A stretch of 64,000 nt of DNA, taken from Bacteroidota bacterium (GTDB taxonomy: Bacteria > Bacteroidota > Ignavibacteria > SZUA-365). Location of the stretch: positions 35,669 through 99,668 of the forward strand of contig QKAF01000099.1 of NCBI GenBank assembly GCA_003246455.1, read 5' to 3'. The notes below the pieces were generated by a model. That model searched no databases, was not told the origin of the DNA, and saw only the letters and a program-made list of their open reading frames with translations. The position numbers and the translations under genes were made by a program. This document shows, in pieces, positions 1 to 64,000 of this stretch; the first letter of the stretch is position 1, and the number at the start of each line of letters is the position of its first letter.

Positions 1-1
1 G

Positions 2-1057
2 TTCATGCCCTCGACCATCCATTTCCAGCCCCCGAACGACCCCAGCGACCCCAACCACGCGGTCGCCATCATCGGCTGGGATGACGAGAAAACCACGCAG
101 GCGCCGCTTCCCGGCGCGTGGCTCGTGAAAAACAGCTGGGGGACGGCCTGGGGAGAACAGGGATTCTTCTGGATCTCGTACTACGATAAAACTTCCTGCC
201 GGCATCGCGAGATGGGCGCCGTATCGTTCCGCGGTGTCGAGCCACTCCGCTACAACCATATCTATGCGCATGATTACCACGGCTGGCGCGCGACGCGCAC
301 CGGCGTATCCGAGGCCTTCAACCGTTTCGTGGCGACCGCTACGCAGCGCATTTCCGCGGTCAGCTTCTACACCGCAGCAGACGACGTCGATTTCACCGTG
401 AACGTGTACCGGCATTTCAACGGTGACGCGCTGTTCGAAAACCGCAGCAGCCAGATCGGCAGTGCGGAACTGCGCGGACTGCATACGCTCGATCTCGAAA
501 CGCCTGTGGAGGTTCAGGCAGGCGATACATTCTATGTCGCGGTCACGCTCTCCGACGGGGGACACGCGTTCGACCGCACCTCATCCGTCGATGTATTGCT
601 GGGCGTGCTGCAGGGAGCGGCCACCGTTCCTTCCATCTCTCACGAGGGAGAAAGCATGTACCTGATCAACGGACAATGGCATGATCTCTATGAGTGGGAG
701 GATCTCCCCTGGCCCGCGCATACGGCGAATTTCTGCATCAAGGCGCTTGCGGTCAACGGCGGCGGAACGGCCGTGGAATCTCTGCCTGCCGCATCAACGC
801 CGGTACTTCATCAGAATTATCCCAATCCCTTCAATCCCTCGACGTTCATTCCGTTCACACTGCCGCAGCGCATGTGGTGCCGCCTGAGCGTCACCAACAT
901 GCATGGGGAAATCGTTTCCGTTCCCGCCGAGGGTGAATTCGATGCGGGGACGCATCGCGCGCTGTTCGATGCCGCCGATCTCCCCGCCGGTGTGTACGTG
1001 AGCACCCTGCTCACCGGGCGTGGAAGCATCATGAAGAAGATGATTCTCGTGAAGTAA
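2..1057 (+). CDS. C1 (papain-family) cysteine peptidase, C-terminal portion, with T9SS C-terminal sorting domain; N-terminus lies upstream of the window
   Basis: The frame is open to the window edge. NHAVAIIGWDDE and WLVKNSWGTAWGEQGFFWISYYD match the His and Asn/Trp active-site blocks of papain-like peptidases. The last ~80 aa (HQNYPNPFNPSTFIPF...GVYVSTL...KKMILVK) is the Por-secretion-tail signature. Confidence 0.8.
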   Translation, partial: FMPSTIHFQPPNDPSDPNHAVAIIGWDDEKTTQAPLPGAWLVKNSWGTAWGEQGFFWISYYDKTSCRHREMGAVSFRGVEPLRYNHIYAHDYHGWRATRTGVSEAFNRFVATATQRISAVSFYTAADDVDFTVNVYRHFNGDALFENRSSQIGSAELRGLHTLDLETPVEVQAGDTFYVAVTLSDGGHAFDRTSSVDVLLGVLQGAATVPSISHEGESMYLINGQWHDLYEWEDLPWPAHTANFCIKALAVNGGGTAVESLPAASTPVLHQNYPNPFNPSTFIPFTLPQRMWCRLSVTNMHGEIVSVPAEGEFDAGTHRALFDAADLPAGVYVSTLLTGRGSIMKKMILVK

Positions 1058-1121
1058 CAGCGCTGCAGCGGAGGCAGGAGCCTCGCCCTGCCGGCTGCGA
1101 GAGCGATGGAACGAAAACAGG

Positions 1122-1160
1122 AACGCCGTCCCGCAAGCAGCGCAGGACGGCGTTTTCCTT
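1122..1160. terminator. Bidirectional intrinsic terminator between convergent genes
   Basis: AACGCCGTCC (1122-1131) pairs perfectly with GGACGGCGTT (1145-1154). It is followed by TTTTCC on the + strand and preceded by AAAACAG, which gives a T-run on the - strand. Confidence 0.6.
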
Positions 1161-1178
1161 GATAGTGCAAGGGACGTG

Positions 1179-1619
1179 TTATTCCATGTCGACAGCGACG
1201 GGTTCTTTCTTCAGGATTTTCCCCGTTTCGCCAACCTGTACAACGAGCGCATTTTCCTCGCTCTCCAGCGTCATCTCGTAATACCTCCCATTCGGATTTT
1301 CCACGCGAACGACGTCGTACATGTCGTACTCGGGAAACTGTTTCGCAATGGCTTTCTGCACGGCGGACGGCACATCGGTATCCTCGAGGTACACCATCGT
1401 CAGAATCCATCCGCCGTCGGCATCGAAGCGCGCACTCATCTCGATACCCTTGAGAATGAACGTCGCCGTAAACTCGCCTTCCTCAAGTTCATCCCATACG
1501 ATCCCCTCCGCGTTTGCGAAACGCTGGGTGAACGCCGTTTCGACGGAAGCGGGGATGTCCTGCGCGCGAACGGCGACCGCGCACAGCACAAAGAGGAGGG
1601 CAACAGACAGAGTTTTCAT
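1179..1619 (-). CDS. PepSY-like small periplasmic protein with signal peptide
   Basis: The ATG at 1617-1619 gives the signal peptide MKTLSVALLFVLCAVAVRAQ. The two-lobed pattern (...FILKGIEMSARFDADG... / ...VVRVENPNGRYYEMTLE...) resembles putative PepSY_like domains. The 5' extension of the track ORF to 1733 has no support. Confidence 0.5.
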   Translation of the reverse strand: MKTLSVALLFVLCAVAVRAQDIPASVETAFTQRFANAEGIVWDELEEGEFTATFILKGIEMSARFDADGGWILTMVYLEDTDVPSAVQKAIAKQFPEYDMYDVVRVENPNGRYYEMTLESEENALVVQVGETGKILKKEPVAVDME

Positions 1620-1711
1620 GATTGATCTGTGATAAGAGATCCTGCCGCTTACCGGGCTGTTTGCACCGAGACGGCAAGCAAATATAATCGGCGGCACATT
1701 CATGCGAAAGG

Positions 1712-1745
1712 GAGGAAAAGAAGCGCCCCGCAAATGCGGGGCGCT
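1712..1745 (-). terminator. Intrinsic terminator downstream of nuoF
   Basis: Perfect 10-bp GC-rich stem AGCGCCCCGC (1722-1731) / GCGGGGCGCT (1736-1745) with a 4-nt loop, followed on the - strand by TCTTTTCCTCC. Confidence 0.7.
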
Positions 1746-1833
1746 GAATGGATTATCGTATTCGTGCGGCGGGGCCGGTCTCGCGGAATCCCGCGTCGCG
1801 GGTGCCTTCGTCTTCCGGAAACAGCTGACGGGA

Positions 1834-3090
1834 TTAGCGTTTCAGCTCGGCCTCGAACTCGTCACGGAAGCGCTCGATGGCGAACTTCACCGGCCAGGCG
1901 GCGGCGTCGCCGAGCGCGCACACCGTATTGCCCTCGATGTTTTTCGCGACGGAATGCAGGAGGTCGAGGTCCTTTGATTCGCCCTCGCCCGCGAGCATGC
2001 GGTTGAGCACCTTGAGCATCCAGCCGGTGCCTTCGCGGCAGGGCGTGCACTGACCGCACGATTCAACCTTGTAGAAATGCGTGATCCGGGTGAGAATGCG
2101 CGTGAGGTCGGTGTCTTCGTCCATCACCATGATACCCGCCGTGCCGATCGCCGAACCTGCTTCCTTCAGGGAGTCCGCGTCCATGCGGATGCCGTCGAGC
2201 GCGTCGCCGCGGAGCGGGGGCATGGACGATCCTCCCGGGATCACCATCTTGATCTTCTTGCCGCCCGGCACGCCGCCGGCGACATCGTAAATCAGTTCCG
2301 TGAGCAGCATGCCCGTCGGCAGTTCATAGACGCCGGGCTTGTTCACGTGTCCGGAAATGCCGTAGAGGATCGGGCCGGGATGTTTCTCGGCGCCGATGGA
2401 CTTGAACCAGTCCGCACCCTTCTCGAAAATGACCGGGACGTTCGCGATGGTCTCGACATTGTTGATCGTGGTCGGACAGTCCCACAGTCCGCTCTGCGCG
2501 GGGAACGGCGGCTTGACGCGGGGATAGGGACGCTTGCCCTCGATGGAGTTCATCAGCGAACTCTCCTCGCCGCAGATGTAGGCGCCGGCACCGCGGTGCA
2601 CATAGATGTCGAGCGAATAATCGGTGCCGAAGGTCTCTTTCATCTTTTCGCCCGCGTAGCCTTTCGCATAGGCGTCGGCCACGGCTTTCTCCACCATCTG
2701 CACCCAGGTCTCGTATTCGCCGCGGATGTAGATGTATGCGGCCTTGATGCGCAGGGCATATCCCGCGATCAGGATGCCCTCGATCATGAGGTGCGGATTG
2801 AACTCGAAGATCTGACGATCCTTGAACGACCCGGGCTCTGATTCGTCGCCGTTGACGCAGAGGTAGTTGGGCTTCTCGCCCTGCTGCGGCATGAACGACC
2901 ATTTCAGACCGGTCGGGAACGCCGCGCCGCCGCGTCCGCGAAGACCCGACGCCTTGACGATATCGATGACGTCGGTGGGCTTCATGCCCAGCGCCTTCCG
3001 GATCTGTGCATAGCCGCCGTGCTGTTCGTACACGTCGATCCGGTGCAGATCGGGGATATTGGGAAGAATGACAGGCTGGTAATCGATCAT
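1834..3090 (-). CDS. nuoF: NADH-quinone oxidoreductase subunit F
   Basis: GLRGRGGAAFPTGLKW (NADH/FMN site) and the ESCGQCTPCREG 4Fe-4S N3 motif; 418 aa, typical length. Confidence 0.95.
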   Translation of the reverse strand: MIDYQPVILPNIPDLHRIDVYEQHGGYAQIRKALGMKPTDVIDIVKASGLRGRGGAAFPTGLKWSFMPQQGEKPNYLCVNGDESEPGSFKDRQIFEFNPHLMIEGILIAGYALRIKAAYIYIRGEYETWVQMVEKAVADAYAKGYAGEKMKETFGTDYSLDIYVHRGAGAYICGEESSLMNSIEGKRPYPRVKPPFPAQSGLWDCPTTINNVETIANVPVIFEKGADWFKSIGAEKHPGPILYGISGHVNKPGVYELPTGMLLTELIYDVAGGVPGGKKIKMVIPGGSSMPPLRGDALDGIRMDADSLKEAGSAIGTAGIMVMDEDTDLTRILTRITHFYKVESCGQCTPCREGTGWMLKVLNRMLAGEGESKDLDLLHSVAKNIEGNTVCALGDAAAWPVKFAIERFRDEFEAELKR

Positions 3091-3136
3091 GGTTGCTACT
3101 CTGATTCGGCGAATGCTGATCGGATGCGGCGGGGGC

Positions 3137-3610
3137 TCAGCCCTTCGCCTTCATCGTGTCGATGAGTTCGTTGATCTTTTCTGGAGTCAGGTTTTCGTGA
3201 TACTGCTTGTTGAGCGAGAGCACGGGCGCGGTGCCGCAGGAGCCGAGACACTCGACTTCATGTACCGAGAACAGACCGTCGTCGGTCATCTCGCCGATGC
3301 CGATGCCGATCTTGTCCTTGATGGTCTTGAGCACCATGTCGGAATTGCACAGCATGCAGGAGACGTTGGTGCAGACCTGCAGTTTGTACTTCCCTGTCGG
3401 GTGCTGGTGGTACATTTCGTAAAACGTCGCCACACCCAGCACCTTTTCCTCGGGCACGTCGATGAGCTTCGCCACGTAGGCGATGCCCTTTTCGTCGACG
3501 ATGCCGGCCTTATCCTGGTACATGTGCAGCACGCCCATCACCGCGGCGAGATTCGTCGGGTAGTGGGACCTGATCTCTTCGACTTTCTGGAGTTCTTCTT
3601 CGGTAAACAT
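3137..3610 (-). CDS. nuoE: NADH-quinone oxidoreductase subunit E
   Basis: 2Fe-2S thioredoxin-like pattern VCTNVSCMLC...ECLGSCGTAP; located between nuoD and nuoF. Confidence 0.9.
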   Translation of the reverse strand: MFTEEELQKVEEIRSHYPTNLAAVMGVLHMYQDKAGIVDEKGIAYVAKLIDVPEEKVLGVATFYEMYHQHPTGKYKLQVCTNVSCMLCNSDMVLKTIKDKIGIGIGEMTDDGLFSVHEVECLGSCGTAPVLSLNKQYHENLTPEKINELIDTMKAKG

Positions 3611-3628
3611 CGGCTTGCGTTTCGGTGA

Positions 3629-4933
3629 TTATTTGTCGGCCTCGCCCATCACGGGATCGAGGCTGCCGAGGACGGCGAGAATGTCGGAAAGCAGGTGCCC
3701 TTTCAGCAGCATGGGCAGCGCCTGCAGGTTGCAGAATGACGGGGAACGGATCTTCAGCCTCCAGGGGTGTCCCTCTCCGCGGCTGACGATATGGAAGCCC
3801 AGCTGTCCCTTCGACGATTCGATGGCATGATACACTTCGCCCGACGGCGGATTGACGCCGTGGTTGATGATCATGAAGTCGTGGATCAGTTCTTCCATGC
3901 GCGTGTAGATGCGCTCCTTGCGCGGCAGCACCTTCTTGGGCTCGTGCGCGTGGACGGGGCCCGCGGGCAGCTTGTCGAGGCACTGGTACACGATTTTCAG
4001 GCTTTCTTTCATTTCGCGCAGACGCACGTAGTAGCGCGCGAGCGAATCTCCTTCGTTCTCGGTGATCACGTCGAAATCGAGCTGATCGTAGACGAGATAC
4101 GGATTGTCGCGGCGCAGATCGAGCGGAATGCCGGAACCGCGGAGATTCGGACCGGTGAGTCCGATTGCCAGCGCCTGTTCGGCGGAGATCACGCCGGTAT
4201 TCCGGCAGCGGTCGAAGAAAATCCGGTTGCGGTTGAGCAGGCGCTCCCCTTCGTCGAGGCGTGCGAGGAACTGGTCGGCAAAGGCGCGGATCGCCGCGGT
4301 GCCTTCGTCGGTGATGTCCTGCGCGATGCCGCCGATGCGCGTGAAACTGGTCGTAAAGCGCGCGCCGACCACGAGGTCGAAGATGTCATGGATTTTCTCG
4401 CGTTCGCGGAAGCACCAGAGCAGAAGCGTCATGGCGCCGACATCCATCGCCATGACGCCGAAGCCGACGAGATGCGAGGAGATGCGTGCGAGTTCGGCCA
4501 GCAGCGTCCGGATGTACTGCGCGCGCAGCGGCGCCTCTATGCCGAGCAGTTTCTCGACCGCGAGGATGTACCCGATGTTGTTATGCACCGGCTGCAGATA
4601 GTCGAGCCGGTCGGTATGCGTGATGAACTCGTGGTAGGATTCATTCTCGGCGATCTTTTCGTATCCGCGGTGCAGGTAGCCCAGCTCGGGCATGGCGCTG
4701 ATGATGGTTTCGCCGTCGAGGCGCAGAAGGATACGCAGCACACCGTGGGTCGCAGGGTGCGAGGGTCCCATGTTGAGGATCATATCGTTCTCGAGCGGAT
4801 CGTCGAACGAGAGATCGGGATCCATATCGAGCAGTGCCTGAAGGAGCTTGGTACGCTTTTCCTTGGGCGGGAGATGATCGGTCGGAATCGGGGCGTCGAA
4901 CAGGTCGTGCGTGGATTTCGTCTTTTCGCTCAT
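3629..4933 (-). CDS. nuoD: NADH-quinone oxidoreductase subunit D
   Basis: MILNMGPSHPATHGVLR N-terminal block and RIRSPSF...DPVMGEADK C-terminal block of the 49-kDa subunit. Confidence 0.95.
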   Translation of the reverse strand: MSEKTKSTHDLFDAPIPTDHLPPKEKRTKLLQALLDMDPDLSFDDPLENDMILNMGPSHPATHGVLRILLRLDGETIISAMPELGYLHRGYEKIAENESYHEFITHTDRLDYLQPVHNNIGYILAVEKLLGIEAPLRAQYIRTLLAELARISSHLVGFGVMAMDVGAMTLLLWCFREREKIHDIFDLVVGARFTTSFTRIGGIAQDITDEGTAAIRAFADQFLARLDEGERLLNRNRIFFDRCRNTGVISAEQALAIGLTGPNLRGSGIPLDLRRDNPYLVYDQLDFDVITENEGDSLARYYVRLREMKESLKIVYQCLDKLPAGPVHAHEPKKVLPRKERIYTRMEELIHDFMIINHGVNPPSGEVYHAIESSKGQLGFHIVSRGEGHPWRLKIRSPSFCNLQALPMLLKGHLLSDILAVLGSLDPVMGEADK

Positions 4934-4936
4934 GGG

Positions 4937-5464
4937 TTAACCTCGATTCGGCAGCGGCAGCGCGCCGGGAATTCCCATCAGCGGGTAATCCTTCCGCAGC
5001 GGGTAGTACTCGAAATCCTCCGGCATATAGGCACGCCGCAGATCGCGGTGTCCGGGGAACGTGATCCCGTACATGTCGAATGTCTCGCGTTCGTACCAGC
5101 CCGCGCCCGGAAACACGCCGGTGATGCTCGGGACGGAGGGATCGTTTTCCTCGACGCGCACCTTGAGATGGATGCGCTGCTTGCACGTGAGGGAGAAGAA
5201 ATGGTAGTTCACCTCGAAACGCTGCTTCCGCGTCCAGGCATCGATGCCGAACACGTCTTCGCACAGGGGGAAGGGGCAGGCTTCATTGTCGCGCAGCCAC
5301 GTGGCCACATCGACGATCGCGGCGCGTCCGACGACGACGATCACATCGTCGCGGAACTCGCGCACCTCTTCCACCGCGTCGCCGAAGCGCTCGCGGAGGG
5401 AATCCACGGTTTGTTGCAATACGTTGTTCATGTACTTCGTGCGGAGTTGCGCGTCACCGTTCAT
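4937..5464 (-). CDS. nuoC: NADH-quinone oxidoreductase subunit C
   Basis: The block ...PGAGWYERETFDMYGITFPGHRDLRR... is the 30-kDa subunit signature. It is separate from nuoD (3-nt gap). Confidence 0.9.
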   Translation of the reverse strand: MNGDAQLRTKYMNNVLQQTVDSLRERFGDAVEEVREFRDDVIVVVGRAAIVDVATWLRDNEACPFPLCEDVFGIDAWTRKQRFEVNYHFFSLTCKQRIHLKVRVEENDPSVPSITGVFPGAGWYERETFDMYGITFPGHRDLRRAYMPEDFEYYPLRKDYPLMGIPGALPLPNRG

Positions 5465-5485
5465 GGAGCGAACGGCGAAAGCGGA

Positions 5486-5992
5486 TTATGAGACGATGAT
5501 CGGTTCGTTGCTGTTGCGGTAGTCGAGCACGCTGGAATGCTGCACGATTTCCTGCAGCTTGATCAGCGCGTTGAACAGGTTTTCGGGACGCGGCGGACAG
5601 CCGGCGGTGAACACATCGACGGGCAGGAACTGGTCGATGCCCTGCACGACCGAGTAGCTGCGGAACATGCCGCCCGAGGAGGCGCAGGCGCCCATGGCGA
5701 CCACCCAGCGGGGTTCGGCCATCTGGTCGTAGATCTTGCGCACGACATGGGCCATTTTATAGGTGACGGTTCCCGCCACGATCATCACGTCGGACTGCCG
5801 GGGAGAGAAGCGCATGACTTCCATGCCGAAGCGGGAAATGTCGTGACGCGGATCGCCGGCGGACATCAGTTCGATGGCGCAGCAGGAGAGTCCCATCGGC
5901 ATGGGCCAGAGCGAATTCTTCCGCGCCCAGCCGATGAGCGCGTCGAGCTGCGTGGTGAGATATCCTTCACCAAGCGCGGATTCTAATCCCAT
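5486..5992 (-). CDS. nuoB: NADH-quinone oxidoreductase subunit B
   Basis: N2-cluster Cys ligands in [16 protein letters not shown] and GCPPRPE. I place the start at the ATG at 5990-5992 (MGLESAL...), which overlaps the nuoA stop by 10 nt. The track ORF extends to 6076. Confidence 0.9.
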
Positions 5993-6339
5993 CGCAGGGC
6001 TCCTTTCTTCAATTCGTAGATAAAGCCGACGGCCAGCACGACGACAAACACGAGCATGACCACGAAGCCCGGCCATCCGAGTTCCCTGAAGCGCACCGCC
6101 CAGGGATACATGAACACCACTTCGATGTCGAAGATGATGAAGGAAAGGGCCACCATATAGTATTTGACCGAGAAGCGATAATGCGCCGTGCTTACGGGAT
6201 CAACACCGCTCTCGTACGTGCTCTGTTTCTCGCGGTAGGGACGCTGCGGTCCCAGCAGCCACGACATATTGACCGACACGACGCCAAAGATCGCCGCCAC
6301 GCCGATGATCAGGAATATGGGAATGTAGCTTTCGATCAT
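5983..6339 (-). CDS. nuoA: NADH-quinone oxidoreductase subunit A
   Basis: 118-aa three-TM protein with the YESG.DP and FIIFDIE..F.YPW blocks. Confidence 0.9.
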
Positions 6340-6440
6340 GTCTCGTAACGAAAGTTGTTACCGTTAAGTAAAGCAATGTAGGAAAAAGTCCGTAGATCAC
6401 CAACGGGGGTTGGCTTCGTCCCGCTTCGCGGACTCAGCCG

Positions 6441-6545
6441 CGGGAGCCTTCGGCGCGGGAGCCTTCGGCGCGGGAGCCTTCGGCGCGGGAGCCTTCGGCG
6501 CGGGAGCCTTCGGCGCGGGAGCCTTCGGCGCGGGAGCCTTCGGCG
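6441..6545. repeat. Perfect 15-bp tandem repeat, 7 copies (CGGGAGCCTTCGGCG)
   Basis: Copies read directly at 6441, 6456, 6471, 6486, 6501, 6516 and 6531. The array ends exactly at the stop codon (6546-6548) of the acyl-CoA synthetase gene and lies upstream of nuoA. Confidence 0.98.
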
Positions 6546-8378
6546 CTAGGTGCGGTACATCGACTCGATCAGATCGCCGTAGCGCTCCTCGATGGCCTTG
6601 CGGCGGAGCTTCATGCTGGGCGTCATCTGCTCGTTTTCGATGGAAAATGCCTGGTCGAGCAGGGTGAAGCGCCGCACTTTCTCGAAATTGGCGAGGTCTT
6701 TCTGGGCGTTTTGAATGGTCTTTTCAATCAACCTGTTGATTTCGCTGTTCTTAACCAGTTCCGATTTATCGCTGTACGGGATGCCGTGCGCATCGGCGTA
6801 CTCCCTGAGCGCGTCGAAATCGGGAACGATCAGCGCGGTGAGGAACATGCGCTTGTCGCCGATCAGGACGAACTGGTCGATGTATTCGACACCGGCGAAC
6901 AGGCTTTCGATCGGCTGCGGCGCGATGTTCTTTCCGCCGGAACTGACGAACAGATGCTTCTTCCGGTCGGTGATGTAGAGCATTCCCTGGTCGTCCATCG
7001 TTCCGATGTCGCCGGTATGCAGCCAACCTTCGCTGTCGATCGCTTCCTCGGTGGCTTTCTTGTTGTTGTAGTACCCTTTCATGACGTGGGGACCGCGGGT
7101 GAGAATCTCGCCGTCCTCGGCGATCTTCACCTCCACGCCGGGGAGCGGCTGTCCCACGGATCCGAAGCGGTGATTGTCGATGCGGTTGGCGGCGATGACC
7201 GGAGAACTCTCGGTCAGCCCGTACCCCTCGATGATCAGCAGGCCGACGGCCTCGAAAAACTCCCCGAGTTCGCGCGGCAGCGCGGCACCGCCGGAAACGA
7301 AGTAGCGGATGCGTCCGCCCGTGCGCGCTTTCAGTTTGGAGAACACCAGCTTGTCGGCCATCCCGTACTGCGTGCGCAGCAGCATGCCGGCCCCCCTGTG
7401 CTTCTGCGCCTTCACATATTTCCTGCCCGTGGCCACGGCGGCGTAGAAAATTTTCTTCTTCACGCCCGAATCCTTCTCCACCATGCGGGCGATGCGGTTG
7501 TAGATGCGCTCGAACAGCCGGGGCACGGCGATGACGATCGTCGGTTTCACCTCGACCATGTTTTCCGCGACCGTCTCGATGCTCTCGGCGAACGCCGTGG
7601 AGGCGCCGCAGGACATCGCGGTGTAGTATCCCGCCATGCGCTCGAACACGTGGCAGAGCGGGAGGAAGGAAAGCAGCAGGTCGGTGTCGGTGATCGGAAG
7701 CACTTGCGCCGCGGCGGTCACATTCGACACGAAATTGTTATGCGTGAGCATCACGCCTTTCGGATTCCCGGTGGTGCCCGACGTGTAGATGATCGTACAG
7801 AGATCGTCGGGTTTGATCGTGATGGATGCCTCGCGGAGAGCGTTGGGTCGCGCGGCGTGCTCGGCACGGCCGGACCCCAGCACCTCGGTGTAGCGAAGCA
7901 CATCCGCCGGAAGGTCGTCGATGTCGCTCATCATGATGACGTGCTTGAGCGTTTTCACGTTCCTGCGAATCTTCTGCACTTTGGCGAGCTGAAAGCGGTT
8001 CGAAACGAACATGATCGACACGCCCGCGTCGTTGAGGATGTACTCGATCTGTGAGGCGGTCTGCGACGGAAAAATCGGAACGTCCAGCGCCCCGTGGAAG
8101 AGCAGCGCCTGATCGGTCACCACCCATTCAGGACGGTTTTCCGCCAGGAGCCCCACCCTGTCTCCCCGGGCGATGCCGAGCGTCGCGAGCCCGTGATGCA
8201 GGCATGCGACCTGTTCGCGGATTTCACTGTAGAGGAGGGGACGATACGCACCGTCCACCTTTCTCAGGAAGAGCGGACGGCTGTCATGCATGTACTTGTC
8301 CGTGAGATTGAGAAACATCTCAGGGATCGTGGCGAAGGTCACTGCCAGACTCATGATGAAACCGTGGTTGGTGGGCAT
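6546..8378 (-). CDS. Long-chain acyl-CoA synthetase (AMP-dependent synthetase/ligase)
   Basis: AMP-binding signature IIYTSGTTGNPKGVMLTH, plus GWLHTGDIG and GGKNIAP blocks. The start is ATG 8376-8378 (MPTNHG) or 8352-8354 (MSLAVTF). The upstream Cys/Gly-rich part of the track ORF is unlikely to be coding. Confidence 0.85.
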   Translation of the reverse strand: MPTNHGFIMSLAVTFATIPEMFLNLTDKYMHDSRPLFLRKVDGAYRPLLYSEIREQVACLHHGLATLGIARGDRVGLLAENRPEWVVTDQALLFHGALDVPIFPSQTASQIEYILNDAGVSIMFVSNRFQLAKVQKIRRNVKTLKHVIMMSDIDDLPADVLRYTEVLGSGRAEHAARPNALREASITIKPDDLCTIIYTSGTTGNPKGVMLTHNNFVSNVTAAAQVLPITDTDLLLSFLPLCHVFERMAGYYTAMSCGASTAFAESIETVAENMVEVKPTIVIAVPRLFERIYNRIARMVEKDSGVKKKIFYAAVATGRKYVKAQKHRGAGMLLRTQYGMADKLVFSKLKARTGGRIRYFVSGGAALPRELGEFFEAVGLLIIEGYGLTESSPVIAANRIDNHRFGSVGQPLPGVEVKIAEDGEILTRGPHVMKGYYNNKKATEEAIDSEGWLHTGDIGTMDDQGMLYITDRKKHLFVSSGGKNIAPQPIESLFAGVEYIDQFVLIGDKRMFLTALIVPDFDALREYADAHGIPYSDKSELVKNSEINRLIEKTIQNAQKDLANFEKVRRFTLLDQAFSIENEQMTPSMKLRRKAIEERYGDLIESMYRT

Positions 8379-8524
8379 AAAAGAGCGGTACGTCGGAAGA
8401 TACGACCGCGCGGGGGAGAAAGGCAATGCGGGAAGCGAACATCCGTCCCCCTGAAAACAACCGCAGGGGCACAGCATGCTGTGCCCCTGCAATGGCGAAC
8501 CCAAATTCGAAACGGATTCCGAGC

Positions 8525-9106
8525 TTACTTTTTGCCCGAGCGGCCGGGCTTACGGATTTCGACGCCGTCGCGGCAGAGCGGACAGTCGTCGGGCTGGTGG
8601 GTGACGACATCGAGCGTCATCAGCGCGCTGGCGGGAATGCCGAAATCGACCTTGCCCCCGCTGCGGTCCACGAGGTACGCCAGGCCGACGATCTGCGCGC
8701 CGGTGGCCCTCACGCATTCGATCACTTCGAAGATGCTGCCGCCCGTGGTGACGATGTCCTCGACGAGCAGGACGCGGTCCTCCGGCGTGAGCGTGAAGCC
8801 GCGGCGCAGCACCATCGCGCCGTCGACACGCTCGGTGAACATCGCGCGCAGGCCAAGCTGCTTCGCGGTCTCATGCGCGAGAATGATGCCGCCGGTTGCG
8901 GGGCCCAGCACCACCGTGGGCTGCTCCGCCTTCCATTCCTCGGCGAACTCCCCGCACAGCTGCGCGGTCAGCGCCGGAAATTCGAGTACGCGGAACTTCT
9001 CCACGTAGTGCGGACTGTGCAGTCCCGACGTCAGGACAAAGTGTCCTTCAAGGAAAGCGCCGCATTCTTTGAACATTTCAAGTATTTCGTGCTGGCTTTT
9101 GGGCAT
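8525..9106 (-). CDS. pyrE: Orotate phosphoribosyltransferase
   Basis: GHFVLTSGLHSPHY and the PRPP loop VLLVEDIVTTGGS. Confidence 0.85.
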   Translation of the reverse strand: MPKSQHEILEMFKECGAFLEGHFVLTSGLHSPHYVEKFRVLEFPALTAQLCGEFAEEWKAEQPTVVLGPATGGIILAHETAKQLGLRAMFTERVDGAMVLRRGFTLTPEDRVLLVEDIVTTGGSIFEVIECVRATGAQIVGLAYLVDRSGGKVDFGIPASALMTLDVVTHQPDDCPLCRDGVEIRKPGRSGKK

Positions 9107-9221
9107 GGGAAGCTCCGGGAGAATATTGCTGATGGCAGATGGTAATGGCTGATGGCCGGTACGAAAGATACGGAGGTGCGGCGGAAGCTGAAAATCCCAG
9201 GGATATCCGATATCAGCGACC

Positions 9222-9500
9222 TTACAGTGCGGAATCGATCTCCTGCGCCATCGCGATATCCTTTTCGGTTATTCCGCCTTCGCTGTGCGTCGCCAGCGCG
9301 ATCGTCACCGTGTCGTAGCGGATATCAATATCGGGATGGTGATCGGCCTTGTCCGCGAGGATGGCGATCTGCATCACGAAGCCGATTGCGCGATGGAAGC
9401 TCGGGGCTTTGAATTGTTTCGTGATCTGTCCGTTTTCGACGGACCAGCCGGGCATCGAGGCGAGTGCGGCGTCGAGCTGTGCGGAAGAGAGAACGGGCAT
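9222..9500 (-). CDS. Pterin-4-alpha-carbinolamine dehydratase
   Basis: 92 aa with GW...I.K.F.F..F..A..F and the DHHPDIDIRYDTVTIALATH core of the PCD/DCoH family. Confidence 0.85.
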   Translation of the reverse strand: MPVLSSAQLDAALASMPGWSVENGQITKQFKAPSFHRAIGFVMQIAILADKADHHPDIDIRYDTVTIALATHSEGGITEKDIAMAQEIDSAL

Positions 9501-9540
9501 CGGGAATCTCCGGAGTTAGTTCGTTGTGACAGACACAAGT

Positions 9541-11415
9541 TCAGTCTTCATCCTCGACGTCGGGGAGGTCGGCGAAGGAGAGACAGCCTTTGACGGCGGT
9601 ATCGAGGGCGAGGAGCTGCTGCAGGGCCGTGGCGAGACTACGCTGCAGGTCGGCATCGGTTTCGAAACGCAGCTTTTCCTTCAGCCGCTCGCGGCGCTGC
9701 TGCACGTGACGGTGCAGCAGCCGTTTGTAGGCGTCGAGGAGCAGCCGGCGGTTGTCGGTGGGACGCACGATCTGTTCTTTTTCCCACCGTTCGCTGATGG
9801 GCGCGCGCTCGATCAGCATGTCGGCCAGGAGTCCGTGCATGCCGACATCGTCTTCGACATACGACCACAGGGCGTCCGTGTTGATGCTGCCGTCATGTTC
9901 TTCCTGCTCGAAAAGCACATGGAGCAGTTTCTGCATGCGTGCGTCGTGGAACTGGCTGATGCGCACGCCGTGCAGCACTTCGCTCTGCAGTTCGGACGGC
10001 GCCTGGAGCAGCAACGTGCAGAAATCCTTTTCTTCTTTCGGCACCTCGCCCGGAGCGGCGGTCTCCTCTTCGGGTTGGGGAATGAGTTCGACGGGACGTG
10101 CCGCGGGACGCTCTTTCTTCTTCAGCCGCAGGGCCTTCTCGAGTTCCTGGTACAGGAGGTTTTCGTAAATGCCGTATTTCTGGGAGATGTCGCGGATGTA
10201 GAATTCGCGCCGGATCGCATCGTCCATTTTCGCGATCAGCTCGACGATGCGGTGGACGGCCTGCGCCTTGCCTTCGGGGGAATCGAGCCCGCCTTCGGCC
10301 TGGAAACGCGCGGTGACGAAGTCGACAAAGGAGACCGCCTCGCCGAGGCGTTCACGGACCCCGTCGGCCCCATATTTTCGGACATAGGAGTCCGGATCTT
10401 CGCCGGCCGACAGCTGCACGATGCGCGCATCGCAGTCGGATTCGAGAATGATGTCGATGCCGCGCAGCATGGCACTCATTCCCGCGGAATCGGCGTCGTA
10501 GAGGAAAAAGAAATTGCGCGTGTACCGCGAAAGCAGGTAGACCTGTTCGGGGGTCAGCGCGGTGCCGCTGGTGGCGACGACATTCGTGATCCCCTCCTGG
10601 TAGAGGGAGATCAGGTCGGCGTATCCCTCGACGAGGATGACCGCGTCCGCATCGCGGATCGCGCGGTGCGACTGCGCGAGGCCGTACAGCACCTTGCTCT
10701 TGACGTAGACGGGGGTTTCGGGGGAATTCAGGTATTTCGGCTGTTCATCCCCTTTCAGCGTGCGGGCACCGAAGCCGAGCACCTTTTTCGAGACGCTGAA
10801 GATCGGGAAGATCACGCGTCCGCGAAAACGATCGTAGGAGTTGCCGCCTTCCTTTCGCACGATGAGCCCCGTCCGCTCGAGCATTTCGTCGCTGATGCCC
10901 GCCGCGCGCGCATGATTGAGGAAGTCGTGCCATGCGTCAGGTGCGAAGCCGAGACCGAAGGTCCGACGGGTATTCTCTTTCCACCCCCGCTTGTCGAAAT
11001 ACGCGCGCCCCACCGCGCCGGCGTCTCCCTGCAGCGTGTCGTAGAAAAAGCGCGCGGCGAGACGGTTGGCTTCGTACATCTCCTCGATTTCCTCGCGGGT
11101 TTCGGGACGCATCGGCGTGCCCTCGCGCGTGAGGACGATGTTGTAGCGCTCGGCCAGCATCTCCACGGCGTCCACGAAGGAGATCTTCTCCATCTCCATG
11201 AGGAACGTCACGGCGTTCCCGCCTTTTCCGCAGCCGAAGCACTTGAAAATGCCGCGTTCCGGATTGACGTTGAACGAGGGCGTTTTCTCGCGATGGAAGG
11301 GACAGAGGCCCGTGTAATTCCTTCCGGCCTTCCTCAAACGTACGAAGCCGCTGACAACATCGACGATGTCAGCGGCTGCGCGTACTTCCTCGATTTTCTC
11401 TTCGGGAATTCTCAT
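9541..11415 (-). CDS. dnaG: DNA primase
   Basis: Zinc-ribbon CPFHREKTPSFNVNPERGIFKCFGCGKGGN and the TOPRIM block AVILVEGYADLISL...YDADSAG. Confidence 0.95.
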   Translation of the reverse strand: MRIPEEKIEEVRAAADIVDVVSGFVRLRKAGRNYTGLCPFHREKTPSFNVNPERGIFKCFGCGKGGNAVTFLMEMEKISFVDAVEMLAERYNIVLTREGTPMRPETREEIEEMYEANRLAARFFYDTLQGDAGAVGRAYFDKRGWKENTRRTFGLGFAPDAWHDFLNHARAAGISDEMLERTGLIVRKEGGNSYDRFRGRVIFPIFSVSKKVLGFGARTLKGDEQPKYLNSPETPVYVKSKVLYGLAQSHRAIRDADAVILVEGYADLISLYQEGITNVVATSGTALTPEQVYLLSRYTRNFFFLYDADSAGMSAMLRGIDIILESDCDARIVQLSAGEDPDSYVRKYGADGVRERLGEAVSFVDFVTARFQAEGGLDSPEGKAQAVHRIVELIAKMDDAIRREFYIRDISQKYGIYENLLYQELEKALRLKKKERPAARPVELIPQPEEETAAPGEVPKEEKDFCTLLLQAPSELQSEVLHGVRISQFHDARMQKLLHVLFEQEEHDGSINTDALWSYVEDDVGMHGLLADMLIERAPISERWEKEQIVRPTDNRRLLLDAYKRLLHRHVQQRRERLKEKLRFETDADLQRSLATALQQLLALDTAVKGCLSFADLPDVEDED

Positions 11416-12383
11416 TTCAGCAAGATCATCTTCCGCGACAGCGTGCGGCCTCCGGTGGTGAGTCGAACCAGGTACATGCCGCCCGGCATTCCGGCGGCGT
11501 CGAACTGGGCCTGCTGCCTTCCGGCATCCATCATGCCGTCGGCCAGCACCCGCACTTCCCTGCCCAGCGCGTCACAGACAGCCAGACGCACATGCCGGCG
11601 CTCGTCGAGCGTGTAGGCGAGGGTAGTCGTGGGATTGAAGGGATTCGGGTAATTCTGCTCGAGTGCGATTTCCGTCGGAACGGGTGCGTCTTCGACGGAG
11701 GTCGGCGTGATCACCGGCAGGTTCGGATTGTAGTTCACGATCGCCCGGATGAACAGCGCCGCGGACGCACCCTGCGTCGCGAGGTCGTTGCGGTTTTCGC
11801 CTTCCCGCGGTGCGATCATGTAGCGGCGGGAACGCTCGTATTCGGGCTGTTCCGGATTGACGACCATGCTCATGCCGCTCCACAGACCCTGCCCCACGGC
11901 GAGCTTCTGCGTCGAAACCAGCTTCACCCCGACGATGAAATCCCGGCGGGGGGAGAAGATGATCGGCGGATTGAGCTTGACGGCGAGAACGTCGCGCGAC
12001 GCGGCTTCAAGCGGATTGCTGAAGCGGATGTTCGGACTGGGGAAGCCGGCATCGCCCAGATTGACTTTGTACGTGCTCCCTATCCCGACGAGGGTCGGCG
12101 GAACACTTCCGTTTTCGAACACAAAGACGAGCAGCGTATCGTTGCCGGTCAGCGCCTGGAACTTCACCACGCTGAAACCCACGAGGACGGTACTGAGCGT
12201 ACACTTTTCGGCGGGTGTAAACCGGGTATTGAAAATGACATCCAGTTCACCCGGGAAGCGCGTCACGGCGACCAGTTTCCCGTCGATGATGTCCGAAAGG
12301 CCGTCATACTGGAGCGTGTCGGTCTGCGCCGACGCCATGCTCCACAGACAGCAGAAAAGGACAAGCGTTGCAAAGTACTTCAT
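11412..12383 (-). CDS. Secreted protein of unknown function with T9SS C-terminal sorting domain
   Basis: The ATG at 12381-12383 gives the signal peptide MKYFATLVLFCCLWSMASAQ. The C-terminus EQNYPNPFNPTTTLAYTL...GMYLVRL...KMILLK is a Por tail. The stop overlaps the dnaG ATG (ATGA). Confidence 0.75.
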   Translation of the reverse strand: MKYFATLVLFCCLWSMASAQTDTLQYDGLSDIIDGKLVAVTRFPGELDVIFNTRFTPAEKCTLSTVLVGFSVVKFQALTGNDTLLVFVFENGSVPPTLVGIGSTYKVNLGDAGFPSPNIRFSNPLEAASRDVLAVKLNPPIIFSPRRDFIVGVKLVSTQKLAVGQGLWSGMSMVVNPEQPEYERSRRYMIAPREGENRNDLATQGASAALFIRAIVNYNPNLPVITPTSVEDAPVPTEIALEQNYPNPFNPTTTLAYTLDERRHVRLAVCDALGREVRVLADGMMDAGRQQAQFDAAGMPGGMYLVRLTTGGRTLSRKMILLK

Positions 12384-12443
12384 GGAGGCTCCTGCAAATG
12401 CTGTTGCTGCAAACGCAAAGATACGCAAAATCCGGTCTTCTTG

Positions 12444-14120
<1,677 letters not shown>

Positions 14121-15053
14121 TTAGGCAAAAACAACAAAATCAAGGTAGAGAAATACGATCGGCGAAACAAAAATGAAGCTGTCGAAGCGGTCGAACACCC
14201 CGCCGTGCCCGGGCAGGAGGGCTGACGAATCCTTCACGCCCGCGTCGCGCTTGAGGAGGGATTCGACCAGGTCGCCGATCTGACCGAATGCTCCGACGAT
14301 ACCGCCGATGATCAGCGCCTCGGGAAGCGACAGGTACTCGATCACGAGGAATTTGGCGGCGGCCATGGTACCAAGGGCCGCGAATACGCCCCAGATCGCA
14401 CCTTCCCACGTCTTGTTGGGACTCACACGCGGGAAGAGCTTGTGGCGTCCCATCGCGCGTCCGCCGAAATACGCGGCGGTATCGCACATCCAGATCGTGG
14501 CCAGGAGCGCAATGATCGTGAAGCCGCCCCAGGCGTCCAGCTGCGCATGCTGCGCGGCAGACAGGTCCGCGGTACCGAACACAGGGCCGACATGGAATTC
14601 GATCACCGTGAAAATCTCGCGGATGCCCACGGCGGTTCCGAGAAAGAGCCCGATATACAGCACGCCGAGCACCGTCGTCGCAAGATTCAGCAGCGGCGAA
14701 GGCCGGGCGCGGAAGAGTTCGACCAGCAGCGCGGCCGGCATCAGCAGCAGCAGAATCCAGATGAATGCCTGCCACTGCAGGGGCCAGGGGATGCCCCCGC
14801 CCACCAGCGCCGGGATGTCGGCGCTGAGGCGCTCGTGCAGGAACACGAGCAGCAGCGCCAGCCCCGCCGCGATCATGAGTCCGGTCTGGGGTTCCGCACC
14901 CTTCGCGCGTGCGAGGGCGGCAAACTCGACGAGCGCGGCCGACATCACGACGGCGACGAAAAGCGCCCACGCGTAGCCGCCCAGCCAGGCGAGCAGCAGC
15001 ACGCCGGGAATCGCCACGACGGCGAAAAGCACGCGCGTGCGGGTGTTACTCAC
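14121..15053 (-). CDS. cdsA: Phosphatidate cytidylyltransferase
   Basis: Polytopic membrane protein with the CDS signature SLLKRDAGVKDSSALLPGHGGVFDRFDS. GTG start at 15051-15053 overlaps the upstream stop (GTGA). Confidence 0.9.
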   Translation of the reverse strand: MSNTRTRVLFAVVAIPGVLLLAWLGGYAWALFVAVVMSAALVEFAALARAKGAEPQTGLMIAAGLALLLVFLHERLSADIPALVGGGIPWPLQWQAFIWILLLLMPAALLVELFRARPSPLLNLATTVLGVLYIGLFLGTAVGIREIFTVIEFHVGPVFGTADLSAAQHAQLDAWGGFTIIALLATIWMCDTAAYFGGRAMGRHKLFPRVSPNKTWEGAIWGVFAALGTMAAAKFLVIEYLSLPEALIIGGIVGAFGQIGDLVESLLKRDAGVKDSSALLPGHGGVFDRFDSFIFVSPIVFLYLDFVVFA

Positions 15054-15628
15054 GCATTGTCCTCATCACTGTCGTCTTCATCCTGCAGCCCTTCGTCTTC
15101 GAGCAGGGCCATGATGATTTCCTGGGCTTCCTCGAGCTGCGCGCGCGGCACCATCACGTTCACCAGGGCGAGCATGCCCATGTTCGTGAAATACACGTGA
15201 TCATGCTGATTGAAGATGGTGGCGTGGATGCCCGCGCCTTCGAGGTTCGCCTTGATCATCTCCGCCTCGTAATCGGTGGAGGTGGTATACGCGACGACGA
15301 ATCCCTGGTGCATGTTGAGGTGGTCGTCGTTCTCGCAGAAGATGCGGCCGTTCTGTTCGGTGGCGCACTCCTCGCACACCGGCTTTCCGCACACCACGCA
15401 GCCGCCGATCGCTTCGACGTCGGGATGATTTTCGCATTCCGGCGCTTCTTCGGCCGGAATCTGCGGGAGCAGAATTCCGCAGTTGTCGCAGAAGGTGTCG
15501 TCCTTCGTCACGAATTCTTCACAGTTCGGGCAGAACAGGGGCTTGCCTTCGACAAGCGGAATCAGGCAATCGATGCATTCCTTCGCATCGGGCTGATATT
15601 CGGTATGGCACTGAGGACAATACGGCAT
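15050..15628 (-). CDS. Multi-zinc-ribbon protein with C-terminal DUF2007-like domain and acidic tail
   Basis: Four to five CxxC pairs (CPQC, CIDC, CPNC, CDNC, CVVCGKPVCEEC), then a small alpha/beta domain (AEMIKANLEGAGIHA...MVPRAQLEEAQEII) like the putative signal-transducing DUF2007. Confidence 0.5.
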   Translation of the reverse strand: MPYCPQCHTEYQPDAKECIDCLIPLVEGKPLFCPNCEEFVTKDDTFCDNCGILLPQIPAEEAPECENHPDVEAIGGCVVCGKPVCEECATEQNGRIFCENDDHLNMHQGFVVAYTTSTDYEAEMIKANLEGAGIHATIFNQHDHVYFTNMGMLALVNVMVPRAQLEEAQEIIMALLEDEGLQDEDDSDEDNA

Positions 15629-15653
15629 AACGCCTCCTCGGGTTTAGGGGTAA

Positions 15654-16613
15654 CTAGGATATGGCTTCAGCCGCTTCGACGGATTCCGGACGGGTCAGCA
15701 TCCAGAAATACGCGAAACAGGCGGCGAACACGAGCAGAGCGAGCGAACCGGTCACCGCGTAGGTCGCGAGCGACGGATCGCCTCCGGCGCCGTCGGCCGG
15801 CAGCAGGTTCTCACTCTTGAATACATACAGGGCCACCACCGCAATGGTGTTGTTGGTCGCATGGGCCGCGACCGCATAGCCAAGAGAATTCCCGCGCCAG
15901 CTGATCACACTGAAATAGACTCCGAGCAGCGCAAGCGGGATGAATGTCACCGGGTTCAGGTGAAAGAAAGAAAAAATTGCGCCCGAGAGCAAGAAAGACC
16001 AGCGCAAACGCATCTTTTTTTCGAAAGAATACTGCACCGCGCCGCGGAAAAGGACCTCCTCGCACAGCGCGGGAGTCAGCGCCACGACGATCCACACGGT
16101 GATCGCTTCGATCGGTGTGTGCATGGCAAGCAGCTGGCCATAGAGCTCTTCGAGCAGTTTTTCGAAGGTGTCGAGCACCGGCAGCAGGAACTCCGGCAGC
16201 AGGTATTCCCGCATGACGTACTGCTGCAATTCCACCCAGGCCTGCACCACGAACTGAAGGGCGACGACCGATACGACGACCACCAGCAGCGGCAGCAGCT
16301 TCGGGAGATTGAGGCGAAGCGCCTCGCGGAGCTTCCAGCCCTGGAAACGGAGCAGGAGCACCGCGGGAAGCATCAGGAAAAGCAGCTGGGAAACGACGGT
16401 CACGACACGCACGCCGGCGATATTCTGCGACGTCTCGAGTCCGAACAGCAGGTACGTGATGATCCCGCCCAGCATCTGATACGCGACGAAAGTCACGAGG
16501 ACGAGAAGGAACGCGAATCCCACGGGGTGCAGAAGCGGCCCCGGCGGCAGCTCCCGACTGTCGGCGTCATGCGGATCATTACCCTGCATCACCGCTCCCC
16601 CTGCGCTGTTCAT
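15654..16613 (-). CDS. CPBP-family intramembrane glutamic endopeptidase (CAAX-protease-like)
   Basis: Polytopic protein with the three CPBP motifs EEVLFRG, FSFFH and HATNN. Confidence 0.8.
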   Translation of the reverse strand: MNSAGGAVMQGNDPHDADSRELPPGPLLHPVGFAFLLVLVTFVAYQMLGGIITYLLFGLETSQNIAGVRVVTVVSQLLFLMLPAVLLLRFQGWKLREALRLNLPKLLPLLVVVVSVVALQFVVQAWVELQQYVMREYLLPEFLLPVLDTFEKLLEELYGQLLAMHTPIEAITVWIVVALTPALCEEVLFRGAVQYSFEKKMRLRWSFLLSGAIFSFFHLNPVTFIPLALLGVYFSVISWRGNSLGYAVAAHATNNTIAVVALYVFKSENLLPADGAGGDPSLATYAVTGSLALLVFAACFAYFWMLTRPESVEAAEAIS

Positions 16614-17550
16614 GAACCATTGCCGCGAGGAGCGGCAGCATGAGTTCGTGATGGCCGGTGAAGACGAAACCGCGACCCGCTCCGAGGGTGGGACGCATGA
16701 CCACGTTCACGTTCGGCCGATAATGCTGTATCATATCGAAATTCGCTGCGGAAAATCCCCGGGCGTCATGCCCGAGATTGCGCACGACGGTGAGCGCCTT
16801 GAGAAACACCTCGGGCAGAATGACCGCCGAGCCGATGTTCATCACCACGCTGCTCTCACGCAGCTGCGAAACCGAATGTGCGAGGACGCGGAAATCGCGG
16901 AAACTCATTTCGCCCGTCACCGCCCCGTCCATCGACGGCTGCTGATGGACGATATCCGTGCCGATGGCGGCATGCACCGAAACCGGCACGCCGAGCCGCA
17001 CCCCGGCGGCCATGATGCTGTACGACAGATGCGGCGCCGTGGCATCGGTCAGTCCCCTGCCCAGGGCCTCGGCAAAGCCGCACTGCGGGTCCTTCACGGC
17101 GCCTGCCAGCGTCCCGTTGATGAATTCTCCGGTCTCGCCCCACATGCCGAAGCTGCCGTCCTGCAGGTTCGCGGCCACGTCTTCCGAGGTCACCCCGAAC
17201 AGCGCGGATTCAGAGTCGTGAATGGCCCCGGCGCTGTTCATCGCGACATGCGTGACGATGCCCCGCTCCATCAGGTCGATGACCACCGGCGCCAGTCCGA
17301 CCTTGATCACATGCGCGCCCATCATCAGGATGACGGGCTGCTTCGCCCGCGCCGCTTCAGCAACCGCGAAGGCAAATTCCTTGAGTTCCTTCGCCTTGAG
17401 AATGGCGGGAAGCGAATCGATGAAATCGGCGAAACTGCCGCCGGCCGTGACGGGACGCGCGCAGTCCTGCAGATTGACCTTGCTCGTGCGTTCGCGCACG
17501 CTTTGCGTGGTGATCTTGCTGAAATCGAGTTGTGGGAACATAACGGACAT
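16579..17550 (-). CDS. Deoxyhypusine-synthase-like (DHS-like Rossmann fold) protein, function unknown
   Basis: It is colinear with my recollection of the eukaryotic DHS blocks: PVILMMGAHVIKVGL..VIDLMERGIVTHVAMNSAGAIHD, GVPVSVHAAIGTDIVH, MNIGSAVILPE. The start is ATG 17548-17550 or 17539-17541. Confidence 0.45.
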   Translation of the reverse strand: MSVMFPQLDFSKITTQSVRERTSKVNLQDCARPVTAGGSFADFIDSLPAILKAKELKEFAFAVAEAARAKQPVILMMGAHVIKVGLAPVVIDLMERGIVTHVAMNSAGAIHDSESALFGVTSEDVAANLQDGSFGMWGETGEFINGTLAGAVKDPQCGFAEALGRGLTDATAPHLSYSIMAAGVRLGVPVSVHAAIGTDIVHQQPSMDGAVTGEMSFRDFRVLAHSVSQLRESSVVMNIGSAVILPEVFLKALTVVRNLGHDARGFSAANFDMIQHYRPNVNVVMRPTLGAGRGFVFTGHHELMLPLLAAMVHEQRRGSGDAG

Positions 17551-17721
17551 TCGGATGTGCACTGCAGGCGAGTTCCGCCTGCTCCCCGTAAAGTACAAAA
17601 AATCGGAAGATTCCGGACAGCGGCGCGGCGTCCCTTTACAGGAAATTGTTCTTCGTTCCATCGATGATGCGCTTCAGAGGCGCGGGCCGCCGGATACCCG
17701 GCCGTTCAGGACTTCGTCCGC

Positions 17722-17787
17722 GAGAAAAACGAGCGCATCCGCTCGAACACGGCACTTCCGGGGAAGCGTCCGGCATCGGGCGGATGC
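17722..17787 (-). terminator. Possible structured terminator after the DUF3108 gene
   Basis: GCATCCGC (17735-17742) pairs with GCGGATGC (17780-17787) and encloses an inner hairpin CTTCC-GG-GGAAG (17755-17766). On the - strand it is followed by GCTCGTTTTTCTC. Confidence 0.35.
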
Positions 17788-17823
17788 GATGAACATTCGG
17801 CCTGGCGGCCCGGGCGGGCCTGT

Positions 17824-18639
17824 CTATTTCAGCTTGGCTTTGATGGGACCGTTGATGCCCTTGTATTCGACCAGTTCGGACGTGATGGATCCGATCGGAA
17901 TTTCCGCATCGACCTGCACGGGGATGCGACGGTCGTCATCGGTGAGCCACACCAGGATGCGGCCCGACGCCTTGAAGAGTCCGCCTTCCTCCATGATCGG
18001 TTCGAGCACGATGGTGCGGAACTTCCCGGCCTCGACTTCGATGGTTTCCTTCCGGTGATACACCACGGTCAGCGTGTACGTGGTATCCTTGTAGAAATTC
18101 TTCAGGTCCACGCGCTGTCCCGGCCGCATCTTGCTGAAGTCGAAGCTGCGCATGTAATAGAAGGCGGAAAGGATGTCCTGCGTGAATTCCGGGAGCGGGT
18201 ACTCGCCCTCCGTAGTGTAGGCTTTCTGCGCCTCGTGATCGAAGCGTGCGCTGAAATCTCGCTTGTATCCGCCTTCGCGAATGTGCTGCGAGAACTTCCA
18301 GGGGAACAGTCCCTCGGCGTCGATATGCGTCTCGTAGCGGTCGCGGACGTAGTACAGATTGTCGAAGAAGGGCTTTGATTTGACGAGGAACTGCACCTCG
18401 TAGCATTTGCGCCCTTTCTGCCAGGAATAGCGCGGGATGGTCATCATCGCCTGTCCCGCGGTGATGAAACCGTAGTTGACGTCGAATATCAGTTCTTCTC
18501 CCACGCCGAACGCCTTCTGTTCAATCGCCCGGAACCGTGCTGCTTCCGTCGCGGAGCTCCCGGTTTTCTGTGCGAGCAGCGCGGGGAAAAACAGTGTCGT
18601 CTGCAGGAGAACGAGGGATGAGATGATGAGAGTTTTCAT
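17824..18639 (-). CDS. DUF3108-like secreted protein
   Basis: Signal peptide MKTLIISSLVLLQTTLFFPALLAQ from the ATG at 18637-18639. The block GEELIFDVNYGFITAGQAMMTI and the beta-rich remainder resemble DUF3108. Confidence 0.5.
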   Translation of the reverse strand: MKTLIISSLVLLQTTLFFPALLAQKTGSSATEAARFRAIEQKAFGVGEELIFDVNYGFITAGQAMMTIPRYSWQKGRKCYEVQFLVKSKPFFDNLYYVRDRYETHIDAEGLFPWKFSQHIREGGYKRDFSARFDHEAQKAYTTEGEYPLPEFTQDILSAFYYMRSFDFSKMRPGQRVDLKNFYKDTTYTLTVVYHRKETIEVEAGKFRTIVLEPIMEEGGLFKASGRILVWLTDDDRRIPVQVDAEIPIGSITSELVEYKGINGPIKAKLK

Positions 18640-18733
18640 GAGCAGAGTCCTTGTAATGCTGCTCATGGTACGCACAGTTTTCATGCATGGTTCCCGTTTC
18701 GTGACCTATCATGCATTCTGTGCAAAATTCCCG

Positions 18734-19771
18734 TCAGAGGCAAGGGGAAAGCCGGTCCGCCAGCAGGATTCGCACTTCCGCCGCCGCTGCTGCAGCGGGA
18801 ATCCGCCGCATGTCGTCATGGAGGGCACAGTCCCCGCTCCGGCAGTCGCCGCATTCAGGATCCGCGGGCGGAGTGAGCACCGCGGCGCATGCGGTGCGGG
18901 GACCCCAGCGTCGCGCATTCACCGCGATGCCGAAGGGATAGAAACCGAGGACCGGCACGCCGCAGGCGGCGGCGATGTGCAACGGGCCCGTGGAATTCGA
19001 CACGAACACCCGGGCTTCGGCGAGAACGGCGGCGAGAACATCCAGCGGCAGCTGCTCGCGCAGGACGCGGATGCGCGCATCGCGTTCCGCCACCGACTGC
19101 ATCAGCGAGTGTTCCGCCCGGCTTCCGGTGACGAGGATCTGCAGCGCGTCATCTTCGGCGAGGAGAGACGCGGCCAGTTCCGTGAAGCGTTCCGCCGGCC
19201 AGTCCTTCGCCGATCCGCCGCTGCCGGGATGGAGGACGATGAACGCGGAAGACGGATCGATCCCGGCCTGCCCGAGTGCGGTGCGTGCGGCCGTACGCCG
19301 CGGACTGTCGATTTCGAGTACCGGACGCAGATCCGGAGGAACCGTAACGCCCGCCTCTTCCAGCAGTCCGAGATTGTATTCCATTTCATGCCTGTCCCCG
19401 CTCCGGCGATGTTCGGCGCGGCGATGGGTAAGCAGCGGAGAATACCAGCGGTACCCGGTGCCGATGCGCATGGGAATGCGCGCGCGAGCCGCGGCAAGGA
19501 TGAGCCGGGGACGCGGATATGCGAAAACCGCACAATCGATTTTTCTCTCACTCAACACCGAAGCGAAACGGCGGACGCCGCCGTCAAGGTCGCGTCCGCC
19601 GATTGCAATGATGTCGTCGATATGGGGGGAAAGGGAAAGCAGCGGCCGGGTATACTCCTGCACGCAGAAAGTGACGCGCGCCGAGGGATCGTGCCGCTTG
19701 ATCGCTTCCGCCATCGGCAGCGTCAGAACGACGTCGCCGATGCGGTCAGTGCGGAAGATGCAGTAATGCAT
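18734..19771 (-). CDS. Glycosyltransferase family 9 (LPS heptosyltransferase-like)
   Basis: RTDRIGDVVLTLP N-terminal block and VFVSNSTGPLHIAAACGVPVLGFY C-terminal block typical of RfaF/RfaC-like GT9 enzymes. ATG at 19769-19771. Confidence 0.75.
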   Translation of the reverse strand: MHYCIFRTDRIGDVVLTLPMAEAIKRHDPSARVTFCVQEYTRPLLSLSPHIDDIIAIGGRDLDGGVRRFASVLSERKIDCAVFAYPRPRLILAAARARIPMRIGTGYRWYSPLLTHRRAEHRRSGDRHEMEYNLGLLEEAGVTVPPDLRPVLEIDSPRRTAARTALGQAGIDPSSAFIVLHPGSGGSAKDWPAERFTELAASLLAEDDALQILVTGSRAEHSLMQSVAERDARIRVLREQLPLDVLAAVLAEARVFVSNSTGPLHIAAACGVPVLGFYPFGIAVNARRWGPRTACAAVLTPPADPECGDCRSGDCALHDDMRRIPAAAAAAEVRILLADRLSPCL

Positions 19772-19789
19772 CACGGCCGCACGCGCGGA

Positions 19790-20377
19790 TCAGAGCTGCT
19801 GGAGGAACTGCTTCGCGCGTTCCGCGTTGGGCGAATCGGGATACTCCCTGATCAGTTTCTCCCAGTACTTCCGCGCGGTCGCCTTGTCCTCGCGCGATGC
19901 GGCGAGCGCGCCGAGATTGTACATCGCCGTGGTGTTTTTCGGATCGATCTGCAGCACCTTCAGGGTAATTTCCTCTGCTTTCTCCGGCTTTTTGCTTTCA
20001 TAGTAGGCCAGGGAGAGATCGAGCATGACGTCCGTGTTTTTCGGCGCCGCTTTCAGGTACCGTTCGAGCAGGGGGACCGCCCTGGCGGACTGATGTGCAT
20101 CGTTGCACATCCGGGCGTACACGAGCACATCCGAGGTGTCGCTTTCCGGCTGCTCGGCAATTTTCTTTCCGAGACGCTCGAACTCGTCCATGAAGGAACT
20201 GATGACGTTGGATTTGTTCGGCGCGTTGTCGCCCTCGACGCTCGGATGTCCGGGCGGCATCTGCCCCTGCGCGGCAGGCTGCTGCGTGGTCTGTTCGCCT
20301 TCCGGAAGCAGGATGACGATGACAAGGACGGCGACGAGAACGGCGCCGATGATCAGGTAAAGGCGGGATGCATTCAT
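19790..20377 (-). CDS. Membrane-anchored TPR-repeat protein
   Basis: N-terminal TM helix (LYLIIGAVLVAVLVIVILL) followed by about three TPR-like repeats (A...Y.....P.N...M..L..AY...). Confidence 0.6.
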   Translation of the reverse strand: MNASRLYLIIGAVLVAVLVIVILLPEGEQTTQQPAAQGQMPPGHPSVEGDNAPNKSNVISSFMDEFERLGKKIAEQPESDTSDVLVYARMCNDAHQSARAVPLLERYLKAAPKNTDVMLDLSLAYYESKKPEKAEEITLKVLQIDPKNTTAMYNLGALAASREDKATARKYWEKLIREYPDSPNAERAKQFLQQL

Positions 20378-20524
20378 GGTTCTTCCTTTATGTCTTTCTT
20401 TTCATGCGCGTATGGTGCACAATGCAACCCGTATGATACGAAAAAAGCCTGTAAAGAGGGAACAACCGGCTTTCGTGTCTGCCCCGCACTTGCGATATTA
20501 GGGAATGCGTCTTTGCCACACTCA

Positions 20525-21151
20525 TTGATTTCGGATCCCGTGCAGCAACATACTCTCGTTCTCGCCTCCCGTTCTCCCCGCCGTCAGAATCTGCTCCGGC
20601 AGATCGGACTCGAATTCGACAGCATACCGAGCACGGTCGACGAGCATATCGACGAAACGGTCTCCCCGGTCGCGCACGTGACCATCCTCGCCGAGCGGAA
20701 GGCGCACGACGTGGCGCGAACGCTCGCCGCGGGAATTGTGATCGGCGCCGATACCATCGTTGTGCATGATGACGAGATCATCGAAAAACCGGAAGACGCC
20801 GACGACGCCGTGCGGATGCTCCGCAGACTGAGCGACCAGCGACACGAGGTGTTCACGGGATATTCGCTTGTCGAGGTCCCGTCCATGCGCGTCCTCACCC
20901 GGCACGTGCGAACGGAAGTATGGTTCCGGAAACTTGCGGACGACGAAATCCGGGCCTACGTGGCATCGGGTTCGCCGATGGACAAAGCGGGCGCCTACGG
21001 CATACAGGACGATTTCGGCGCGGTGTTCGTCCGCAGGATCATCGGGGATTTTTACAACGTGATGGGACTCCCGCTCTGCGATTTCTACTGTGCCTACCGG
21101 CGTTTCACCAACCAGGATCATGAGGGCTGCAATGGGATCGAACTGGCGTAG
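20525..21151 (+). CDS. maf: Maf-like nucleoside-triphosphate pyrophosphatase
   Basis: LVLASRSPRRQNLL, GADTIV and DKAGAYGIQD blocks. There is no in-frame ATG, so the start must be TTG 20525 or GTG 20540. Everything upstream in track ORF 18476..21151 is antisense noise. Confidence 0.85.
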   Translation: MISDPVQQHTLVLASRSPRRQNLLRQIGLEFDSIPSTVDEHIDETVSPVAHVTILAERKAHDVARTLAAGIVIGADTIVVHDDEIIEKPEDADDAVRMLRRLSDQRHEVFTGYSLVEVPSMRVLTRHVRTEVWFRKLADDEIRAYVASGSPMDKAGAYGIQDDFGAVFVRRIIGDFYNVMGLPLCDFYCAYRRFTNQDHEGCNGIELA

Positions 21152-22103
21152 GAAACTCATGTATTCGCTGGCCTTCGGCGCGCTGGTGTTCATCGCGCTG
21201 ACGATCTATGCGGATCTCGACAACCTGATCGCAGCCTTCGCGCAGTTTGACTGGATCTGGGCTCCGGTCATTCTCGCGTGCACGACGACCAATTATCTGT
21301 TTCGCTATCTGAAGTGGGATTTCTACACCGCCACGCTGAATATCCGGCCTAAGACATCGGAAAACCTTATTATTTTCTTTACCGCCTTCACGATGGCCGT
21401 CACGCCGGGGAAGTTCGGTGAGGTGCTCAAGTCCTACCTGCTGAAGAAAGTGAACGGGACACCGATCAGCCGTTCCGCCCCGATCATCATCGCCGAACGT
21501 CTGACGGATTTCATCGGCCTCGTGCTCCTGCTCATCGTCGGCGCGTACATGTTCGACATCAGCCGGATGGCGGTGATCGCCTTCGCGGTGTTCTTCGCAC
21601 TCGTGACCGCGCTGCTCGCATGGCGCCGCGGGTCCATCGCCCTGATTACTTTTTTCGGGCGTCTGCCCTTCCTCGCACGTTTCGTCGAGCACGCGCACAG
21701 CGCGTACGACAGCATGCATGTGATGCTGCGGCCGCGACCCTTTTTCATTGCCGTAGCGCTGAGCGTGGTTTCGTGGTTCTTCGAGTGCCTGGGATACTGG
21801 ATCATCCTTCACGTGTTCGAAGCCCCGCCGACGGTATTCAAAGCGACATTCATCTACGCGTTTTCCACGGTGGTCGGAGCAGTATCGATGCTGCCGGGCG
21901 GACTCGGCACCACGGAAGGAAGCCTGACCGGCCTCGCGCAGCTCGCCGGGGTGACGAAAGACATGGCGGTTGCCTCCACCTTCATCATTCGCAGCGCGAC
22001 ACTCTGGTTCGCGGTGCTCCTGGGCATCGTGGTGACCCTCCTCTTTCAGAATCGGCTGCATGTCAAGCTTGATGAGATAAGCCTGGAGGACGTTGAGAAG
22101 TAG
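21132..22103 (+). CDS. Flippase-like / lysyl-phosphatidylglycerol-synthase transmembrane-domain family protein (UPF0104)
   Basis: About eight TM segments and the conserved LPGGLGTTEGSL motif near the C-terminus. The start is ATG 21132 or 21159. Confidence 0.55.
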   Translation: MGSNWRRKLMYSLAFGALVFIALTIYADLDNLIAAFAQFDWIWAPVILACTTTNYLFRYLKWDFYTATLNIRPKTSENLIIFFTAFTMAVTPGKFGEVLKSYLLKKVNGTPISRSAPIIIAERLTDFIGLVLLLIVGAYMFDISRMAVIAFAVFFALVTALLAWRRGSIALITFFGRLPFLARFVEHAHSAYDSMHVMLRPRPFFIAVALSVVSWFFECLGYWIILHVFEAPPTVFKATFIYAFSTVVGAVSMLPGGLGTTEGSLTGLAQLAGVTKDMAVASTFIIRSATLWFAVLLGIVVTLLFQNRLHVKLDEISLEDVEK

Positions 22104-22134
22104 TCTGCAGGGAGCAGAAACCCGGAATCTCTCA

Positions 22135-22203
22135 GGAGGATGACCCTTCAGGGTCGTCCTCGGGAATTCAGCATACACGGACGAGCCTGAAGGCTCATCC
22201 TCC
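22135..22203. repeat. 25-bp inverted repeat (23/25 matches) whose arms are each themselves hairpins; likely terminator or REP-like element
   Basis: The arm GGAGGATGACCCTTCAGGGTCGTCC (22135-22159) matches the reverse complement of 22179-22203. The two differences are compensatory within each arm's own stem. Confidence 0.8.
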
Positions 22204-22233
22204 CTTTCCAAACGTTCAGGGAGAACGTCACAT

Positions 22234-24267
22234 ATGTTTCGTATTACGACCGGATGCGCCGCGCTGCTCTGCGCGGCGTGCATCGTGCTTTCGCCGCCGA
22301 TGCGTGCGCAGGGGACCGCGGCGGCGGCCGCAGGCGGTAACAGCCTCGCGGAGAATCCCTTTGTCGAAAAGCTGCTGCATGAAGGAACGGAGGGCGAGCA
22401 GTCCGCCCTGCTCGCACGCTTCGAGGAATGGCAGCAGCAGCCCGTGCCTCTCGCCACGGCTCCTCTGTCCGCATTGTACGCTCTCCCCTTTCTGACGCGC
22501 ACGGAAGCGCGCCGGATCCGCAGGCTTGCGCGGGACGCCGGAGCGGGGCCGAACCCGGCGGCGACATGGCGCCGTATCGATTCCGTGCTCTCGGGCGACC
22601 CCGACCGCATCGAGCTCCTGCACCGCTGTACGCTGCTGCGGCCGGCGCCGGCGGCCGACCACGGCTACACGATCGCACTGCGCAGCCGGCTCCAGCAGGA
22701 GGACCAGCCCCGCGCGGGCTTTCTCGACGGCCGCTACCCCGGTTCCCGCCTGCGTCTGCAGCAGCGTTTCCGCCTGGCGGTCGGCGCGCGGTTCGAGGCG
22801 GCGGTGCTGACGGAAAAGGATCCCGGCGAGACGTCGATCGCGGATCATGTGGCGGGTTTCGCCGCCGTGAAAGACCTGGGACCGATACGCCGCATGGTGC
22901 TGGGGGATTTCGCGATCACGGCGGGACAGGGACTCGTGTTCTGGCAGGCGTTTGGGCTGGCGAAGGGCGGCGAGGCCGTCCGTGTCAGCCGCACTCCCGA
23001 TCTGCTTTCTCCCTACAGTTCCGCCACGGAAGGCTTCGGCGCCCGGGGCGCGGCGGTTCACCTGGGAGCGGAGGCTCTGGATGCCGTCATTTTCTATTCC
23101 CTCCGGAAGCGTGACGCCAGCATCGACGCGGCGACAGGCACGGCCGGAGCATTCAGTATCGACGGGCTCCATCGCAGCGAAAGCGAACAGGCGCGGCGCG
23201 GCAGCGTCGATGAGCGAATGTTCGGCGGACATATCACCGGACGCATTCAAGCCGCGGGGGGAATCCTGGAGCTCGGGTTATCGGGGCAGGCTGCGCGATA
23301 CACCGTCCCTTCTGATCCGCGCACGCCTTTCGGATTTCGCGGCGATGCGGCATGGGCGCTCGGCGCGAATGCCGGCTGGACAGGCGAACGGGTATCCCTT
23401 TTCGGCGAGGCAGCGCTGGCGCACACCCAGGTACCCGCTTTCATCGCCGGCCTTGAAGCGGAACTGACATCCCGCGTATCCGCGGCCATCATTCTCCGCC
23501 GCTACCATGAACGCTTCGTCAGCCTGCAGGGCGCGGCGTTCGGAGAACGCGACGGGGTGCAGAACGAGGAGGGGGCGTATTTCGGACTTCGTCTCCGTCC
23601 GTCGCCGCGGCTGAAAATCAGCCTGTGGGCTGACGTGTACCGGTTTCCCAACCGGACCTACTTCGTCCATGTTCCGTCATCCGGTACGGAAGGGATGTGT
23701 TCGGCCGAATACCAGCTCACCCCCGGTACGGTGCTGCGGCTTCGCGCGGCGCATGTCCGGAAGGATCAGACCGTGGCCTCGGTTGACGATCTGGGCAGGG
23801 ACATCCGTCCGGTTGATCGACGGATACAAAGTTCGCTGCGCATTGAAATCCAGCAGGAGGCACGCAACGGAACGCGCATGCGTCTGCGGGCGGAATACGC
23901 GGCGACGGCGCAGGAGATTTCCCCCGCCGCGGGAAACGGACTTCTGCTCTCCGTGGATCTGCGCGTGAAACCCGTCTCCGCGCTCAGTCTGCTCGGTCGT
24001 CTCACGGCCTACGGAACGGACTCGTACGACGCGCGCCTGTATCAATTCGAGCACGACGTGCGGGGCGTGATGCAAAACGTCGTGATGTACGGTGATGGAC
24101 TGCGCTGCTATCTGCTCGCGCAGTGGACTCCCCTCCCCGGCGTGAATCTCGGCCTGCGCTATGCGCTGACCGTGCAGGACGGTGCCCGGTCAATGAGCAG
24201 CGGTGCGGATGAAATCGCGGGAGATCGCATCGGGAAGGTCAGCCTTCAGCTGGACGCGGAGTGGTAG
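22234..24267 (+). CDS. Putative outer-membrane beta-barrel protein with N-terminal helix-hairpin-helix region
   Basis: Signal peptide MFRITTGCAALLCAACIVLSPPMRAQG and a ComEA-like HhH segment (LSALYALPFLTRTEARRIRRLARDAG). About 500 aa of alternating beta-strand pattern follows, rich in aromatic-Gly turns. Confidence 0.45.
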   Translation: MFRITTGCAALLCAACIVLSPPMRAQGTAAAAAGGNSLAENPFVEKLLHEGTEGEQSALLARFEEWQQQPVPLATAPLSALYALPFLTRTEARRIRRLARDAGAGPNPAATWRRIDSVLSGDPDRIELLHRCTLLRPAPAADHGYTIALRSRLQQEDQPRAGFLDGRYPGSRLRLQQRFRLAVGARFEAAVLTEKDPGETSIADHVAGFAAVKDLGPIRRMVLGDFAITAGQGLVFWQAFGLAKGGEAVRVSRTPDLLSPYSSATEGFGARGAAVHLGAEALDAVIFYSLRKRDASIDAATGTAGAFSIDGLHRSESEQARRGSVDERMFGGHITGRIQAAGGILELGLSGQAARYTVPSDPRTPFGFRGDAAWALGANAGWTGERVSLFGEAALAHTQVPAFIAGLEAELTSRVSAAIILRRYHERFVSLQGAAFGERDGVQNEEGAYFGLRLRPSPRLKISLWADVYRFPNRTYFVHVPSSGTEGMCSAEYQLTPGTVLRLRAAHVRKDQTVASVDDLGRDIRPVDRRIQSSLRIEIQQEARNGTRMRLRAEYAATAQEISPAAGNGLLLSVDLRVKPVSALSLLGRLTAYGTDSYDARLYQFEHDVRGVMQNVVMYGDGLRCYLLAQWTPLPGVNLGLRYALTVQDGARSMSSGADEIAGDRIGKVSLQLDAEW

Positions 24268-24291
24268 ACGGAGGTGAAAAGCGACAGGTCC

Positions 24292-25395
24292 CTACCCCTC
24301 ATCCTCGCTTTCGAGGATCTGAAGGTAATTCCGGTAACGCAGGGGATGAATTTCCTCACGCTCGACCGCTTCCTTGACGGCGCAGTCGGGTTCGTGGGTA
24401 TGCGTGCAGGAGGGGAAGCGGCAGCCGTCGGCAAAGTGCACGAACTCGGGGAAATACGTGTGCAGATCGTCGGCGTCAAACTGGAAGAGACCGAATTCCC
24501 GGATCCCGGGGGTATCGGCGATGAAGCCGCCGTCGGGAAGTTCGTACAGCGTGCTACGCGTCGTGGTGTGCATGCCGCGCTGGCTCTGGTCGCTCAGCTC
24601 CGCGGTCTTCTCGTCGAGCTCCGGAATCAGCAGATTGAGCAGGCTGGTCTTCCCTACCCCGCTGTGTCCGGAGAGCACCGAGAGCTTCTCGTGCAGCAGT
24701 CCCCGCAGCTCATCGAGCCCTTCACCGGTGATGCAGCTCGTGAGCACGACCGTGTAGTCGAGATCGCGGTACATCGCGGCGATCTCCTCCACGAACTCGC
24801 GGTCCTCTTCATCATCCGGCAGATCGATCTTGTTGATGCAGATGTGTGCGTGAAGGCCGCCCATCGCCGCTGCGACGAGGTAGCGGTCGATCAATCCGGG
24901 CCGGAGCATCTCGTCGGTCGCGGCAACCGTGACAATGACCTGATCCACGTTTGCCACCAGCACCTGGGCATATTCCGCGTCGCGGATGGAGGTACGGAGA
25001 AGGAAAGATTCACGCGCGAAGACATGCGTGATGACGCCCTCTTCGTCATCCATGTCCTGGTAGCGGACGATGTCCCCTATTGCGACCAGTGTGGCGTTCT
25101 CGTTTTCGGTCGTGGTGGAACGACGCGGACGGGCCTTCTTGAATGTGTCTCCGTCCTGCAGGAGAATGTCCGGTCCGCCGGTCTGTACGACCAGCGCTTC
25201 GCGTTCTCCTTCCTCGTTTACCAGCTGTCCCAGGCGCGGTGCCCCCAGCTTGCGGTCGACGGTGTCGCCTTCGGTTTCCCCTTCGCCGGCATACTGCCAG
25301 CGCGCGGTGCCTTTCCGCCACTGCTTCTCGATATCCTTGCGCTTGCTGACGCGCCGGTATACCTTGCGGCCGCTGCCACCGCTGCTCCTGCCCAT
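24292..25395 (-). CDS. rsgA: Ribosome small-subunit-dependent GTPase A
   Basis: Circularly permuted GTPase motifs (NKIDL ... GHSGVGKTSLLN ... DTPG) and the C-terminal zinc finger CRFPSCTHTHEPDCAV. It carries a Lys/Arg-rich N-terminal extension of roughly 60 aa. Confidence 0.9.
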   Translation of the reverse strand: MGRSSGGSGRKVYRRVSKRKDIEKQWRKGTARWQYAGEGETEGDTVDRKLGAPRLGQLVNEEGEREALVVQTGGPDILLQDGDTFKKARPRRSTTTENENATLVAIGDIVRYQDMDDEEGVITHVFARESFLLRTSIRDAEYAQVLVANVDQVIVTVAATDEMLRPGLIDRYLVAAAMGGLHAHICINKIDLPDDEEDREFVEEIAAMYRDLDYTVVLTSCITGEGLDELRGLLHEKLSVLSGHSGVGKTSLLNLLIPELDEKTAELSDQSQRGMHTTTRSTLYELPDGGFIADTPGIREFGLFQFDADDLHTYFPEFVHFADGCRFPSCTHTHEPDCAVKEAVEREEIHPLRYRNYLQILESEDEG

Positions 25396-25396
25396 G

Positions 25397-26737
25397 CTAC
25401 TTCCCGCTGTCCCCGGGTTCAGACAGTGAGAACGTCTTGCACCACGCAGTCAGATCGTCGATGAGGGATTCCACCACGTATCCTTCCAGCTGATAGTTCC
25501 AGGGACCCGGGGTCGCGTCCGTCCGGATGAAGAGGTGGTAGCAGTCTTCATAGCTGCGAAATGCGGTGCGGGGCACATCCTTCAGGATATCCTGCCACAT
25601 GATAAAGTCCATCTGCGGCGCCTGGTAGTCCTTGGTCCCGCGGGCGATGAAGATCGGCCGCCCGAGTCCGCGCGCATACGCGTGCTGATCGCGCTTCTGC
25701 AGATCGTAATAGTAGGATGCCGGCATCCCCATCAGCATCTTGGTCTTCATCAGGGAGCCATCCTGGATCTGCTTCACCTTGTCGAGTTCCGCGTTGAGCT
25801 TCATGCTCTCCTGCGCGGAAATCGTGTCCTGCTGCGATGCGATGAAGCGAAGCTGATCCGACACCACGACTTCGAGCGGCCGTGCGATCGGCGCGAGCAT
25901 GGCGACCGCATCCACCGCGGGTGCGTGCGCGGCGATCTCGGGGGCGAGCATTGCGCCGAGACTGTGCCCGATCAGAACGATATGCGTGGTGTCGGTCTCC
26001 GGCTGCTTCGCGAGCAGATCGATCGCCAGCAGCGCGTCATCGATGGTTTCATCCTGGACCGTGGTCTCGTAGCGGCTCATTTTCGCACCATAAAGCTTGG
26101 TCCGCTTCACGTAGCGCAGCACCATGATGCCGCGGCTCGCGAGTCCCCACGCGATGTCGCGAAAGATTTTATTTCCGCCGATGGTCTCATCCCGATCGCT
26201 CGGTCCGGAACCGTGCACCAGCACCGCGGCCGGGAAAGGTCCTTCGCCATTCGGCACCGTGAGGGTGGCTGGCAGCGCATATTCACTGCCGACGGTCAGC
26301 TCGCGCTCGGTGAATGCGGCGGTATCGGCATACGACGGCGGCAGGAAATGATATTCCTTCTTTATCGGATCGAGCCAGAACCCTCCGACGAGATTCAGCG
26401 AATCGACCACGAGGCGAAACGCGAGCGAGTCTTTTTCGAAGTGCACGTTGTGGATGATGCTGGCGTAGCTCCCGTTCGGAACGGCGGCGATGAAACGGTG
26501 CGACTGCACCGGTCCCGCCTTTTTCACCAGGTCCTGCATGAGGCTTTCCCATTTCTCGGGCGAGATCTTTTCCCGCAGCGTCGGATGCGACAGTGCCTCG
26601 AGTCGGTCCCACTGATGGGAAATCAGCGCTTCGATAAACGCCGAGGCCGAGGATTTCTGTGCCGCTGTCTGCGCGAAGACTGAACCGGAAAACAGGACCG
26701 TGAGAAGCAGAGCGGACGGGATCGAAAACAGTCGCAT
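25397..26737 (-). CDS. Secreted alpha/beta hydrolase with N-terminal DUF3887-like domain
   Basis: The ATG at 26735-26737 gives the signal peptide MRLFSIPSALLLTVLFSGSVFAQ. Also present are the VLVHGSGPSDRDE block and the nucleophile elbow LIGHSLGA. Confidence 0.7.
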   Translation of the reverse strand: MRLFSIPSALLLTVLFSGSVFAQTAAQKSSASAFIEALISHQWDRLEALSHPTLREKISPEKWESLMQDLVKKAGPVQSHRFIAAVPNGSYASIIHNVHFEKDSLAFRLVVDSLNLVGGFWLDPIKKEYHFLPPSYADTAAFTERELTVGSEYALPATLTVPNGEGPFPAAVLVHGSGPSDRDETIGGNKIFRDIAWGLASRGIMVLRYVKRTKLYGAKMSRYETTVQDETIDDALLAIDLLAKQPETDTTHIVLIGHSLGAMLAPEIAAHAPAVDAVAMLAPIARPLEVVVSDQLRFIASQQDTISAQESMKLNAELDKVKQIQDGSLMKTKMLMGMPASYYYDLQKRDQHAYARGLGRPIFIARGTKDYQAPQMDFIMWQDILKDVPRTAFRSYEDCYHLFIRTDATPGPWNYQLEGYVVESLIDDLTAWCKTFSLSEPGDSGK

Positions 26738-26829
26738 GGGAAAACCCTGTGGATCAAATGGTCGGAATGCCGTATTCATGAAAGATACGAAGAAGCGGTA
26801 CGGGTGGAAAGGAAGAAGCAAGGACACCG

Positions 26830-27552
26830 TCACGCGCCGCGCAGATACCGTTCATGCGCCGCGATGCGCTCCGGCGTCCCCAGGTCGGTCCAGTACGCTT
26901 CGGTCACGACGCCGGTCAGGGCATGCCCCCGGGCCATTCCCCTTCGGTACAGATCGAAGATATCATGAAATCCCTCCTCGATTCCGAGCCGGAAAAACTC
27001 TCCCCGTATGGCATGCACGCCGCAGAACCCGCAGCGCTGCACATCGGCCGGCACGCGGAGCCCCTCCTCCGCCCAGGCTTCTTTCCCGAGAAACCGCATC
27101 CCCGCATCGAACAGCAGCGCACGCCGGGTGTCGCGACGGTTGACCAGCAGGGACGCCAGCGGCCGGACACCGCCATCGGCGGAGGCGTCGAGCGCTTCGA
27201 TCAGCGGGGACAGCTGCGCTGCGCTGGCGATGTCGGCATTCCAGAGAAGGAAGATGTCTTCATGCTCCAGCAGGGACGCGGCGTTCAACAGGCCGCCTCC
27301 TGTCCCGAGAATTTCCGCTTCGCGCAGGACGTGTATCGACACCCCGAAATCGTTTGTCCGGAAATACTCCTCCACCTGTCCGGCGAAGTGATGAGTGTTG
27401 ACGACGATTTCATCGCAGCCGGCGCGGAGCAGCGCATCGACGGCGTGACGAATCATCGGCTCCCCGGCGACCGGAACGAGCGCTTTCGGCAGCAGTTCGG
27501 TGTGCGGGGCGAGACGTGTCCCGAATCCGGCGGCGAGAATCATCCCTTTCAC
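26830..27552 (-). CDS. murU: Sugar-1-phosphate nucleotidyltransferase, MurU-like (N-acetylmuramate-1-phosphate uridylyltransferase candidate)
   Basis: MILAAGFGTRLAPHTELLPKALVPV N-terminal signature and a size of ~240 aa. It sits downstream of an AmgK-like kinase. The start is GTG 27550-27552 (overlapping the upstream stop) or ATG 27541-27543. Confidence 0.6.
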   Translation of the reverse strand: MKGMILAAGFGTRLAPHTELLPKALVPVAGEPMIRHAVDALLRAGCDEIVVNTHHFAGQVEEYFRTNDFGVSIHVLREAEILGTGGGLLNAASLLEHEDIFLLWNADIASAAQLSPLIEALDASADGGVRPLASLLVNRRDTRRALLFDAGMRFLGKEAWAEEGLRVPADVQRCGFCGVHAIRGEFFRLGIEEGFHDIFDLYRRGMARGHALTGVVTEAYWTDLGTPERIAAHERYLRGA

Positions 27553-27944
27553 TGCCAGGCCTCCCGCTCGGTATGCGTCACCGTGACGTCATACCCGAGA
27601 TCGCGCAGGGCGGCGGCGGCGCGCTCGGCGCAGAACACCGACCGATGCTGTCCACCGGTGCATCCGAAGCAAACCTGCAGATGTGTGAATCCGCGGTAAT
27701 CATATGCCCGGGCGGTGCGTTCGACAAGGACGATCGCGTGTGCAAGAAATTCCGCGGTTTCCCCGCGCTCCTCGAGAAACGTGCGGACCTCGCGGTCGAG
27801 TCCGCTTTGCTTCGCGTAACGCGCTTCGCGTCCGGGATTGGGCAGCACACGGCAGTCGAAAACGAATCCTCCGCCGTTGCCGCTTCTGTCAGGCGGAATA
27901 CCGGAGCGGTGATATCCGAAGGAAAACACATCGATATGGAGCAT
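27549..27944 (-). CDS. Stand-alone RapZ/YvcJ C-terminal-domain protein (no N-terminal P-loop domain)
   Basis: 131 aa, colinear with the C-terminal half of RapZ: SFGYHRSGIP...FVFDCRVLPNPG...GLD..V..FL...CFGCTGGQHRSV..AE. Confidence 0.8.
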   Translation of the reverse strand: MLHIDVFSFGYHRSGIPPDRSGNGGGFVFDCRVLPNPGREARYAKQSGLDREVRTFLEERGETAEFLAHAIVLVERTARAYDYRGFTHLQVCFGCTGGQHRSVFCAERAAAALRDLGYDVTVTHTEREAWQ

Positions 27945-28999
27945 CAGTCTGTCGCTCCTGGCAGGGACAATGTCGAAGGATCGTCGGCGATATCGAGCAG
28001 CAGGTCCCGGAGTGCCGGGAGGCTCCGCATGATTTCGGCCGCGCGCAGCAGGGCGCTCAACGCCTCGAGACGCGACGGGATCAGGGCGAGGAAGTGGGGC
28101 TTGTTCTTGTTCAGTCCCAGGTTGCCGAAAGCGCCAAGGGCCTGGAGCAGACGCAGAACCGCGAACCCGTGGAACAGGTAGAGGAATTCGCCGCGGTTGA
28201 CCGGCATCCGTTCTTCCAGCATATCGCAGTAGCGGCCGAGGAGGAGTATGCGCTCGGACTCGGGCAGATTTCCCCGCGAATCGTACAGCAGGGCGGCGAC
28301 GTCGTAGTGCAGCGCCCCGCGACGCCCGGACTGAAAATCGATAAACCAGGGTTCTCCGTCACGAATCATGATGTTTCGCGACTGGAAATCGCGGTACAGG
28401 AATCCGCTGCGGTCGGCACGCAGCAGCAGATCGATCAGCGCCCCCGTTTCGCGCGCAAACGAATCCCGATCCCAGGCACGACGCATGAGGCGCTCGAGAA
28501 AATGCTCGCGGAAGTAGGCGATGTCGAAGGCCATGGCTTCGGCACCGAACTCCGGGTACTGATAACAGAGGCTGTAGTCGAGCGTATTCGCAGCGTCCAC
28601 CTGGAAGCGCAGCAGTTCGCCGAGCACCCGTGTATACATGTCGCGGAGGCCCTCCAGGCGCGACTCCGCGGGAAGCGCTTCCTGCCACAGCGCGAGCGTG
28701 GTGTCGCCGAGATCTTCTTCGAGATAACTGCGGCAGTCCTCGCTGACGGCATATACGTCCGGGACGGACAGCCCCGCCGCGCGGAAACTCCGCGCAAATC
28801 CGGTGAATGCCCGGTTCTCCGCGTCGTTCGGCCCGAGAATCCCGATGGAGGTACGCGAGGCGCTTCGCAGCCTGTAGATGCGGCGATCCGAAGCGTCGCC
28901 TTTCATTGCGTCGATAGACACGGCGTCCTCACCGAAGTGCGCGGCGTGCATCGCGGCCAGCGCGCCGGTTCCCTCCGCGTTCAGTGCTGAGACGTTCAT
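27944..28999 (-). CDS. amgK: Aminoglycoside-phosphotransferase-fold sugar kinase, AmgK-like (anomeric MurNAc/GlcNAc kinase candidate)
   Basis: Kinase catalytic loop YRDFQSRNIMI and metal-binding IDFQ motif, as in AmgK-type kinases. ATG at 28997-28999. The stop shares one nucleotide with the next ATG. Confidence 0.6.
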   Translation of the reverse strand: MNVSALNAEGTGALAAMHAAHFGEDAVSIDAMKGDASDRRIYRLRSASRTSIGILGPNDAENRAFTGFARSFRAAGLSVPDVYAVSEDCRSYLEEDLGDTTLALWQEALPAESRLEGLRDMYTRVLGELLRFQVDAANTLDYSLCYQYPEFGAEAMAFDIAYFREHFLERLMRRAWDRDSFARETGALIDLLLRADRSGFLYRDFQSRNIMIRDGEPWFIDFQSGRRGALHYDVAALLYDSRGNLPESERILLLGRYCDMLEERMPVNRGEFLYLFHGFAVLRLLQALGAFGNLGLNKNKPHFLALIPSRLEALSALLRAAEIMRSLPALRDLLLDIADDPSTLSLPGATD

Positions 29000-29015
29000 C
29001 GTCGAATTCCCCGCA

Positions 29016-30776
29016 TCACAGTGACGCCGTCGCACCGTGTTCCGCCGGTAGCTTCATGATCATCGGGTGGTACTTGGGCGAGATCGTCCCGTAGGACAGG
29101 AGTTCATCGTGGAACGCCTTGAGCGAAAACACATCGCCCGCCTTCTGTTCCGCGCGGCGGCGCAGTTCATTGATTTTGATATTCCCGAAGAAGTAGGTGC
29201 TGAGCTGCGTCGAGGTCAGGCAGGCGCGGCGCCATTTCCCGGCGGCCTCCCCTTCTTCCTGGAATCCTTTTTCCATCATCAGCGCCATGGCTTCGCGTTC
29301 CGTCATTCCCATCGCGTGGATGCGCTGATCGATGATGGCGTTGATCAGCAGACGGAGGTGCATTTTCAGCATCTGCATCTTCAGTTCGAGACCGCCGTAC
29401 CCTTCGTCCGCCATCATCTGTTCACAGTACGTCGCCCAGCCTTCGGCAAAAACGCCGCTGCTCATGACGCTGCGCACCAGCGTGGGGGCCTTGCAGCGGT
29501 TGGCTGCCGCGAGCTGGAGGAAATGGCCGGGGATCGCTTCGTGCACCGTCAGGTTTTTGAGCATGTAGTCGTTGTACTCTCGATAGAACGACTCCTTCCG
29601 CGCAGGGGTCCAGTCTTCCGGCGTGGGACTTATGGCGAAAAAGGTCTTGCCGTTTTTCTCGAGCGCGCCGGGCGAGTCGCAGTACGCCACGGCCACGCCC
29701 CGCTGGAACTCGGGCATGACAATGATTTCTATCGGTTCGGTGGGCATCGTGACCAGGCCTTTGGACGCGACGAAGCCCTCGACCTCCTTGAGATCGGCGC
29801 GGGCCTGATCGACGATGGTCGCGTCGTCCGGACGGTCGTCCGCCAGTCTCGCAAGGACCGAACGGATCAGCACGGAAGGATCCTCGGGGACGGGGACGCC
29901 CGGCATGAGACGGGGGTGCAGGGTCGTGGCGATGCTGCGCATTTTCTCGGTGGTACTCTCGAGATCCACCTCCGCGAGCGCGAGCAGGACATCGGGGTTC
30001 ATGTCCGTGTCGAGACGCAGGTGGAATTTCTTTTCATACAGATCCTTCCCGAGACGGAAGTCCCCGGAGGAGCGCGGCAGCAGATCCGTCTTGAGCCAGT
30101 CGCCGAACGAACGCAGCGCGGCGACAGCCGTGTCGCGCGCGGCGGATACTTCTTTCTGCTGGGCCTCGGGACACTGAGAAATGAACGGCTGCAGTGTTTC
30201 CGTCAGCAGCGCGATGGTTCCGTCGTTCTGCAGGATCGCCGTCTCGGTATGCATCGACGGGGGATGTTTCAGATTGGTCCGCGCCGCATCGAGAAGCGCG
30301 GGGATCGCCCGCAATCGACCAGCCACTGCATCCATTCTCTCGGAGACAGGCGCGAATTCGCGGGCGATGAGCGTATAGATGGCATTGCCCGGGTTGTAGG
30401 CGAGCGGATTCCATTCCCATTCCCGCAGTTCCTGCTGTTCGAACAGACCGGTCTCGAGATTGTGGCGCAGAATGTCGTAATCGATCATATGCTGCGGCGA
30501 AAGGGATTCCACGGCGATACCGCGAAGCGTATCGAGGTATGCCTCATAGAGCGCCCGGTCGGCATCACGGCCTTCGGCGGAATAGTCGTTCAGACGGGCG
30601 TCGAAGCGATGATCCCCGAGCGCGGTCGCATCTTCCGGATGCGTCGCGAGATAGCGTTCGAGAAATCGCGCTGCGACCTGCTCGAAGGCCATATCCTCGG
30701 CGCTGCGCGGATCCCGGCTGCACGAGATGAAAAGGACGAGTGTAAGCGGCAAAAGAAGAAGGTGGCGGTATTGCAT
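29016..30776 (-). CDS. DUF885-family lipoprotein (putative metallopeptidase-like)
   Basis: The ATG at 30774-30776 gives MQYRHLLLLPLTLVLFISCS (lipobox). The HEAIPGHFLQ motif and the ~585 aa length are typical of DUF885. Confidence 0.7.
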   Translation of the reverse strand: MQYRHLLLLPLTLVLFISCSRDPRSAEDMAFEQVAARFLERYLATHPEDATALGDHRFDARLNDYSAEGRDADRALYEAYLDTLRGIAVESLSPQHMIDYDILRHNLETGLFEQQELREWEWNPLAYNPGNAIYTLIAREFAPVSERMDAVAGRLRAIPALLDAARTNLKHPPSMHTETAILQNDGTIALLTETLQPFISQCPEAQQKEVSAARDTAVAALRSFGDWLKTDLLPRSSGDFRLGKDLYEKKFHLRLDTDMNPDVLLALAEVDLESTTEKMRSIATTLHPRLMPGVPVPEDPSVLIRSVLARLADDRPDDATIVDQARADLKEVEGFVASKGLVTMPTEPIEIIVMPEFQRGVAVAYCDSPGALEKNGKTFFAISPTPEDWTPARKESFYREYNDYMLKNLTVHEAIPGHFLQLAAANRCKAPTLVRSVMSSGVFAEGWATYCEQMMADEGYGGLELKMQMLKMHLRLLINAIIDQRIHAMGMTEREAMALMMEKGFQEEGEAAGKWRRACLTSTQLSTYFFGNIKINELRRRAEQKAGDVFSLKAFHDELLSYGTISPKYHPMIMKLPAEHGATASL

Positions 30777-30832
30777 GGGTCTGTCCAGAAGAAAAGAATG
30801 GATCTGTAAAAGTACGGGAATTCCGTGCCGCA

Positions 30833-30910
30833 CTGCAAACGGCCTCGCGCCGCAGTCAGCGGCTCACCGCAAACGGCTGCTCACCGCAAACGGCTGCTCA
30901 CCGCAAACAC
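30833..30910. repeat. 17-bp tandem repeat (GCTCACCGCAAACGGCT), two perfect copies plus two degenerate copies
   Basis: Perfect copies at 30862-30878 and 30879-30895, a partial copy at 30896-30910 and a degenerate copy at about 30833-30845. It lies in the intergenic region upstream of the DUF885 gene. Confidence 0.9.
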
Positions 30911-30968
30911 CGCCGTATCGCGGGGCGCGCGGCTCCGACATGTTGAAATAGATTTTCGGGGTTGAATA

Positions 30969-33743
30969 TCAGCGAATGCGGATGACGACGAGGGTGATGT
31001 CGTCATTCTGCTCGGCGCCGTCGCGGTGCCGCGCGACCTCACTCATGAGCAGATGCTGCAGGTCGGCGGCGGTCATCTGTGCGGCTCCCTTGACCATGGC
31101 GAACACGCGATCCTCTCCGAACTCGTTTTTCTTCATGTCCATTGCTTCGGTGAGACCGTCAGAATAGAGGACGATGAGGCCGTCCGACTTCAGCGGGAAC
31201 ACTTTTTCCTCGAGAGCGCGATCGAACACCTCCCCGGGCTCGAGCCCGAGCCCGATACCCTCGGAACCGAAGAATCCCATGTCCCCGTTCAGCGCCACCA
31301 GCGGCTGGGTGTGTCCCGCGCGGCAAACGGCCACGGTTTCCGTTTCGAAATCGAAAAGGACGAGGATCATGGTTATGAACGAGTTCCGCTCCATTCCTTC
31401 GTAGATCAGGCGGTTCACCTTCATGAGGATCTCTTTCGGCCGATCGTACATCTGCGCGGCGAAGCGGATCATGCCCTGGACCTTCGACATGTAGAGGGCG
31501 GCGGACATTCCCTTGCCGGAAACATCGCCGACCGCCACGAGCAGACGATTTCCCGGCAGTTCGATGTAGTCGTAGTAGTCCCCGCCCACGGTCTGCGCGG
31601 GGATCGATATACCTGAAATATCGAGTTTCTGCGTCCGCGGGTTTTCCTTCGGAAGCAGCCCCTGCTGAATGCGCTGGGCGATGTTCAGCTGCTCGGTGAT
31701 TTTCTGCTTTTCGATTTCCGACCGGTGCAGGCGCGCGTTCTCGATGGCGATCGCGGCCTGGCTCGCGACCGTGGACAGCAGGTCGATGTCTTCCTGCGCA
31801 TACACGTTGCCGCTGAGCTTCGGTCCGACATTGATCGAACCGATCAGGCGGTCCTGGATGAACATGGGCACCATGAGCACCACGCCCGAACGCCTGAGCT
31901 TGTCGCGGTCTTCCATGTCGGTCACGCGGGGATCCTCGTCGAGCAGCACGAAGCTCTGCGGTGCGCGCGTGTTCTTGAGAAGTTCCACGACACCTCCCTC
32001 CCGATGATCGAACACCGAGAGCGTGTCGTCCATGTTCCGCGCGAGCACATGGCATCCTTCGCGTTCGTCGCACAGCGATACTGACACCTTGTCGACATGC
32101 ATGGTCGTCGCGATGCGGTTCACCACGGAGTGGAGGATCTGATCGAGATTCATCTGCCGCGGGAGTTCGCTGCTGAATTCCAGCAGCGCCTTCTGGTAGT
32201 TGTACCGGTCCTGATAAAATACGCGATCGACAAAATCCTGGCTGCGCCGCTTGAGCGGATCGAAGAGCAGGGCGATGACAATGACGGCGATCATAAGCAG
32301 GAGGGTATTGTCCGCTTCTCCCAGCGCATTGCTCAGCAGGCTCCCCAGCCCGAGCACCACGCCGAAGTAGATCGCCGCCAGGGATGCGGTGATGATGGCA
32401 TAGATGATGCTCCGGCGCACGAGCAGGGTCACGTCCATCAGCCGATAGCGGATGATCGAATACCCGAATGCGGGAGGGATGCCGACGACGAGCAGCGCGG
32501 GAAGCAGCAGGTAGGGCTGCAGATACAGCACCAGCGGAATCGTCATGATGAGGATGCGAAGATAGACCAGCACCGCGATGCCGATCAGGGCCGACAGCAG
32601 GATGGGACGCAGCTGATGCCGCTGCTCCGGTTTGATGCTGGAGAAATAGCTGTGTGCGAAAATCGCGAGCCCGCCGAGGAAGTATGTCAGCGGGAAATAC
32701 ACCGCGGTGACGTAGAGCCAGCGCGGCGCTTCGAAACCCCAGAGCCGGAAGATGGACGCGGCGATGATCCCGGCGGCAAGGATGCTGCCTCCGTAGAGCG
32801 CGACGATCACCGCGCGTTTCCCGGCCGCGGCTTTCCGTACGGGGAAATGCAGAAAGAACGTCACGAAAATCGGCGGCGCGAGGATGCGGCTCAGCACCGC
32901 GACGATTACGAGGGATATGACCTTCCATTCCGGATCATGGGGAGATCCGACCGCGAGGAGGAACATGCCGAAGAAGAACAGGACGTGGATGCCGTACCGC
33001 GCAAATTTGCGCTGAATGTCTCCTTCCGGCCGGGCCAGGACGACGAAAAGGCTGACCAGAAGGAAGCCGAAGCCGAGAAGGAATTCGGAGAAATACGTGA
33101 CATTGAAGGTCTTGAGAATGGTGACCGTGAAACGCCGCAGCGTCCCCTTCCGGTCGACGAGGAAGACCGCCCTGCTCCCCGCGGAATGCAGGTTGATCAG
33201 GTACTGCGCGCCATACACATTGTTTACGCTGACGCCGTCGATCCGCAGGAGAATGTCGCCATCCTTCAGGCCGGCCTGTTCCGTTACGCCGCCCGGAACG
33301 ATGTTGGTGACGACGAGCGTCTCGAACATCCTGTCGAAGAGGTAAAGCGGAAGCGGTTCCTCGCCGGACTCGGGTGTCCAGACGATATCCCGCTCTTTAT
33401 GATCGCGCTGGATGCGGAGTCGCACCTGCTTTCCCGGTGCGGCACTCGTGAGAAGCGCCGTCGCCTGCTTTGCCCGGGACACCGGCACTCCATCGACCGC
33501 GAGGAGAATGTCTCCCGGCAGCAGCCCCGCCTTCTCCGTCGAGGACCCCGATTTGATCCGATCCATGTGCACGACGGTGCTGTCGCTGTACAGCTGCTTC
33601 CACTGGCACTGGTCGTTGCTCGGAACGCGCCAGACCATGACGTGCAGGGCGTTGTATCCGGTGACGAGGAGAACGAGAGCCGCGAAGAGAAGATACAGCG
33701 CGCGAATCGATCGGGGCGATATACGATCCTGAAGGGGTTTCAC
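30969..33743 (-). CDS. Membrane sensor phosphatase: TM, 2x PDZ, polytopic TM region, GAF, PP2C/SpoIIE
   Basis: Two PDZ cores (GLLPGDILLAVDGVPV, AGLKDGDILLRIDGVSV) and roughly 8-10 TM helices. A GAF-like segment follows, then PP2C motifs VGGDYYDYIEL, GDVSGKGMSAALYM and NDDITLVVIRI. GTG start. Confidence 0.8.
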   Translation of the reverse strand: MKPLQDRISPRSIRALYLLFAALVLLVTGYNALHVMVWRVPSNDQCQWKQLYSDSTVVHMDRIKSGSSTEKAGLLPGDILLAVDGVPVSRAKQATALLTSAAPGKQVRLRIQRDHKERDIVWTPESGEEPLPLYLFDRMFETLVVTNIVPGGVTEQAGLKDGDILLRIDGVSVNNVYGAQYLINLHSAGSRAVFLVDRKGTLRRFTVTILKTFNVTYFSEFLLGFGFLLVSLFVVLARPEGDIQRKFARYGIHVLFFFGMFLLAVGSPHDPEWKVISLVIVAVLSRILAPPIFVTFFLHFPVRKAAAGKRAVIVALYGGSILAAGIIAASIFRLWGFEAPRWLYVTAVYFPLTYFLGGLAIFAHSYFSSIKPEQRHQLRPILLSALIGIAVLVYLRILIMTIPLVLYLQPYLLLPALLVVGIPPAFGYSIIRYRLMDVTLLVRRSIIYAIITASLAAIYFGVVLGLGSLLSNALGEADNTLLLMIAVIVIALLFDPLKRRSQDFVDRVFYQDRYNYQKALLEFSSELPRQMNLDQILHSVVNRIATTMHVDKVSVSLCDEREGCHVLARNMDDTLSVFDHREGGVVELLKNTRAPQSFVLLDEDPRVTDMEDRDKLRRSGVVLMVPMFIQDRLIGSINVGPKLSGNVYAQEDIDLLSTVASQAAIAIENARLHRSEIEKQKITEQLNIAQRIQQGLLPKENPRTQKLDISGISIPAQTVGGDYYDYIELPGNRLLVAVGDVSGKGMSAALYMSKVQGMIRFAAQMYDRPKEILMKVNRLIYEGMERNSFITMILVLFDFETETVAVCRAGHTQPLVALNGDMGFFGSEGIGLGLEPGEVFDRALEEKVFPLKSDGLIVLYSDGLTEAMDMKKNEFGEDRVFAMVKGAAQMTAADLQHLLMSEVARHRDGAEQNDDITLVVIRIR

Positions 33744-33952
33744 GGGGGCTCTGGCATCAGGCTCCGGTTGAGAGGGGATTCGGGACTGAAAAGTACGGTT
33801 TTTCGCGCTTCATCGAAATGCATAAAAAGTGCATCTTGCCGTTGCGTCCGGATCCGCAGACGAAGGCCGAGGAATCCTCCGCGCGGAACCAGAGTACTGT
33901 ACGCAGAAACGCTGCAACTGTTGCACCGCAGCACGCGGAAGAGAGGTGGAAG

Positions 33953-36439
33953 ATGGAACAACGGCGCATGACGCGATCAATGACGACGGTCCTTCTCGGA
34001 GTGGCCGCAGTCGCCGTACTGGCGGCGGGCATCGTTCTGCTCTATCCCTCCACGCATTCCTACGGGGGACTCTCGCTCCGGGAGGACGCGGCACGCATCG
34101 CCGGTCGAAGCCAGAACCTGCTCGGCGTCATGCACCTCGATTCCGTTGCCTATCACCCCAACACATCTCTCCATTCCAACCCGGCGATTCTCGAACGGAT
34201 GTACTCCCGCTACGGAGCAGCGAAAGCCAACACGCTGATGCGTGGCGGAGTGCCCGGGTATTTCTGGAAGGTCCGCCTGCTCCGGGAGAGTCCCGACGCA
34301 TCGGGCAGGGTGAATCTCTCCACCGACGATGAGGAGTCGATGGTCCAGCGTCTGCTCGGGGGCGATCTGCAGCTGCAGTTCAACGGCAGCGGCGCACTGC
34401 TCATGATCGATTTCCCGATCGAAGACTCCGTCGCGGCCCCGTCCCTCCGCACCTCCTCCGCATATGCGCTCGTTCGATCAATATTGATTCCGCACGCTGA
34501 TCCGGCGCTTCTCGGCCCCCTGGCGACACTCGCCGCCTATCCCGATTCGGCGTCCCCGGCGGGCGCTACCGGGGGAATTCGTCACCAGGAAAGCGTGCAG
34601 TCCAACCGGCGTGATCACCTGTTCAGCTGGACGGTATTCGACAGCGCGCTCGCCGACACGGTGGATGTGCGTGTTGTCGTGAAAGGGAACCTGCTCACGA
34701 CCTTTGACTCCGCGCCGCGTTTTTCCCGTACATTCACCGCGGAGCAGACGGCCGGCATCGCCGACGTATTCGAGGTGGTGTTCTACGTCGTCTTCTCCAT
34801 CATCCTGCTCATCGTGGGATTCCGGCGTCTCCGCGCCTTTGAAATCGGCTTCCGATCCGCCATTTCCATGGCGGTGATCGTCGGCGGACTCTTCGCGATC
34901 TGGTTTTATTTCGAGATCACGAAGCAGATGGAATCGACGCTCGTCATGCTGATACCTCTGCTTATCGCTCCGCTGCTGGTCGGCGGCGTCTTCATTCCCC
35001 TCTGGGCGATCGCCGAAAGTATCGGCCGGGAGACCTGGAAGGAGAAATTCATCCCCTTCGATCTCCTGCGCACCGGCAACCTGCTGCATTCGCGCGTCGG
35101 CCGGTCGCTCCTTCGCGGGACGGTTGCAGGCCTCGTGATGCTTGCAGTGGGCCTCGTCGTCGCGAAACTGGTTTCCGGCCTCGACGCGGTGTGGGTCAGA
35201 AATGCGAGCGGCGACGGGATTCGACTCTTCAGCACCATCCAACCGGGCCTTTTCGTCATCGGCAATGCCATCATATCGAACCTGTTCGGTGTTGCTTTCT
35301 TTCTTGTCGCCATTCTCTCTCTCGCACGGCAAAGAGTGCAGTCCAGGCTGCTGCTGATCGGCGGGGCCGCACTGCTCTTCACGGTCATCGACAATGTCAA
35401 CCTTGTTCCCCTGCCGACCGCGTGGCTGGTCATCCTCCCGGTCATGGTGCTGCTGGTGTGGGTCTTTGCCGAGACAGACGTCCTCACCGCGTTCATCGCC
35501 GCGTTCGTTTTTTCCATGCTCGACAGCGGCGTGGTGATGATGCTCCCGGCGAACCCGGCGTACCATGCCGACGGCATGATGGTCGCGACATTCATCGCGC
35601 TGATTCTCGTCTGGGCGATCGCGGCGATACTGCTTCCTGACCGCGTCAAAGACCTCGATGACATCGCCCCCCGCTTCCAGCGGCACATCACCGAGCGGCA
35701 GCGGCTTTCGCGCGAACTGGAAATCGCTCGCGACGTGCAGATGAGTTTTCTGCCGAAGCAGAATCCCCAGGTACACGGTCTTGACATCGCCTCGCACTGC
35801 GCCCCCGCACTCGAGGTCGGCGGCGATTACTACGATTTCATCGATCTCGGCGAGGGGCGTCTCGGCATTGCGATCGGAGACGTTTCGGGGAAAGGAACGC
35901 AGGCCGCGTTCTATATGACGCTGACCAAGGGATTCCTGCAGGCGCTCGCCGCGCAGCATGATTCTCCGGCCGACGTCCTCGTGGAGATGAATCGGCTGTT
36001 CTACCGGAACGTAGAACGCGGGCATTTCATCAGCATGATATACGCGGTGTTCGATGTCCGCGAACAGTCGCTGCAGATCGCGCGCGCCGGACATTCGCCC
36101 GTCATGCGTCGCTCGGCCGACACGACGGTGGATCTCATACAGTCGCGGGGCATCGCGCTGGGTTTCGAGGCCGGGGAAACCTTCGAGGCAACCATTGAAG
36201 ATGTACGCGTCCCGCTTCGTTCAGGCGACGTCTTCGTGCTCTACACCGACGGATATCCCGAAGCCATGACGCGTTCGCGGGAGGAATACGGGGAAGCCCG
36301 GCTCGCATCCGCACTGCAGAAATTCAGCGGGACGACGGCCGAAGATCTGCTTTCCTATCTCTATCGCGACACCCGGCGATTCACCGGGCGGGCCGAGCAG
36401 CACGATGACATGACGATGGTGGTGGTCCGCATTCCCTGA
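33953..36439 (+). CDS. Membrane sensor phosphatase: TM, ~270-aa extracytoplasmic domain, polytopic TM region, PP2C/SpoIIE
   Basis: ATG at 33953 preceded by GAGGTGGA. PP2C motifs VGGDYYDFIDL, GDVSGKGTQAAFYM and HDDMTMVVVRI. About 10 TM helices lie between aa ~300 and ~590. Confidence 0.8.
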   Translation: MEQRRMTRSMTTVLLGVAAVAVLAAGIVLLYPSTHSYGGLSLREDAARIAGRSQNLLGVMHLDSVAYHPNTSLHSNPAILERMYSRYGAAKANTLMRGGVPGYFWKVRLLRESPDASGRVNLSTDDEESMVQRLLGGDLQLQFNGSGALLMIDFPIEDSVAAPSLRTSSAYALVRSILIPHADPALLGPLATLAAYPDSASPAGATGGIRHQESVQSNRRDHLFSWTVFDSALADTVDVRVVVKGNLLTTFDSAPRFSRTFTAEQTAGIADVFEVVFYVVFSIILLIVGFRRLRAFEIGFRSAISMAVIVGGLFAIWFYFEITKQMESTLVMLIPLLIAPLLVGGVFIPLWAIAESIGRETWKEKFIPFDLLRTGNLLHSRVGRSLLRGTVAGLVMLAVGLVVAKLVSGLDAVWVRNASGDGIRLFSTIQPGLFVIGNAIISNLFGVAFFLVAILSLARQRVQSRLLLIGGAALLFTVIDNVNLVPLPTAWLVILPVMVLLVWVFAETDVLTAFIAAFVFSMLDSGVVMMLPANPAYHADGMMVATFIALILVWAIAAILLPDRVKDLDDIAPRFQRHITERQRLSRELEIARDVQMSFLPKQNPQVHGLDIASHCAPALEVGGDYYDFIDLGEGRLGIAIGDVSGKGTQAAFYMTLTKGFLQALAAQHDSPADVLVEMNRLFYRNVERGHFISMIYAVFDVREQSLQIARAGHSPVMRRSADTTVDLIQSRGIALGFEAGETFEATIEDVRVPLRSGDVFVLYTDGYPEAMTRSREEYGEARLASALQKFSGTTAEDLLSYLYRDTRRFTGRAEQHDDMTMVVVRIP

Positions 36440-36514
36440 CCGCGAAAAACACTTGCCATTTTGCGCAGGTTTCGACAGTTTTCGCCATCATCCAGCGTCA
36501 TCGGAGCATCATCC

Positions 36515-38119
36515 ATGGACAGCGCCCTCCCACTGCCCGATCTGCTCATTGTTCTCGCCTACATTCTCATTGTCATCGGCATCGGCGTGTATTTCTCGCG
36601 CCGCAACGACACGCGTGAGGGCTACTTCCTCGCGGGCCGCAATATCGGCTGGCTGGCGATCGGAGCCTCGCTGTTCGCCACGAACATCTCCAGTGAACAC
36701 CTGCTCGGCCTCGCGGGAACCGGATCGAAATCCGGACTGGCGGTCGGTCATTTCGAATGGCTTGCCGTCGTCATCGTCCTGCTGCTCGGCTGGGTGTTCA
36801 CCCCGTTCTATCTCAAATCCGGCGTCTTCACCATGCCGGAGTTTCTCGAGCGGCGTTACGGTCCGGCCGCGCGCTCCTACCTTTCGATCATTTCCATTGC
36901 TGCATACGTCCTGACGAAGATCTCCATTTCGCTCTATGCAGGGGGTATTCTGCTCCATGCCGTCGTCGGGTGGGACATGTACACTTCCGCGGTGGTCATC
37001 GTGCTCATCACCGGGCTGTATACCGTGCTCGGCGGCCTGAGCGCGGTGATCTACACGGATCTCGTGCAGATGTTCATCCTCATTATCGGCTCCCTCGCGC
37101 TGACATTCATCGGCCTCGATCGTGCCGGCGGATGGGACGCGGTTGTCGCGGCGACCCCGCCCGACTTCTGGCACATGTTCAAACCCATGAGCGATCCGGA
37201 TTTCCCGTGGACGGGGATTGTCTTCGGAGCGCCGATCCTTGGCATCTGGTACTGGTGCACCGATCAGTATATCGTCCAGCGCGTGCTGAGCGCGCGCAAC
37301 CTGGACCAGGCGCAGAGCGGCACCATATTCGCAGGCTTCCTGAAAATCCTGCCCGTGTTCATCCTCGTCCTGCCGGGAGTCATCGGCTACGCCCTTTCCG
37401 ACGGCAGCGTCACCGGCGATCGCAGTTTCGCCTGGCTGGTCACGACGCTGCTCCCGAGCGGTCTGAAGGGCCTGGTGATCGCCGGTCTGCTCGCCGCGCT
37501 GATGTCGTCGCTGAGCGCGATGTTCAATTCCACCTCGACGCTGTTCACCATCGACATCTATCAGAAATGGCGGCCCGGTGCGGATGAGCGCGAGGCGGTC
37601 CGCGTCGGCCGGATGGTCACTGCCGCGATGGTCGTGCTCGGTCTGCTCTGGATTCCGTTCATCGGACTGCTGAGTGATGAACGGATGTATGTGTATCTTC
37701 AGAGTGTGCAGGGATATGTCTCCCCGCCCATCGCCGCGGTTTTTCTTTTCGGACTGTTCTGGCCGCGCGCCAACGCGAAGGGCGCGATGGCCGCGCTGCT
37801 GACGGGACTCGTGCTCGGCGGACTGCGGTTCGTGCTCGAGATTCAGCACAGGATCAGTCCGTTCTCGGACCGATGGCTCGAAACGCTTGCCACGGTCAAT
37901 TTCCTGCACGTCGCGATCGTACTTTTCCTGGTCTCGACCGCGGTGCTCGTCGCCGTCAGCCTGGCGACCGAAGCGCCGCGACGGTGGGATCTCATCAATC
38001 TCACCTGGTCCGATACGCCGCGGATGAAAACCGTTCCGACAATGCAGCGGCGTCTGAATGTCGTGCTTTCGGCACTCCTGGTCACCCTGCTGGGCGGACT
38101 GTGGTGGTTTTTCCGATAA
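36515..38119 (+). CDS. Sodium:solute symporter (SSS/SGLT family)
   Basis: About 13-14 TM helices with an SSS-family pattern (YFLAGRNIGWLAIGASLFATNISSEH..G..G). ATG at 36515. Confidence 0.8.
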   Translation: MDSALPLPDLLIVLAYILIVIGIGVYFSRRNDTREGYFLAGRNIGWLAIGASLFATNISSEHLLGLAGTGSKSGLAVGHFEWLAVVIVLLLGWVFTPFYLKSGVFTMPEFLERRYGPAARSYLSIISIAAYVLTKISISLYAGGILLHAVVGWDMYTSAVVIVLITGLYTVLGGLSAVIYTDLVQMFILIIGSLALTFIGLDRAGGWDAVVAATPPDFWHMFKPMSDPDFPWTGIVFGAPILGIWYWCTDQYIVQRVLSARNLDQAQSGTIFAGFLKILPVFILVLPGVIGYALSDGSVTGDRSFAWLVTTLLPSGLKGLVIAGLLAALMSSLSAMFNSTSTLFTIDIYQKWRPGADEREAVRVGRMVTAAMVVLGLLWIPFIGLLSDERMYVYLQSVQGYVSPPIAAVFLFGLFWPRANAKGAMAALLTGLVLGGLRFVLEIQHRISPFSDRWLETLATVNFLHVAIVLFLVSTAVLVAVSLATEAPRRWDLINLTWSDTPRMKTVPTMQRRLNVVLSALLVTLLGGLWWFFR

Positions 38120-38138
38120 TTCTTCCTGGATTCCTGCA

Positions 38139-40583
38139 ATGATACGCACCTGCTTCCTTTCCCTGCTTCTGCTTCTGACCGCGACGTCGGTCCGGGCAGA
38201 CCGTTATACCTTCCTCGGGTCATACGAATCACATACCGTCGACGGCAGCGTGCTGACCATCGCCGCCACGAACAATGTTCTGCGCCTGACGCTGGTCGAC
38301 AGCGGTGTCGTCCGCGTGCAGCTCGGCCGCGGCGGAGCGATACAGGATCTGCCTTCCTACGCCGTGACGGCACGGCCGAATCCGCTGCTGCGCTGGACCG
38401 TCGAGGATCAGCCCGGCGCCCTGCGGCTCGCGCTGCCGGCCGGCGTGCTGATCGTGCAGAAGTATCCGGTCCGCATGCAGTTCGCGACGTCGGACGGAAG
38501 CATCATCGCGGAGGATGCGCCGGCGTTCGGACTCGCGTGGGACGGCAAGGAGGTGCAGCTCTGGCGCACGCTGCATGCCGACGAACGATTCTTCGGCCTC
38601 GGCGAGAAAGTCGGCGACGTCAACAAGCGCGGCGGGCACTGGACCATGTGGAACACCGACATGCCGGGGTATTCGAACAAGCAGGACCCGCTGTACGTAT
38701 CGGTCCCGTTTTTCATCGGCATGCACGCGGGGCAGGCGTACGGCACCTTTCTCGACAACTCCTACCGCAGCACGTTCAACATGGGTGCCGCGAGCGACCG
38801 GGTTTACTCCTTCGGCGCGGAAGACGGCGAGATGAATTATTACTTCGTGTACGGTCCGCGCATCCGCGACGTGGTTGCCCGCTACACTGCACTGACGGGG
38901 CGGACTCCCCTTCCCCCGATCTGGTCGCTCGGGTATCAGCAGAGCCGCTGGAGCTACGCACCGGAATATGAACTGCGCGATGTCGCCCGGAATTTCCGGC
39001 AGCGCGGAATCCCGGCGGATGTTCTCTACCTGGATATCCGGTACATGGACGCGTACAAGGTCTTCACATGGGACGGTGCGAGTTTCCCCGATCCCGCCGG
39101 TCTGCTGGCCGATCTTGAGTCGATGGGCTTCAAAGTCGTGACGATCGTCGACCCCGGCGTGAAAATCGAGCAGGGGTACACCATCTACGACGAAGGCCTG
39201 CGCAGCGGGTATTTCGCCCGCTATCCCGACGGAACGCCGTACAGCGGGGAGGTCTGGCCGGGGTGGTGCCACTTCCCCGACTTCACCCGCCCCGATGTGC
39301 GGGATTGGTGGGGAGCGAATTACGGGGCGATGATGGATCTCGGGGTCGACGGGTTCTGGAACGATATGAATGAGCCCGCCGTATGGGGGAGGGAATTTCC
39401 CCTCCTGGTGGAATTCGAGGACGAGGGAATGCGCAGCAGCATCAAGAAAATCCACAACGTGTACGCGCTGCTCGAAGCGAAGGGGGCGTACGAGGGAATG
39501 CGGCGTTCGCATCCGAAGGAGCGGCCGTTCCTCCTTACGCGAGCGGGCTTCGCGGGAATACAGCGCTATGCATCGGTGTGGACAGGCGACAACACCGCCC
39601 GATTCGACAACCTGCAGATGGCGATACGAATGTGCGTCGGGCTGGGACTTTCCGGCATCCCATTTGCCGGCGCCGATGTCGGAGGATTCGAACAGGAGCC
39701 TTCGTCGGAGCTGTTCATCCGCTGGATGCAGGCCGGAGTCTTCACCCCGTTCCTGCGCACGCACACCACGATCAACACCCGCGATCAGGAGCCCTGGTCG
39801 TTCGGCGAATGGACCGAGGACATCGTACGCAACTACATCTCCCTGCGCTACCAGTATCTTCCCTACCTCTACACCGAGTTTCGACGCGCTTCCCGCAGCG
39901 GCGTCCCCATCATGCGGCCGCTCTTCCTCGATCATGAAGACGACCCGGAGACGTTCAGCAGCCAATGGCAGCACACTTTCATGGCCGGTCCGAACATTTT
40001 GGTGGCGCCGGTGGTCGATGAAGGACGCCGGTTTCAAAAGGTGTATCTTCCGCATGGGCGCTGGGTGGATCCATGGACCGGCGCGCCGTACGACGGCGGT
40101 CAGGCCGTGGTAGTCGAGGCGCCTCTCGAGCGCCTCCCGATGTTCTATCGCGGCGGTTCGTTGATTCCACGCCGGGAAACGCAGCAGTACACCGGCGAAC
40201 ACCCCCTGTCGGAGCTCCTGCTCGAGGTCGTCCCGGGTGACAGCGCATCGTATACGCTGTATCTTGACGCCGGGGACGGTTTCGGCTACGAGACCGGCAG
40301 CTTTGATGAAGTGACCTTCCGCATGCGGTCTGACGGACTCTCATGGGTCATCGAAACCTCCGGCAGTTCCGGCCCGTGGTGCGGCGCATTGAAGCGCATC
40401 CGCTTCCGTCTTTTCGGCTCACCGTCGGTGCCGCGCGCCATTTCCCTTGACGGCGAAAGCATTCAGCTCGACAGTGAATCCCAGCGCGAAACCGCGCGGC
40501 CGCAGCTCGACGAAGGACGCCGGCGCTTCGAAATCACCCTGCCGTTCCGAACAGGTACACACCAATATCGATTCGAGTACTGA
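38139..40583 (+). CDS. Glycoside hydrolase family 31 alpha-glucosidase
   Basis: Signal peptide MIRTCFLSLLLLLTATSVRA. GH31 nucleophile block GFWNDMNEP, plus the WTGDN and GADVGGF blocks. Confidence 0.85.
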   Translation: MIRTCFLSLLLLLTATSVRADRYTFLGSYESHTVDGSVLTIAATNNVLRLTLVDSGVVRVQLGRGGAIQDLPSYAVTARPNPLLRWTVEDQPGALRLALPAGVLIVQKYPVRMQFATSDGSIIAEDAPAFGLAWDGKEVQLWRTLHADERFFGLGEKVGDVNKRGGHWTMWNTDMPGYSNKQDPLYVSVPFFIGMHAGQAYGTFLDNSYRSTFNMGAASDRVYSFGAEDGEMNYYFVYGPRIRDVVARYTALTGRTPLPPIWSLGYQQSRWSYAPEYELRDVARNFRQRGIPADVLYLDIRYMDAYKVFTWDGASFPDPAGLLADLESMGFKVVTIVDPGVKIEQGYTIYDEGLRSGYFARYPDGTPYSGEVWPGWCHFPDFTRPDVRDWWGANYGAMMDLGVDGFWNDMNEPAVWGREFPLLVEFEDEGMRSSIKKIHNVYALLEAKGAYEGMRRSHPKERPFLLTRAGFAGIQRYASVWTGDNTARFDNLQMAIRMCVGLGLSGIPFAGADVGGFEQEPSSELFIRWMQAGVFTPFLRTHTTINTRDQEPWSFGEWTEDIVRNYISLRYQYLPYLYTEFRRASRSGVPIMRPLFLDHEDDPETFSSQWQHTFMAGPNILVAPVVDEGRRFQKVYLPHGRWVDPWTGAPYDGGQAVVVEAPLERLPMFYRGGSLIPRRETQQYTGEHPLSELLLEVVPGDSASYTLYLDAGDGFGYETGSFDEVTFRMRSDGLSWVIETSGSSGPWCGALKRIRFRLFGSPSVPRAISLDGESIQLDSESQRETARPQLDEGRRRFEITLPFRTGTHQYRFEY

Positions 40584-40585
40584 TC

Positions 40586-41665
40586 ATGCTTCAACGTCTC
40601 CCAGGCCATCTGAACTCCCGCCGCCCTCCCCTGATTCCGCCAGCGCCGCTGTCCGCCGTGCGCATCGGCATCCTGTCGCTGATATTCGCGGTGGCGCTCG
40701 CCGCGTCCATGCGTGCACAGGAAGTCCGTTTCTCGGGATTCGGGGCAACGGGTATCCGGATGTACGACCGCAATCCCGTCGCGGAATTCAACCAGGAATA
40801 TTTCTACGAAGGGAAACTGCAGGCGGATATCCGGCTCTCGAAAAAAATCGACGCACAGCTGGATTTCCGCGGCGATTCAGACGAGCGGACGGTCGTGCTC
40901 CGGGAATTCAGCGTGAAATTCGACTACTTCACCTACGCCCGCATTAAATTGGGAAACGTGAAGAAACCGTTCAGCGTCGAAGGACTGGCAGACAGGGATG
41001 AGTACATCCCCGTCTTCGACAGCCATCTGCACAGGCGGAACGAAGAACTCGGGTACGCGGGCCGCAACGTCGGCCTGCTGGTGTATTACAATGCGAATCT
41101 CGAAAAACGCCCCGAACTGCCTTTCTCCTGGGCCGCCGGCGTTTTCAAAAACAATTCCTATCTCACGAGCGCTTATGCCCGGGGGAGCTGGCATTCAGGC
41201 TCCTGGACGACCTCGCTGGGATACGCCCTGCTTTCGCGCAGCCACGACGACGCCGTCACGACGCAGGGGATCTCGGCCGATTTCGGGTATCGGACGCCCG
41301 CGTTCGAAAGCCAGGTCGAGGCGATGCTCATTCAGGATCCCGACGAGCAGATCCGCCGACGCCTGCTGGGTCAGGACGATGCCGTCTGGTCGCCCGGCGT
41401 ACGCTCGTTGACCGCGTTCCGCATTCCCGTCGACGGCGACATCGTCGAGACCGTCGAACCGTATCTGCTTCTCGGGTGGTCGGCTCCGGATGCGGAAACG
41501 ACGGAATGGCACCGGCTGGAAATCATGGCGGGCGTCAACGTCTTCGTCGACGACGACGTGCGCCTCCGCCTCACTGCGGACGGCCTCCTCACGCGGGACA
41601 GGTATTCCGACGACTACAGCACGCATGGTTCCGTTTTCTCATTCGAAGTCTTCATACGATTCTGA
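40586..41665 (+). CDS. Putative outer-membrane beta-barrel (porin-like) protein
   Basis: Signal-like segment IGILSLIFAVALAASMRAQ, an alternating-strand pattern and the C-terminal ...FSFEVFIRF ending in Phe. The stop TGA shares one nucleotide with the next ATG. Confidence 0.5.
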   Translation: MLQRLPGHLNSRRPPLIPPAPLSAVRIGILSLIFAVALAASMRAQEVRFSGFGATGIRMYDRNPVAEFNQEYFYEGKLQADIRLSKKIDAQLDFRGDSDERTVVLREFSVKFDYFTYARIKLGNVKKPFSVEGLADRDEYIPVFDSHLHRRNEELGYAGRNVGLLVYYNANLEKRPELPFSWAAGVFKNNSYLTSAYARGSWHSGSWTTSLGYALLSRSHDDAVTTQGISADFGYRTPAFESQVEAMLIQDPDEQIRRRLLGQDDAVWSPGVRSLTAFRIPVDGDIVETVEPYLLLGWSAPDAETTEWHRLEIMAGVNVFVDDDVRLRLTADGLLTRDRYSDDYSTHGSVFSFEVFIRF

Positions 41666-42795
41666 TGCGCCGCCTCATTCTTCCCCTGCTCCTCCTGGTG
41701 CTCGCGGGCTGCGAAGGCACCATAGATTCGGATCCGGTATTCCAGATCACCGGCGTGCCGCTTTTCGACACGTGGATCCCGCATGACCGGTATGTCTCGA
41801 TGCTCAGCAACCGCTGGAGCGACGAGGAAGTGCCGGTGCAGATCTATCTCGACGGCAGCAAGTTCGAGGGGACGGTCGAACCGCAGGGTGCGGGCTCGCG
41901 CTACCACGTCCGCTGGTCGTACAAGCTCGAACTTGCAGACGGGCAGACGATCAACGGACTGCGGGAATCGAACCTGAGCGCGCAGATTTTCGACAACACA
42001 CACCTTCGGACGACGCTGGCCGTGCATGCGTTCGGCGCGCTCGGTTTTCCGACAATCGCCGCATATCCCATCTACCTGCGCATCAACGGTGCCGCGAAGG
42101 GCCTGTACCAGCAGGTCGAACGGATAGACGAGGACTATTTCCGGCGGCGCGGGATGCCGGTCCATGAACTGATAAAGTGCGGATTCGGCTCCCGTTTCAC
42201 GTTTGAAGGCGGAAACGACCTGGAAGACACGTTTGAAAGAGTCCTTCCGGAATCGGGGAATCTCAACGATTTCGGGGATTTTCTCCACGCGCTCGACACG
42301 GCCGATCCTGACCGGCTGTACGAGCAGGTCTCGCCGTTCCTCGATATCAATCAGTATCTCCGCTACCACGCGCTTTCCTCGATTCTGAATCACGTGGACG
42401 GGTTCAGTAACAATCTCTACTTCTACCGTCCCGCCCCCGGGTCACCGTACACCATCATTCCCTGGGATTTCGACAAACTGCTTTATGGCGCGGACGACGT
42501 CGGGCTGGCCGGAGACAACGAGATCATCCGCAAACTGCTGCAGAACGACTCCTGCGTCGCGGTGTACAAACGCGAGGCCTATCGGGCGCTCGATGTCGCG
42601 CTCGCCGATGCGGAGCTCAATCCGCTCCTCGACAGCACCATCTCACGGATTGCGGAAGCATTCCGTCAGGATCCCTGGCTCGGCGGGGCAGGAATTTCCC
42701 TCCCTGATGAATCCAATCGTCTGAAGATGTATCTTACGAGAAGAAAAGATTACTTCCGTCAGCACCTCGAGACAATCAAAAGGTATCCCCGTTAA
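41665..42795 (+). CDS. CotH-family (atypical kinase fold) lipoprotein
   Basis: MRRLILPLLLLVLAGCEG lipobox. The CotH block INQYLRYHALSSILNHVDGFSNNLYFY...IIPWDFD. Confidence 0.7.
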   Translation: MRRLILPLLLLVLAGCEGTIDSDPVFQITGVPLFDTWIPHDRYVSMLSNRWSDEEVPVQIYLDGSKFEGTVEPQGAGSRYHVRWSYKLELADGQTINGLRESNLSAQIFDNTHLRTTLAVHAFGALGFPTIAAYPIYLRINGAAKGLYQQVERIDEDYFRRRGMPVHELIKCGFGSRFTFEGGNDLEDTFERVLPESGNLNDFGDFLHALDTADPDRLYEQVSPFLDINQYLRYHALSSILNHVDGFSNNLYFYRPAPGSPYTIIPWDFDKLLYGADDVGLAGDNEIIRKLLQNDSCVAVYKREAYRALDVALADAELNPLLDSTISRIAEAFRQDPWLGGAGISLPDESNRLKMYLTRRKDYFRQHLETIKRYPR

Positions 42796-42806
42796 GCTCA
42801 CACCAC

Positions 42807-43679
42807 GTGCATAACAGAATCACAATCATCCCCCGTACCCTCCTTCTGACCTTCCTGCTTGTCGCAGCTCCCGTTCAACCCAGGACACAGGCACAGTTCA
42901 GGGAATCCCAGGCCGGCCCCGAGCGTTTTGCCGGGCATATGCTTGAAAGCGCGAACGAGGTCTTCGCCTGGTACGACGCCCCTGTTTTTCTCGCCTACAT
43001 CGTCAACCGATTCGAATTTGTTCCCCCCACAGCCAAGCCCGTCTCGCTCGAAGCGAGTGAGGCAGAGGAAGCGATTGCACGCAGTCTCGCGGTCAGCGGA
43101 TCCGTTTCCGTCGGCAGCCTGGAACCCTTCACCATCCCGCACCTGATCATCGGAGCGCAGCTGGCGCACGCGGTGGGGAGCGAACTGTTCGTCGACGGTG
43201 CCGACGCGCGCGGCGAACTCCGGAACGCGATGGGTCTCTACAAAACCCTCATGTACACGCAGGTGGCGACGCAGACCATCAAGAACCTGGTGCACCGCGT
43301 CCGGCCTGACGGAAGCGACGACAAGAGTTTCTTCAGCGGGCACAGTTCCATATCCTTCGCCACGGCCGCGTACCTGCAGCGGGAAGCCGACGACGCGCTG
43401 GCACAGTGGGAAGCGCTGGAAAACCGGCCCGTCTTGCGCAACGTGCTCCGCGCCGGAAGCGCCGCGGTGCTGTACGGCTGGAGCGGGTACGTGGGCTACA
43501 GCCGCATGCGAGACAACAAGCATTTTCTCAGTGATGTCGCCGTCGGCGCGCTCGTCGGCGCGGTGATCGGGAATCTCGTCTACGACGGTCTGCACGCGGA
43601 AGGCGGAAACCTGCTGCCGACCGTATCCGTGTGGTCAGACGAGCGCGGACCGCAGATCGCCCTGCAGATGCAATTCTGA
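42807..43679 (+). CDS. PAP2-superfamily phosphatase, secreted (paralog 1)
   Basis: All three PAP2 motifs: KNLVHRVRPD, FSGHSS and SRMRDNKHFLSDV. N-terminal signal sequence. GTG start at 42807. Confidence 0.8.
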   Translation: MHNRITIIPRTLLLTFLLVAAPVQPRTQAQFRESQAGPERFAGHMLESANEVFAWYDAPVFLAYIVNRFEFVPPTAKPVSLEASEAEEAIARSLAVSGSVSVGSLEPFTIPHLIIGAQLAHAVGSELFVDGADARGELRNAMGLYKTLMYTQVATQTIKNLVHRVRPDGSDDKSFFSGHSSISFATAAYLQREADDALAQWEALENRPVLRNVLRAGSAAVLYGWSGYVGYSRMRDNKHFLSDVAVGALVGAVIGNLVYDGLHAEGGNLLPTVSVWSDERGPQIALQMQF

Positions 43680-43789
43680 TACGCGCACGCTTTTTTCCCT
43701 TTCCATTGATGTTCGGTCTTGGTAGTTTTTGTCCTGCGCTCGCACCGCAATCACGAAAAACCCCTCTGTTCACAGTAACCGGTTCATGC

Positions 43790-44626
43790 ATGCGGATCTG
43801 GATCTCCGTCATTCTTCTCGCCATACTGTCCGCTGGACTTCACGCGCAATCCGCGCGTGCGGATCTGAACTGGGCCGAGCGGATCGGCGGCGATGCATGG
43901 AACGGGGCGATGAACGTGACGGAGTGGTACGACGCGCCGCTGACTCTCGTCTTTCTCGCCCGCAATTATTACAAGGACGATAACTCCTCCACCAAGATCA
44001 TCACCTACCCCGCGATGCCGTTCGAGCAGAAAATCGCCGGGGACATCGGTGTGACGGGGAATAATTCCCTCGGCAGCATGGATGCCTGGATCCTCCCCGG
44101 AATCATCCTCGGGTCACGCGTGCTCTGGGCCGTCGGGGGAAATCTGCTCGGGGACGAAGACATGAGCAGCGAATACGCGCATGCATGGACATTCTCCCGC
44201 GTGCTGATGTACAATTACCTCGCGACGGAACTGGTAAAGAATACGGTGCGCCGCCCGCGCCCCGACGGCGGGGACACCAAGAGTTTTTTCAGCGGCCACA
44301 CCTCCACGGCCTTCGTCACAAGCGCGTTCCTGTATCGCGAGGCAGACGACCTGCTCGATCAGAATATGGAAGCGGGGTTTTCGCGCGACGCACTCAAAAT
44401 GACGAGCTTTACGGTCCTCTACGGGTGGGCGGCGTACGTAGGATACAGCAGGATGGCAGACAACAAGCATTATCTGACCGACGTCGTCGTCGGTGCGGCG
44501 GTAGGGACGCTGCTGGGCAACGTCGTGTACGACCATTACTTCGGCGGTGATGCCGAACAGCTGCCGATGATCGGTCCGGGTTTCATCGACGGTCAGCCCG
44601 CGCTTTCATTCTCCCTGAAATTCTGA
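43790..44626 (+). CDS. PAP2-superfamily phosphatase, secreted (paralog 2)
   Basis: KNTVRRPRPD, FSGHTS and SRMADNKHYLTDV motifs. Signal peptide MRIWISVILLAILSAGLHAQ from the ATG at 43790. Confidence 0.8.
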   Translation: MRIWISVILLAILSAGLHAQSARADLNWAERIGGDAWNGAMNVTEWYDAPLTLVFLARNYYKDDNSSTKIITYPAMPFEQKIAGDIGVTGNNSLGSMDAWILPGIILGSRVLWAVGGNLLGDEDMSSEYAHAWTFSRVLMYNYLATELVKNTVRRPRPDGGDTKSFFSGHTSTAFVTSAFLYREADDLLDQNMEAGFSRDALKMTSFTVLYGWAAYVGYSRMADNKHYLTDVVVGAAVGTLLGNVVYDHYFGGDAEQLPMIGPGFIDGQPALSFSLKF

Positions 44627-44634
44627 TTCCCTTC

Positions 44635-47600
44635 TTACCTGTAGGACGGCGCCGATTTGATATGAAGGAGATGTCCTTCGATCCGATCGACGAAGTTCAG
44701 CTCCGCGTTCGGAGCGTCCTCGAAGTGCCAGTACCCGACCAGATGGTCGGGCGGCGGTTCGGCGCCGCGCGCGAGACGTTCGATCTCTTCGTCGCACAGA
44801 AGCCGCCGCCAGATTGCGATATCCGCGATGCGCCGTGTCTGCCCGAGGGATTCCCGCATGACGTCGTGCAGACTCGCGGAGAACATGGTGTATTTGTCGT
44901 TGAATATCCCGAACGACATCCCCTCATACCGGTAATGCCAGTCGTGGTAGTCCGCTCCGTCGACGTTGCAGGGAGAGAGCGAGCCGCGCATCTCCCCGTC
45001 TACGAACACCTCGCGGATACCTGAGTACAGCACGCGGATGGCGATGTGGTGCCACCCGGGCGCAATGGAGCCCAGGATATCGGAGGCGCATCCGCTGTAG
45101 GAGGTTGCAACCGTGTCGCTGCTGAAGCTGACGTAGTGGTCCAGGTTCTGGAACACGAACGCCGTGCTCCGTTCCACGGTACTGTACCACCAGAACGCGA
45201 AGCAGGCGTCGCTCTTTTTTGGCAGCAGCTGCTGTGCGCAGTAAAGGTACGAGCCGGCTGGCAGGGTCAGGGCGGGGATTCCAAGCGGTCCGGCGCCGAG
45301 ACGCGGCAGGGATCCCTCGGGCTGAATCGGCGCCGTTGAGCGCACCTGTACGGGACGGTATCGCATTTCCGCGTCCTGCGAGGCGTTGCTGCCATTGAAT
45401 GCCGTGGCCTCACAGTTGGTTTCCATATCGAACACCGCTTGCAGCTTCGGCACGTTCCCCGGCAGCGACTCGTGCATGACCCGACTGATATCGTCTTCGT
45501 CGAGCATACTCCACCATATCCGGAAGTTGTCGACCTCGCATTCCAGATGGCGGTTCGCACGCGACGAATCCGCATACGCCCCGAGACTGACATACGGCGT
45601 CATGCGGTACCGAAGATCCAGCGTCGCCTGCCGTGAGAAAGCGAGCTTCCCGTCAAGATAGAACCGGATGCTGTGACGCGGGATCGAGTACGCAAGGGCG
45701 ATGTGGTGCCATTGATTCGGTTTCATCGGCATCGCGAGCGGAACAGTGAAGCGTTCGTTGCCGAGCATGATCTGGGGACGGCCGTCGCTGAAGTTCATCA
45801 GCAGTGTTTCCATGCCGGGATGCGTGGCGGAGCTGCGACCATTGTGGAGGAAACAGCCGTCCCAGTCGAGCGAGCGAACCCAGCTTTCCACCGTGAGTTC
45901 CCCGCTGGCGAAGGCGAGGCTTTTCGCGCCCCAGGACAGGTAATCCGGACCTGAACTCAGGCGAAGCGCATAGCCGGCCGACATCGCGCGTCCCGCGCTC
46001 CCGACCAGTTTCAAGCGAAAATACTCCTCGCCCCCGGGTTCGTCCCGGATGACCAGCGCCGCCTCTTTTTCCGATGCCGCGCTCGTCGGCGCATACATGA
46101 CGGTCACGGGCAGCGGCACGGTGCTTTCCAGGATATTCTCTCCCGCCCCCGAGCTGACGTACCATTCGCCATACCCGGGGCCTTCGATCGCGACGTACAC
46201 CTCGCGGTCATTCGGGGTCATGTTGTACAGCGAAAAACTGCGGGAGAATCCATCGCCGACCTCCAGGTCCCCGAAGGGGACAACGGGATCGCGGACGATG
46301 AGTCCGTCACGGAACGCCCATTCGAGCGAATCGTGCGGGTTGAAGACGATTGCGTTATTGCCGACTTCGATTCCCCGGACGATTTCGAGATTCGGGAAGG
46401 CCACAAAGGATCGGTAGAGCATCCCCCCCGCGACGAGCAGAACAATCAACGACAGCACCAGAATGAGGGACCGTGCGTGACTTCTCGCAAACGTCTGGAA
46501 ACGGTCGTACGGATTGCGCACCTCCGATTCGACGACATGTCCCGGGCGAAAGCAGTCGGAGAAATGTTCTGCCGTGTAGACTTCGAACCAGCGCTGCGGG
46601 TACTCCTGCTGGAGCTGCTGAACGTAGCGCTTCGCCTCCTCGATGAAATCTCCGGGAATGACGACACGGCGGAGGGGCGAGTGGAACGCCAGTTCGAGTT
46701 TTCTGCGCAGCGTTTCCCACGATGCGGTTTCCAGCATGCCGTGAGAATCGAGCGAGGCGATGCAGGCGGTGTCCGGGGAGAGGGCCCAACGGACACGGGC
46801 ATTCACCCGTCCGCTGAGATGGCAGACCAGTCCGACGGTCGCCGCCAGTCCGAGAGAACCGCCCGAGAACGCGGCGTGCAGATCGATAAACTGGAAAAAC
46901 ACCTCTCGTCGATCGAAACGATAACCCGTCCGCTGCTGCGTAAACGCGGTCGCCATATCGTTCGCCCCCTGCAGCTGGAGCCGTGTCTGATCGGCATCCG
47001 CACCGAGTACGTTGTTGATATGGATGCCGCCCGCACTGCTCCGCCGGGAAGAGATTTCCATCTGAAGCACCGCCCCCGACGCCGCGCCCTCGTCCTGATC
47101 CGTTTCCAGGAGCACGACGGAGACGGCATCCTGACGCGAGAAGATCGCGCGCCAGCGCTGCCGCGCCAGGAACAGCGGATGGTTCTCTGTGAGGATATCC
47201 TCCTGGATCTCGCAGTAGGCCTCGAACATTCCGTACGGCGCGGGGCCCGCGCCGTAAACCCGGCGCCAGGCACGATCGTCCGGATCATGCAGGGCCGCTC
47301 CTCCCTGACGCAGAAACGCATGCATTCCGCGCAGGTCGGCGGCATACGCACACGAAAGACATCCCTTGATCAGGGCTTCGTCTTTCGCCAGCTGCAGGGT
47401 GGAAGCATCTTTCAGGTCCCCGGAGAGGTCGTTGAGAAACGCGACGGACGTGGTCCACAGCTGGGGATGATGCCCCTGGGTGTACGGGTGCTGAAGCAGT
47501 CTGAGGAGGGTGCGCGACAAGGGCAGCAGGTACATCTTCCGCCACGCGATAGGGAGATGCGCGGTATCGCGGTAAAACGAAATCAGGGCGCTGAGCTGAA

Positions 47601-47691
47601 GCTGAGGTGAACGCCGGGAATGCAGGAGCGAATCCAGCGCGTTTGCAGCGGCGTCAAGATCCCTTGGAGTCTCGAGGCGTCCAGCAGACAT
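44635..47691 (-). CDS. 1018-aa single-pass membrane protein: helical N-domain, Lon-protease-like (S16) domain, TM, Ig-like beta-sandwich, 2x LamG (paralog B)
   Basis: Lon_C-like blocks AVSVVLLETD...GAVLQMEI...INNVLG...FSGGSLGLAATVGL...IASLDSHGML...RRKLELAF...RRVVIP. TM helix SLILVLSLIVLLVAGGMLY (aa ~407-427). FGDLEVGDGFSRSFSLYNMTPN is an ASH/choice-of-anchor-D-like domain. Two Laminin_G_3-like domains are present (WHHIALAYSIPRHSIRFYLDGKL...VDNFRIWWSMLDEDDI; GWHHIAIRV...VFVDGEM...IADIAIWRRLLCDEEI). No Walker A motif. Confidence 0.65.
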   Translation of the reverse strand: MSAGRLETPRDLDAAANALDSLLHSRRSPQLQLSALISFYRDTAHLPIAWRKMYLLPLSRTLLRLLQHPYTQGHHPQLWTTSVAFLNDLSGDLKDASTLQLAKDEALIKGCLSCAYAADLRGMHAFLRQGGAALHDPDDRAWRRVYGAGPAPYGMFEAYCEIQEDILTENHPLFLARQRWRAIFSRQDAVSVVLLETDQDEGAASGAVLQMEISSRRSSAGGIHINNVLGADADQTRLQLQGANDMATAFTQQRTGYRFDRREVFFQFIDLHAAFSGGSLGLAATVGLVCHLSGRVNARVRWALSPDTACIASLDSHGMLETASWETLRRKLELAFHSPLRRVVIPGDFIEEAKRYVQQLQQEYPQRWFEVYTAEHFSDCFRPGHVVESEVRNPYDRFQTFARSHARSLILVLSLIVLLVAGGMLYRSFVAFPNLEIVRGIEVGNNAIVFNPHDSLEWAFRDGLIVRDPVVPFGDLEVGDGFSRSFSLYNMTPNDREVYVAIEGPGYGEWYVSSGAGENILESTVPLPVTVMYAPTSAASEKEAALVIRDEPGGEEYFRLKLVGSAGRAMSAGYALRLSSGPDYLSWGAKSLAFASGELTVESWVRSLDWDGCFLHNGRSSATHPGMETLLMNFSDGRPQIMLGNERFTVPLAMPMKPNQWHHIALAYSIPRHSIRFYLDGKLAFSRQATLDLRYRMTPYVSLGAYADSSRANRHLECEVDNFRIWWSMLDEDDISRVMHESLPGNVPKLQAVFDMETNCEATAFNGSNASQDAEMRYRPVQVRSTAPIQPEGSLPRLGAGPLGIPALTLPAGSYLYCAQQLLPKKSDACFAFWWYSTVERSTAFVFQNLDHYVSFSSDTVATSYSGCASDILGSIAPGWHHIAIRVLYSGIREVFVDGEMRGSLSPCNVDGADYHDWHYRYEGMSFGIFNDKYTMFSASLHDVMRESLGQTRRIADIAIWRRLLCDEEIERLARGAEPPPDHLVGYWHFEDAPNAELNFVDRIEGHLLHIKSAPSYR

Positions 47692-47727
47692 TCACTCTCC
47701 GTTCAGAACAGGATAGGGTGGCGACGG

Positions 47728-50700
47728 TTATTCCCACCCGTAGACCTGCTTGACATGCAGGAAACGGTGGTTGATTTCATCAATATAGTTATTATTCGCG
47801 TCAGGAAGCTGCTCGAGCCGCCAGGACGCCACCAGTCCTTTTTTCGTGACGCGTTCTTGATCGATCAGATCGGCAATCTCTTTTTCCGAGAGAATGCGTT
47901 TCCAGACGTGAAGGGAACCGTAGCTTCGGGTATGGGACAGCGTGGGATGATACCAGTCATAGTACTTTGATGCAAGCTGCTGTTCCTTGTCGAAGCGGAA
48001 GCCCAGCATCATTCCCTCGAAGAGCGCATGCCAGTCCTGTCGCCCGGAAGCGACCGTACGCGATTCCGCCTTCAGCTGCCCGTCGGTATAGAACGCGACC
48101 TTGCCGTCTGCGGTCACCGTGCAGACTCCGGTATGCCACCCCGGTTCGATGTCGTAGGCCAGTTTTTTCTGCATGGTGAACAGCATGTTATTCTCGATGG
48201 AAATCCACCCACTTTCCTTGAGCACGTAATTGAAGTGTATCGCGGGTTCAGCGTCCTGCAGGAAAAGGAACGCGAAGGTCGCGTCCGTGTACCTCGGCAA
48301 TACCGGACGGACGGCGACAAGGTATCTCCCTGATGTGAGCGCAATCGCCGTATCGCCCCGGTCTCTCGTCAGCAGAAAGATATCCCTGCCCCGCGGCTCG
48401 AGACGGAGGTCGGAACGCACCAGAACGGGACGATGCAGCAGCGCACCGCTGTGGGCCTGCGTGTTGGCGTTGAACAACGTGTTTTCAACACTCGCGTCCA
48501 CGTCCCAGTACCCCGCCAGGTCCGGTGTAAGCCCCGACAGCCGGCGATGCATCGTCTGCCGTACCTCCTCCACGGTGCGGAAGCGATGCCACAGACGGAT
48601 TTCATCGATGTCGCCACGAAAGTGCAGATCGGACGTCGTTCCCGGGTTTCTCGCTCCGATAGTCACGAAGGGCGTTCCCGGACCGTCAAAGAGGAAATAG
48701 GCCTGCCGGTTCTCCAGTTCCTCTCCGTTGAGGTAGACGGCGATCCTGTGACGCGGGATGGAGATTGCCAGGGCGAGATGCATCCAGCGGCCGACTGCCG
48801 CCGCCTGGCTGCCATTCAGCACGAACATCCCGATCGCCGAACCGACCCGGTAATACATCGTGTCGGGAGTGACGAATCCGAAAAACAGGTCCTCGATCTC
48901 CGGTTTCTGCGAACCCGACTGGCCGTTGTGCAGGATCATCGCGTTTTTCAGCGGAGCATTGGGACGGATCCAGCATTCGAAGGTCGCCTCCTTGGTGCCG
49001 GAGGCGGTGATATCGAAAGCGGTGCTGCGCTGCCCGAAGTGAATCTGGTCGTCCCGTCCGTCGAGACGCAGTGCATAGCCGGCGGAGAGCGGCGATCCGG
49101 CCGCGCCCTCGAAGCGCAGGCGGTACAGCGCCTCGCCTGTGACCGGGTTCCGCAGCACCAGGGCGGCATTCTTGGAACTGCCTGCGTCCATGGGAGCGAA
49201 CATGACGGCGATACTCCGATTCTCCGCCGACGGGATGTTGAGCCGATCGTCTGCCGAATTGATATACCAATCGGTGGAATCCGGTCCCTCGATCGAAAGC
49301 CGGAGGTTCAGATTCGACGGCGTCATATTCCATATCTCGAAATGCCGTGTGAACCCGTCGCCGATTTCCAGATCTCCGAATCCCACATTGTTGTCGACAA
49401 GGGTCTTGCCGTCCCGGAAGCACCAGACGAGTGAGTCCTTGGGATTGAACACGATCGAGCTCGAGCCGACGCTGAGTCCCATCGTCTGTTCGAGATTGGG
49501 ATAGTCGTAGTACGCCCGGTACGCGAAGTATCCCCCGCCGCCGAAAAGAATCACGATCAGGAGAAGCAGGAAGGCAACGCCGTGGCGCACGAGAGATTCC
49601 CGCATGCGTTCCATGCCGCCGCGCGGATGGATGGCGAACACGCCCGCGTTCGTCTCCAGGTCGCGCACATGCGAGACGCCCAGCACCTCGAGACTGCGCT
49701 TCGGATGATCGCGCTGCAGCTGCTGCAGGTACAGCAGCGCTGATTCGCGGTGCGGCGCGGGGATGACAATTTTTTCGACCGGCGAACAGAACGCGGCCCG
49801 CAGTTTCTGCTCGATCAGATCCCAGCTGCCCGCCTCCACCGTCCCGTCTGTCGCGAGACTGCCGACGCAGGCAACCGTCGTGGGCAGGGTCCATCGCTGC
49901 GGAAGATTCATGTAATGCGTAATGCCTGCCGTGATCCCCGCTGCCGCTGCACAGCCGAGCGAGCCGCCCACAAGCGCGACGCTGGTTTCATGCAGGGAAA
50001 AATGGTAGCGGCGGTGTTCGGGCGTTTTCCCGAACCTTTCGGCGATCAGTCCTTCGCTGATCGTCTGCGCGCGTTTCAGCTGCTCGACGGTTTCGTATCC
50101 CTGGTCCCCGAGCAGGTTGTTGATGTTGTTTTCTCCCTGGCCCCCCTCCTGCGAAAGAATATCCATCAGCATCACGCGTCCGGCCGCATACCGATCATCG
50201 CCGTCCGCCTCCAGCAGGACGACCGCGACGGCGTCGGTGCGCCGGCGGTATTCCTCCCACTGCTCGAGCACCGTGGTGAACTCCGCAGGTACCGCGTCGT
50301 ACCGATTCCGCAGGACACCGACATAGGCCTTGAAGACGCCGAATGCCGTGGCCGACGCGCCGAACACGGAACTCCACTCCCCTGCGTCGAGCGCCCCTTC
50401 GAGGAGTTTCCATTCCACGAGGAACTCGTGCAGCTCGCGCAGCGCGGAAACGTAGGCATGCGAACGGATGGTATGCTCGACCGCGAGGGTATGCAGTTCG
50501 TCCATGGCCAGCCCTGCCGTGGCCCATGACTGGGCGGATATCCTGCGGTAGAACGCATACGCGTCTCTCCAGACCGGCGCCGGCAGGTTGCTCAGAGACG
50601 AGAAGCGCAGCAGTTCGAGGAATGAGGGAGCGAGCGGCAGCAGGTATCCGGAAAGCCACGATGCCGGAAGCCGGCAGGTATGTCCCCAGAATTCCGTGAT

Positions 50701-50823
50701 ATGCAGAAAGCGTTTCTGCGGGGAGGGCGTGATGAGCAGCGTCCTGTCGAGCGCACGCGCGGCGGCATCCAGCTCCACGGGAGTACGGATATACCCCGTG
50801 GGCCCGTTGTCATTCAACGGCAC
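47728..50823 (-). CDS. 1031-aa single-pass membrane protein: helical N-domain, Lon-protease-like (S16) domain, TM, Ig-like beta-sandwich, 2x LamG (paralog A)
   Basis: Colinear with paralog B over its full length. Blocks include AVAVVLLEADGDD, LVGGSLGCAAAAGI (Ser288, codon 49960-49962) and IEQKLRAAF...EKIVIP. TM helix GVAFLLLLIVILFGGGGYFAY (aa 415-435). Also FGDLEIGDGFTRHFEIWNMTPSN, WMHLALAISIPRHRIAVYLNGEEL...GDIDEIRLWHRFRTVEEV, and a second LamG ending in SLHVWKRILSEKEIADL. GTG start at 50821-50823; no nearby ATG. Confidence 0.65.
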   Translation of the reverse strand: MPLNDNGPTGYIRTPVELDAAARALDRTLLITPSPQKRFLHITEFWGHTCRLPASWLSGYLLPLAPSFLELLRFSSLSNLPAPVWRDAYAFYRRISAQSWATAGLAMDELHTLAVEHTIRSHAYVSALRELHEFLVEWKLLEGALDAGEWSSVFGASATAFGVFKAYVGVLRNRYDAVPAEFTTVLEQWEEYRRRTDAVAVVLLEADGDDRYAAGRVMLMDILSQEGGQGENNINNLLGDQGYETVEQLKRAQTISEGLIAERFGKTPEHRRYHFSLHETSVALVGGSLGCAAAAGITAGITHYMNLPQRWTLPTTVACVGSLATDGTVEAGSWDLIEQKLRAAFCSPVEKIVIPAPHRESALLYLQQLQRDHPKRSLEVLGVSHVRDLETNAGVFAIHPRGGMERMRESLVRHGVAFLLLLIVILFGGGGYFAYRAYYDYPNLEQTMGLSVGSSSIVFNPKDSLVWCFRDGKTLVDNNVGFGDLEIGDGFTRHFEIWNMTPSNLNLRLSIEGPDSTDWYINSADDRLNIPSAENRSIAVMFAPMDAGSSKNAALVLRNPVTGEALYRLRFEGAAGSPLSAGYALRLDGRDDQIHFGQRSTAFDITASGTKEATFECWIRPNAPLKNAMILHNGQSGSQKPEIEDLFFGFVTPDTMYYRVGSAIGMFVLNGSQAAAVGRWMHLALAISIPRHRIAVYLNGEELENRQAYFLFDGPGTPFVTIGARNPGTTSDLHFRGDIDEIRLWHRFRTVEEVRQTMHRRLSGLTPDLAGYWDVDASVENTLFNANTQAHSGALLHRPVLVRSDLRLEPRGRDIFLLTRDRGDTAIALTSGRYLVAVRPVLPRYTDATFAFLFLQDAEPAIHFNYVLKESGWISIENNMLFTMQKKLAYDIEPGWHTGVCTVTADGKVAFYTDGQLKAESRTVASGRQDWHALFEGMMLGFRFDKEQQLASKYYDWYHPTLSHTRSYGSLHVWKRILSEKEIADLIDQERVTKKGLVASWRLEQLPDANNNYIDEINHRFLHVKQVYGWE

Positions 50824-50883
50824 ACGCCCTCCACTGCTGTGCGATCAGAACGTCGTAGAGATGGCATCATCTGCCCGATTGTG

Positions 50884-51387
50884 TCACGCGGAGAGGAGAA
50901 TCACTTTCATCGGCTCGATGTCGATGCTCGAGGTCCCGATCTCGAATACTCCATTGGAATCAGGCACGAATTCCCGGTCGATACCGTCGAAGCGGATACG
51001 GATATGCTGATCCTCGCTTCGTTCCGCGATAAAGAACCCGGTCAGCTGCTGCTCGAGGGTGTCTTCAATGACGCGAAGGATCGCGGCATTGTTGTTGAGA
51101 TACCATGTCCGTCGCAGACGGTACTGCGGGACGGCGGCTGCGGATGACTGTGCTGCCAGCCGATACGCGGTCTGGCGATACCCGCTGCCTTCTGACGGAA
51201 CGGCATCCGACTCCTGCATCATCTCTCCCGCGCTGGACAGGAAGTCCATGGCAAGCGCGAACTGCTCCCTGCAAAAAGAACAGGCGTGCATATGGGCGGA
51301 CGGTTCACCGCGCCTTGCGAGGGACAAGAGCGTCTTCAGATCGTGGTGCTCCATAATACCTGCTCCGAGATTGAGTGTATTATCCAT
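50884..51387 (-). CDS. Soluble protein with ZAS-type (HxxxCxxC) anti-sigma zinc motif
   Basis: ATG at 51385-51387 (MDNTLNL...); an alternative ATG lies at 51352-51354. H32-MHA-C36-SF-C39 (nt 51271-51294) matches HxxxCxxC exactly, with His14/His15 upstream as a possible fourth ligand. There is no TM segment. The C-terminal ~80 aa are beta-rich. Confidence 0.5.
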   Translation of the reverse strand: MDNTLNLGAGIMEHHDLKTLLSLARRGEPSAHMHACSFCREQFALAMDFLSSAGEMMQESDAVPSEGSGYRQTAYRLAAQSSAAAVPQYRLRRTWYLNNNAAILRVIEDTLEQQLTGFFIAERSEDQHIRIRFDGIDREFVPDSNGVFEIGTSSIDIEPMKVILLSA

Positions 51388-51423
51388 ATTTATTAATCCG
51401 TGCAGTTCGCACCCTGTGGCCAA

Positions 51424-51441
51424 AATTTTTCATGAAAAATT
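51424..51441. promoter_or_regulatory. Perfect 18-bp all-but-two-AT palindrome AATTTTTCATGAAAAATT in an AT-rich intergenic island
   Basis: Read directly; its reverse complement is identical. It lies between the sigma-like gene stop (51482) and the ZAS-protein ATG (51387), in an otherwise GC-rich sequence. Confidence 0.6.
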
Positions 51442-51481
51442 GGATTTATTTTGTAAAACACGCAATGGAAGCGGTTCCGCG

Positions 51482-52525
51482 TCATTCGTCCGCCGCAGGA
51501 TCCTGTTTGAGGTGTTTCTGCGCTTCCTGGACGACGCGTTCATACATGTAGGCGAATTTTCTCCGATATGTTGCCCTGAAACGTTCCGGGGAGAGTCCCG
51601 GCATGTACAGACGCAGGAACGAGTACCCCGAGCGGGCGTCGCTTCCCCGCTGCAGATCGAGAAAGGTGGACCGTATGGCGAGCAGCATGAGGTCGAATTC
51701 CCAGGCGCTCAGCCGTTCGCGCTGCACGTACAGATTCTCGAGCGAAGGCCGCACGGTTTCGATCGCCGTGTGGATGATGTGCGAGAGTGCGGACACGTCA
51801 TAGGAGATGGAGGCGTCGGGCTGCTCGTGCTGCAGCGTCGATTCGAGGTCGTGTCCGAGATACTCGACGGTTATCCGGATCACGTCCATCTCAAGGACGG
51901 CCTTCCGGTACTGATCCTGTTCTCGAAGAAAGCGGATTATGCTCCGAAAAATCTCGACAGCATCGGATCTGTTGTGGGCGCTGAAATCCGCGAGGGAATT
52001 CCGAATCACCTCCGGCGGCGCGGCTTCCTTGTGCAGATCCGCCAGCGCGGGGGATTCGACGACGTACCAGCGGCCGTCGAGCATGTCGCGGATCTCGATG
52101 CTCTCGGTCTTGCGCACGTACTTGCGCACCGCCCGCATCAGCGTGTGCTGGAGAGGATTCACCTCGGCGAAGATGCGCGGGAAATGCCGCTGGACGTTGT
52201 TGAAGATCACCGCGTCGTACAGGGACAGCAGGTCGACGTCGGATCCTTCCGCCACGGGGAGAAGCGCGTTGCGCAGCGTGCCGCAGCAGGTGTCTTCGCC
52301 CTCGGCCAGCAGCTCCGCGGAAATGTCGTACGAAAGATCCCGCAGTGTCAGTCCGAGGGTGTGCAGTCGGTAGTTCTTCCGTGCGCTGATCCAGCGGACC
52401 GCCTGCTCGGTGCGCGCAATGGTGCGGAGGATCAGTGCTTCCGCCATGGACGCATTCATCGGTCCGGCCAGCAGGGCTCGCAGCAGAGGGAGAAGATCGT
52501 GAGACGAATCGGCCGACATGCGCAT
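51482..52525 (-). CDS. Hypothetical protein, possibly a highly divergent sigma-70-family factor (347 aa from ATG 52525)
   Basis: First gene of the unit, immediately upstream of the ZAS-motif protein. There is weak resemblance to sigma region 2 (LRDLSYDISAELLAE ... AVIFNNVQRHF) and region 4 (RERLSAWEFDLMLLAI ... LSPERFRATYRRKFAYMYERV). The call rests on pattern recognition only. Confidence 0.3.
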   Translation of the reverse strand: MRMSADSSHDLLPLLRALLAGPMNASMAEALILRTIARTEQAVRWISARKNYRLHTLGLTLRDLSYDISAELLAEGEDTCCGTLRNALLPVAEGSDVDLLSLYDAVIFNNVQRHFPRIFAEVNPLQHTLMRAVRKYVRKTESIEIRDMLDGRWYVVESPALADLHKEAAPPEVIRNSLADFSAHNRSDAVEIFRSIIRFLREQDQYRKAVLEMDVIRITVEYLGHDLESTLQHEQPDASISYDVSALSHIIHTAIETVRPSLENLYVQRERLSAWEFDLMLLAIRSTFLDLQRGSDARSGYSFLRLYMPGLSPERFRATYRRKFAYMYERVVQEAQKHLKQDPAADE

Positions 52526-52544
52526 ATTCCGTTGGGTACAGACG

Positions 52545-52552
52545 AAAATATA
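52545..52552 (-). promoter_or_regulatory. Candidate Bacteroidota-type -7 promoter element (TATATTTT on the - strand) for the four-gene unit
   Basis: It matches 7 of 8 positions of TAnnTTTG, about 20 nt upstream of the ATG at 52525 and just downstream of the strong terminator. Confidence 0.25.
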
Positions 52553-52569
52553 CAGTTTTCCGCAGGCGC

Positions 52570-52607
52570 AAAAAAAACCCGCCACCCGTAATCAGCGCGG
52601 TGGCGGG
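52570..52607 (-). terminator. Strong intrinsic terminator ending the suf/Rrf2 transcript
   Basis: CCCGCCACC (52578-52586) pairs with GGTGGCGGG (52599-52607). On the - strand the stem is followed by T8 (A8 at 52570-52577 on +). An A5 run on the other side makes it potentially bidirectional. Confidence 0.85.
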
Positions 52608-52628
52608 AAAAATCCTCGGACTGACGAT

Positions 52629-53105
52629 TCAGGGTGCGGGCAGTTCCACGCTTTCCCGCGGGACATGCACAGACGGCACATGCGCCGCGTGTTCCCCTGT
52701 CAGGAGATCGGCCAGCGTGGTCGATTCCAGCACCCCGTCAATGGCGGTCTGAACTCTCCGCCACAGGGGCCGAATGGAGCAGGCAAACGTGTGCGCGCAG
52801 ACTTCTTCAGTTCCGGAGAAATGGTCACAGAATCCGGGTTTGTAAAACCGCCCGCCCAATGCCGCAAGGACATCGCTGAGAACGATCTCGTTCACCTGCC
52901 GGGAAAGCGTGTATCCCCCTTCCTGTCCGCGCACGCTTTCAACGAACCCGTTAATGCGCAGGATGCGCAGAAGCTTCGCGACATACGCCTGAGACAGGCC
53001 TTCCGCGTCGCTCATTTCCGGGATGGTCATCGAGGCCTCCGGCCCCTTGCGTGCGAGCTGCAGGAGGCAGCGTAATCCGTATTCTTCCTGGGAACTGAAC
53101 TTCAT
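52629..53105 (-). CDS. Rrf2-family transcriptional regulator (IscR/SufR-like) with Cys cluster
   Basis: ATG at 53103-53105. MKFSSQEEYGLRCLLQLAR...YVAKLLRILRINGFVESVRGQEGGYTL is a winged HTH. The Cys ligand candidates are CDHF...C.H.F.C. The 5' part of track ORF 52629..53543 is not supported. Confidence 0.8.
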   Translation of the reverse strand: MKFSSQEEYGLRCLLQLARKGPEASMTIPEMSDAEGLSQAYVAKLLRILRINGFVESVRGQEGGYTLSRQVNEIVLSDVLAALGGRFYKPGFCDHFSGTEEVCAHTFACSIRPLWRRVQTAIDGVLESTTLADLLTGEHAAHVPSVHVPRESVELPAP

Positions 53106-53118
53106 TGCCGCGCCCCGA

Positions 53119-53652
53119 TCAGTTGAGCCGCGGAATGCGGGATCCGCATGTCCGCTCATATTCCAGTTTATCGTACTCCTCTTTCGGGACCGACGGTCCC
53201 TGCCGCGTGCAGAGCTGCGCGAAGCTGTCCTGGAGCTCCGCGGCGATTTCCGCGGCGCTTCGTCCTTCGATATCATGCCGTTGGAGCATGGACACGAGCT
53301 CTCCGTTCTTGAAAATCGCCATGCTCGGGGACGACGGCGCGTAGCCGGTAAAATACCCGCGCATGCGATCGACAGCATCCCGCTCCTGTCCGGCAAAGAC
53401 CGTGACAAACCGATCGGGGATGACCTCGTGCTGGAGCGCCTGCGTCGCAGCGGGACGTGCGCTGCCCGCGGCGCAACCGCAGACGGAATTGACGACGACA
53501 AACAGCACCCCGGGGGTCTCACGAACCGCGGTGTCGACCGCATCGGGCGAAAGCAGCTCTTCGAAACCGACCGCGGTCAGCTCGTCGCGCATGGGCTGGA
53601 CGGCCGTCTGATCGTACATCGGACCGCGTCCTATGGAAAGGTTCTGGAACAT
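53119..53652 (-). CDS. Bacilliredoxin-like (BrxA/BrxB, DUF1094) thiol-disulfide oxidoreductase with C-terminal extension
   Basis: The block PMRDELTAVGFEELLSPDAVD...VVNSVCGCAAGSARPAA...VFAGQERDAV...PSSPSMAIFKNGELV carries the CGC redox motif. The alternative start is ATG 53617-53619. Confidence 0.7.
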   Translation of the reverse strand: MFQNLSIGRGPMYDQTAVQPMRDELTAVGFEELLSPDAVDTAVRETPGVLFVVVNSVCGCAAGSARPAATQALQHEVIPDRFVTVFAGQERDAVDRMRGYFTGYAPSSPSMAIFKNGELVSMLQRHDIEGRSAAEIAAELQDSFAQLCTRQGPSVPKEEYDKLEYERTCGSRIPRLN

Positions 53653-53723
53653 GTATGTAAAACTCCTTTCGAAAACGAATCTGCACCGGATGCGAATGCG
53701 GCACCCGGCGTATGGGACAGTGA

Positions 53724-54062
53724 TTAAAAGAAACCCAGCTCAAGACGCGCCGCTTCCGACATCATCGACGGGTTCCAGGGCGGATCCCAGACGATATCGA
53801 GGTCGACGCCCGTGACGCCGTTGATCTGACCGACCTTCTCCTTCACCTCCGCCGGCAGCGACTGCGCGGCGGGGCAGTTGGGCGACGTCAGCGTCATCCG
53901 GATGGACACGCCGCCGTTCGATTTCACGCGGATCTGGTAGATCAATCCGAGTTCATATATATCGATCGGAATTTCCGGATCGTAGCACGTCTTGATCGCG
54001 TGGACGACGTTGTCGTCTATTTCCTGCAATTGCTCGTTTGTCAGCATGTGATCTTCCATCAT
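53724..54062 (-). CDS. sufT: DUF59/MIP18-family Fe-S assembly protein (SufT-like)
   Basis: The block DPEIPIDIYELGLIY...MTLTSPNCPAA is the DUF59 signature. It lies within the suf operon. Confidence 0.75.
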   Translation of the reverse strand: MMEDHMLTNEQLQEIDDNVVHAIKTCYDPEIPIDIYELGLIYQIRVKSNGGVSIRMTLTSPNCPAAQSLPAEVKEKVGQINGVTGVDLDIVWDPPWNPSMMSEAARLELGFF

Positions 54063-54511
54063 TCGGTCGACACCTTGTCATTCTCCCCCTGAAGCGCGCC
54101 GTGCATGGTATGCCACGGCAGCGTCGCACATTTCACGCGCACGGGAAATTCCGCGACACCGGCAAAGGCCGCAAGCTTGCCCAGCTCGGCGATATGCTCT
54201 TCCGCCGCAATCCGACCGGTGACGATACCGGTGAACAGTTCGAACAGCCGCTCGGCTTCATCCCGCTTCTTGCCTTTCAGGATGGCACTCATGATCGACG
54301 CGGACGCCTTCGAGATGGCGCATCCGCTGCCTTCGAAGCTCACCTCCGCGATGACGTCGCCGTCGAAACGCAGATAAAAGGTGTAGTGGTCTCCGCACAG
54401 CGGGTTATACCCGTCGAGCGTGGAGTCCGCATTCTCCATCTTGTGGAAATTGCGCGGGTGCTTGTTGTGATCAAGAATCACTTCCTGGTACAGATCACGA
54501 ATTTCATCCAT
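54059..54511 (-). CDS. sufU: SufU/NifU-like Fe-S cluster scaffold / sulfurtransferase
   Basis: LYQEVILDHNKHPRNF, NPLCGD and GSGCAISKASAS blocks. Confidence 0.85.
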   Translation of the reverse strand: MDEIRDLYQEVILDHNKHPRNFHKMENADSTLDGYNPLCGDHYTFYLRFDGDVIAEVSFEGSGCAISKASASIMSAILKGKKRDEAERLFELFTGIVTGRIAAEEHIAELGKLAAFAGVAEFPVRVKCATLPWHTMHGALQGENDKVSTE

Positions 54512-55782
54512 CAGGTAAAAACCTCCAGTACACTTTCAATGCCGTGCGCGAGCGCGTCGACGTCTTCCATCGTGTTGTAGAATGAAAACGACGCGCGCGC
54601 GGTGGCGGGGATTCCGAAATGCTGCATGACCGGCTGGGCACAGTGATGTCCCGCGCGCACGGCAATACCGTGCTGGTCGAGGATCGTGCCGATATCATGC
54701 GGATGAACCGCACAGAGCGTAAACGATATCACGCTGGCTTTATGGGTCGCCGTGCCGATGATGCGCAGGGCGTCGATGGCTTCCAGCTTTCGTGTCGCGT
54801 ACTCGAGGAGTTCGTTCTCGTGTGCGGCAATCGCCGCGATGTCCAGGCTGCGGAAATATTTCAACGCCGCGGCGAGTCCTATCGCGCCGGCGATATTCGG
54901 CGTCCCGGCCTCGAATTTGAACGGAACGTCGTTGTAGACGGTCCGTTCGAAACTCACGGAGAGAATCATATCACCCCCGCCCTGGTACGGCGGCATGTCG
55001 TCGAGCAGCGCTTTCTTTCCGTAGAGGACACCGATGCCTGTCGGGCCGTAGATCTTGTGCCCGCTCAGGGCGAAGAAGTCGCAATCGAGTTCCTGCACGT
55101 CGACGGGCATGTGCTGGACGGACTGGGCGCCGTCGACGAGCACGGGAACGCCGTGACGATGCGCGATCTCGATGATCTCCTTCACCGGGTTCACCGTTCC
55201 CAGCGCATTCGAAACGTGCACGATGGAAACGAGCTTTGTGCGCTCGCTCAGCATGGGCTCGAAGGCGTCGAGAATGAGTTCGCCATGTTCGTCGATCGGG
55301 ATCACCCGCAGCGTTGCCCCCTTCTCGCGGCAGATCATCTGCCAGGGAACGATGTTGGCATGGTGCTCAATTGCGGAAACGATGATCTCATCGCCCGGAC
55401 CGAGCTTCGAGCGGCCGAAGGTCTGTGCAACGAGGTTGATCGCCTCGGTGGTGCCGCGCACGAAAACGATCTCTTCCTCGCGCCGCGCGTTGAGAAACTG
55501 CTGCGCCGTACGGCGGGCATCCTCGTACAGATCGGTCGCGAGCTGGCTCAGGTAGTGCACCCCGCGATGCACGTTCGAATACTCCTCGCTGTAGAAGCGG
55601 GCGACGGTGTCGATCACGACCTTGGGCTTGTGCGTGGACGCGGCATTGTCGAGATAGATCAGCGGACGTCCCCGCACGGTCTGCCTGAGAGCGGGAAAAT
55701 CGGCGCGCACGCGCCAGGCATCGAAAGCTGCAGCGGAAGGCGCCGCGGCGACGGGGGCTTTATCGTTCCACATGGTACTCAT
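54511..55782 (-). CDS. sufS: Cysteine desulfurase, SufS type
   Basis: PLP-Lys block FFALSGHKIYGPTGIGVLYG and catalytic Cys block RAGHHCAQP. The ATG at 55780-55782 overlaps the sufD stop. Confidence 0.95.
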   Translation of the reverse strand: MSTMWNDKAPVAAAPSAAAFDAWRVRADFPALRQTVRGRPLIYLDNAASTHKPKVVIDTVARFYSEEYSNVHRGVHYLSQLATDLYEDARRTAQQFLNARREEEIVFVRGTTEAINLVAQTFGRSKLGPGDEIIVSAIEHHANIVPWQMICREKGATLRVIPIDEHGELILDAFEPMLSERTKLVSIVHVSNALGTVNPVKEIIEIAHRHGVPVLVDGAQSVQHMPVDVQELDCDFFALSGHKIYGPTGIGVLYGKKALLDDMPPYQGGGDMILSVSFERTVYNDVPFKFEAGTPNIAGAIGLAAALKYFRSLDIAAIAAHENELLEYATRKLEAIDALRIIGTATHKASVISFTLCAVHPHDIGTILDQHGIAVRAGHHCAQPVMQHFGIPATARASFSFYNTMEDVDALAHGIESVLEVFT

Positions 55783-57113
55783 CACTTTTTCCAGGATTCT
55801 TCAAGACGCCGGTACAGCCGATCGTTGATACCGTCACGCAGTGAGGCGATCGGGATTCGGGAGACAATGTCGCTGGCAAACGCAAACGACAGAATGTTCC
55901 CCGCCTGGGCGCGGTCGATGCCCCGCGAAAGCAGGTAGAACAGCTGGTCATCGTTGATGCGCCCGACCGTCGCGCCATGTGTGCATTTCACGTCGTCGGC
56001 GAAAATCTCGAGTTGGGGCCGCGTGTCGATCTGTGCAGTTTCGGAGAGCAGAAGGTTGTTGTTCGATTGCTTCGCATCGGTTTTCTGCGCATCCGGCCGC
56101 ACGATGATTTTCCCGGTGAATACACCGCGGGTTTCATCCGCCAGCACGCCCTTGTACTGTTCATGGCTGGTGCAGTGCGCGACGGCATGGTCAATCACGG
56201 TGAAATGGTCCATGTGCTGCGTCCCGCCAGGAACGAACGTCCCGTTCATCGTGCAGTGCGCGCCTTCACCCGACAGGACCCCATGAATGCCGTTGCGCAG
56301 GATCGACGAGCCCAGCCCGATGTAATGATTGCCGTAGTTTCCGGCACGCGCGACAGAAACGTAATTCGCGCCGACATGATAGGCTGCCGTGCTCTCGTCC
56401 TGCATCACGACATGATGGAGAACCGCATTCTCCCCGAGCCGGATGTCGGAGACCACGTTGTTGAAATACACGGCTCCCGCTTCACCGACATACTGCTCCA
56501 CGATACCGCACTGCGCATTTTCCTGCACGTCGATCACGATACGCGGATGCGCGACAAAGGGTCCCGCGGCGGCGCGGGAGAGAAACAGGAGGTGCAGCGG
56601 CTGTTCGATTACCGCGTTGCGTCGCACGGTCACGGAAACACCCTGCCGGGTGAACGCCGTGTTCAGCGCGGTAAAGGGATTGTGGCGAAAGGTCGCGGCC
56701 GCGGTGGCGGCACTTTCCAGGGGAAGCGCATTGTCATCGAGCGCAGAGGCGAGATCGCGCACCTCGATTCCTTCCGGAATCTGCGCGAGATCGGACAGCC
56801 CCTGCATGAAATACCCATCGACGAACAGCAGCGTCGGCGCATTCGGCATTGCCGTCGCCAGCGCCTCGGCCGTCACGCGAAGCGCCGCGTCCGCTTCGGG
56901 CCGCTCGGCGGGAGTGAATGTCGTGCCGGTGAGCGGATTGAAGTTGGTGTATCGCCAGTCTTCGTCACGCAGCGTCGGAAACCCCTGTTCGGCGAAACGC
57001 TGCAGCGCGTCGCGGCGCACGGCATGAAACGCGCTCTGCGCACCGCCGTTGAGCGAAGCCTCGAAGGCCGCGAACTGCTCCTGGTATGTCTGTATGGACT
57101 CTTCTCTGTTCAT
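55782..57113 (-). CDS. sufD: Fe-S cluster assembly protein SufD
   Basis: C-terminal block PQLEIFADDVKCTHGATVG..D..QLFYL.SRGI. ATG at 57111-57113. It sits between sufC and sufS. Confidence 0.9.
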   Translation of the reverse strand: MNREESIQTYQEQFAAFEASLNGGAQSAFHAVRRDALQRFAEQGFPTLRDEDWRYTNFNPLTGTTFTPAERPEADAALRVTAEALATAMPNAPTLLFVDGYFMQGLSDLAQIPEGIEVRDLASALDDNALPLESAATAAATFRHNPFTALNTAFTRQGVSVTVRRNAVIEQPLHLLFLSRAAAGPFVAHPRIVIDVQENAQCGIVEQYVGEAGAVYFNNVVSDIRLGENAVLHHVVMQDESTAAYHVGANYVSVARAGNYGNHYIGLGSSILRNGIHGVLSGEGAHCTMNGTFVPGGTQHMDHFTVIDHAVAHCTSHEQYKGVLADETRGVFTGKIIVRPDAQKTDAKQSNNNLLLSETAQIDTRPQLEIFADDVKCTHGATVGRINDDQLFYLLSRGIDRAQAGNILSFAFASDIVSRIPIASLRDGINDRLYRRLEESWKK

Positions 57114-57129
57114 AGTCTCTGCCGCCTCC

Positions 57130-57897
57130 TTATACCGTCTCGGCGGTGGGTTCCTCGAGATCCTTGACCCAGTCGTAGCCCTGTGCCTCGAGGTCGAATG
57201 CCAGGTCCTTGTCACCGGATTTGACGATGCGCCCGTTCACCAGGACGTGCACGAAATCCGGCACGATGTAATCGAGCAGGCGCTGGTAGTGCGTCACGAC
57301 GATCGCGGCATTGTCGGGGGTATGCAGTTTGTTGACGCCGCTGGCCACGATGCGCAGCGCATCGATATCGAGCCCCGAATCGGTCTCGTCGAGGATGCTC
57401 AGCAGCGGGTTCAGCACCGCCATCTGGAGAATTTCATTTCGTTTTTTCTCCCCGCCCGAAAATCCTTCATTCACGGGCCGGTTGAGGAACGAGGGGTCCA
57501 TTTCCACCAGTTTCATTTTCTCTTTCACAAGTGCCAGGAAATCGAAGGAGTCGTACTCTTCCTCCCCATGGTATTTCCGCACCGCATTCAGGGCGGCTTT
57601 CAGGAAGTAGGTGTTGCTCACGCCGGGAATTTCCACCGGATACTGGAACGCCAGGAACATCCCCTCGCAGGCGCGGGCGGCGGGATCGAGTTCGAGCAGA
57701 TTCTGGCCGCGGTAGAGCACTTCCCCTTCTGTGACTTCGTAGATCTCTCGTCCGGCCAGGACACCGGCGAGCGTGCTCTTTCCCGAACCGTTCGGACCCA
57801 TGATCGCATGGATTTCCCCGGGGTTGACCGTCAGGTTGATGCCCTTGAGGATTTCCTTCCCCTCGACCCGGGCGTGCAGATTGCGAATTTCCAGCAT
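57130..57897 (-). CDS. sufC: Fe-S cluster assembly ATPase SufC
   Basis: Walker [14 protein letters not shown] signature [13 protein letters not shown] and Walker [13 protein letters not shown]. Confidence 0.95.
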
Positions 57898-57961
57898 GAA
57901 AAACTCCGTTTATCCTTTATTACTGATTCTCTGATTTCCTGTGATCCCGATTCGGCGAGGG

Positions 57962-59407
57962 TCAGCCGACACTGCCTTCGAGACTGATCCCGAGCAGTTT
58001 CTGGGCCTCGACGGCGAACTCCATCGGCAGTTCGCGGAAGACCTCCTTGCAGAAGCCGTTGACGATCATGTTGACCGCATCCTCGCTGGAGATCCCGCGC
58101 TGATTGCAGTAGAAGATCTGGTCTTCACCGATTTTCGATGTCGTCGCCTCGTGCTCGAGCTGTGCGCTGCTATTCCGGTTTTCGATATACGGGAACGTAT
58201 GCGCGCCGCACTTGTCGCCCATGAGCATCGAATCGCACTGCGAGAAGTTGCGCGCGCCGTCGGCGCCTTTCATGATCTTGACCTGGCCGCGATACGTGTT
58301 CTGGCTGTGGCCCGCGGAAATGCCTTTGGACACAATGGTGCTGGAGGTGTTCTTCCCGATGTGAATCATCTTCGTTCCCGTATCGGCCTGCTGCCGGTTG
58401 TTGGTCACGGCGACGGAGTAGAATTCACCCACCGAATGGTCGCCCTGCAGAATGCAGCTGGGATATTTCCACGTGATCGAGGAACCGGTTTCGACCTGCG
58501 TCCATGAAATCTTCGAGCGCACGCCGGCGCACTTGCCGCGCTTGGTGACGAAATTGTAAATGCCGCCCTTGCCGTCTTTGTCGCCCGGATACCAGTTCTG
58601 CACGGTGGAATACTTGATTTCTGCATTGTCGAGCGCCACGAGTTCGACCACAGCGGCATGGAGCTGGTTCTCGTCCCGTACGGGCGCGGTGCATCCCTCG
58701 AGGTAACTGACATACGCGCCCTCGTCCGCCACGATGAGCGTGCGTTCGAACTGTCCCGTCCCCAGACTGTTGATGCGGAAGTACGTGGAGAGTTCCATCG
58801 GGCAGCGAACGCCCTTCGGCACATAGACGAAGGAGCCGTCCGTGAACACGGCCGAATTCAGCGCCGCGTAGAAATTGTCTCCCTGCGGCACCACCGATCC
58901 AAGGAATCGCTGCACCAGTTCGGGATGCTCGCGCACCGCCTCGGAGAATGAACAGAAGACGATGCCCAGATCCTTGAGCTTGTCCTTGAATGTGGTCGCG
59001 ACCGAGACGCTGTCGAATACCGCGTCGACGGCGACGCCAGCGAGCATCTCCTGCTCCCTGAGCGGAATGCCCAGCTTCTCGTATGTGGCGAGCAGTTCCG
59101 GGTCGACTTCATCCAGGGATTTCGGCGCCGCTTTCTGCTTCGGCGCGGAATAATACGAGATGTCCTGGTAATCGATCGCAGGATATTCGACGTTGGCCCA
59201 ATGCGGCTCCACCATCTTCAACCACATTCGATAGGCCTTCAGCCGCCATTCGAGCAGCCACTCCGGCTCTTCCTTTTTCGCGGAAATCATGCGGATGACG
59301 TCTTCACTGAGCCCCTTCGGCACCGTATCGGATTCGATGTCGGTGACGAAGCCGTATTTATACTCCTGACCGGTGAGTTTTTCGAGATCCTGTGCGTCGG
59401 TACTCAT
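57962..59407 (-). CDS. sufB: Fe-S cluster assembly protein SufB
   Basis: Highly conserved blocks YKYGF, FYALNSAVF, CTAP and [23 protein letters not shown] at 59405-59407. Confidence 0.95.
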
Positions 59408-59457
59408 GAAAATTCCTTCGGAAAATCGTTCTCGTTTATTTTGCTCATTCAATCTGT

Positions 59458-59467
59458 ACAAATTTGT
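59458..59467. promoter_or_regulatory. 10-bp palindrome ACAAATTTGT in the AT-rich divergent promoter region between sufB and the S9 peptidase gene
   Basis: Read directly. It carries CAAATTTG (7/8 of TAnnTTTG) on both strands, with a TTGACA immediately adjacent on the - strand. It is either a candidate operator for the Rrf2 regulator or a -7 element. Confidence 0.3.
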
Positions 59468-59603
59468 CAAGATTGTACTTTCAAAACAAGTCTCTTCGGG
59501 GAAAAATTCCGTGGCACGGTGTCGGGTCCGCGGCGTACATTGAAAGAACGGGCGAGGCGGAGGCGATACATATCACCGCATTCATCAACATCGGAGCCAT
59601 GCA

Positions 59604-61625
59604 ATGAAAAGGTTGACCCCGATTCTGACATTGATTCTCTCGTTCCTGTTTCTGCCGCTGCTTCACGCGCAGAACGTGCTCACCGAGCGGAATATTTTTG
59701 ATCTTCAGCAGGTTGTCGAAGCGAAGATCTCACCGGACGCGAAGCATATCGCGTACACGGTTACCGTGCCCCGCCCGTTCAGCGATCCTCCCGGAGGCGA
59801 TTACCGGGAGCTGCACCTGTACGACGTCCAGAGCGGTACCGACCGCACCTTCATCAGCGGGAAAAAACTGATGCATCATCTCGGGTGGACCGGCGATTCG
59901 CGCATGATCCTGTTCGTGGCGAATCTCCCCGAGCTCACCGGGGCGCAGCTCTACGGCATTCCTGTCGATGGAGGTGAAGCGCAGGCGCTGACGGGAAGTC
60001 CGACAGGGATCGCCGGCTACACCCTTCGACCCGACGGCGGCGCGGTCGCCTACCTCGCAAAAGAGGCCGCCGATCCCGCCAAGGCGCGCCTCCGCGGCAT
60101 GGGATTCAACGCCGAGGTGTTCGAGGAGGAAACCGAAGATCAGAACGTCTACATCCGCACCCTGCCGAACGGGGTCCCGAAGCGCATGACGGAAGGCGTT
60201 TCCGTCTTCGCCATCGAATGGAGTCCGGACGGGAAGTACATCGCCGCCGCGGTCGCGCCGGCCAACACGGTCGATAATTCGATCATGTTCAAGCGCATCC
60301 ATCTGCTCGACCCTGCGACGGGGACACTGACGAAGCTGGTGGACAATCCCGGCAAACTCGGCGAGATGTCATGGAGTCCCGACAGCCGCCGGCTGGCATT
60401 CATCTCCGCTGTCGCCACGTGGGATTCCAGAGAAGGATCCATTTTCGTGGCCGAGGTCCCGACGAGCAAAGCCTTTGATGAACTCCGGAATTACAGCAAG
60501 GGATTCGCCGGCACGGTGTCCGGCATCGCCTGGCGGGATTCGCAGACACTTCTGTTCACCGCGGATGAAGGTGTGGACGTCACACTGCGTCAGCAGCGGC
60601 TCGACGACGCGGAAAGCAGCATCCTGATCAAGGGCGGCGAACTGGCCATCAGCGAATTCACCGGTGCCGGGTCGCTGATCGCCCTGGCGGGCAGCACGCC
60701 GCAGCATCCGGCGGAACTCTACACCTTCGACGGCAGCGCAATCGAACAACGGACGAACCTCAATCCCTCGCTCGAGAACGTCCGCCTCGCCCGACAGGAA
60801 CGCTTCGTCTACAAGGCCGACGACGGACTCGAGATCATGTCCATCCTCGTCTACCCCCTCGACTACGAGCCCGGGAAGAAGTACCCGCTGATCGTGGATG
60901 TCCACGGCGGTCCTGAATCCTGCTACATCAACGGCTGGATCACGCGGTATGCGAACTGGGGCCAGGTGGCCGCAGCTCGCGGCTACTTCGTATTCATGCC
61001 GAATTACCGTGCCAGCACTGGACGCGGCGTCGAGTACACGAAAATGGGACTGGGGGACCTCGCCGGAAAAGAATTCACCGACGTGCTCGACGGCATCGAC
61101 GCACTGGCCGACAAAGGCCTGATCGACAAGGCGCGCGTGGGCATCGGCGGCGGATCCTACGGCGGCTATTTCAGCGGCTGGGCGGCGACCCGGCACAGCA
61201 AGCGCTTCGCCGCGTCCGTGGTCTTCGTCGGCGTCTCGAACCAGATATCCAAGCGCAATACGACCGACATCCCCTGGGAGGATTATTATGTCCACTGGGG
61301 ACTCTGGACGCATGACGATTTCGAGAAAGTGTACGACCGCAGCCCGGTCAAATGGGCGGAGGGCAGTACCACCCCCACACTGATCCTGCACGGCACCGAG
61401 GATCCCCGCGTCCATCCGAGCCAGAGCCTGGAACTGTACCGTTCCCTGAAGATGCACGGCAAGGCCCCCGTGCGCCTCATCTGGTACCCCGGCGAAGCGC
61501 ACGGCAATCGCAAGAATCCTGCCCGGCTCGACTTCATCATGCGTACGATGGACTGGTTCGACTTCTATCTCAAGGGCGACGGCAAAGGCATGCCGCCCGC
61601 CGATATCGATTACGAGATCAAGTAG
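59604..61625 (+). CDS. S9-family serine peptidase (prolyl oligopeptidase / acylaminoacyl-peptidase-like) with N-terminal beta-propeller
   Basis: Signal peptide MKRLTPILTLILSFLFLPLLHAQ and WSPDG-type propeller repeats. Nucleophile block GGGSYGGY, and the distal D (HGTEDPRV) and H (GEAHG) residues. Confidence 0.85.
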   Translation: MKRLTPILTLILSFLFLPLLHAQNVLTERNIFDLQQVVEAKISPDAKHIAYTVTVPRPFSDPPGGDYRELHLYDVQSGTDRTFISGKKLMHHLGWTGDSRMILFVANLPELTGAQLYGIPVDGGEAQALTGSPTGIAGYTLRPDGGAVAYLAKEAADPAKARLRGMGFNAEVFEEETEDQNVYIRTLPNGVPKRMTEGVSVFAIEWSPDGKYIAAAVAPANTVDNSIMFKRIHLLDPATGTLTKLVDNPGKLGEMSWSPDSRRLAFISAVATWDSREGSIFVAEVPTSKAFDELRNYSKGFAGTVSGIAWRDSQTLLFTADEGVDVTLRQQRLDDAESSILIKGGELAISEFTGAGSLIALAGSTPQHPAELYTFDGSAIEQRTNLNPSLENVRLARQERFVYKADDGLEIMSILVYPLDYEPGKKYPLIVDVHGGPESCYINGWITRYANWGQVAAARGYFVFMPNYRASTGRGVEYTKMGLGDLAGKEFTDVLDGIDALADKGLIDKARVGIGGGSYGGYFSGWAATRHSKRFAASVVFVGVSNQISKRNTTDIPWEDYYVHWGLWTHDDFEKVYDRSPVKWAEGSTTPTLILHGTEDPRVHPSQSLELYRSLKMHGKAPVRLIWYPGEAHGNRKNPARLDFIMRTMDWFDFYLKGDGKGMPPADIDYEIK

Positions 61626-61711
61626 ATCATTCGCGTCCCGCCCCCCGGGACGCAGCGCACCACGGTCCCTGTGTCCGCCCGGCGGCGCAGCGCATTCGTG
61701 GGTGGATACGC

Positions 61712-61745
61712 AAAGAGGCTGTCATTTCAAGATGACAGCCTCTTT
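61712..61745. terminator. Bidirectional intrinsic terminator between the convergent S9 peptidase gene and greA
   Basis: Perfect 14-bp stem AAAGAGGCTGTCAT (61712-61725) / ATGACAGCCTCTTT (61732-61745) with a 6-nt loop. A TTT run ends the stem on each strand. Confidence 0.7.
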
Positions 61746-61796
61746 CAATTTCAGCGCTGCATAACCCGGACGACGCGCCGCCGGGATCGCAGCGGA

Positions 61797-62273
61797 TCAG
61801 GAAACGGCGAGGATCTTGTACTCCAGCGTTCCCGCGGGCACTTTCACGTTGATCACGTCACCGATCTTCCGCTTCAGCAGCGCTTTCCCGATCGGGGAGG
61901 TCACAGAAATTTTATTCTGCTCGAAATCCGCCTCTTCGGGGGAGACGAGACGGTAGGTCACCGTCCCACCGTTCTTGAGGTCCTCGAGCGTCACATCCGA
62001 AAGAATATAGACGGCATCGTTCGGCAGGTCGTTTTTCTCGATGATTCGGGCACGCGAGAGGAGTTCCTCCAGCTTGCTGATCCGCAGCTCGAACAGTCCC
62101 TGCTCTTCCTTCGCAGCGTCATATTCGGCATTCTCGCTGAGATCCCCGTGCGAGCGGGCCTCTGCGATTTTATCAGCCATTTCTGCACGGCCTTTCGATT
62201 TCATGACCTGCAATTGCTTCTCGAGCTCGAGCATGCGCTCTTTTGTCAGATAAACGGTGCCTTTCGAGTCCAC
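61797..62273 (-). CDS. greA: Transcription elongation factor GreA
   Basis: The blocks YLTKERMLELEKQL...HGDLSENAEYDAAKEEQ...SPIGKALL.RK.GD are GreA signatures. GTG start at 62271-62273. Confidence 0.9.
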   Translation of the reverse strand: MDSKGTVYLTKERMLELEKQLQVMKSKGRAEMADKIAEARSHGDLSENAEYDAAKEEQGLFELRISKLEELLSRARIIEKNDLPNDAVYILSDVTLEDLKNGGTVTYRLVSPEEADFEQNKISVTSPIGKALLKRKIGDVINVKVPAGTLEYKILAVS

Positions 62274-62311
62274 AATTCACTCCGGAAAAGGTATTCGGGG
62301 GAGAAAGGAAT

Positions 62312-62352
62312 AAAAAACATAGCCAGCATTCCGCACAGGAATTCTGGCTATG
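62312..62352 (-). terminator. Intrinsic terminator of the yajC-ribBA transcript
   Basis: 15-bp stem with one mismatch (62318-62332 / 62338-62352), 5-nt loop, followed on the - strand by TTTTTTATT. Confidence 0.7.
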
Positions 62353-62451
62353 AGTGTACAATTTACGCTTCGCGGGACAGAATGTCAAGTCAACACGCGC
62401 TGCCGGGAAAGAACGTTTGTCAGTGCCGGCGGCGGGGGCTTTGCGGGTTCA

Positions 62452-63663
62452 TCACTGCTGGTGCATGATGAGATGGCCCATTTTGTCCCGCTTCGTGGTC
62501 AGGTAATTCTCGTTGATTTCGTTGGGCATGCTTTCAATGGGCACACGCTCGACGATTTCGAGTCCGTAGCTTTTCAGCCCGACGATTTTTTTCGGGTTGT
62601 TGGTCATCAGCCGCATTTTTCTCACGCCGAGGTCGGCGAGGATCTGCGCCCCGATGCCGTAATCGCGCAGGTCGTCACGGAACCCGAGTTCGATATTGGC
62701 CTGCACCGTATCGAAGCCCGCATCCTGCAGATTGTAGGCGCGAAGCTTGTTCGCGAGTCCGATACCGCGGCCTTCCTGGCGCATGTAGAGGACGACGCCG
62801 CGGCCTTCACGCTCGACCATCATCATCGCGGCGTTCAGCTGGTCCTTACAGTCGCAGCGGAGCGACCCGAACGTGTCGCCGGTGAGACATTCGGAATGCA
62901 CGCGCACCAGTACCGGTTCGCCATCGTCGATGGTGCCGCGTACGAGCGCGAGATGCTCCTTGTTGTCGACGGTGTTCGTGTAGAGGTGAATCTCGAATTC
63001 GCCGTAGCGCGTCGGAAGATGCGTGACGATTTCTTTCTTGACCAGTTTTTCTTTCTTGACCCGGTACTCGATCAGCTGGTTGACCGCGATGATCCGGAGG
63101 TTGAATTCCTTCGCGATGGCGACGAGTTCCGTCGTACGGGCCATCGTCCCGTCTTCCTTCAGGATTTCGCACACGACGCCCACAGGCTGGAGTCCCGCCA
63201 TGCGGGCGAGATCCACCGCCGCTTCGGTGTGTCCCGCACGGCGAAGTACGCCGCCCGGCACCGCCTTGAGCGGGAATATGTGTCCGGGGCGCGCCAGGTC
63301 GGAGGGAGGCGTCGCCGGATCGGCGAGGGCGCGGATGGTCGCAGCCCGGTCCGAAGCGGAGATCCCGGTCGTCGTTTCGTGTATGTAATCCACGGTGACG
63401 GTAAAGTTCGTCCCGTGGAGCGCAGTATTTCCGTCGACCATCATGCCCAGCTGCAGCTGCTCCATGCGTTCCTCGGTGAGAGGGACGCAGACCATGCCGC
63501 GGCCGTGACGTACCATGAAGTTCACGATTTCGGGTGTGATCATTTCCGCGGCGCAGACGAAATCGCCTTCGTTTTCGCGGTCCTCATCGTCGACGATAAT
63601 GATCATTTCTCCGGCGCGAATGGCCTCAATGGCTTCGTCGATGGTGTTGAATTGATGTGCCAT
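62452..63663 (-). CDS. ribBA: Bifunctional 3,4-dihydroxy-2-butanone-4-phosphate synthase / GTP cyclohydrolase II
   Basis: DHBP synthase blocks [10 protein letters not shown] and [17 protein letters not shown] blocks [18 protein letters not shown] and [13 protein letters not shown]. Confidence 0.95.
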
Positions 63664-63680
63664 GGTAATCTACCCCGGAT

Positions 63681-63983
63681 TTATTCCGCGGAGGCCTCCC
63701 GTGTCACGACATTCACTGCACTGCGGTCAAATTTGAGCTTGAGATTGTCGCCCACATCGAGGAGGATCGTCTTCTCGTCGACGTTCACGATCTTGCCGTG
63801 CAGACCGCCCGAGGTGACAACCTTGTCGCCTTTTTTCAGGCTGTCGAGCAGCTTCTGCCGTTCCTTCGCACGCTTCTGCTGGGGACGCAGGATCATGAAA
63901 TAGAAGATGACGAAAATGAGCGCGAAGAAAACCAGCGTGCTCAGCATCTGGCCGCCGCCGGCCTCGCCGCCCTGGGGCGCCAT
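63681..63983 (-). CDS. yajC: Preprotein translocase subunit YajC
   Basis: A single TM helix followed by ILRPQQKRAKE...L..L.KGD.VVT.GG..G.I. Confidence 0.85.
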   Translation of the reverse strand: MAPQGGEAGGGQMLSTLVFFALIFVIFYFMILRPQQKRAKERQKLLDSLKKGDKVVTSGGLHGKIVNVDEKTILLDVGDNLKLKFDRSAVNVVTREASAE

Positions 63984-64000
63984 GGCAATGATAAGATCGG

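Follow-up and report, generated by a model that had tools for sequence, protein, structure and literature searches.

Within a 64,000-nucleotide stretch of a Bacteroidota genome (the window), four same-direction open reading frames on the minus strand (44635-52525) lie between a strong transcription terminator and a convergent PAP2 gene, and the question this locus raises is what such a unit does. An initial annotation, made from the sequence alone, had described it as a self-contained unit, a candidate signalling system, made up of a sigma-like protein, a soluble zinc-motif protein and two paralogous membrane proteins with a Lon-like domain. We recovered all four ORFs, namely gene 1 (51482-52525), gene 2 (50884-51354), gene A (47728-50823) and gene B (44635-47691), each on the minus strand. 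The lengths first given to their products (347, ~167, 1031 and 1018 aa) stood for the large genes A and B. For gene 1 the ORF encodes 347 aa and the database call, starting at 52519, encodes 345 aa; gene 2 can start at TTG 51423 (179 aa), at ATG 51387 (167 aa, the form annotated initially) or at ATG 51354 (156 aa), and the alignment of homologues favoured the 156-aa form.

The boundaries of the unit were located as annotated. At the downstream end, the PAP2 ORF stops at 44626, leaving 8 bp to the stop codon of gene B. At the upstream end, an intrinsic terminator (52570-52607, minus strand) closes the suf-Rrf2 operon; it consists of an 11-bp stem (CCCGCCACC.CG / CG.GGUGGCGGG) followed by U8, with a folding energy of -22.2 kcal/mol, and a comparable hairpin with a T-run occupies the same place in seven related loci (L005, L008, L009, L010, L014, L015 and L018). 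A promoter-like box of the Bacteroidetes -7 'TAnnTTTG' type, GTATATTTT (52545-52553, minus strand), precedes the start of gene 1 by about 20 nt. Many relatives show the same arrangement upstream of gene 1, a terminator and then a conserved GTATATTT box of this type, and a GTATATT(T) box precedes the gene 1 orthologues of L001, L005, L008, L009, L010, L014, L017, L021 and L022. The terminator and the conserved box support the view of a self-contained unit. Judged by its sequence, the promoter looks like a housekeeping type and not the autoregulated type of ECF sigma factors, which counts against the signalling model set out below.

The proteins encoded by A and B align colinearly from end to end (34% identity), in agreement with their description as paralogs, and each carries a genuine Lon-fold domain whose Ser-Lys dyad is conserved. 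An AlphaFold model of residues 1-445 of A (pLDDT 85.8, pTM 0.82) begins with the helical region that had been predicted, an all-helical domain at residues 15-194 (50242-50781, minus strand; pLDDT mostly 83-96) that has no recognised relatives and is conserved in the distant homologues L083 and L087. It is followed by a protease domain of the Lon fold (MEROPS S16) at residues 196-400 (49624-50238, minus strand). The S16 assignment proved correct by both structure and profile: the top Foldseek matches of the model were all Lon protease domains (E ~1e-8), with a TM-score of 0.75-0.78 against the P-domain of E. coli Lon, and a profile built from diverse homologues (A12) matched Lon protease 2 (E 3e-9), MjLon and AfLonB in the PDB, with E-values from 3e-9 to 1e-5. 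In the PDB profile alignment, the GGSLG of A aligns with GPSAG, and Ser288 (49960-49962) and Lys340 (49804-49806) align with the catalytic Ser-Lys dyad; the corresponding codons of B are those of Ser279 (46855-46857) and Lys331 (46699-46701), all on the minus strand, the codons of A having been checked. Both residues are kept in every homologue examined, comprising A, B, the second-copy systems and homologues at ~15% identity. A Walker A motif was found in none of the four proteins, consistent with the earlier view that the unit lacks an ATPase.

Both proteins place the Lon-like domain in the cytoplasm and the LamG domains, which are of a sugar-binding type, outside, the topology first envisaged. 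In A, hydropathy and a continuous model helix at 415-440 define a single transmembrane (TM) helix at residues 413-435 (49519-49587, minus strand). Four Arg residues flank its N-side, which is why we place the N-terminus inside, and the large proteins have no signal peptide. The ectodomain that had been proposed was recovered with unequal support. The first LamG domain of A (residues 609-754; 48562-48999, minus strand) is a Laminin_G_3 match (PF13385, E 1.2e-19), and both large proteins match this Pfam family (E 1e-19 and 4e-18). The second LamG-like domain of A (residues ~846-1007; 47803-48288, minus strand) is missed by Pfam alone and appears as an internal repeat only, on aligning the two halves of the ectodomain with hhalign (probability 92.7%, E 4e-7). 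The Ig-like domain (ASH/choice-of-anchor-D-like; residues 477-560, 49144-49395, minus strand) is a sub-threshold match, with Cep192_D4 at E 1.4e-5 (25.7 bits, cut-off 35.5) and choice_anch_D at E 0.003. In B, also encoded on the minus strand, the TM helix spans residues ~408-430 and Laminin_G_3 residues 582-736.

Gene 2 has the exact HxxxCxxC motif reported for it, HMHACSFC at residues 21-28 of the 156-aa form, and neither a TM helix nor any hydrophobic segment. An alignment of 21 homologues showed four invariant ZAS-type ligands, H3, H21, C25 and C28, although similarity to Pfam zf-HC2 is below detection. The first ligand lies 18 residues ahead of the motif, a shortened spacing when compared with classical ZAS domains, where it lies ~25-27 residues before it; the N-termini of distant membrane-spanning partners of the gene 1 family are homologous to gene 2 and have the canonical spacing. 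After the ligands come a variable linker and then the invariant motif RLAA(Q), and the protein closes with a conserved C-terminal domain that, from its sequence, is probably beta-rich. The 'LAA' of the linker is invariant in the gene 2 family of the window; among eight distant sequences, it occurs in four of the five soluble partners and in none of the three found with response regulators. Four of those five soluble partners adjoin a Lon-like gene, and in the other locus (L046) the contig ends before a possible third gene.

Gene 1 encodes a soluble, mostly helical protein without a hydrophobic segment or TM helix, a member of an unannotated family that an exhaustive HMMER search extended to 637 clusters, nearly all of 335-350 aa. 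No tool reproduced its initial description as sigma-like. Pfam and NCBIfam gave no match for the window protein or for 81 diverse family members, PDB profiles found nothing, the hhalign probability against an ECF sigma alignment was <1%, and the AlphaFold model, which is poor (pLDDT 59.6), had no significant match in Foldseek. Across these profile, alignment and structure searches, no similarity to any DNA-binding family was detected.

A module composed of a gene 1-type protein, a zinc-motif protein and a Lon-like membrane protein is conserved, and unannotated, in uncultured Bacteroidota. Of 18 species-level loci, 16 have the three gene types together, four of them (L021-L024) away from suf. 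Far more distant metagenomic homologues (L055, L076, L083 and L087) retain the trio but have another kind of ectodomain, one that is FG-GAP-like. Most relatives have one large gene and not two: the tandem of A and B is restricted to the closest relatives (L007-L011), and B is a remnant in L015. L011 is devoid of gene 1, and in the clade of L003, L020 and L026 the Lon-like/LamG gene adjoins neither gene 1 nor gene 2. Beyond the trio, the gene following the gene 1 homologue encodes a near-N-terminal HxxxCxxC in 25 of 34 non-redundant metagenomic loci, against ~5% of all ORFs. These partners come in three forms. In one, the HxxxCxxC protein itself spans the membrane, joining an FG-GAP ectodomain to its TM helix. 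The other two are soluble: after one comes a Lon-like TM protein whose ectodomain is FG-GAP-like, and after the other come REC-DUF4388 response regulators. Since members of the gene 1 family keep an HxxxCxxC partner even where there is no Lon-like gene, we take this pair to be the core and the protease to be one of several inputs. Such modular partners support a signalling reading in which the Lon-like protein serves as sensor and input, and the form that joins a TM helix and FG-GAP domain to a gene 2-like protein matches the earlier reasoning that a soluble antagonist needs a separate sensor.

We therefore tentatively propose, giving it a little less than an even chance, that the four genes form a transmembrane signalling module of three components, with the sensor gene duplicated here. 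The periplasmic Ig and LamG domains of A and B would bind an envelope ligand, and this binding would govern the cleavage of gene 2 protein by the ATPase-less cytoplasmic Ser-Lys domain, within the disordered linker and perhaps at or near the conserved RLAA. The gene 2 product, a putative soluble antagonist that may bind the gene 1 product, would thus be inactivated and gene 1 protein set free as the cytoplasmic output that would control transcription; most likely this output is a transcriptional regulator, and it could be a very divergent sigma-like factor. Such a module looks like a new way to carry an envelope signal across the membrane. ATP-independent cleavage by Lon-type domains has precedents: unfolded substrates are degraded in this way by LonC (PMC3391209), and a single, specific cut in signalling is the work of SepM, an S16 protease with a TM anchor and a Ser-Lys dyad (PMC11197336). 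Besides the promoter type, the model has against it that gene 1 resembles no sigma factor or DNA-binding family in these searches, that gene 2 escapes zf-HC2 and has a shortened ligand spacing, and that some loci have the Lon-like gene without one or both of its partners; the distribution of the linker 'LAA', which speaks for the model, comes from eight distant sequences.

The clade whose Lon-like/LamG gene has neither gene 1 nor gene 2 beside it indicates that the protease can stand alone, and together with the absence of a DNA-binding signature in gene 1 it speaks for protein turnover instead of transcription-factor release, the proteases targeting gene 1 or other cytoplasmic proteins at the membrane face and gene 2 serving as an adaptor or inhibitor. 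We regard this as unlikely: most loci combine a gene 1 homologue with an HxxxCxxC protein, Lon-like gene or not, and the TM-type partners show an anti-sigma architecture. Alternatively, the trio could cooperate with the Lon-like domain as a non-catalytic docking or partner-switching platform, holding or releasing the gene 2 or gene 1 protein according to the state of the ectodomain. Lon-fold pseudoproteases are known, the unit has no ATPase for substrate unfolding and partners might bind to the large, conserved helical N-domain, but a Ser and a Lys invariant at the catalytic positions down to ~15% identity are hard to explain without catalysis, and we consider such a platform rather improbable.

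Just as improbable, in our judgement, is a conserved cluster with no signalling role, devoted for example to envelope biogenesis, surface-protein processing or defence. All the evidence for signalling does come from gene context, and FG-GAP proteins with type IX secretion system (T9SS) signals recur beside related loci; however, a PADLOC defence search gave no matches, the protease domain faces the cytoplasm and not the side where secreted proteins are found, and one variant has response regulators in the place of the protease, a substitution that points to signalling. Least credible is a functional tie to suf, with gene 2 as an RsrA-kind thiol/Fe-S redox sensor and the module adjusting Fe-S or oxidative-stress responses. 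In favour of such a tie, ZAS proteins include some redox switches, the ligands of gene 2 make up a 2His/2Cys site, and in 13 of 18 species-level loci the unit comes directly after sufBCDS-NifU-FeS_assembly_P-Disulph_isomer-Rrf2 and shares their strand. Against it, a strong, conserved terminator and a separate promoter box divide the unit from suf, the second copies (L021-L025) and all distant homologues lie elsewhere, and gene order is collinear in this lineage across the entire region, convergent PAP2/CotH/GH31 genes included, so that the adjacency may be inherited synteny.

The proposed three-component module resembles the pairs of ECF sigma and ZAS anti-sigma factors (RsiW-SigW, RseA-SigE, ChrR-RpoE and RsrA-SigR) in that a regulator gene is followed by one for an N-terminal H...HxxxCxxC protein, which in relatives combines a single TM helix with a sensor domain outside the cytoplasm, and in that activation would proceed through proteolysis of the antagonist; its Ala-rich motif is like the degrons that cleavage exposes on RseA and RsiW. 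It differs in its ~340-aa partner, not recognisable as a member of the sigma-70 family, in its soluble antagonist with shortened ligand spacing, and in the candidate protease, a cytoplasmic-face Lon-type Ser-Lys domain fused to its own sensor, whereas ECF/ZAS cascades use site-1 and site-2 proteases (DegS/PrsW plus RseP/RasP).

Among S16 proteases, those of the SepM/YlbL type resemble A and B in lacking an ATPase, in having a single TM anchor and a Lon-type Ser-Lys dyad, and in making a specific cut with a regulatory role, which for A and B is a proposed one. SepM processes the peptide pheromone CSP-21, which leads to activation of the ComDE two-component system (PMC11197336). It is a 346-aa protein with a PDZ domain and its protease domain at the cell surface, while in A and B this domain is cytoplasmic and preceded by a 180-aa helical domain, with an Ig-like and two LamG domains outside and no PDZ. 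LonC (e.g. MtaLonC), whose activity is ATP-independent (PMC3391209), likewise fuses a Lon protease domain to a large N-terminal region without functional AAA+ motifs, but it is soluble and retains a degenerate AAA-like fold, whereas A and B have a TM helix, a large ectodomain and a purely helical N-domain. Finally, archaeal LonB has a membrane-anchored, cytoplasm-facing Lon protease domain; unlike A and B, it is a quality-control protease with a working AAA+ module, into which its TM segments are inserted, and no ectodomain. The P-domains of AfLonB and MjLon were among the best sequence matches to the diverse Lon-like profile.

The unit comprises four co-directional genes on the minus strand: gene 1 (51482-52525, 347 aa, or 345 aa in the database call), gene 2 (50884-51354, 156 aa when read from the ATG common to its homologues, with alternative longer starts at 51387 and 51423 giving 167 and 179 aa), gene A (47728-50823, 1031 aa) and gene B (44635-47691, 1018 aa). 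The products of A and B are 34% identical and colinear across their full length. On the upstream side, a terminator consisting of an 11-bp-stem hairpin and a U8 run (52570-52607, -22.2 kcal/mol) lies 3' of Rrf2, the last gene of the suf operon, and on the downstream side 8 bp separate the end of a convergent PAP2 ORF from the stop codon of B. The four ORFs, the terminator, the PAP2 boundary and the A/B colinearity are all as the initial annotation had described them. Comparison loci were taken from relatives and metagenomes (L001-L087); among those of close relatives, a box of the Bacteroidetes -7 type, GTATATTT, was found upstream of gene 1 in nine, and a hairpin with a T-run in seven, usually together with the box. 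Since these elements precede gene 1 in many of these loci, the unit appears to have its own promoter, which, judged from its sequence, does not look like one of the autoregulated ECF type. No Rfam elements were detected between 44000 and 53500, and a reading of the unit as a defence system was set aside because PADLOC returned no matches.

The N-terminal half of the large proteins contains a region with the fold of a Lon protease domain. We modelled residues 1-445 of A with AlphaFold from 19 homologues and obtained a confident model (pLDDT 85.8, pTM 0.82), in which a helical domain (15-194) precedes an alpha/beta domain (196-400) and a long helix follows at 415-440. The top 50 PDB matches of this model in Foldseek were all Lon protease domains (E 8e-9 to 3e-7), and the comparison with the P-domain of E. 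coli Lon (1rr9, 3wu6) gave TM-scores of 0.75-0.78 and an rmsd of 3.2-3.7 Å. Laminin_G_3 was the sole match when each of the four proteins was compared by itself with Pfam, NCBIfam and the PDB; Pfam and NCBIfam found no protease in A or B taken singly, Lon_C of Pfam included, and an earlier profile of the N-terminal half matched AfLonB weakly (E 0.14). The sequence link to Lon became significant only once distant homologues had joined the profile: A12, a profile of diverse members of the large-protein family, matched 8dvh (Lon protease 2) at E 3e-9, 1xhk at 2e-6 and AfLonB at 1e-5. In this alignment GGS288LG falls on GPSAG/GDSAS and K340 on the catalytic Lys. The equivalents of Ser288 and Lys340 are kept in A, in B and in all homologues examined, including those of ~15% identity, and the dyad codons of A and B were checked in the DNA. 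Fold, profile match and dyad position all agree with the S16 domain that had been proposed. It had also been claimed that no AAA+/Walker motif is present, and indeed we found no LonA/LonB AAA+ module (Walker A, Walker B) in A or B: there is no Walker A motif and no AAA match in Pfam, and the N-domain is purely helical in the model. One strand of A, AVAVVLLEAD, resembles a Walker B motif, but it is the first strand of the Lon domain. A similarity of the helical N-domain to mS29/DAP3 (E 0.012; A ~114-206, window 50242-50478) was judged to be due to chance.

The single hydrophobic segment of A is a TM helix (~413-435) with four Arg on its N-side, and no signal peptide is present; these features predict a cytoplasmic location for the Lon-like half and a periplasmic one for the Ig/LamG half, congruently with the topology initially suggested. 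Of the two LamG domains announced for each protein, the first scored above the Pfam cut-off for Laminin_G_3 (PF13385; E 1.2e-19 in A and 3.8e-18 in B) and the second, formed by the C-terminal 240 residues, was recovered solely as an internal repeat (internal profile comparison 92.7%, E 4e-7). An Ig-like domain of the large proteins gave sub-threshold Pfam/NCBIfam matches. As the first LamG domain alone reaches the Pfam/NCBIfam cut-off, the genes of the unit are now annotated as hypothetical or as "LamG domain-containing protein".

Lon-type proteases devoid of an ATPase have precedents in LonC, which is ATP-independent and acts on unfolded substrates (PMC3391209), and in SepM, a TM-anchored S16 protease with a Ser-Lys dyad and a PDZ domain that makes a single specific signalling cut at the cell surface (PMC11197336). 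Unlike the SepM/YlbL type, which is anchored by an N-terminal TM segment and has a PDZ domain and an extracytoplasmic Lon domain, A and B have no PDZ domain detectable with Pfam, and their Lon domain is placed N-terminal to the TM helix, on the predicted cytoplasmic side. Regarding the role of this domain, it is possible that it serves in turnover, with gene 1 or other proteins as its substrate. A non-catalytic role in docking is unlikely, given that the dyad is invariant.

The product of gene 2 had been presented as a soluble protein with an exact HxxxCxxC motif, and on both points our results concur: H3, H21, C25 and C28, the ligand pattern of zinc-binding anti-sigma (ZAS) domains, are invariant in 21 homologues, and there is no TM helix. 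Behind these four residues lies a linker that varies between homologues, then an invariant RLAA(Q) motif; the C-terminal domain is conserved and, to judge by its sequence, beta-rich. zf-HC2 (PF13490) did not match gene 2 or 20 homologues at E<=5, a PDB profile search with gene 2 gave no match, and the distance from the first ligand to the motif is 18 residues versus about 25-27 in classical ZAS domains. The motif is thus real and conserved, but the fold of an anti-sigma domain is only putative.

The neighbour of gene 2, gene 1, is not recognisable as a sigma-70-family (ECF) gene, and its description as sigma-like was not upheld by Pfam, NCBIfam, PDB profile or hhalign comparisons. Neither gene 1 nor 17 close and 81 diverse members of its family matched Pfam or NCBIfam models, Sigma70_r2 and Sigma70_r4 among them, and PDB profile searches with gene 1 retrieved no sigma factor. 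We also assembled an ECF sigma alignment from E. coli RpoE, whose sequence is that of 1or7, SigW, AlgU as it stands in a PDB alignment, and later the ECF sigma of locus L050. In hhalign, gene 1 matched this shallow alignment of 3-4 sequences with a probability of <1%, and the corresponding HMM (hmmsearch --max) gave scores near 0 bits only against the 81 diverse members. The AlphaFold model of gene 1, built from six sequences only, was poor (pLDDT 59.6, pTM 0.39); in Foldseek it had no match at E<0.5, with Thermus sigma-A appearing at E 1.4-7 and a probability <0.1. The unit is at most a putative sigma/anti-sigma pair. An exhaustive HMMER search (E<=1e-3) placed gene 1 in an unannotated family of 637 clusters at 50% identity, nearly all of 335-350 aa, whose named members belong to Melioribacteraceae, Ignavibacteriaceae and Bacteroidota MAGs.

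Homologues of A are rare: 28 were found in 5.8 billion proteins, all of 1018-1045 aa and from uncultured Bacteroidota. In 16 of the 18 species-level genome loci a large gene is accompanied by both gene 1 and gene 2; such recurrence was among the checks that the initial annotation proposed. The tandem A+B arrangement is confined to the closest relatives, L007-L011, and in one clade (L003, L020, L026) a Lon-like/LamG gene of 1043-1045 aa directly follows Rrf2 with no gene 1 or gene 2 beside it. In L015 a remnant of about 85 codons (13124-13378) is all that is left of gene B, and L011 has no gene 1, just 378 nt separating Rrf2 from gene 2 (5503-5881); these two cases point to an ongoing gain and loss of parts. 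In L016, the orthologues of gene 1 and gene 2 are separated by an inserted gene (7274-9154) for a 626-aa protein, which has seven FG-GAP-like "DxNGDGxxD" repeats and, at its C-terminus, a type IX secretion tail.

Beyond these relatives, gene 1 is usually paired with a directly downstream gene of anti-sigma type. We scanned metagenomes with a 14-sequence alignment and counted the loci in which the gene 1 homologue was complete and sufficient DNA followed it. In 25 of 34 non-redundant loci an ORF that starts at most 650 nt downstream carries HxxxCxxC within its first 90 residues, against a background rate of ~5% of ORFs, to which the 25 cases themselves contribute. Three kinds of partner were distinguished, and the gene 2 of the window aligns to the N-termini of all of them. 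The first kind (417-803 aa) has H3...H29/30xxxCxxC, a single TM helix near residue 100 and an ectodomain of FG-GAP type, which by its sequence is the layout of a classical membrane anti-sigma factor; zf-HC2 matched four of eight such partners below threshold (E 0.01-0.11, 13-16 bits, cut-off 22.2). The second kind is soluble (211-289 aa) and is followed by a Lon-like homologue of 700-773 aa, which shares the helical domain, the Lon domain and the TM helix of the large proteins and carries an FG-GAP-like ectodomain (L055, L076, L083, L087); Lon-like homologues are also present in L054, L060 and L061, as well as in L027, where the copy is divergently transcribed. The third kind, likewise soluble (~220 aa), precedes REC-DUF4388 response regulators, with a sigma-54 activator upstream. 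An LAA motif lies in the linker of four of five distant soluble partners (a set in which four stand beside a Lon-like gene and the L046 contig ends before the third gene) versus none of three paired with response regulators, a small sample.

Several of these loci have further features. L027 (12740-21032), from a Melioribacteraceae MAG, holds a gene 1 homologue and a TM/FG-GAP zinc-motif partner followed by a 3770-aa FG-GAP/Por_Secre_tail protein, and its divergent upstream Lon-like homologue (7218-9320) is 700 aa long. In L050 (9284-10383) a canonical ECF sigma gene (190 aa) and a small HxxxCxxC/TM anti-sigma gene directly follow a gene 1 homologue and its TM-type partner, so that two kinds of pair coexist side by side. 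In L071 (5171-12411) and L072 (5214-12250) a gene 1 homologue and a soluble zinc-motif protein sit between an upstream sigma-54-dependent response regulator and REC-DUF4388. The upstream regulator was checked with Pfam in L072, in which two REC-DUF4388 genes were confirmed downstream; the upstream ORF of L071 matches it in size and position only, and one REC-DUF4388 was confirmed there.

The gene 1/gene 2 pair is the conserved core of these loci and the third component an exchangeable input. Where the putative antagonist has lost the TM helix and sensor of its own, there is a sensor domain that a TM helix joins to a Lon-type protease domain. The separate-sensor logic put forward initially is now backed by comparative evidence, and of the original signalling interpretation the domains, the linkages and this logic stand while gene 1 as a sigma factor finds no support. 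Our results partly support the unit as a regulated-proteolysis, anti-sigma-type signalling system built around a Lon-fold domain without the LonA/LonB ATPase. In the most likely mechanism the periplasmic LamG (or FG-GAP) domains would bind a ligand, and binding would alter how the cytoplasmic Ser-Lys protease assembles or how active it is; Lon P-domains act as rings, and A and B might join in one assembly. Gene 2 would then be cut by the protease within its disordered linker, which might leave an ...LAA end like those of the ssrA, RseA and RsiW degrons, a type that ClpXP recognises, and gene 1 would be freed. Known anti-sigma pathways rely on a membrane-spanning antagonist that is cut from outside and then within the bilayer, whereas here the proposed sensor and antagonist are separate proteins and a Lon-type protease is tethered under the membrane. 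The initial annotation knew of no described system of this composition, and literature searches found none. More broadly, and only tentatively, the gene 1 family may be an overlooked class of regulators of Bacteroidota/Ignavibacteria, possibly highly divergent sigma-like proteins, curbed by ZAS-type antagonists and served by three interchangeable inputs: an antagonist-fused sensor, response regulators, or a LamG/FG-GAP receptor whose ATPase-less Lon-type domain, on the cytoplasmic face, makes the activating cut in a soluble antagonist. If confirmed, the arrangement would represent a novel type of receptor, with a Ser-Lys protease inside the cell governed by a ligand bound outside, and would give ATPase-less Lon domains a new role; it would also give a handle on a large unannotated family (637 clusters) whose members apparently serve widely as regulatory outputs in Ignavibacteria and related Bacteroidota.

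Finally, we considered the genomic neighbourhood. The unit lies directly after suf-Rrf2 in 13 of the 18 species-level loci, and divergent second systems are found elsewhere in the genome (L021-L024), one of them in the same MAG as a suf-linked copy. A functional operon with suf was judged unlikely given the terminator and the non-suf copies, and any functional tie to suf or to redox is unlikely in view of these same two features and the collinearity of the whole region. The suf cluster directly upstream (52629-59470, minus strand) is complete, with sufB, sufC, sufD, sufS, NifU/SufU, FeS_assembly_P, a disulphide-isomerase-like gene (PF06491) and the Rrf2 regulator, and its order is the same in L001-L020. 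On the other side, a CotH-family gene and two paralogous PAP2 phosphatase genes (41476-44626, plus strand) converge on B; this trio has the same place in L005, L013, L014 and L018, and L016 has CotH and one PAP2 gene. In relatives such as L005 and L006 the synteny reaches further, across genes for a GH31 glycosidase, an SSF transporter and a SpoIIE-domain protein, and the ORFs upstream of CotH in the window, compared by size alone, match this arrangement.

Follow-up and report, generated by a model that had tools for sequence, protein, structure and literature searches.

A divergent Lon-type proteolytic domain without an ATPase in two tandem, predicted single-pass membrane proteins of an Ignavibacteria bacterium

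Paralogs A and B, which are encoded by tandem genes on the minus strand of a 64,000-nucleotide stretch of Bacteroidota bacterium DNA (the window; contig QKAF01000099.1), each contain a genuine but highly divergent Lon-type (S16-like) proteolytic domain. The Ser-Lys dyad of this domain is canonical as judged from the alignments (S288/K340 in A and S279/K331 in B), and the domain is probably active as a peptidase. The genes belong to a conserved three-gene X-Y-protease cassette of Bacteroidota-related bacteria, which is unannotated and is newly found here. As a whole, the results are rather likely to be explained best by a Lon-type protease with a canonical dyad that serves as the output of a receptor. 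The known Lon-fold Ser-Lys proteases are ATP-driven quality-control machines, PDZ-linked extracytoplasmic processing enzymes or dead binding modules; here the Lon-type domain is predicted to face the cytoplasm in a single-pass receptor and is genetically locked to two conserved partners.

Lon fold of the two paralogs

The two genes and the parts of their products are as follows.

47728..50823, minus strand: gene for paralog A, 1031 aa (open reading frame and translation)
44635..47691, minus strand: gene for paralog B, 1018 aa, with the architecture of A (open reading frame and translation)
50239..50790, minus strand: N-terminal all-alpha domain of A, about residues 12-195 (AF2 model)
49639..50238, minus strand: Lon-like (S16-type) proteolytic domain of A, residues 196-395 (Foldseek, profile and HMM)
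46534..47133, minus strand: Lon-like domain of B, residues 187-386 (pairwise alignment with A at an offset of 9 residues; HMM alignment)
49525..49593, minus strand: single transmembrane (TM) helix of A, about residues 411-433 (hydropathy scan; flanking charges fit N-in)
46402..46470, minus strand: single TM helix of B, about residues 408-430 (hydropathy scan and flanking charges)

Paralog B starts 36 nt downstream of paralog A. In a full-length comparison the proteins share 34% identity (E = 3e-179). Paralog A consists, in this order, of an N-terminal helical domain, the Lon-like domain, one TM helix and an ectodomain with Ig-like and LamG parts, in which Pfam detects Laminin_G_3 at 609-754 and, weakly, Cep192_D4/choice-of-anchor-D at 477-559. 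The preliminary description had placed the Lon-like domain at 49756-50238. This span covers residues 196-356 of A and represents the core of the domain, and the whole domain extends to about residue 395 (49639).

The Lon (S16-like) fold that had been proposed for this region is supported both by the structural matches of the AF2 model and by the family profile. The pLDDT of the AF2 model is 75.6. When this model is compared with the PDB by Foldseek, 48 matches are obtained at E <= 1e-3, all of which are protease domains of Lon, BrxL or RadA, and a search of a viral structure library with the model also returns Lon proteins only. The target-normalised TM-score is 0.65-0.74, with an rmsd of 4.2-5.1 Å over about 200 columns, against 1rr9, 1xhk, 2x36 and 6wzv. 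When a profile of three sequences is compared with the PDB, the best match is the protease domain of A. fulgidus LonB (AfLonB), with Ser aligned on Ser and Lys on Lys. A profile built from 27 family sequences (alignment A4) gives 45 matches in the PDB, again to Lon only, with E-values of 6.5e-11 for AfLonB (the best match), 1e-7 for MjLon and 5.5e-5 for E. coli Lon (EcLon). Against the P domain of EcLon, the family HMM reaches 30 bits.

The GGSLG...K pattern could in principle be a coincidental motif in an unrelated fold. Paralogs A and B have no Lon match in Pfam or NCBIfam; they do not match Pfam Lon_C (PF05362) even at E <= 1 and thus stay below its gathering threshold, and a single-sequence search of the PDB with the N-terminal 410 aa of A gives nothing useful. 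However, five of the 27 family members match Lon_C at E <= 0.01, and one relative (P0034) lies above its gathering cut-off, with 31.6 bits against 21.1. Together with the profile match to LonB and with the Foldseek match, which has E = 3e-7 and is confined to Lon-fold entries, this makes a chance resemblance negligibly probable; the Foldseek search and the 27-sequence profile search rule it out. By sequence, the family is a remote branch, the link of which to Lon is seen through profiles only.

The N-terminal domain of A (helices at H15-194, with pLDDT mostly 75-90 in the AF2 model) is common to the subfamilies of about 770 and about 1000 aa. It has no Pfam match and no meaningful sequence match in the PDB. 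The idea that it is a remnant of an AAA+ lid is unsupported: apart from designed helical repeats and weak TPR-like entries, its profile matches nothing in the PDB, and the long alignments that Foldseek makes to fragments of LonA have rmsd values of 12-16 Å.

Position of the Ser-Lys dyad

The codons of the residues in question are listed below.

49960..49962, minus strand: Ser288 of A, predicted nucleophile, aligned with S679 of EcLon and S509 of AfLonB (HMM alignments)
49804..49806, minus strand: Lys340 of A, predicted general base, aligned with K722 of EcLon and K552 of AfLonB (HMM alignments)
46855-46857, minus strand: Ser279 of B (HMM alignment)
46699-46701, minus strand: Lys331 of B (HMM alignment)
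49864..49866, minus strand: Val320 of A, at the position of Thr704 of EcLon (HMM alignment)

Translation of the minus strand confirms the motifs that had been read from the DNA, which are LVGGS288LG (within SVALVGGS288LGCAAAAGI) and EQK340LRAAF in paralog A, and FSGGS279LG (within HAAFSGGS279LG) and RRK331LELAF in paralog B. It likewise confirms that Ser and Lys are 52 residues apart in both. This spacing is longer than that of Lon, which is 43, because of insertions of 7 and 2 residues.

The preliminary description assigned the Lys of the paralogs to the second Lys of the K-E-K motif of Lon, which it regarded as not the catalytic one, and considered a shifted dyad. The first part of this assignment is correct. 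EcLon, translated from NC_000913, has K720 and K722 within GGLKEKLLAA, so that K722 is the second Lys of K-E-K, and K340 and K331 align with this residue and with K552 of AfLonB in the HMM alignments. The second part is wrong, because the catalytic residue of EcLon is Lys722 (PMC9569914). The suspicion of a shifted dyad thus arose because the catalytic Lys had been assigned to the wrong residue of K-E-K, and the dyad is canonical by alignment. In addition, P355 of A is aligned on the Pro of VLIP of EcLon.

It had also been proposed, as an alternative, that the domain is a pseudoprotease used as a binding module, like the Lon-like domains of RadA or ComM. The domain would then have lost turnover and would serve as a platform for peptide or protein binding or for oligomerisation, as in RadA/Sms, ComM or BrxL, and it would tether X or Y at the membrane by sequestration or a partner switch. 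This proposal is consistent with the lack of an ATPase that could unfold substrates, with the presence of RadA and BrxL Lon-like domains among the structural matches, and with the report that purified YlbL, an AAA-less, membrane-anchored Lon-domain protease, is inactive in vitro (PMC6051672). It is also consistent with the residue at the position of Thr704, which is Val320 in A and Ile311 in B. However, YlbL removes a specific regulator and requires its Ser and Lys for this in vivo (PMC6051672), and the best sequence matches of the family are the catalytically active P domains of LonB and LonA, not RadA. Moreover, both paralogs and all 150 diverged homologues examined retain Ser and Lys. These homologues are representatives from a library clustered at 50% identity, and their only invariant columns are G286 (at Ser-2), S288 and K340. 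This pattern is expected of catalysis and not of a scaffold. Therefore, an active protease is favoured over a pseudoprotease, which is considered rather unlikely.

The activity may nevertheless differ among subfamilies. The position of Thr704, which in EcLon assists the dyad, is occupied by Thr or Ser in 132 of the 150 homologues, but by Ile or Val in 10 of the 19 members of the subfamily of at least 900 aa, and the residue that precedes Ser in the window paralogs is Gly, as compared to Pro or Asp. Peptidase activity in this subfamily could therefore be weakened. In the AF2 model, residues 279-283 of the Ser loop have a pLDDT below 50.

Membrane topology and comparison with known systems

The preliminary description noted that the domain has no ATPase, that it precedes the TM helix and that it faces the cytoplasm. 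The first point agrees with the results: neither paralog contains a Walker A motif or an AAA match in Pfam or NCBIfam, and the model shows nothing but helices at residues 15-194. The other two hold as predictions from hydropathy and the positive-inside rule. Exactly one TM helix is found in 128 of 152 family members, at a median distance of 19 residues after the domain, and in none of the 152 does a TM helix precede it. K+R residues number 4.2 ahead of the TM helix and 1.8 behind it, and the protease domain is predicted to be cytoplasmic because of the positive-inside rule. Paralogs A and B are thus predicted to be single-pass, N-in membrane proteins, with the helical and protease domains inside and the Ig-like and LamG parts outside. 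This architecture (no AAA+, the domain N-terminal to one TM helix) is conserved in the family, with variable ectodomains that are of LamG, Ig-like or FG-GAP type, or of FlgD_ig type with a T9SS tail.

The family comprises 637 cluster representatives at E <= 1e-3 and ranges over Bacteroidota, Ignavibacteriales, Zixiibacteriota, KSB1 and Neomarinimicrobiota. Its named members are always annotated as "hypothetical protein". It is recovered by exhaustive HMMER search only; word-indexed homologue searches are nearly blind to it, with one match, and with none for the domain profile. The diverse alignment A4 contains no conserved 7-10-mer, and the related loci were found with a subfamily alignment (A5). 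No described Lon-like/anti-sigma or Lon-like/LamG receptor family was found in the literature.

The domain most closely resembles the P domain of LonB (MEROPS S16; 1Z0W of A. fulgidus and 1XHK of M. jannaschii), which gives the best profile matches and shares the fold and the dyad positions. LonB, too, is associated with the membrane and has its protease on the cytoplasmic side, as is predicted here. The TM helices that anchor LonB are inserted in its ATPase, whereas the family has no AAA+ module and carries a single TM helix after the protease domain, followed by a large ectodomain. The ATPase module of LonB contains a membrane-anchoring subdomain (PMC9569914). The family consensus G-D-S has the B-type Asp before Ser (PMC9569914), whereas the window paralogs have G-G-S, lack the Thr equivalent to Thr704 and have the longer Ser-Lys spacing. 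The LonA of E. coli (1RR9/1RRE; Ser679-Lys722) shares the fold, with a target-normalised TM-score of 0.74, and the aligned pairs S288/S679, K340/K722 and V320/T704, but it has Pro before Ser, an N-domain and AAA+, and is a soluble hexamer, whereas the family is ATPase-less and membrane-tethered.

Proteases of the YlbL (DdcP)/SepM/LonH type share with the family an AAA-less Lon domain and one TM anchor; SepM reportedly acts on a specific regulatory substrate independently of ATP. They differ in that their TM helix is N-terminal, their Lon domain is extracytoplasmic and they have a PDZ domain, whereas in the family a Lon domain that is predicted to be cytoplasmic precedes the TM helix, with LamG, Ig-like or FG-GAP domains outside. 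No Pfam match to PDZ is found in A or B. As the preliminary description noted, the paralogs differ from AAA+-fused LonA/LonB and from YlbL-type proteins. RadA/Sms, ComM and BrxL share the fold and give weaker Foldseek matches (8rxc at 5e-4; 8eil and 8emh at 4e-5 to 8e-4). They are fused to ATPases, which in RadA/Sms and ComM are of RecA or MCM type, and the Lon-like domains of RadA and ComM are not known to have the catalytic dyad, whereas the family lacks an ATPase and has an invariant dyad.

The dyad might instead cleave the very protein that carries it, either in cis or inside an oligomer, for example at the linker between the N-domain and the protease domain or beside the TM helix, so that a cytoplasmic fragment is released as the signal. 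Low-confidence linkers flank the Lon-like domain in the AF2 model, at 207-233 and 398-410, the helical N-domain is conserved, with no role suggested by the model or by its PDB profile, and ATPase-less Ser-Lys proteases, such as LexA and birnavirus VP4, often autoprocess. However, no conserved cleavage-site motif is identified, and in the Zixiibacteriota subfamily X and Y are kept although the N-terminal region differs. Self-processing is therefore judged to be quite unlikely.

The X-Y-protease cassette and its possible role

Two genes are located upstream of the gene for paralog A.

50884..51423, minus strand: gene Y, soluble protein of about 155-179 aa (conserved next to the Lon-like gene, on its upstream side)
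51482..52585, minus strand: gene X, helical protein of about 340-345 aa, conserved upstream of Y

Of 30 loci, 27 have X and then Y in front of the Lon-like gene. Directly upstream homologues of both are present in the window, L001-L007, L010-L024, L026, L028, L029 and L030. Locus L025 has no X or Y neighbours. Protein Y probably starts at M24 (51354). It has no TM segment and contains an H-x3-C-x2-C motif (HMHACSFC) like that of zinc anti-sigma (ZAS) factors, which is invariant in Y orthologues, and a beta-rich C-terminal domain. The window Y protein has no Pfam match, zf-HC2 included, and the Y profile has no match in the PDB; one homologue from Zixiibacteriota reaches 20.8 bits with zf-HC2, below the cut-off of 22.2. 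Protein X probably starts at M23 (52519) and is modelled by AF2 with a pLDDT of 77, with no significant fold match. Sigma regions 2 and 4 are not recognisable in X, and no relation to the sigma-70 family is detected: it has no Pfam match and no PDB profile match, hhalign gives probabilities of 2% with an ECF sigma factor and 0.3% with RpoS, and the top Foldseek matches, although they are sigma-A and sigma-S chains, have E >= 0.8.

The conservation of this cassette bears on whether the enzyme serves general quality control near the membrane. As an analogue of LonB or FtsH without an unfoldase, it would degrade unfolded peptides, and the ectodomain would be an anchor or adhesin only. The closest sequence relatives, the P domains of membrane-bound archaeal LonB, are in line with such a role. 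However, the specific X-Y-protease cassette is tightly conserved across several phylum-level lineages, the ectodomains are large, variable and of ligand-binding type, and the paralogs are in tandem. These three features point to a specific, signal-linked role, and general quality control is regarded as improbable, to about the same degree as self-processing.

In the signal-linked reading, the receptor would most likely act through site-specific proteolysis that needs no ATP and takes place on the cytoplasmic face of the membrane. The protease is presumed to be controlled by the ectodomain, in such a way that ligand binding or oligomerisation of the latter would switch on the Lon-like domain. 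The cytoplasmic regulator that the active domain then cuts would be folded or loop-exposed, and its cleavage would change gene expression. From gene adjacency, the best candidates for the substrate are the soluble ZAS-motif protein Y, the helical protein X or both. A role in signalling by way of X and Y is proposed tentatively, as a possibility that falls short of an even chance. A more far-reaching version is doubtful. In this version, the cassette would be a transmembrane signalling system, not described before, of the Fibrobacterota-Chlorobiota-Bacteroidota (FCB) group, in which an extracellular ligand leads to the cleavage of Y and thereby to the release of X, and X would belong to a new class of transcription factors or sigma-like proteins. 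The single-pass LamG/FG-GAP receptor would then be a one-protein alternative to the multi-protease cascades of regulated intramembrane proteolysis.

Provided that the protease is active and cleaves X or Y, the cassette would be a new module for proteolytic signal transduction, found in phyla that are largely uncultured. The family would also supply annotation pipelines with a missing entry. For Lon enzymology, it provides a natural minimal Lon P domain, with a Ser-Lys spacing that is 9 residues longer and with one subfamily that lacks the auxiliary Thr.

The arrangement may be compared, by analogy only, with regulated anti-sigma proteolysis (DegS/RseP/ClpXP acting on RseA; the ZAS proteins RsrA and ChrR). 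It differs in that Y has no TM segment and X is not recognisably a sigma factor, and in that the predicted protease is the sensor's own cytoplasmic Lon-fold domain, as opposed to periplasmic site-1 and intramembrane site-2 proteases. It is similar in that the gene for a small HxxxCxxC protein adjoins that for a membrane sensor-protease, and in that one relative (L009) has a canonical ECF sigma factor at the position of X and a small protein at that of Y.

Lon proteolytic domain and predicted catalytic dyad of paralogs A and B

The tandem paralogs A and B, which are encoded by the following ORFs, are 34% identical along their whole length (pairwise alignment, E = 3e-179).

47728-50823, minus strand: paralog A ORF, 1031 aa
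44635-47691, minus strand: paralog B ORF, 1018 aa

Translation gives the motifs SVALVGGS288LG and EQK340LRAAF for A and AAFSGGS279LG and RRK331LELAF for B, with a Ser-to-Lys distance of 52 residues in both proteins. The span 49756-50238 encodes residues 196-356 of A, and the Ser288 codon is located exactly at 49960-49962, as given in the preliminary description. The N-terminal 410 residues show no match in Pfam, NCBIfam or a single-sequence search of the PDB. For a profile built from A, B and a single metagenomic orthologue, the best PDB match is the protease domain of A. fulgidus LonB (AfLonB; E = 0.019), in which G-G-S288 is aligned on G-D-S509 and K340 on the lysine of TQK552IEAA. When the AF2 model of residues 1-410 (pLDDT 75.6, pTM 0.73) is compared with the PDB, 48 matches reach E <= 1e-3, and these are exclusively protease domains of Lon, BrxL or RadA; the target-normalised TM-score is 0.65-0.74 against the isolated proteolytic domains 1rr9, 1xhk, 2x36 and 6wzv. 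The model matches only Lon proteins in a viral structure library. Among 1.84 billion cluster representatives searched exhaustively with HMMER, 637 are assigned to the family at E <= 1e-3, of which 221 reach E <= 1e-10. An alignment of the Lon-like domain from 27 diverse family members matches 45 distinct PDB sequences, and 45/45 are Lon proteases (AfLonB, 6.5e-11; M. jannaschii Lon, 1e-7; TonLonB, 3.5e-5; E. coli Lon (EcLon), 5.5e-5; MtaLonC, 1.2e-4). Pfam Lon_C is matched individually by 5 of the 27 members at E <= 0.01, and the relative P0034 scores above the gathering threshold of this model. The profile and structure matches therefore establish that the domain is homologous to the Lon proteolytic domain; B-type Lon is the closest type. 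Thus, the core observation of a Lon-like domain with conserved serine and lysine in both paralogs holds.

The catalytic dyads are Ser679-Lys722 in EcLonA and Ser509-Lys552 in AfLonB (PMC9569914). In E. coli lon translated from NC_000913, S679 is the serine of DGPSAG and the lysines of GGLKEKLLAA are K720 and K722. The family HMM aligns the invariant serine with S679 and the invariant lysine with K722, the second lysine of K-E-K. The preliminary description also assigned the lysine to this second position, but regarded the first lysine as catalytic and considered a shifted dyad. Because the invariant lysine falls on the catalytic K722 (PMC9569914), that register is correct and the dyad is not shifted. 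The Ser-Lys spacing is 52 residues in A and B, as compared to 43 in Lon by alignment, because a 7-residue insertion follows the helix after the serine and a 2-residue insertion precedes the lysine helix.

Architecture and topology

Neither paralog contains a Walker A motif or a Pfam AAA match, in agreement with the AAA-less domain of the preliminary description. Residues 15-194 of A form an all-alpha domain in the AF2 model, for which a profile search detects no relatives of known function. Exactly one strongly hydrophobic helix is present in 128 of 152 family proteins; the median distance from the Lon-like domain to the start of this helix is 19 residues. None of the 152 has a TM helix before this domain, which is thus N-terminal to the TM helix as proposed. 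The 15 residues before the helix contain 4.2 K+R on average, as compared to 1.8 after it, and this excess predicts the proposed cytoplasmic location of the Lon-like domain. The C-terminal modules are of extracytoplasmic type: the window has Laminin_G_3 and Ig-like choice-of-anchor-D/Cep192_D4, and relatives have either FG-GAP repeats or FlgD_ig followed by a T9SS tail. A and B differ from LonA, LonB and LonC, which have an AAA+ module, and from BrxL, RadA and ComM, which are ATPase fusions. They also differ from YlbL and SepM, in which an N-terminal TM helix is combined with an external Lon domain and PDZ, whereas the Lon domain of A and B precedes the TM helix and is predicted to be cytoplasmic.

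Predicted activity

Conservation was analyzed in an alignment of the 150 best representatives, which stem from a library of 50%-identity clusters. Only G286, S288 and K340 are invariant, so that the conservation of serine and lysine extends across homologs. The near-invariant positions include G290 (136 of 150), G321 (141), G327 (146), F345 (139), S347 (145) and P355 (143). This pattern, as a signature of selection on catalysis, predicts that the domain is active, and argues against the alternative that it is a binding-only pseudoprotease in the style of RadA or ComM. Three caveats apply to the activity of the window's own subfamily. The position equivalent to EcLon T704, the threonine that accompanies the Lon dyad, is threonine or serine in 132/150 sequences, but valine in A (V320, codon 49864-49866, minus strand) and isoleucine in B (I311); it is isoleucine or valine in 10 of the 19 proteins of at least 900 aa, and threonine or serine in almost all members outside this subfamily. 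The residue preceding the serine is glycine in A and B, whereas the family consensus is aspartate, as in LonB. Finally, the loop immediately preceding the serine is modelled with low confidence by AF2.

The X-Y-protease cassette

The gene order on the minus strand of the window is X, Y, A and B, with intergenic gaps of 36-60 nt, and B is followed by a convergent PAP2 gene. The features upstream of A are as follows.

54511-55785, minus strand: class-V aminotransferase/SufS-like, Suf-type Fe-S assembly cluster
54059-54511, minus strand: NifU_N, same cluster
53724-54062, minus strand: FeS_assembly_P, same cluster
53119-53652, minus strand: Disulph_isomer, same cluster
52629-53105, minus strand: Rrf2 regulator, same cluster
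52580-52597, minus strand: terminator-like hairpin with T8 run, between the Rrf2 gene and X
51482-52585, minus strand: X, helical protein of about 340-345 aa, no family detected
50884-51423, minus strand: Y, soluble protein of about 155 aa with HxxxCxxC motif

Orthologue alignments, together with P0151 (345 aa) as called in the database, indicate that X and Y likely start at internal methionines of their maximal ORFs (M23, 52519, and M24, 51354, respectively). The hairpin with its T8 run suggests separate transcription of X-Y-A-B and the upstream Fe-S cluster genes, although sites found by the terminator pattern scan are overall no more numerous than expected by chance. The H-x3-C-x2-C motif of Y is invariant and corresponds to the zinc anti-sigma signature; Pfam zf-HC2 is matched only below threshold, by a Zixiibacteriota homologue of Y. 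In a Foldseek search with the AF2 model of X, the top-ranked chains are those of sigma-A and sigma-S, with E values of only about 0.8-1.5, and the hhalign probability against sigma factors is 0.3-2%; a sigma-like X is speculation.

Homologues of X and Y occupy the same positions in 7/7 of the closest loci (Bacteroidota-type MAGs) and in 15 Zixiibacteriota and Ignavibacteriales loci of a roughly 700-aa FG-GAP subfamily, in which X is significant in 15/15 and Y at E < 0.01 in 10/15, being weaker or not captured in the other five. For members of about 760-795 aa, both are in place in four of the seven whose contigs were looked up (L026, L028, L029 and L030). L025 has neither gene, and L027 terminates within Y. 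In L009 (candidate division KSB1), where the Lon-like protein exceeds the Pfam Lon_C threshold, X and Y are replaced (4914-5999) by two other genes, one for a canonical ECF sigma factor (Sigma70_r2/r4) and one for an unrelated protein of 177 aa. X, Y and the Lon-like gene thus form a cassette conserved over Bacteroidota-type, Zixiibacteriota, Ignavibacteriales and other FCB-group MAGs, which widens the finding on A and B to a sizeable, conserved system of three genes.

The best-supported interpretation is that A and B would be single-pass receptors, whose cytoplasmic output would be a membrane-held, ATP-independent Lon-type Ser-Lys endopeptidase. This protease would probably act by specific cleavage of a partner protein, at an accessible site, and not by processive protein degradation. 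Since X, Y and the Lon-like gene are co-inherited in several phylum-level lineages, Y and/or X are the leading substrate candidates. Less likely readings are a binding-only pseudoprotease, autoprocessing of A and B, and a role in general quality control. A precedent for an AAA-less, membrane-anchored Lon-domain protease with a regulatory substrate is YlbL, whose serine and lysine are needed in vivo for clearance of the checkpoint protein YneA (PMC6051672). The catalytic fold is already known. The domain architecture, topology and X-Y cassette appear to be undescribed: all members to which a source gives a name (in Bacteroidota, KSB1, Neomarinimicrobiota and unclassified bacteria) are called "hypothetical protein", the family has no model in Pfam or NCBIfam, and literature searches yielded no description.

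X and Y are adjacent except in L006, where a 626-aa ORF lies between them (7274-9154). In L001, the closest metagenomic contig, which shares the synteny of the Suf-type cluster (window 52629-55785, minus strand), the paralog A orthologue is called as two genes of 537 and 491 aa (4638-7726), owing to a frameshift, a pseudogene or an assembly error. L026, which belongs to a distant subfamily, contains tandem Lon-like TM genes (781 and 784 aa; 5001-9703) downstream of X and Y, and therefore duplication of the receptor-protease recurs.
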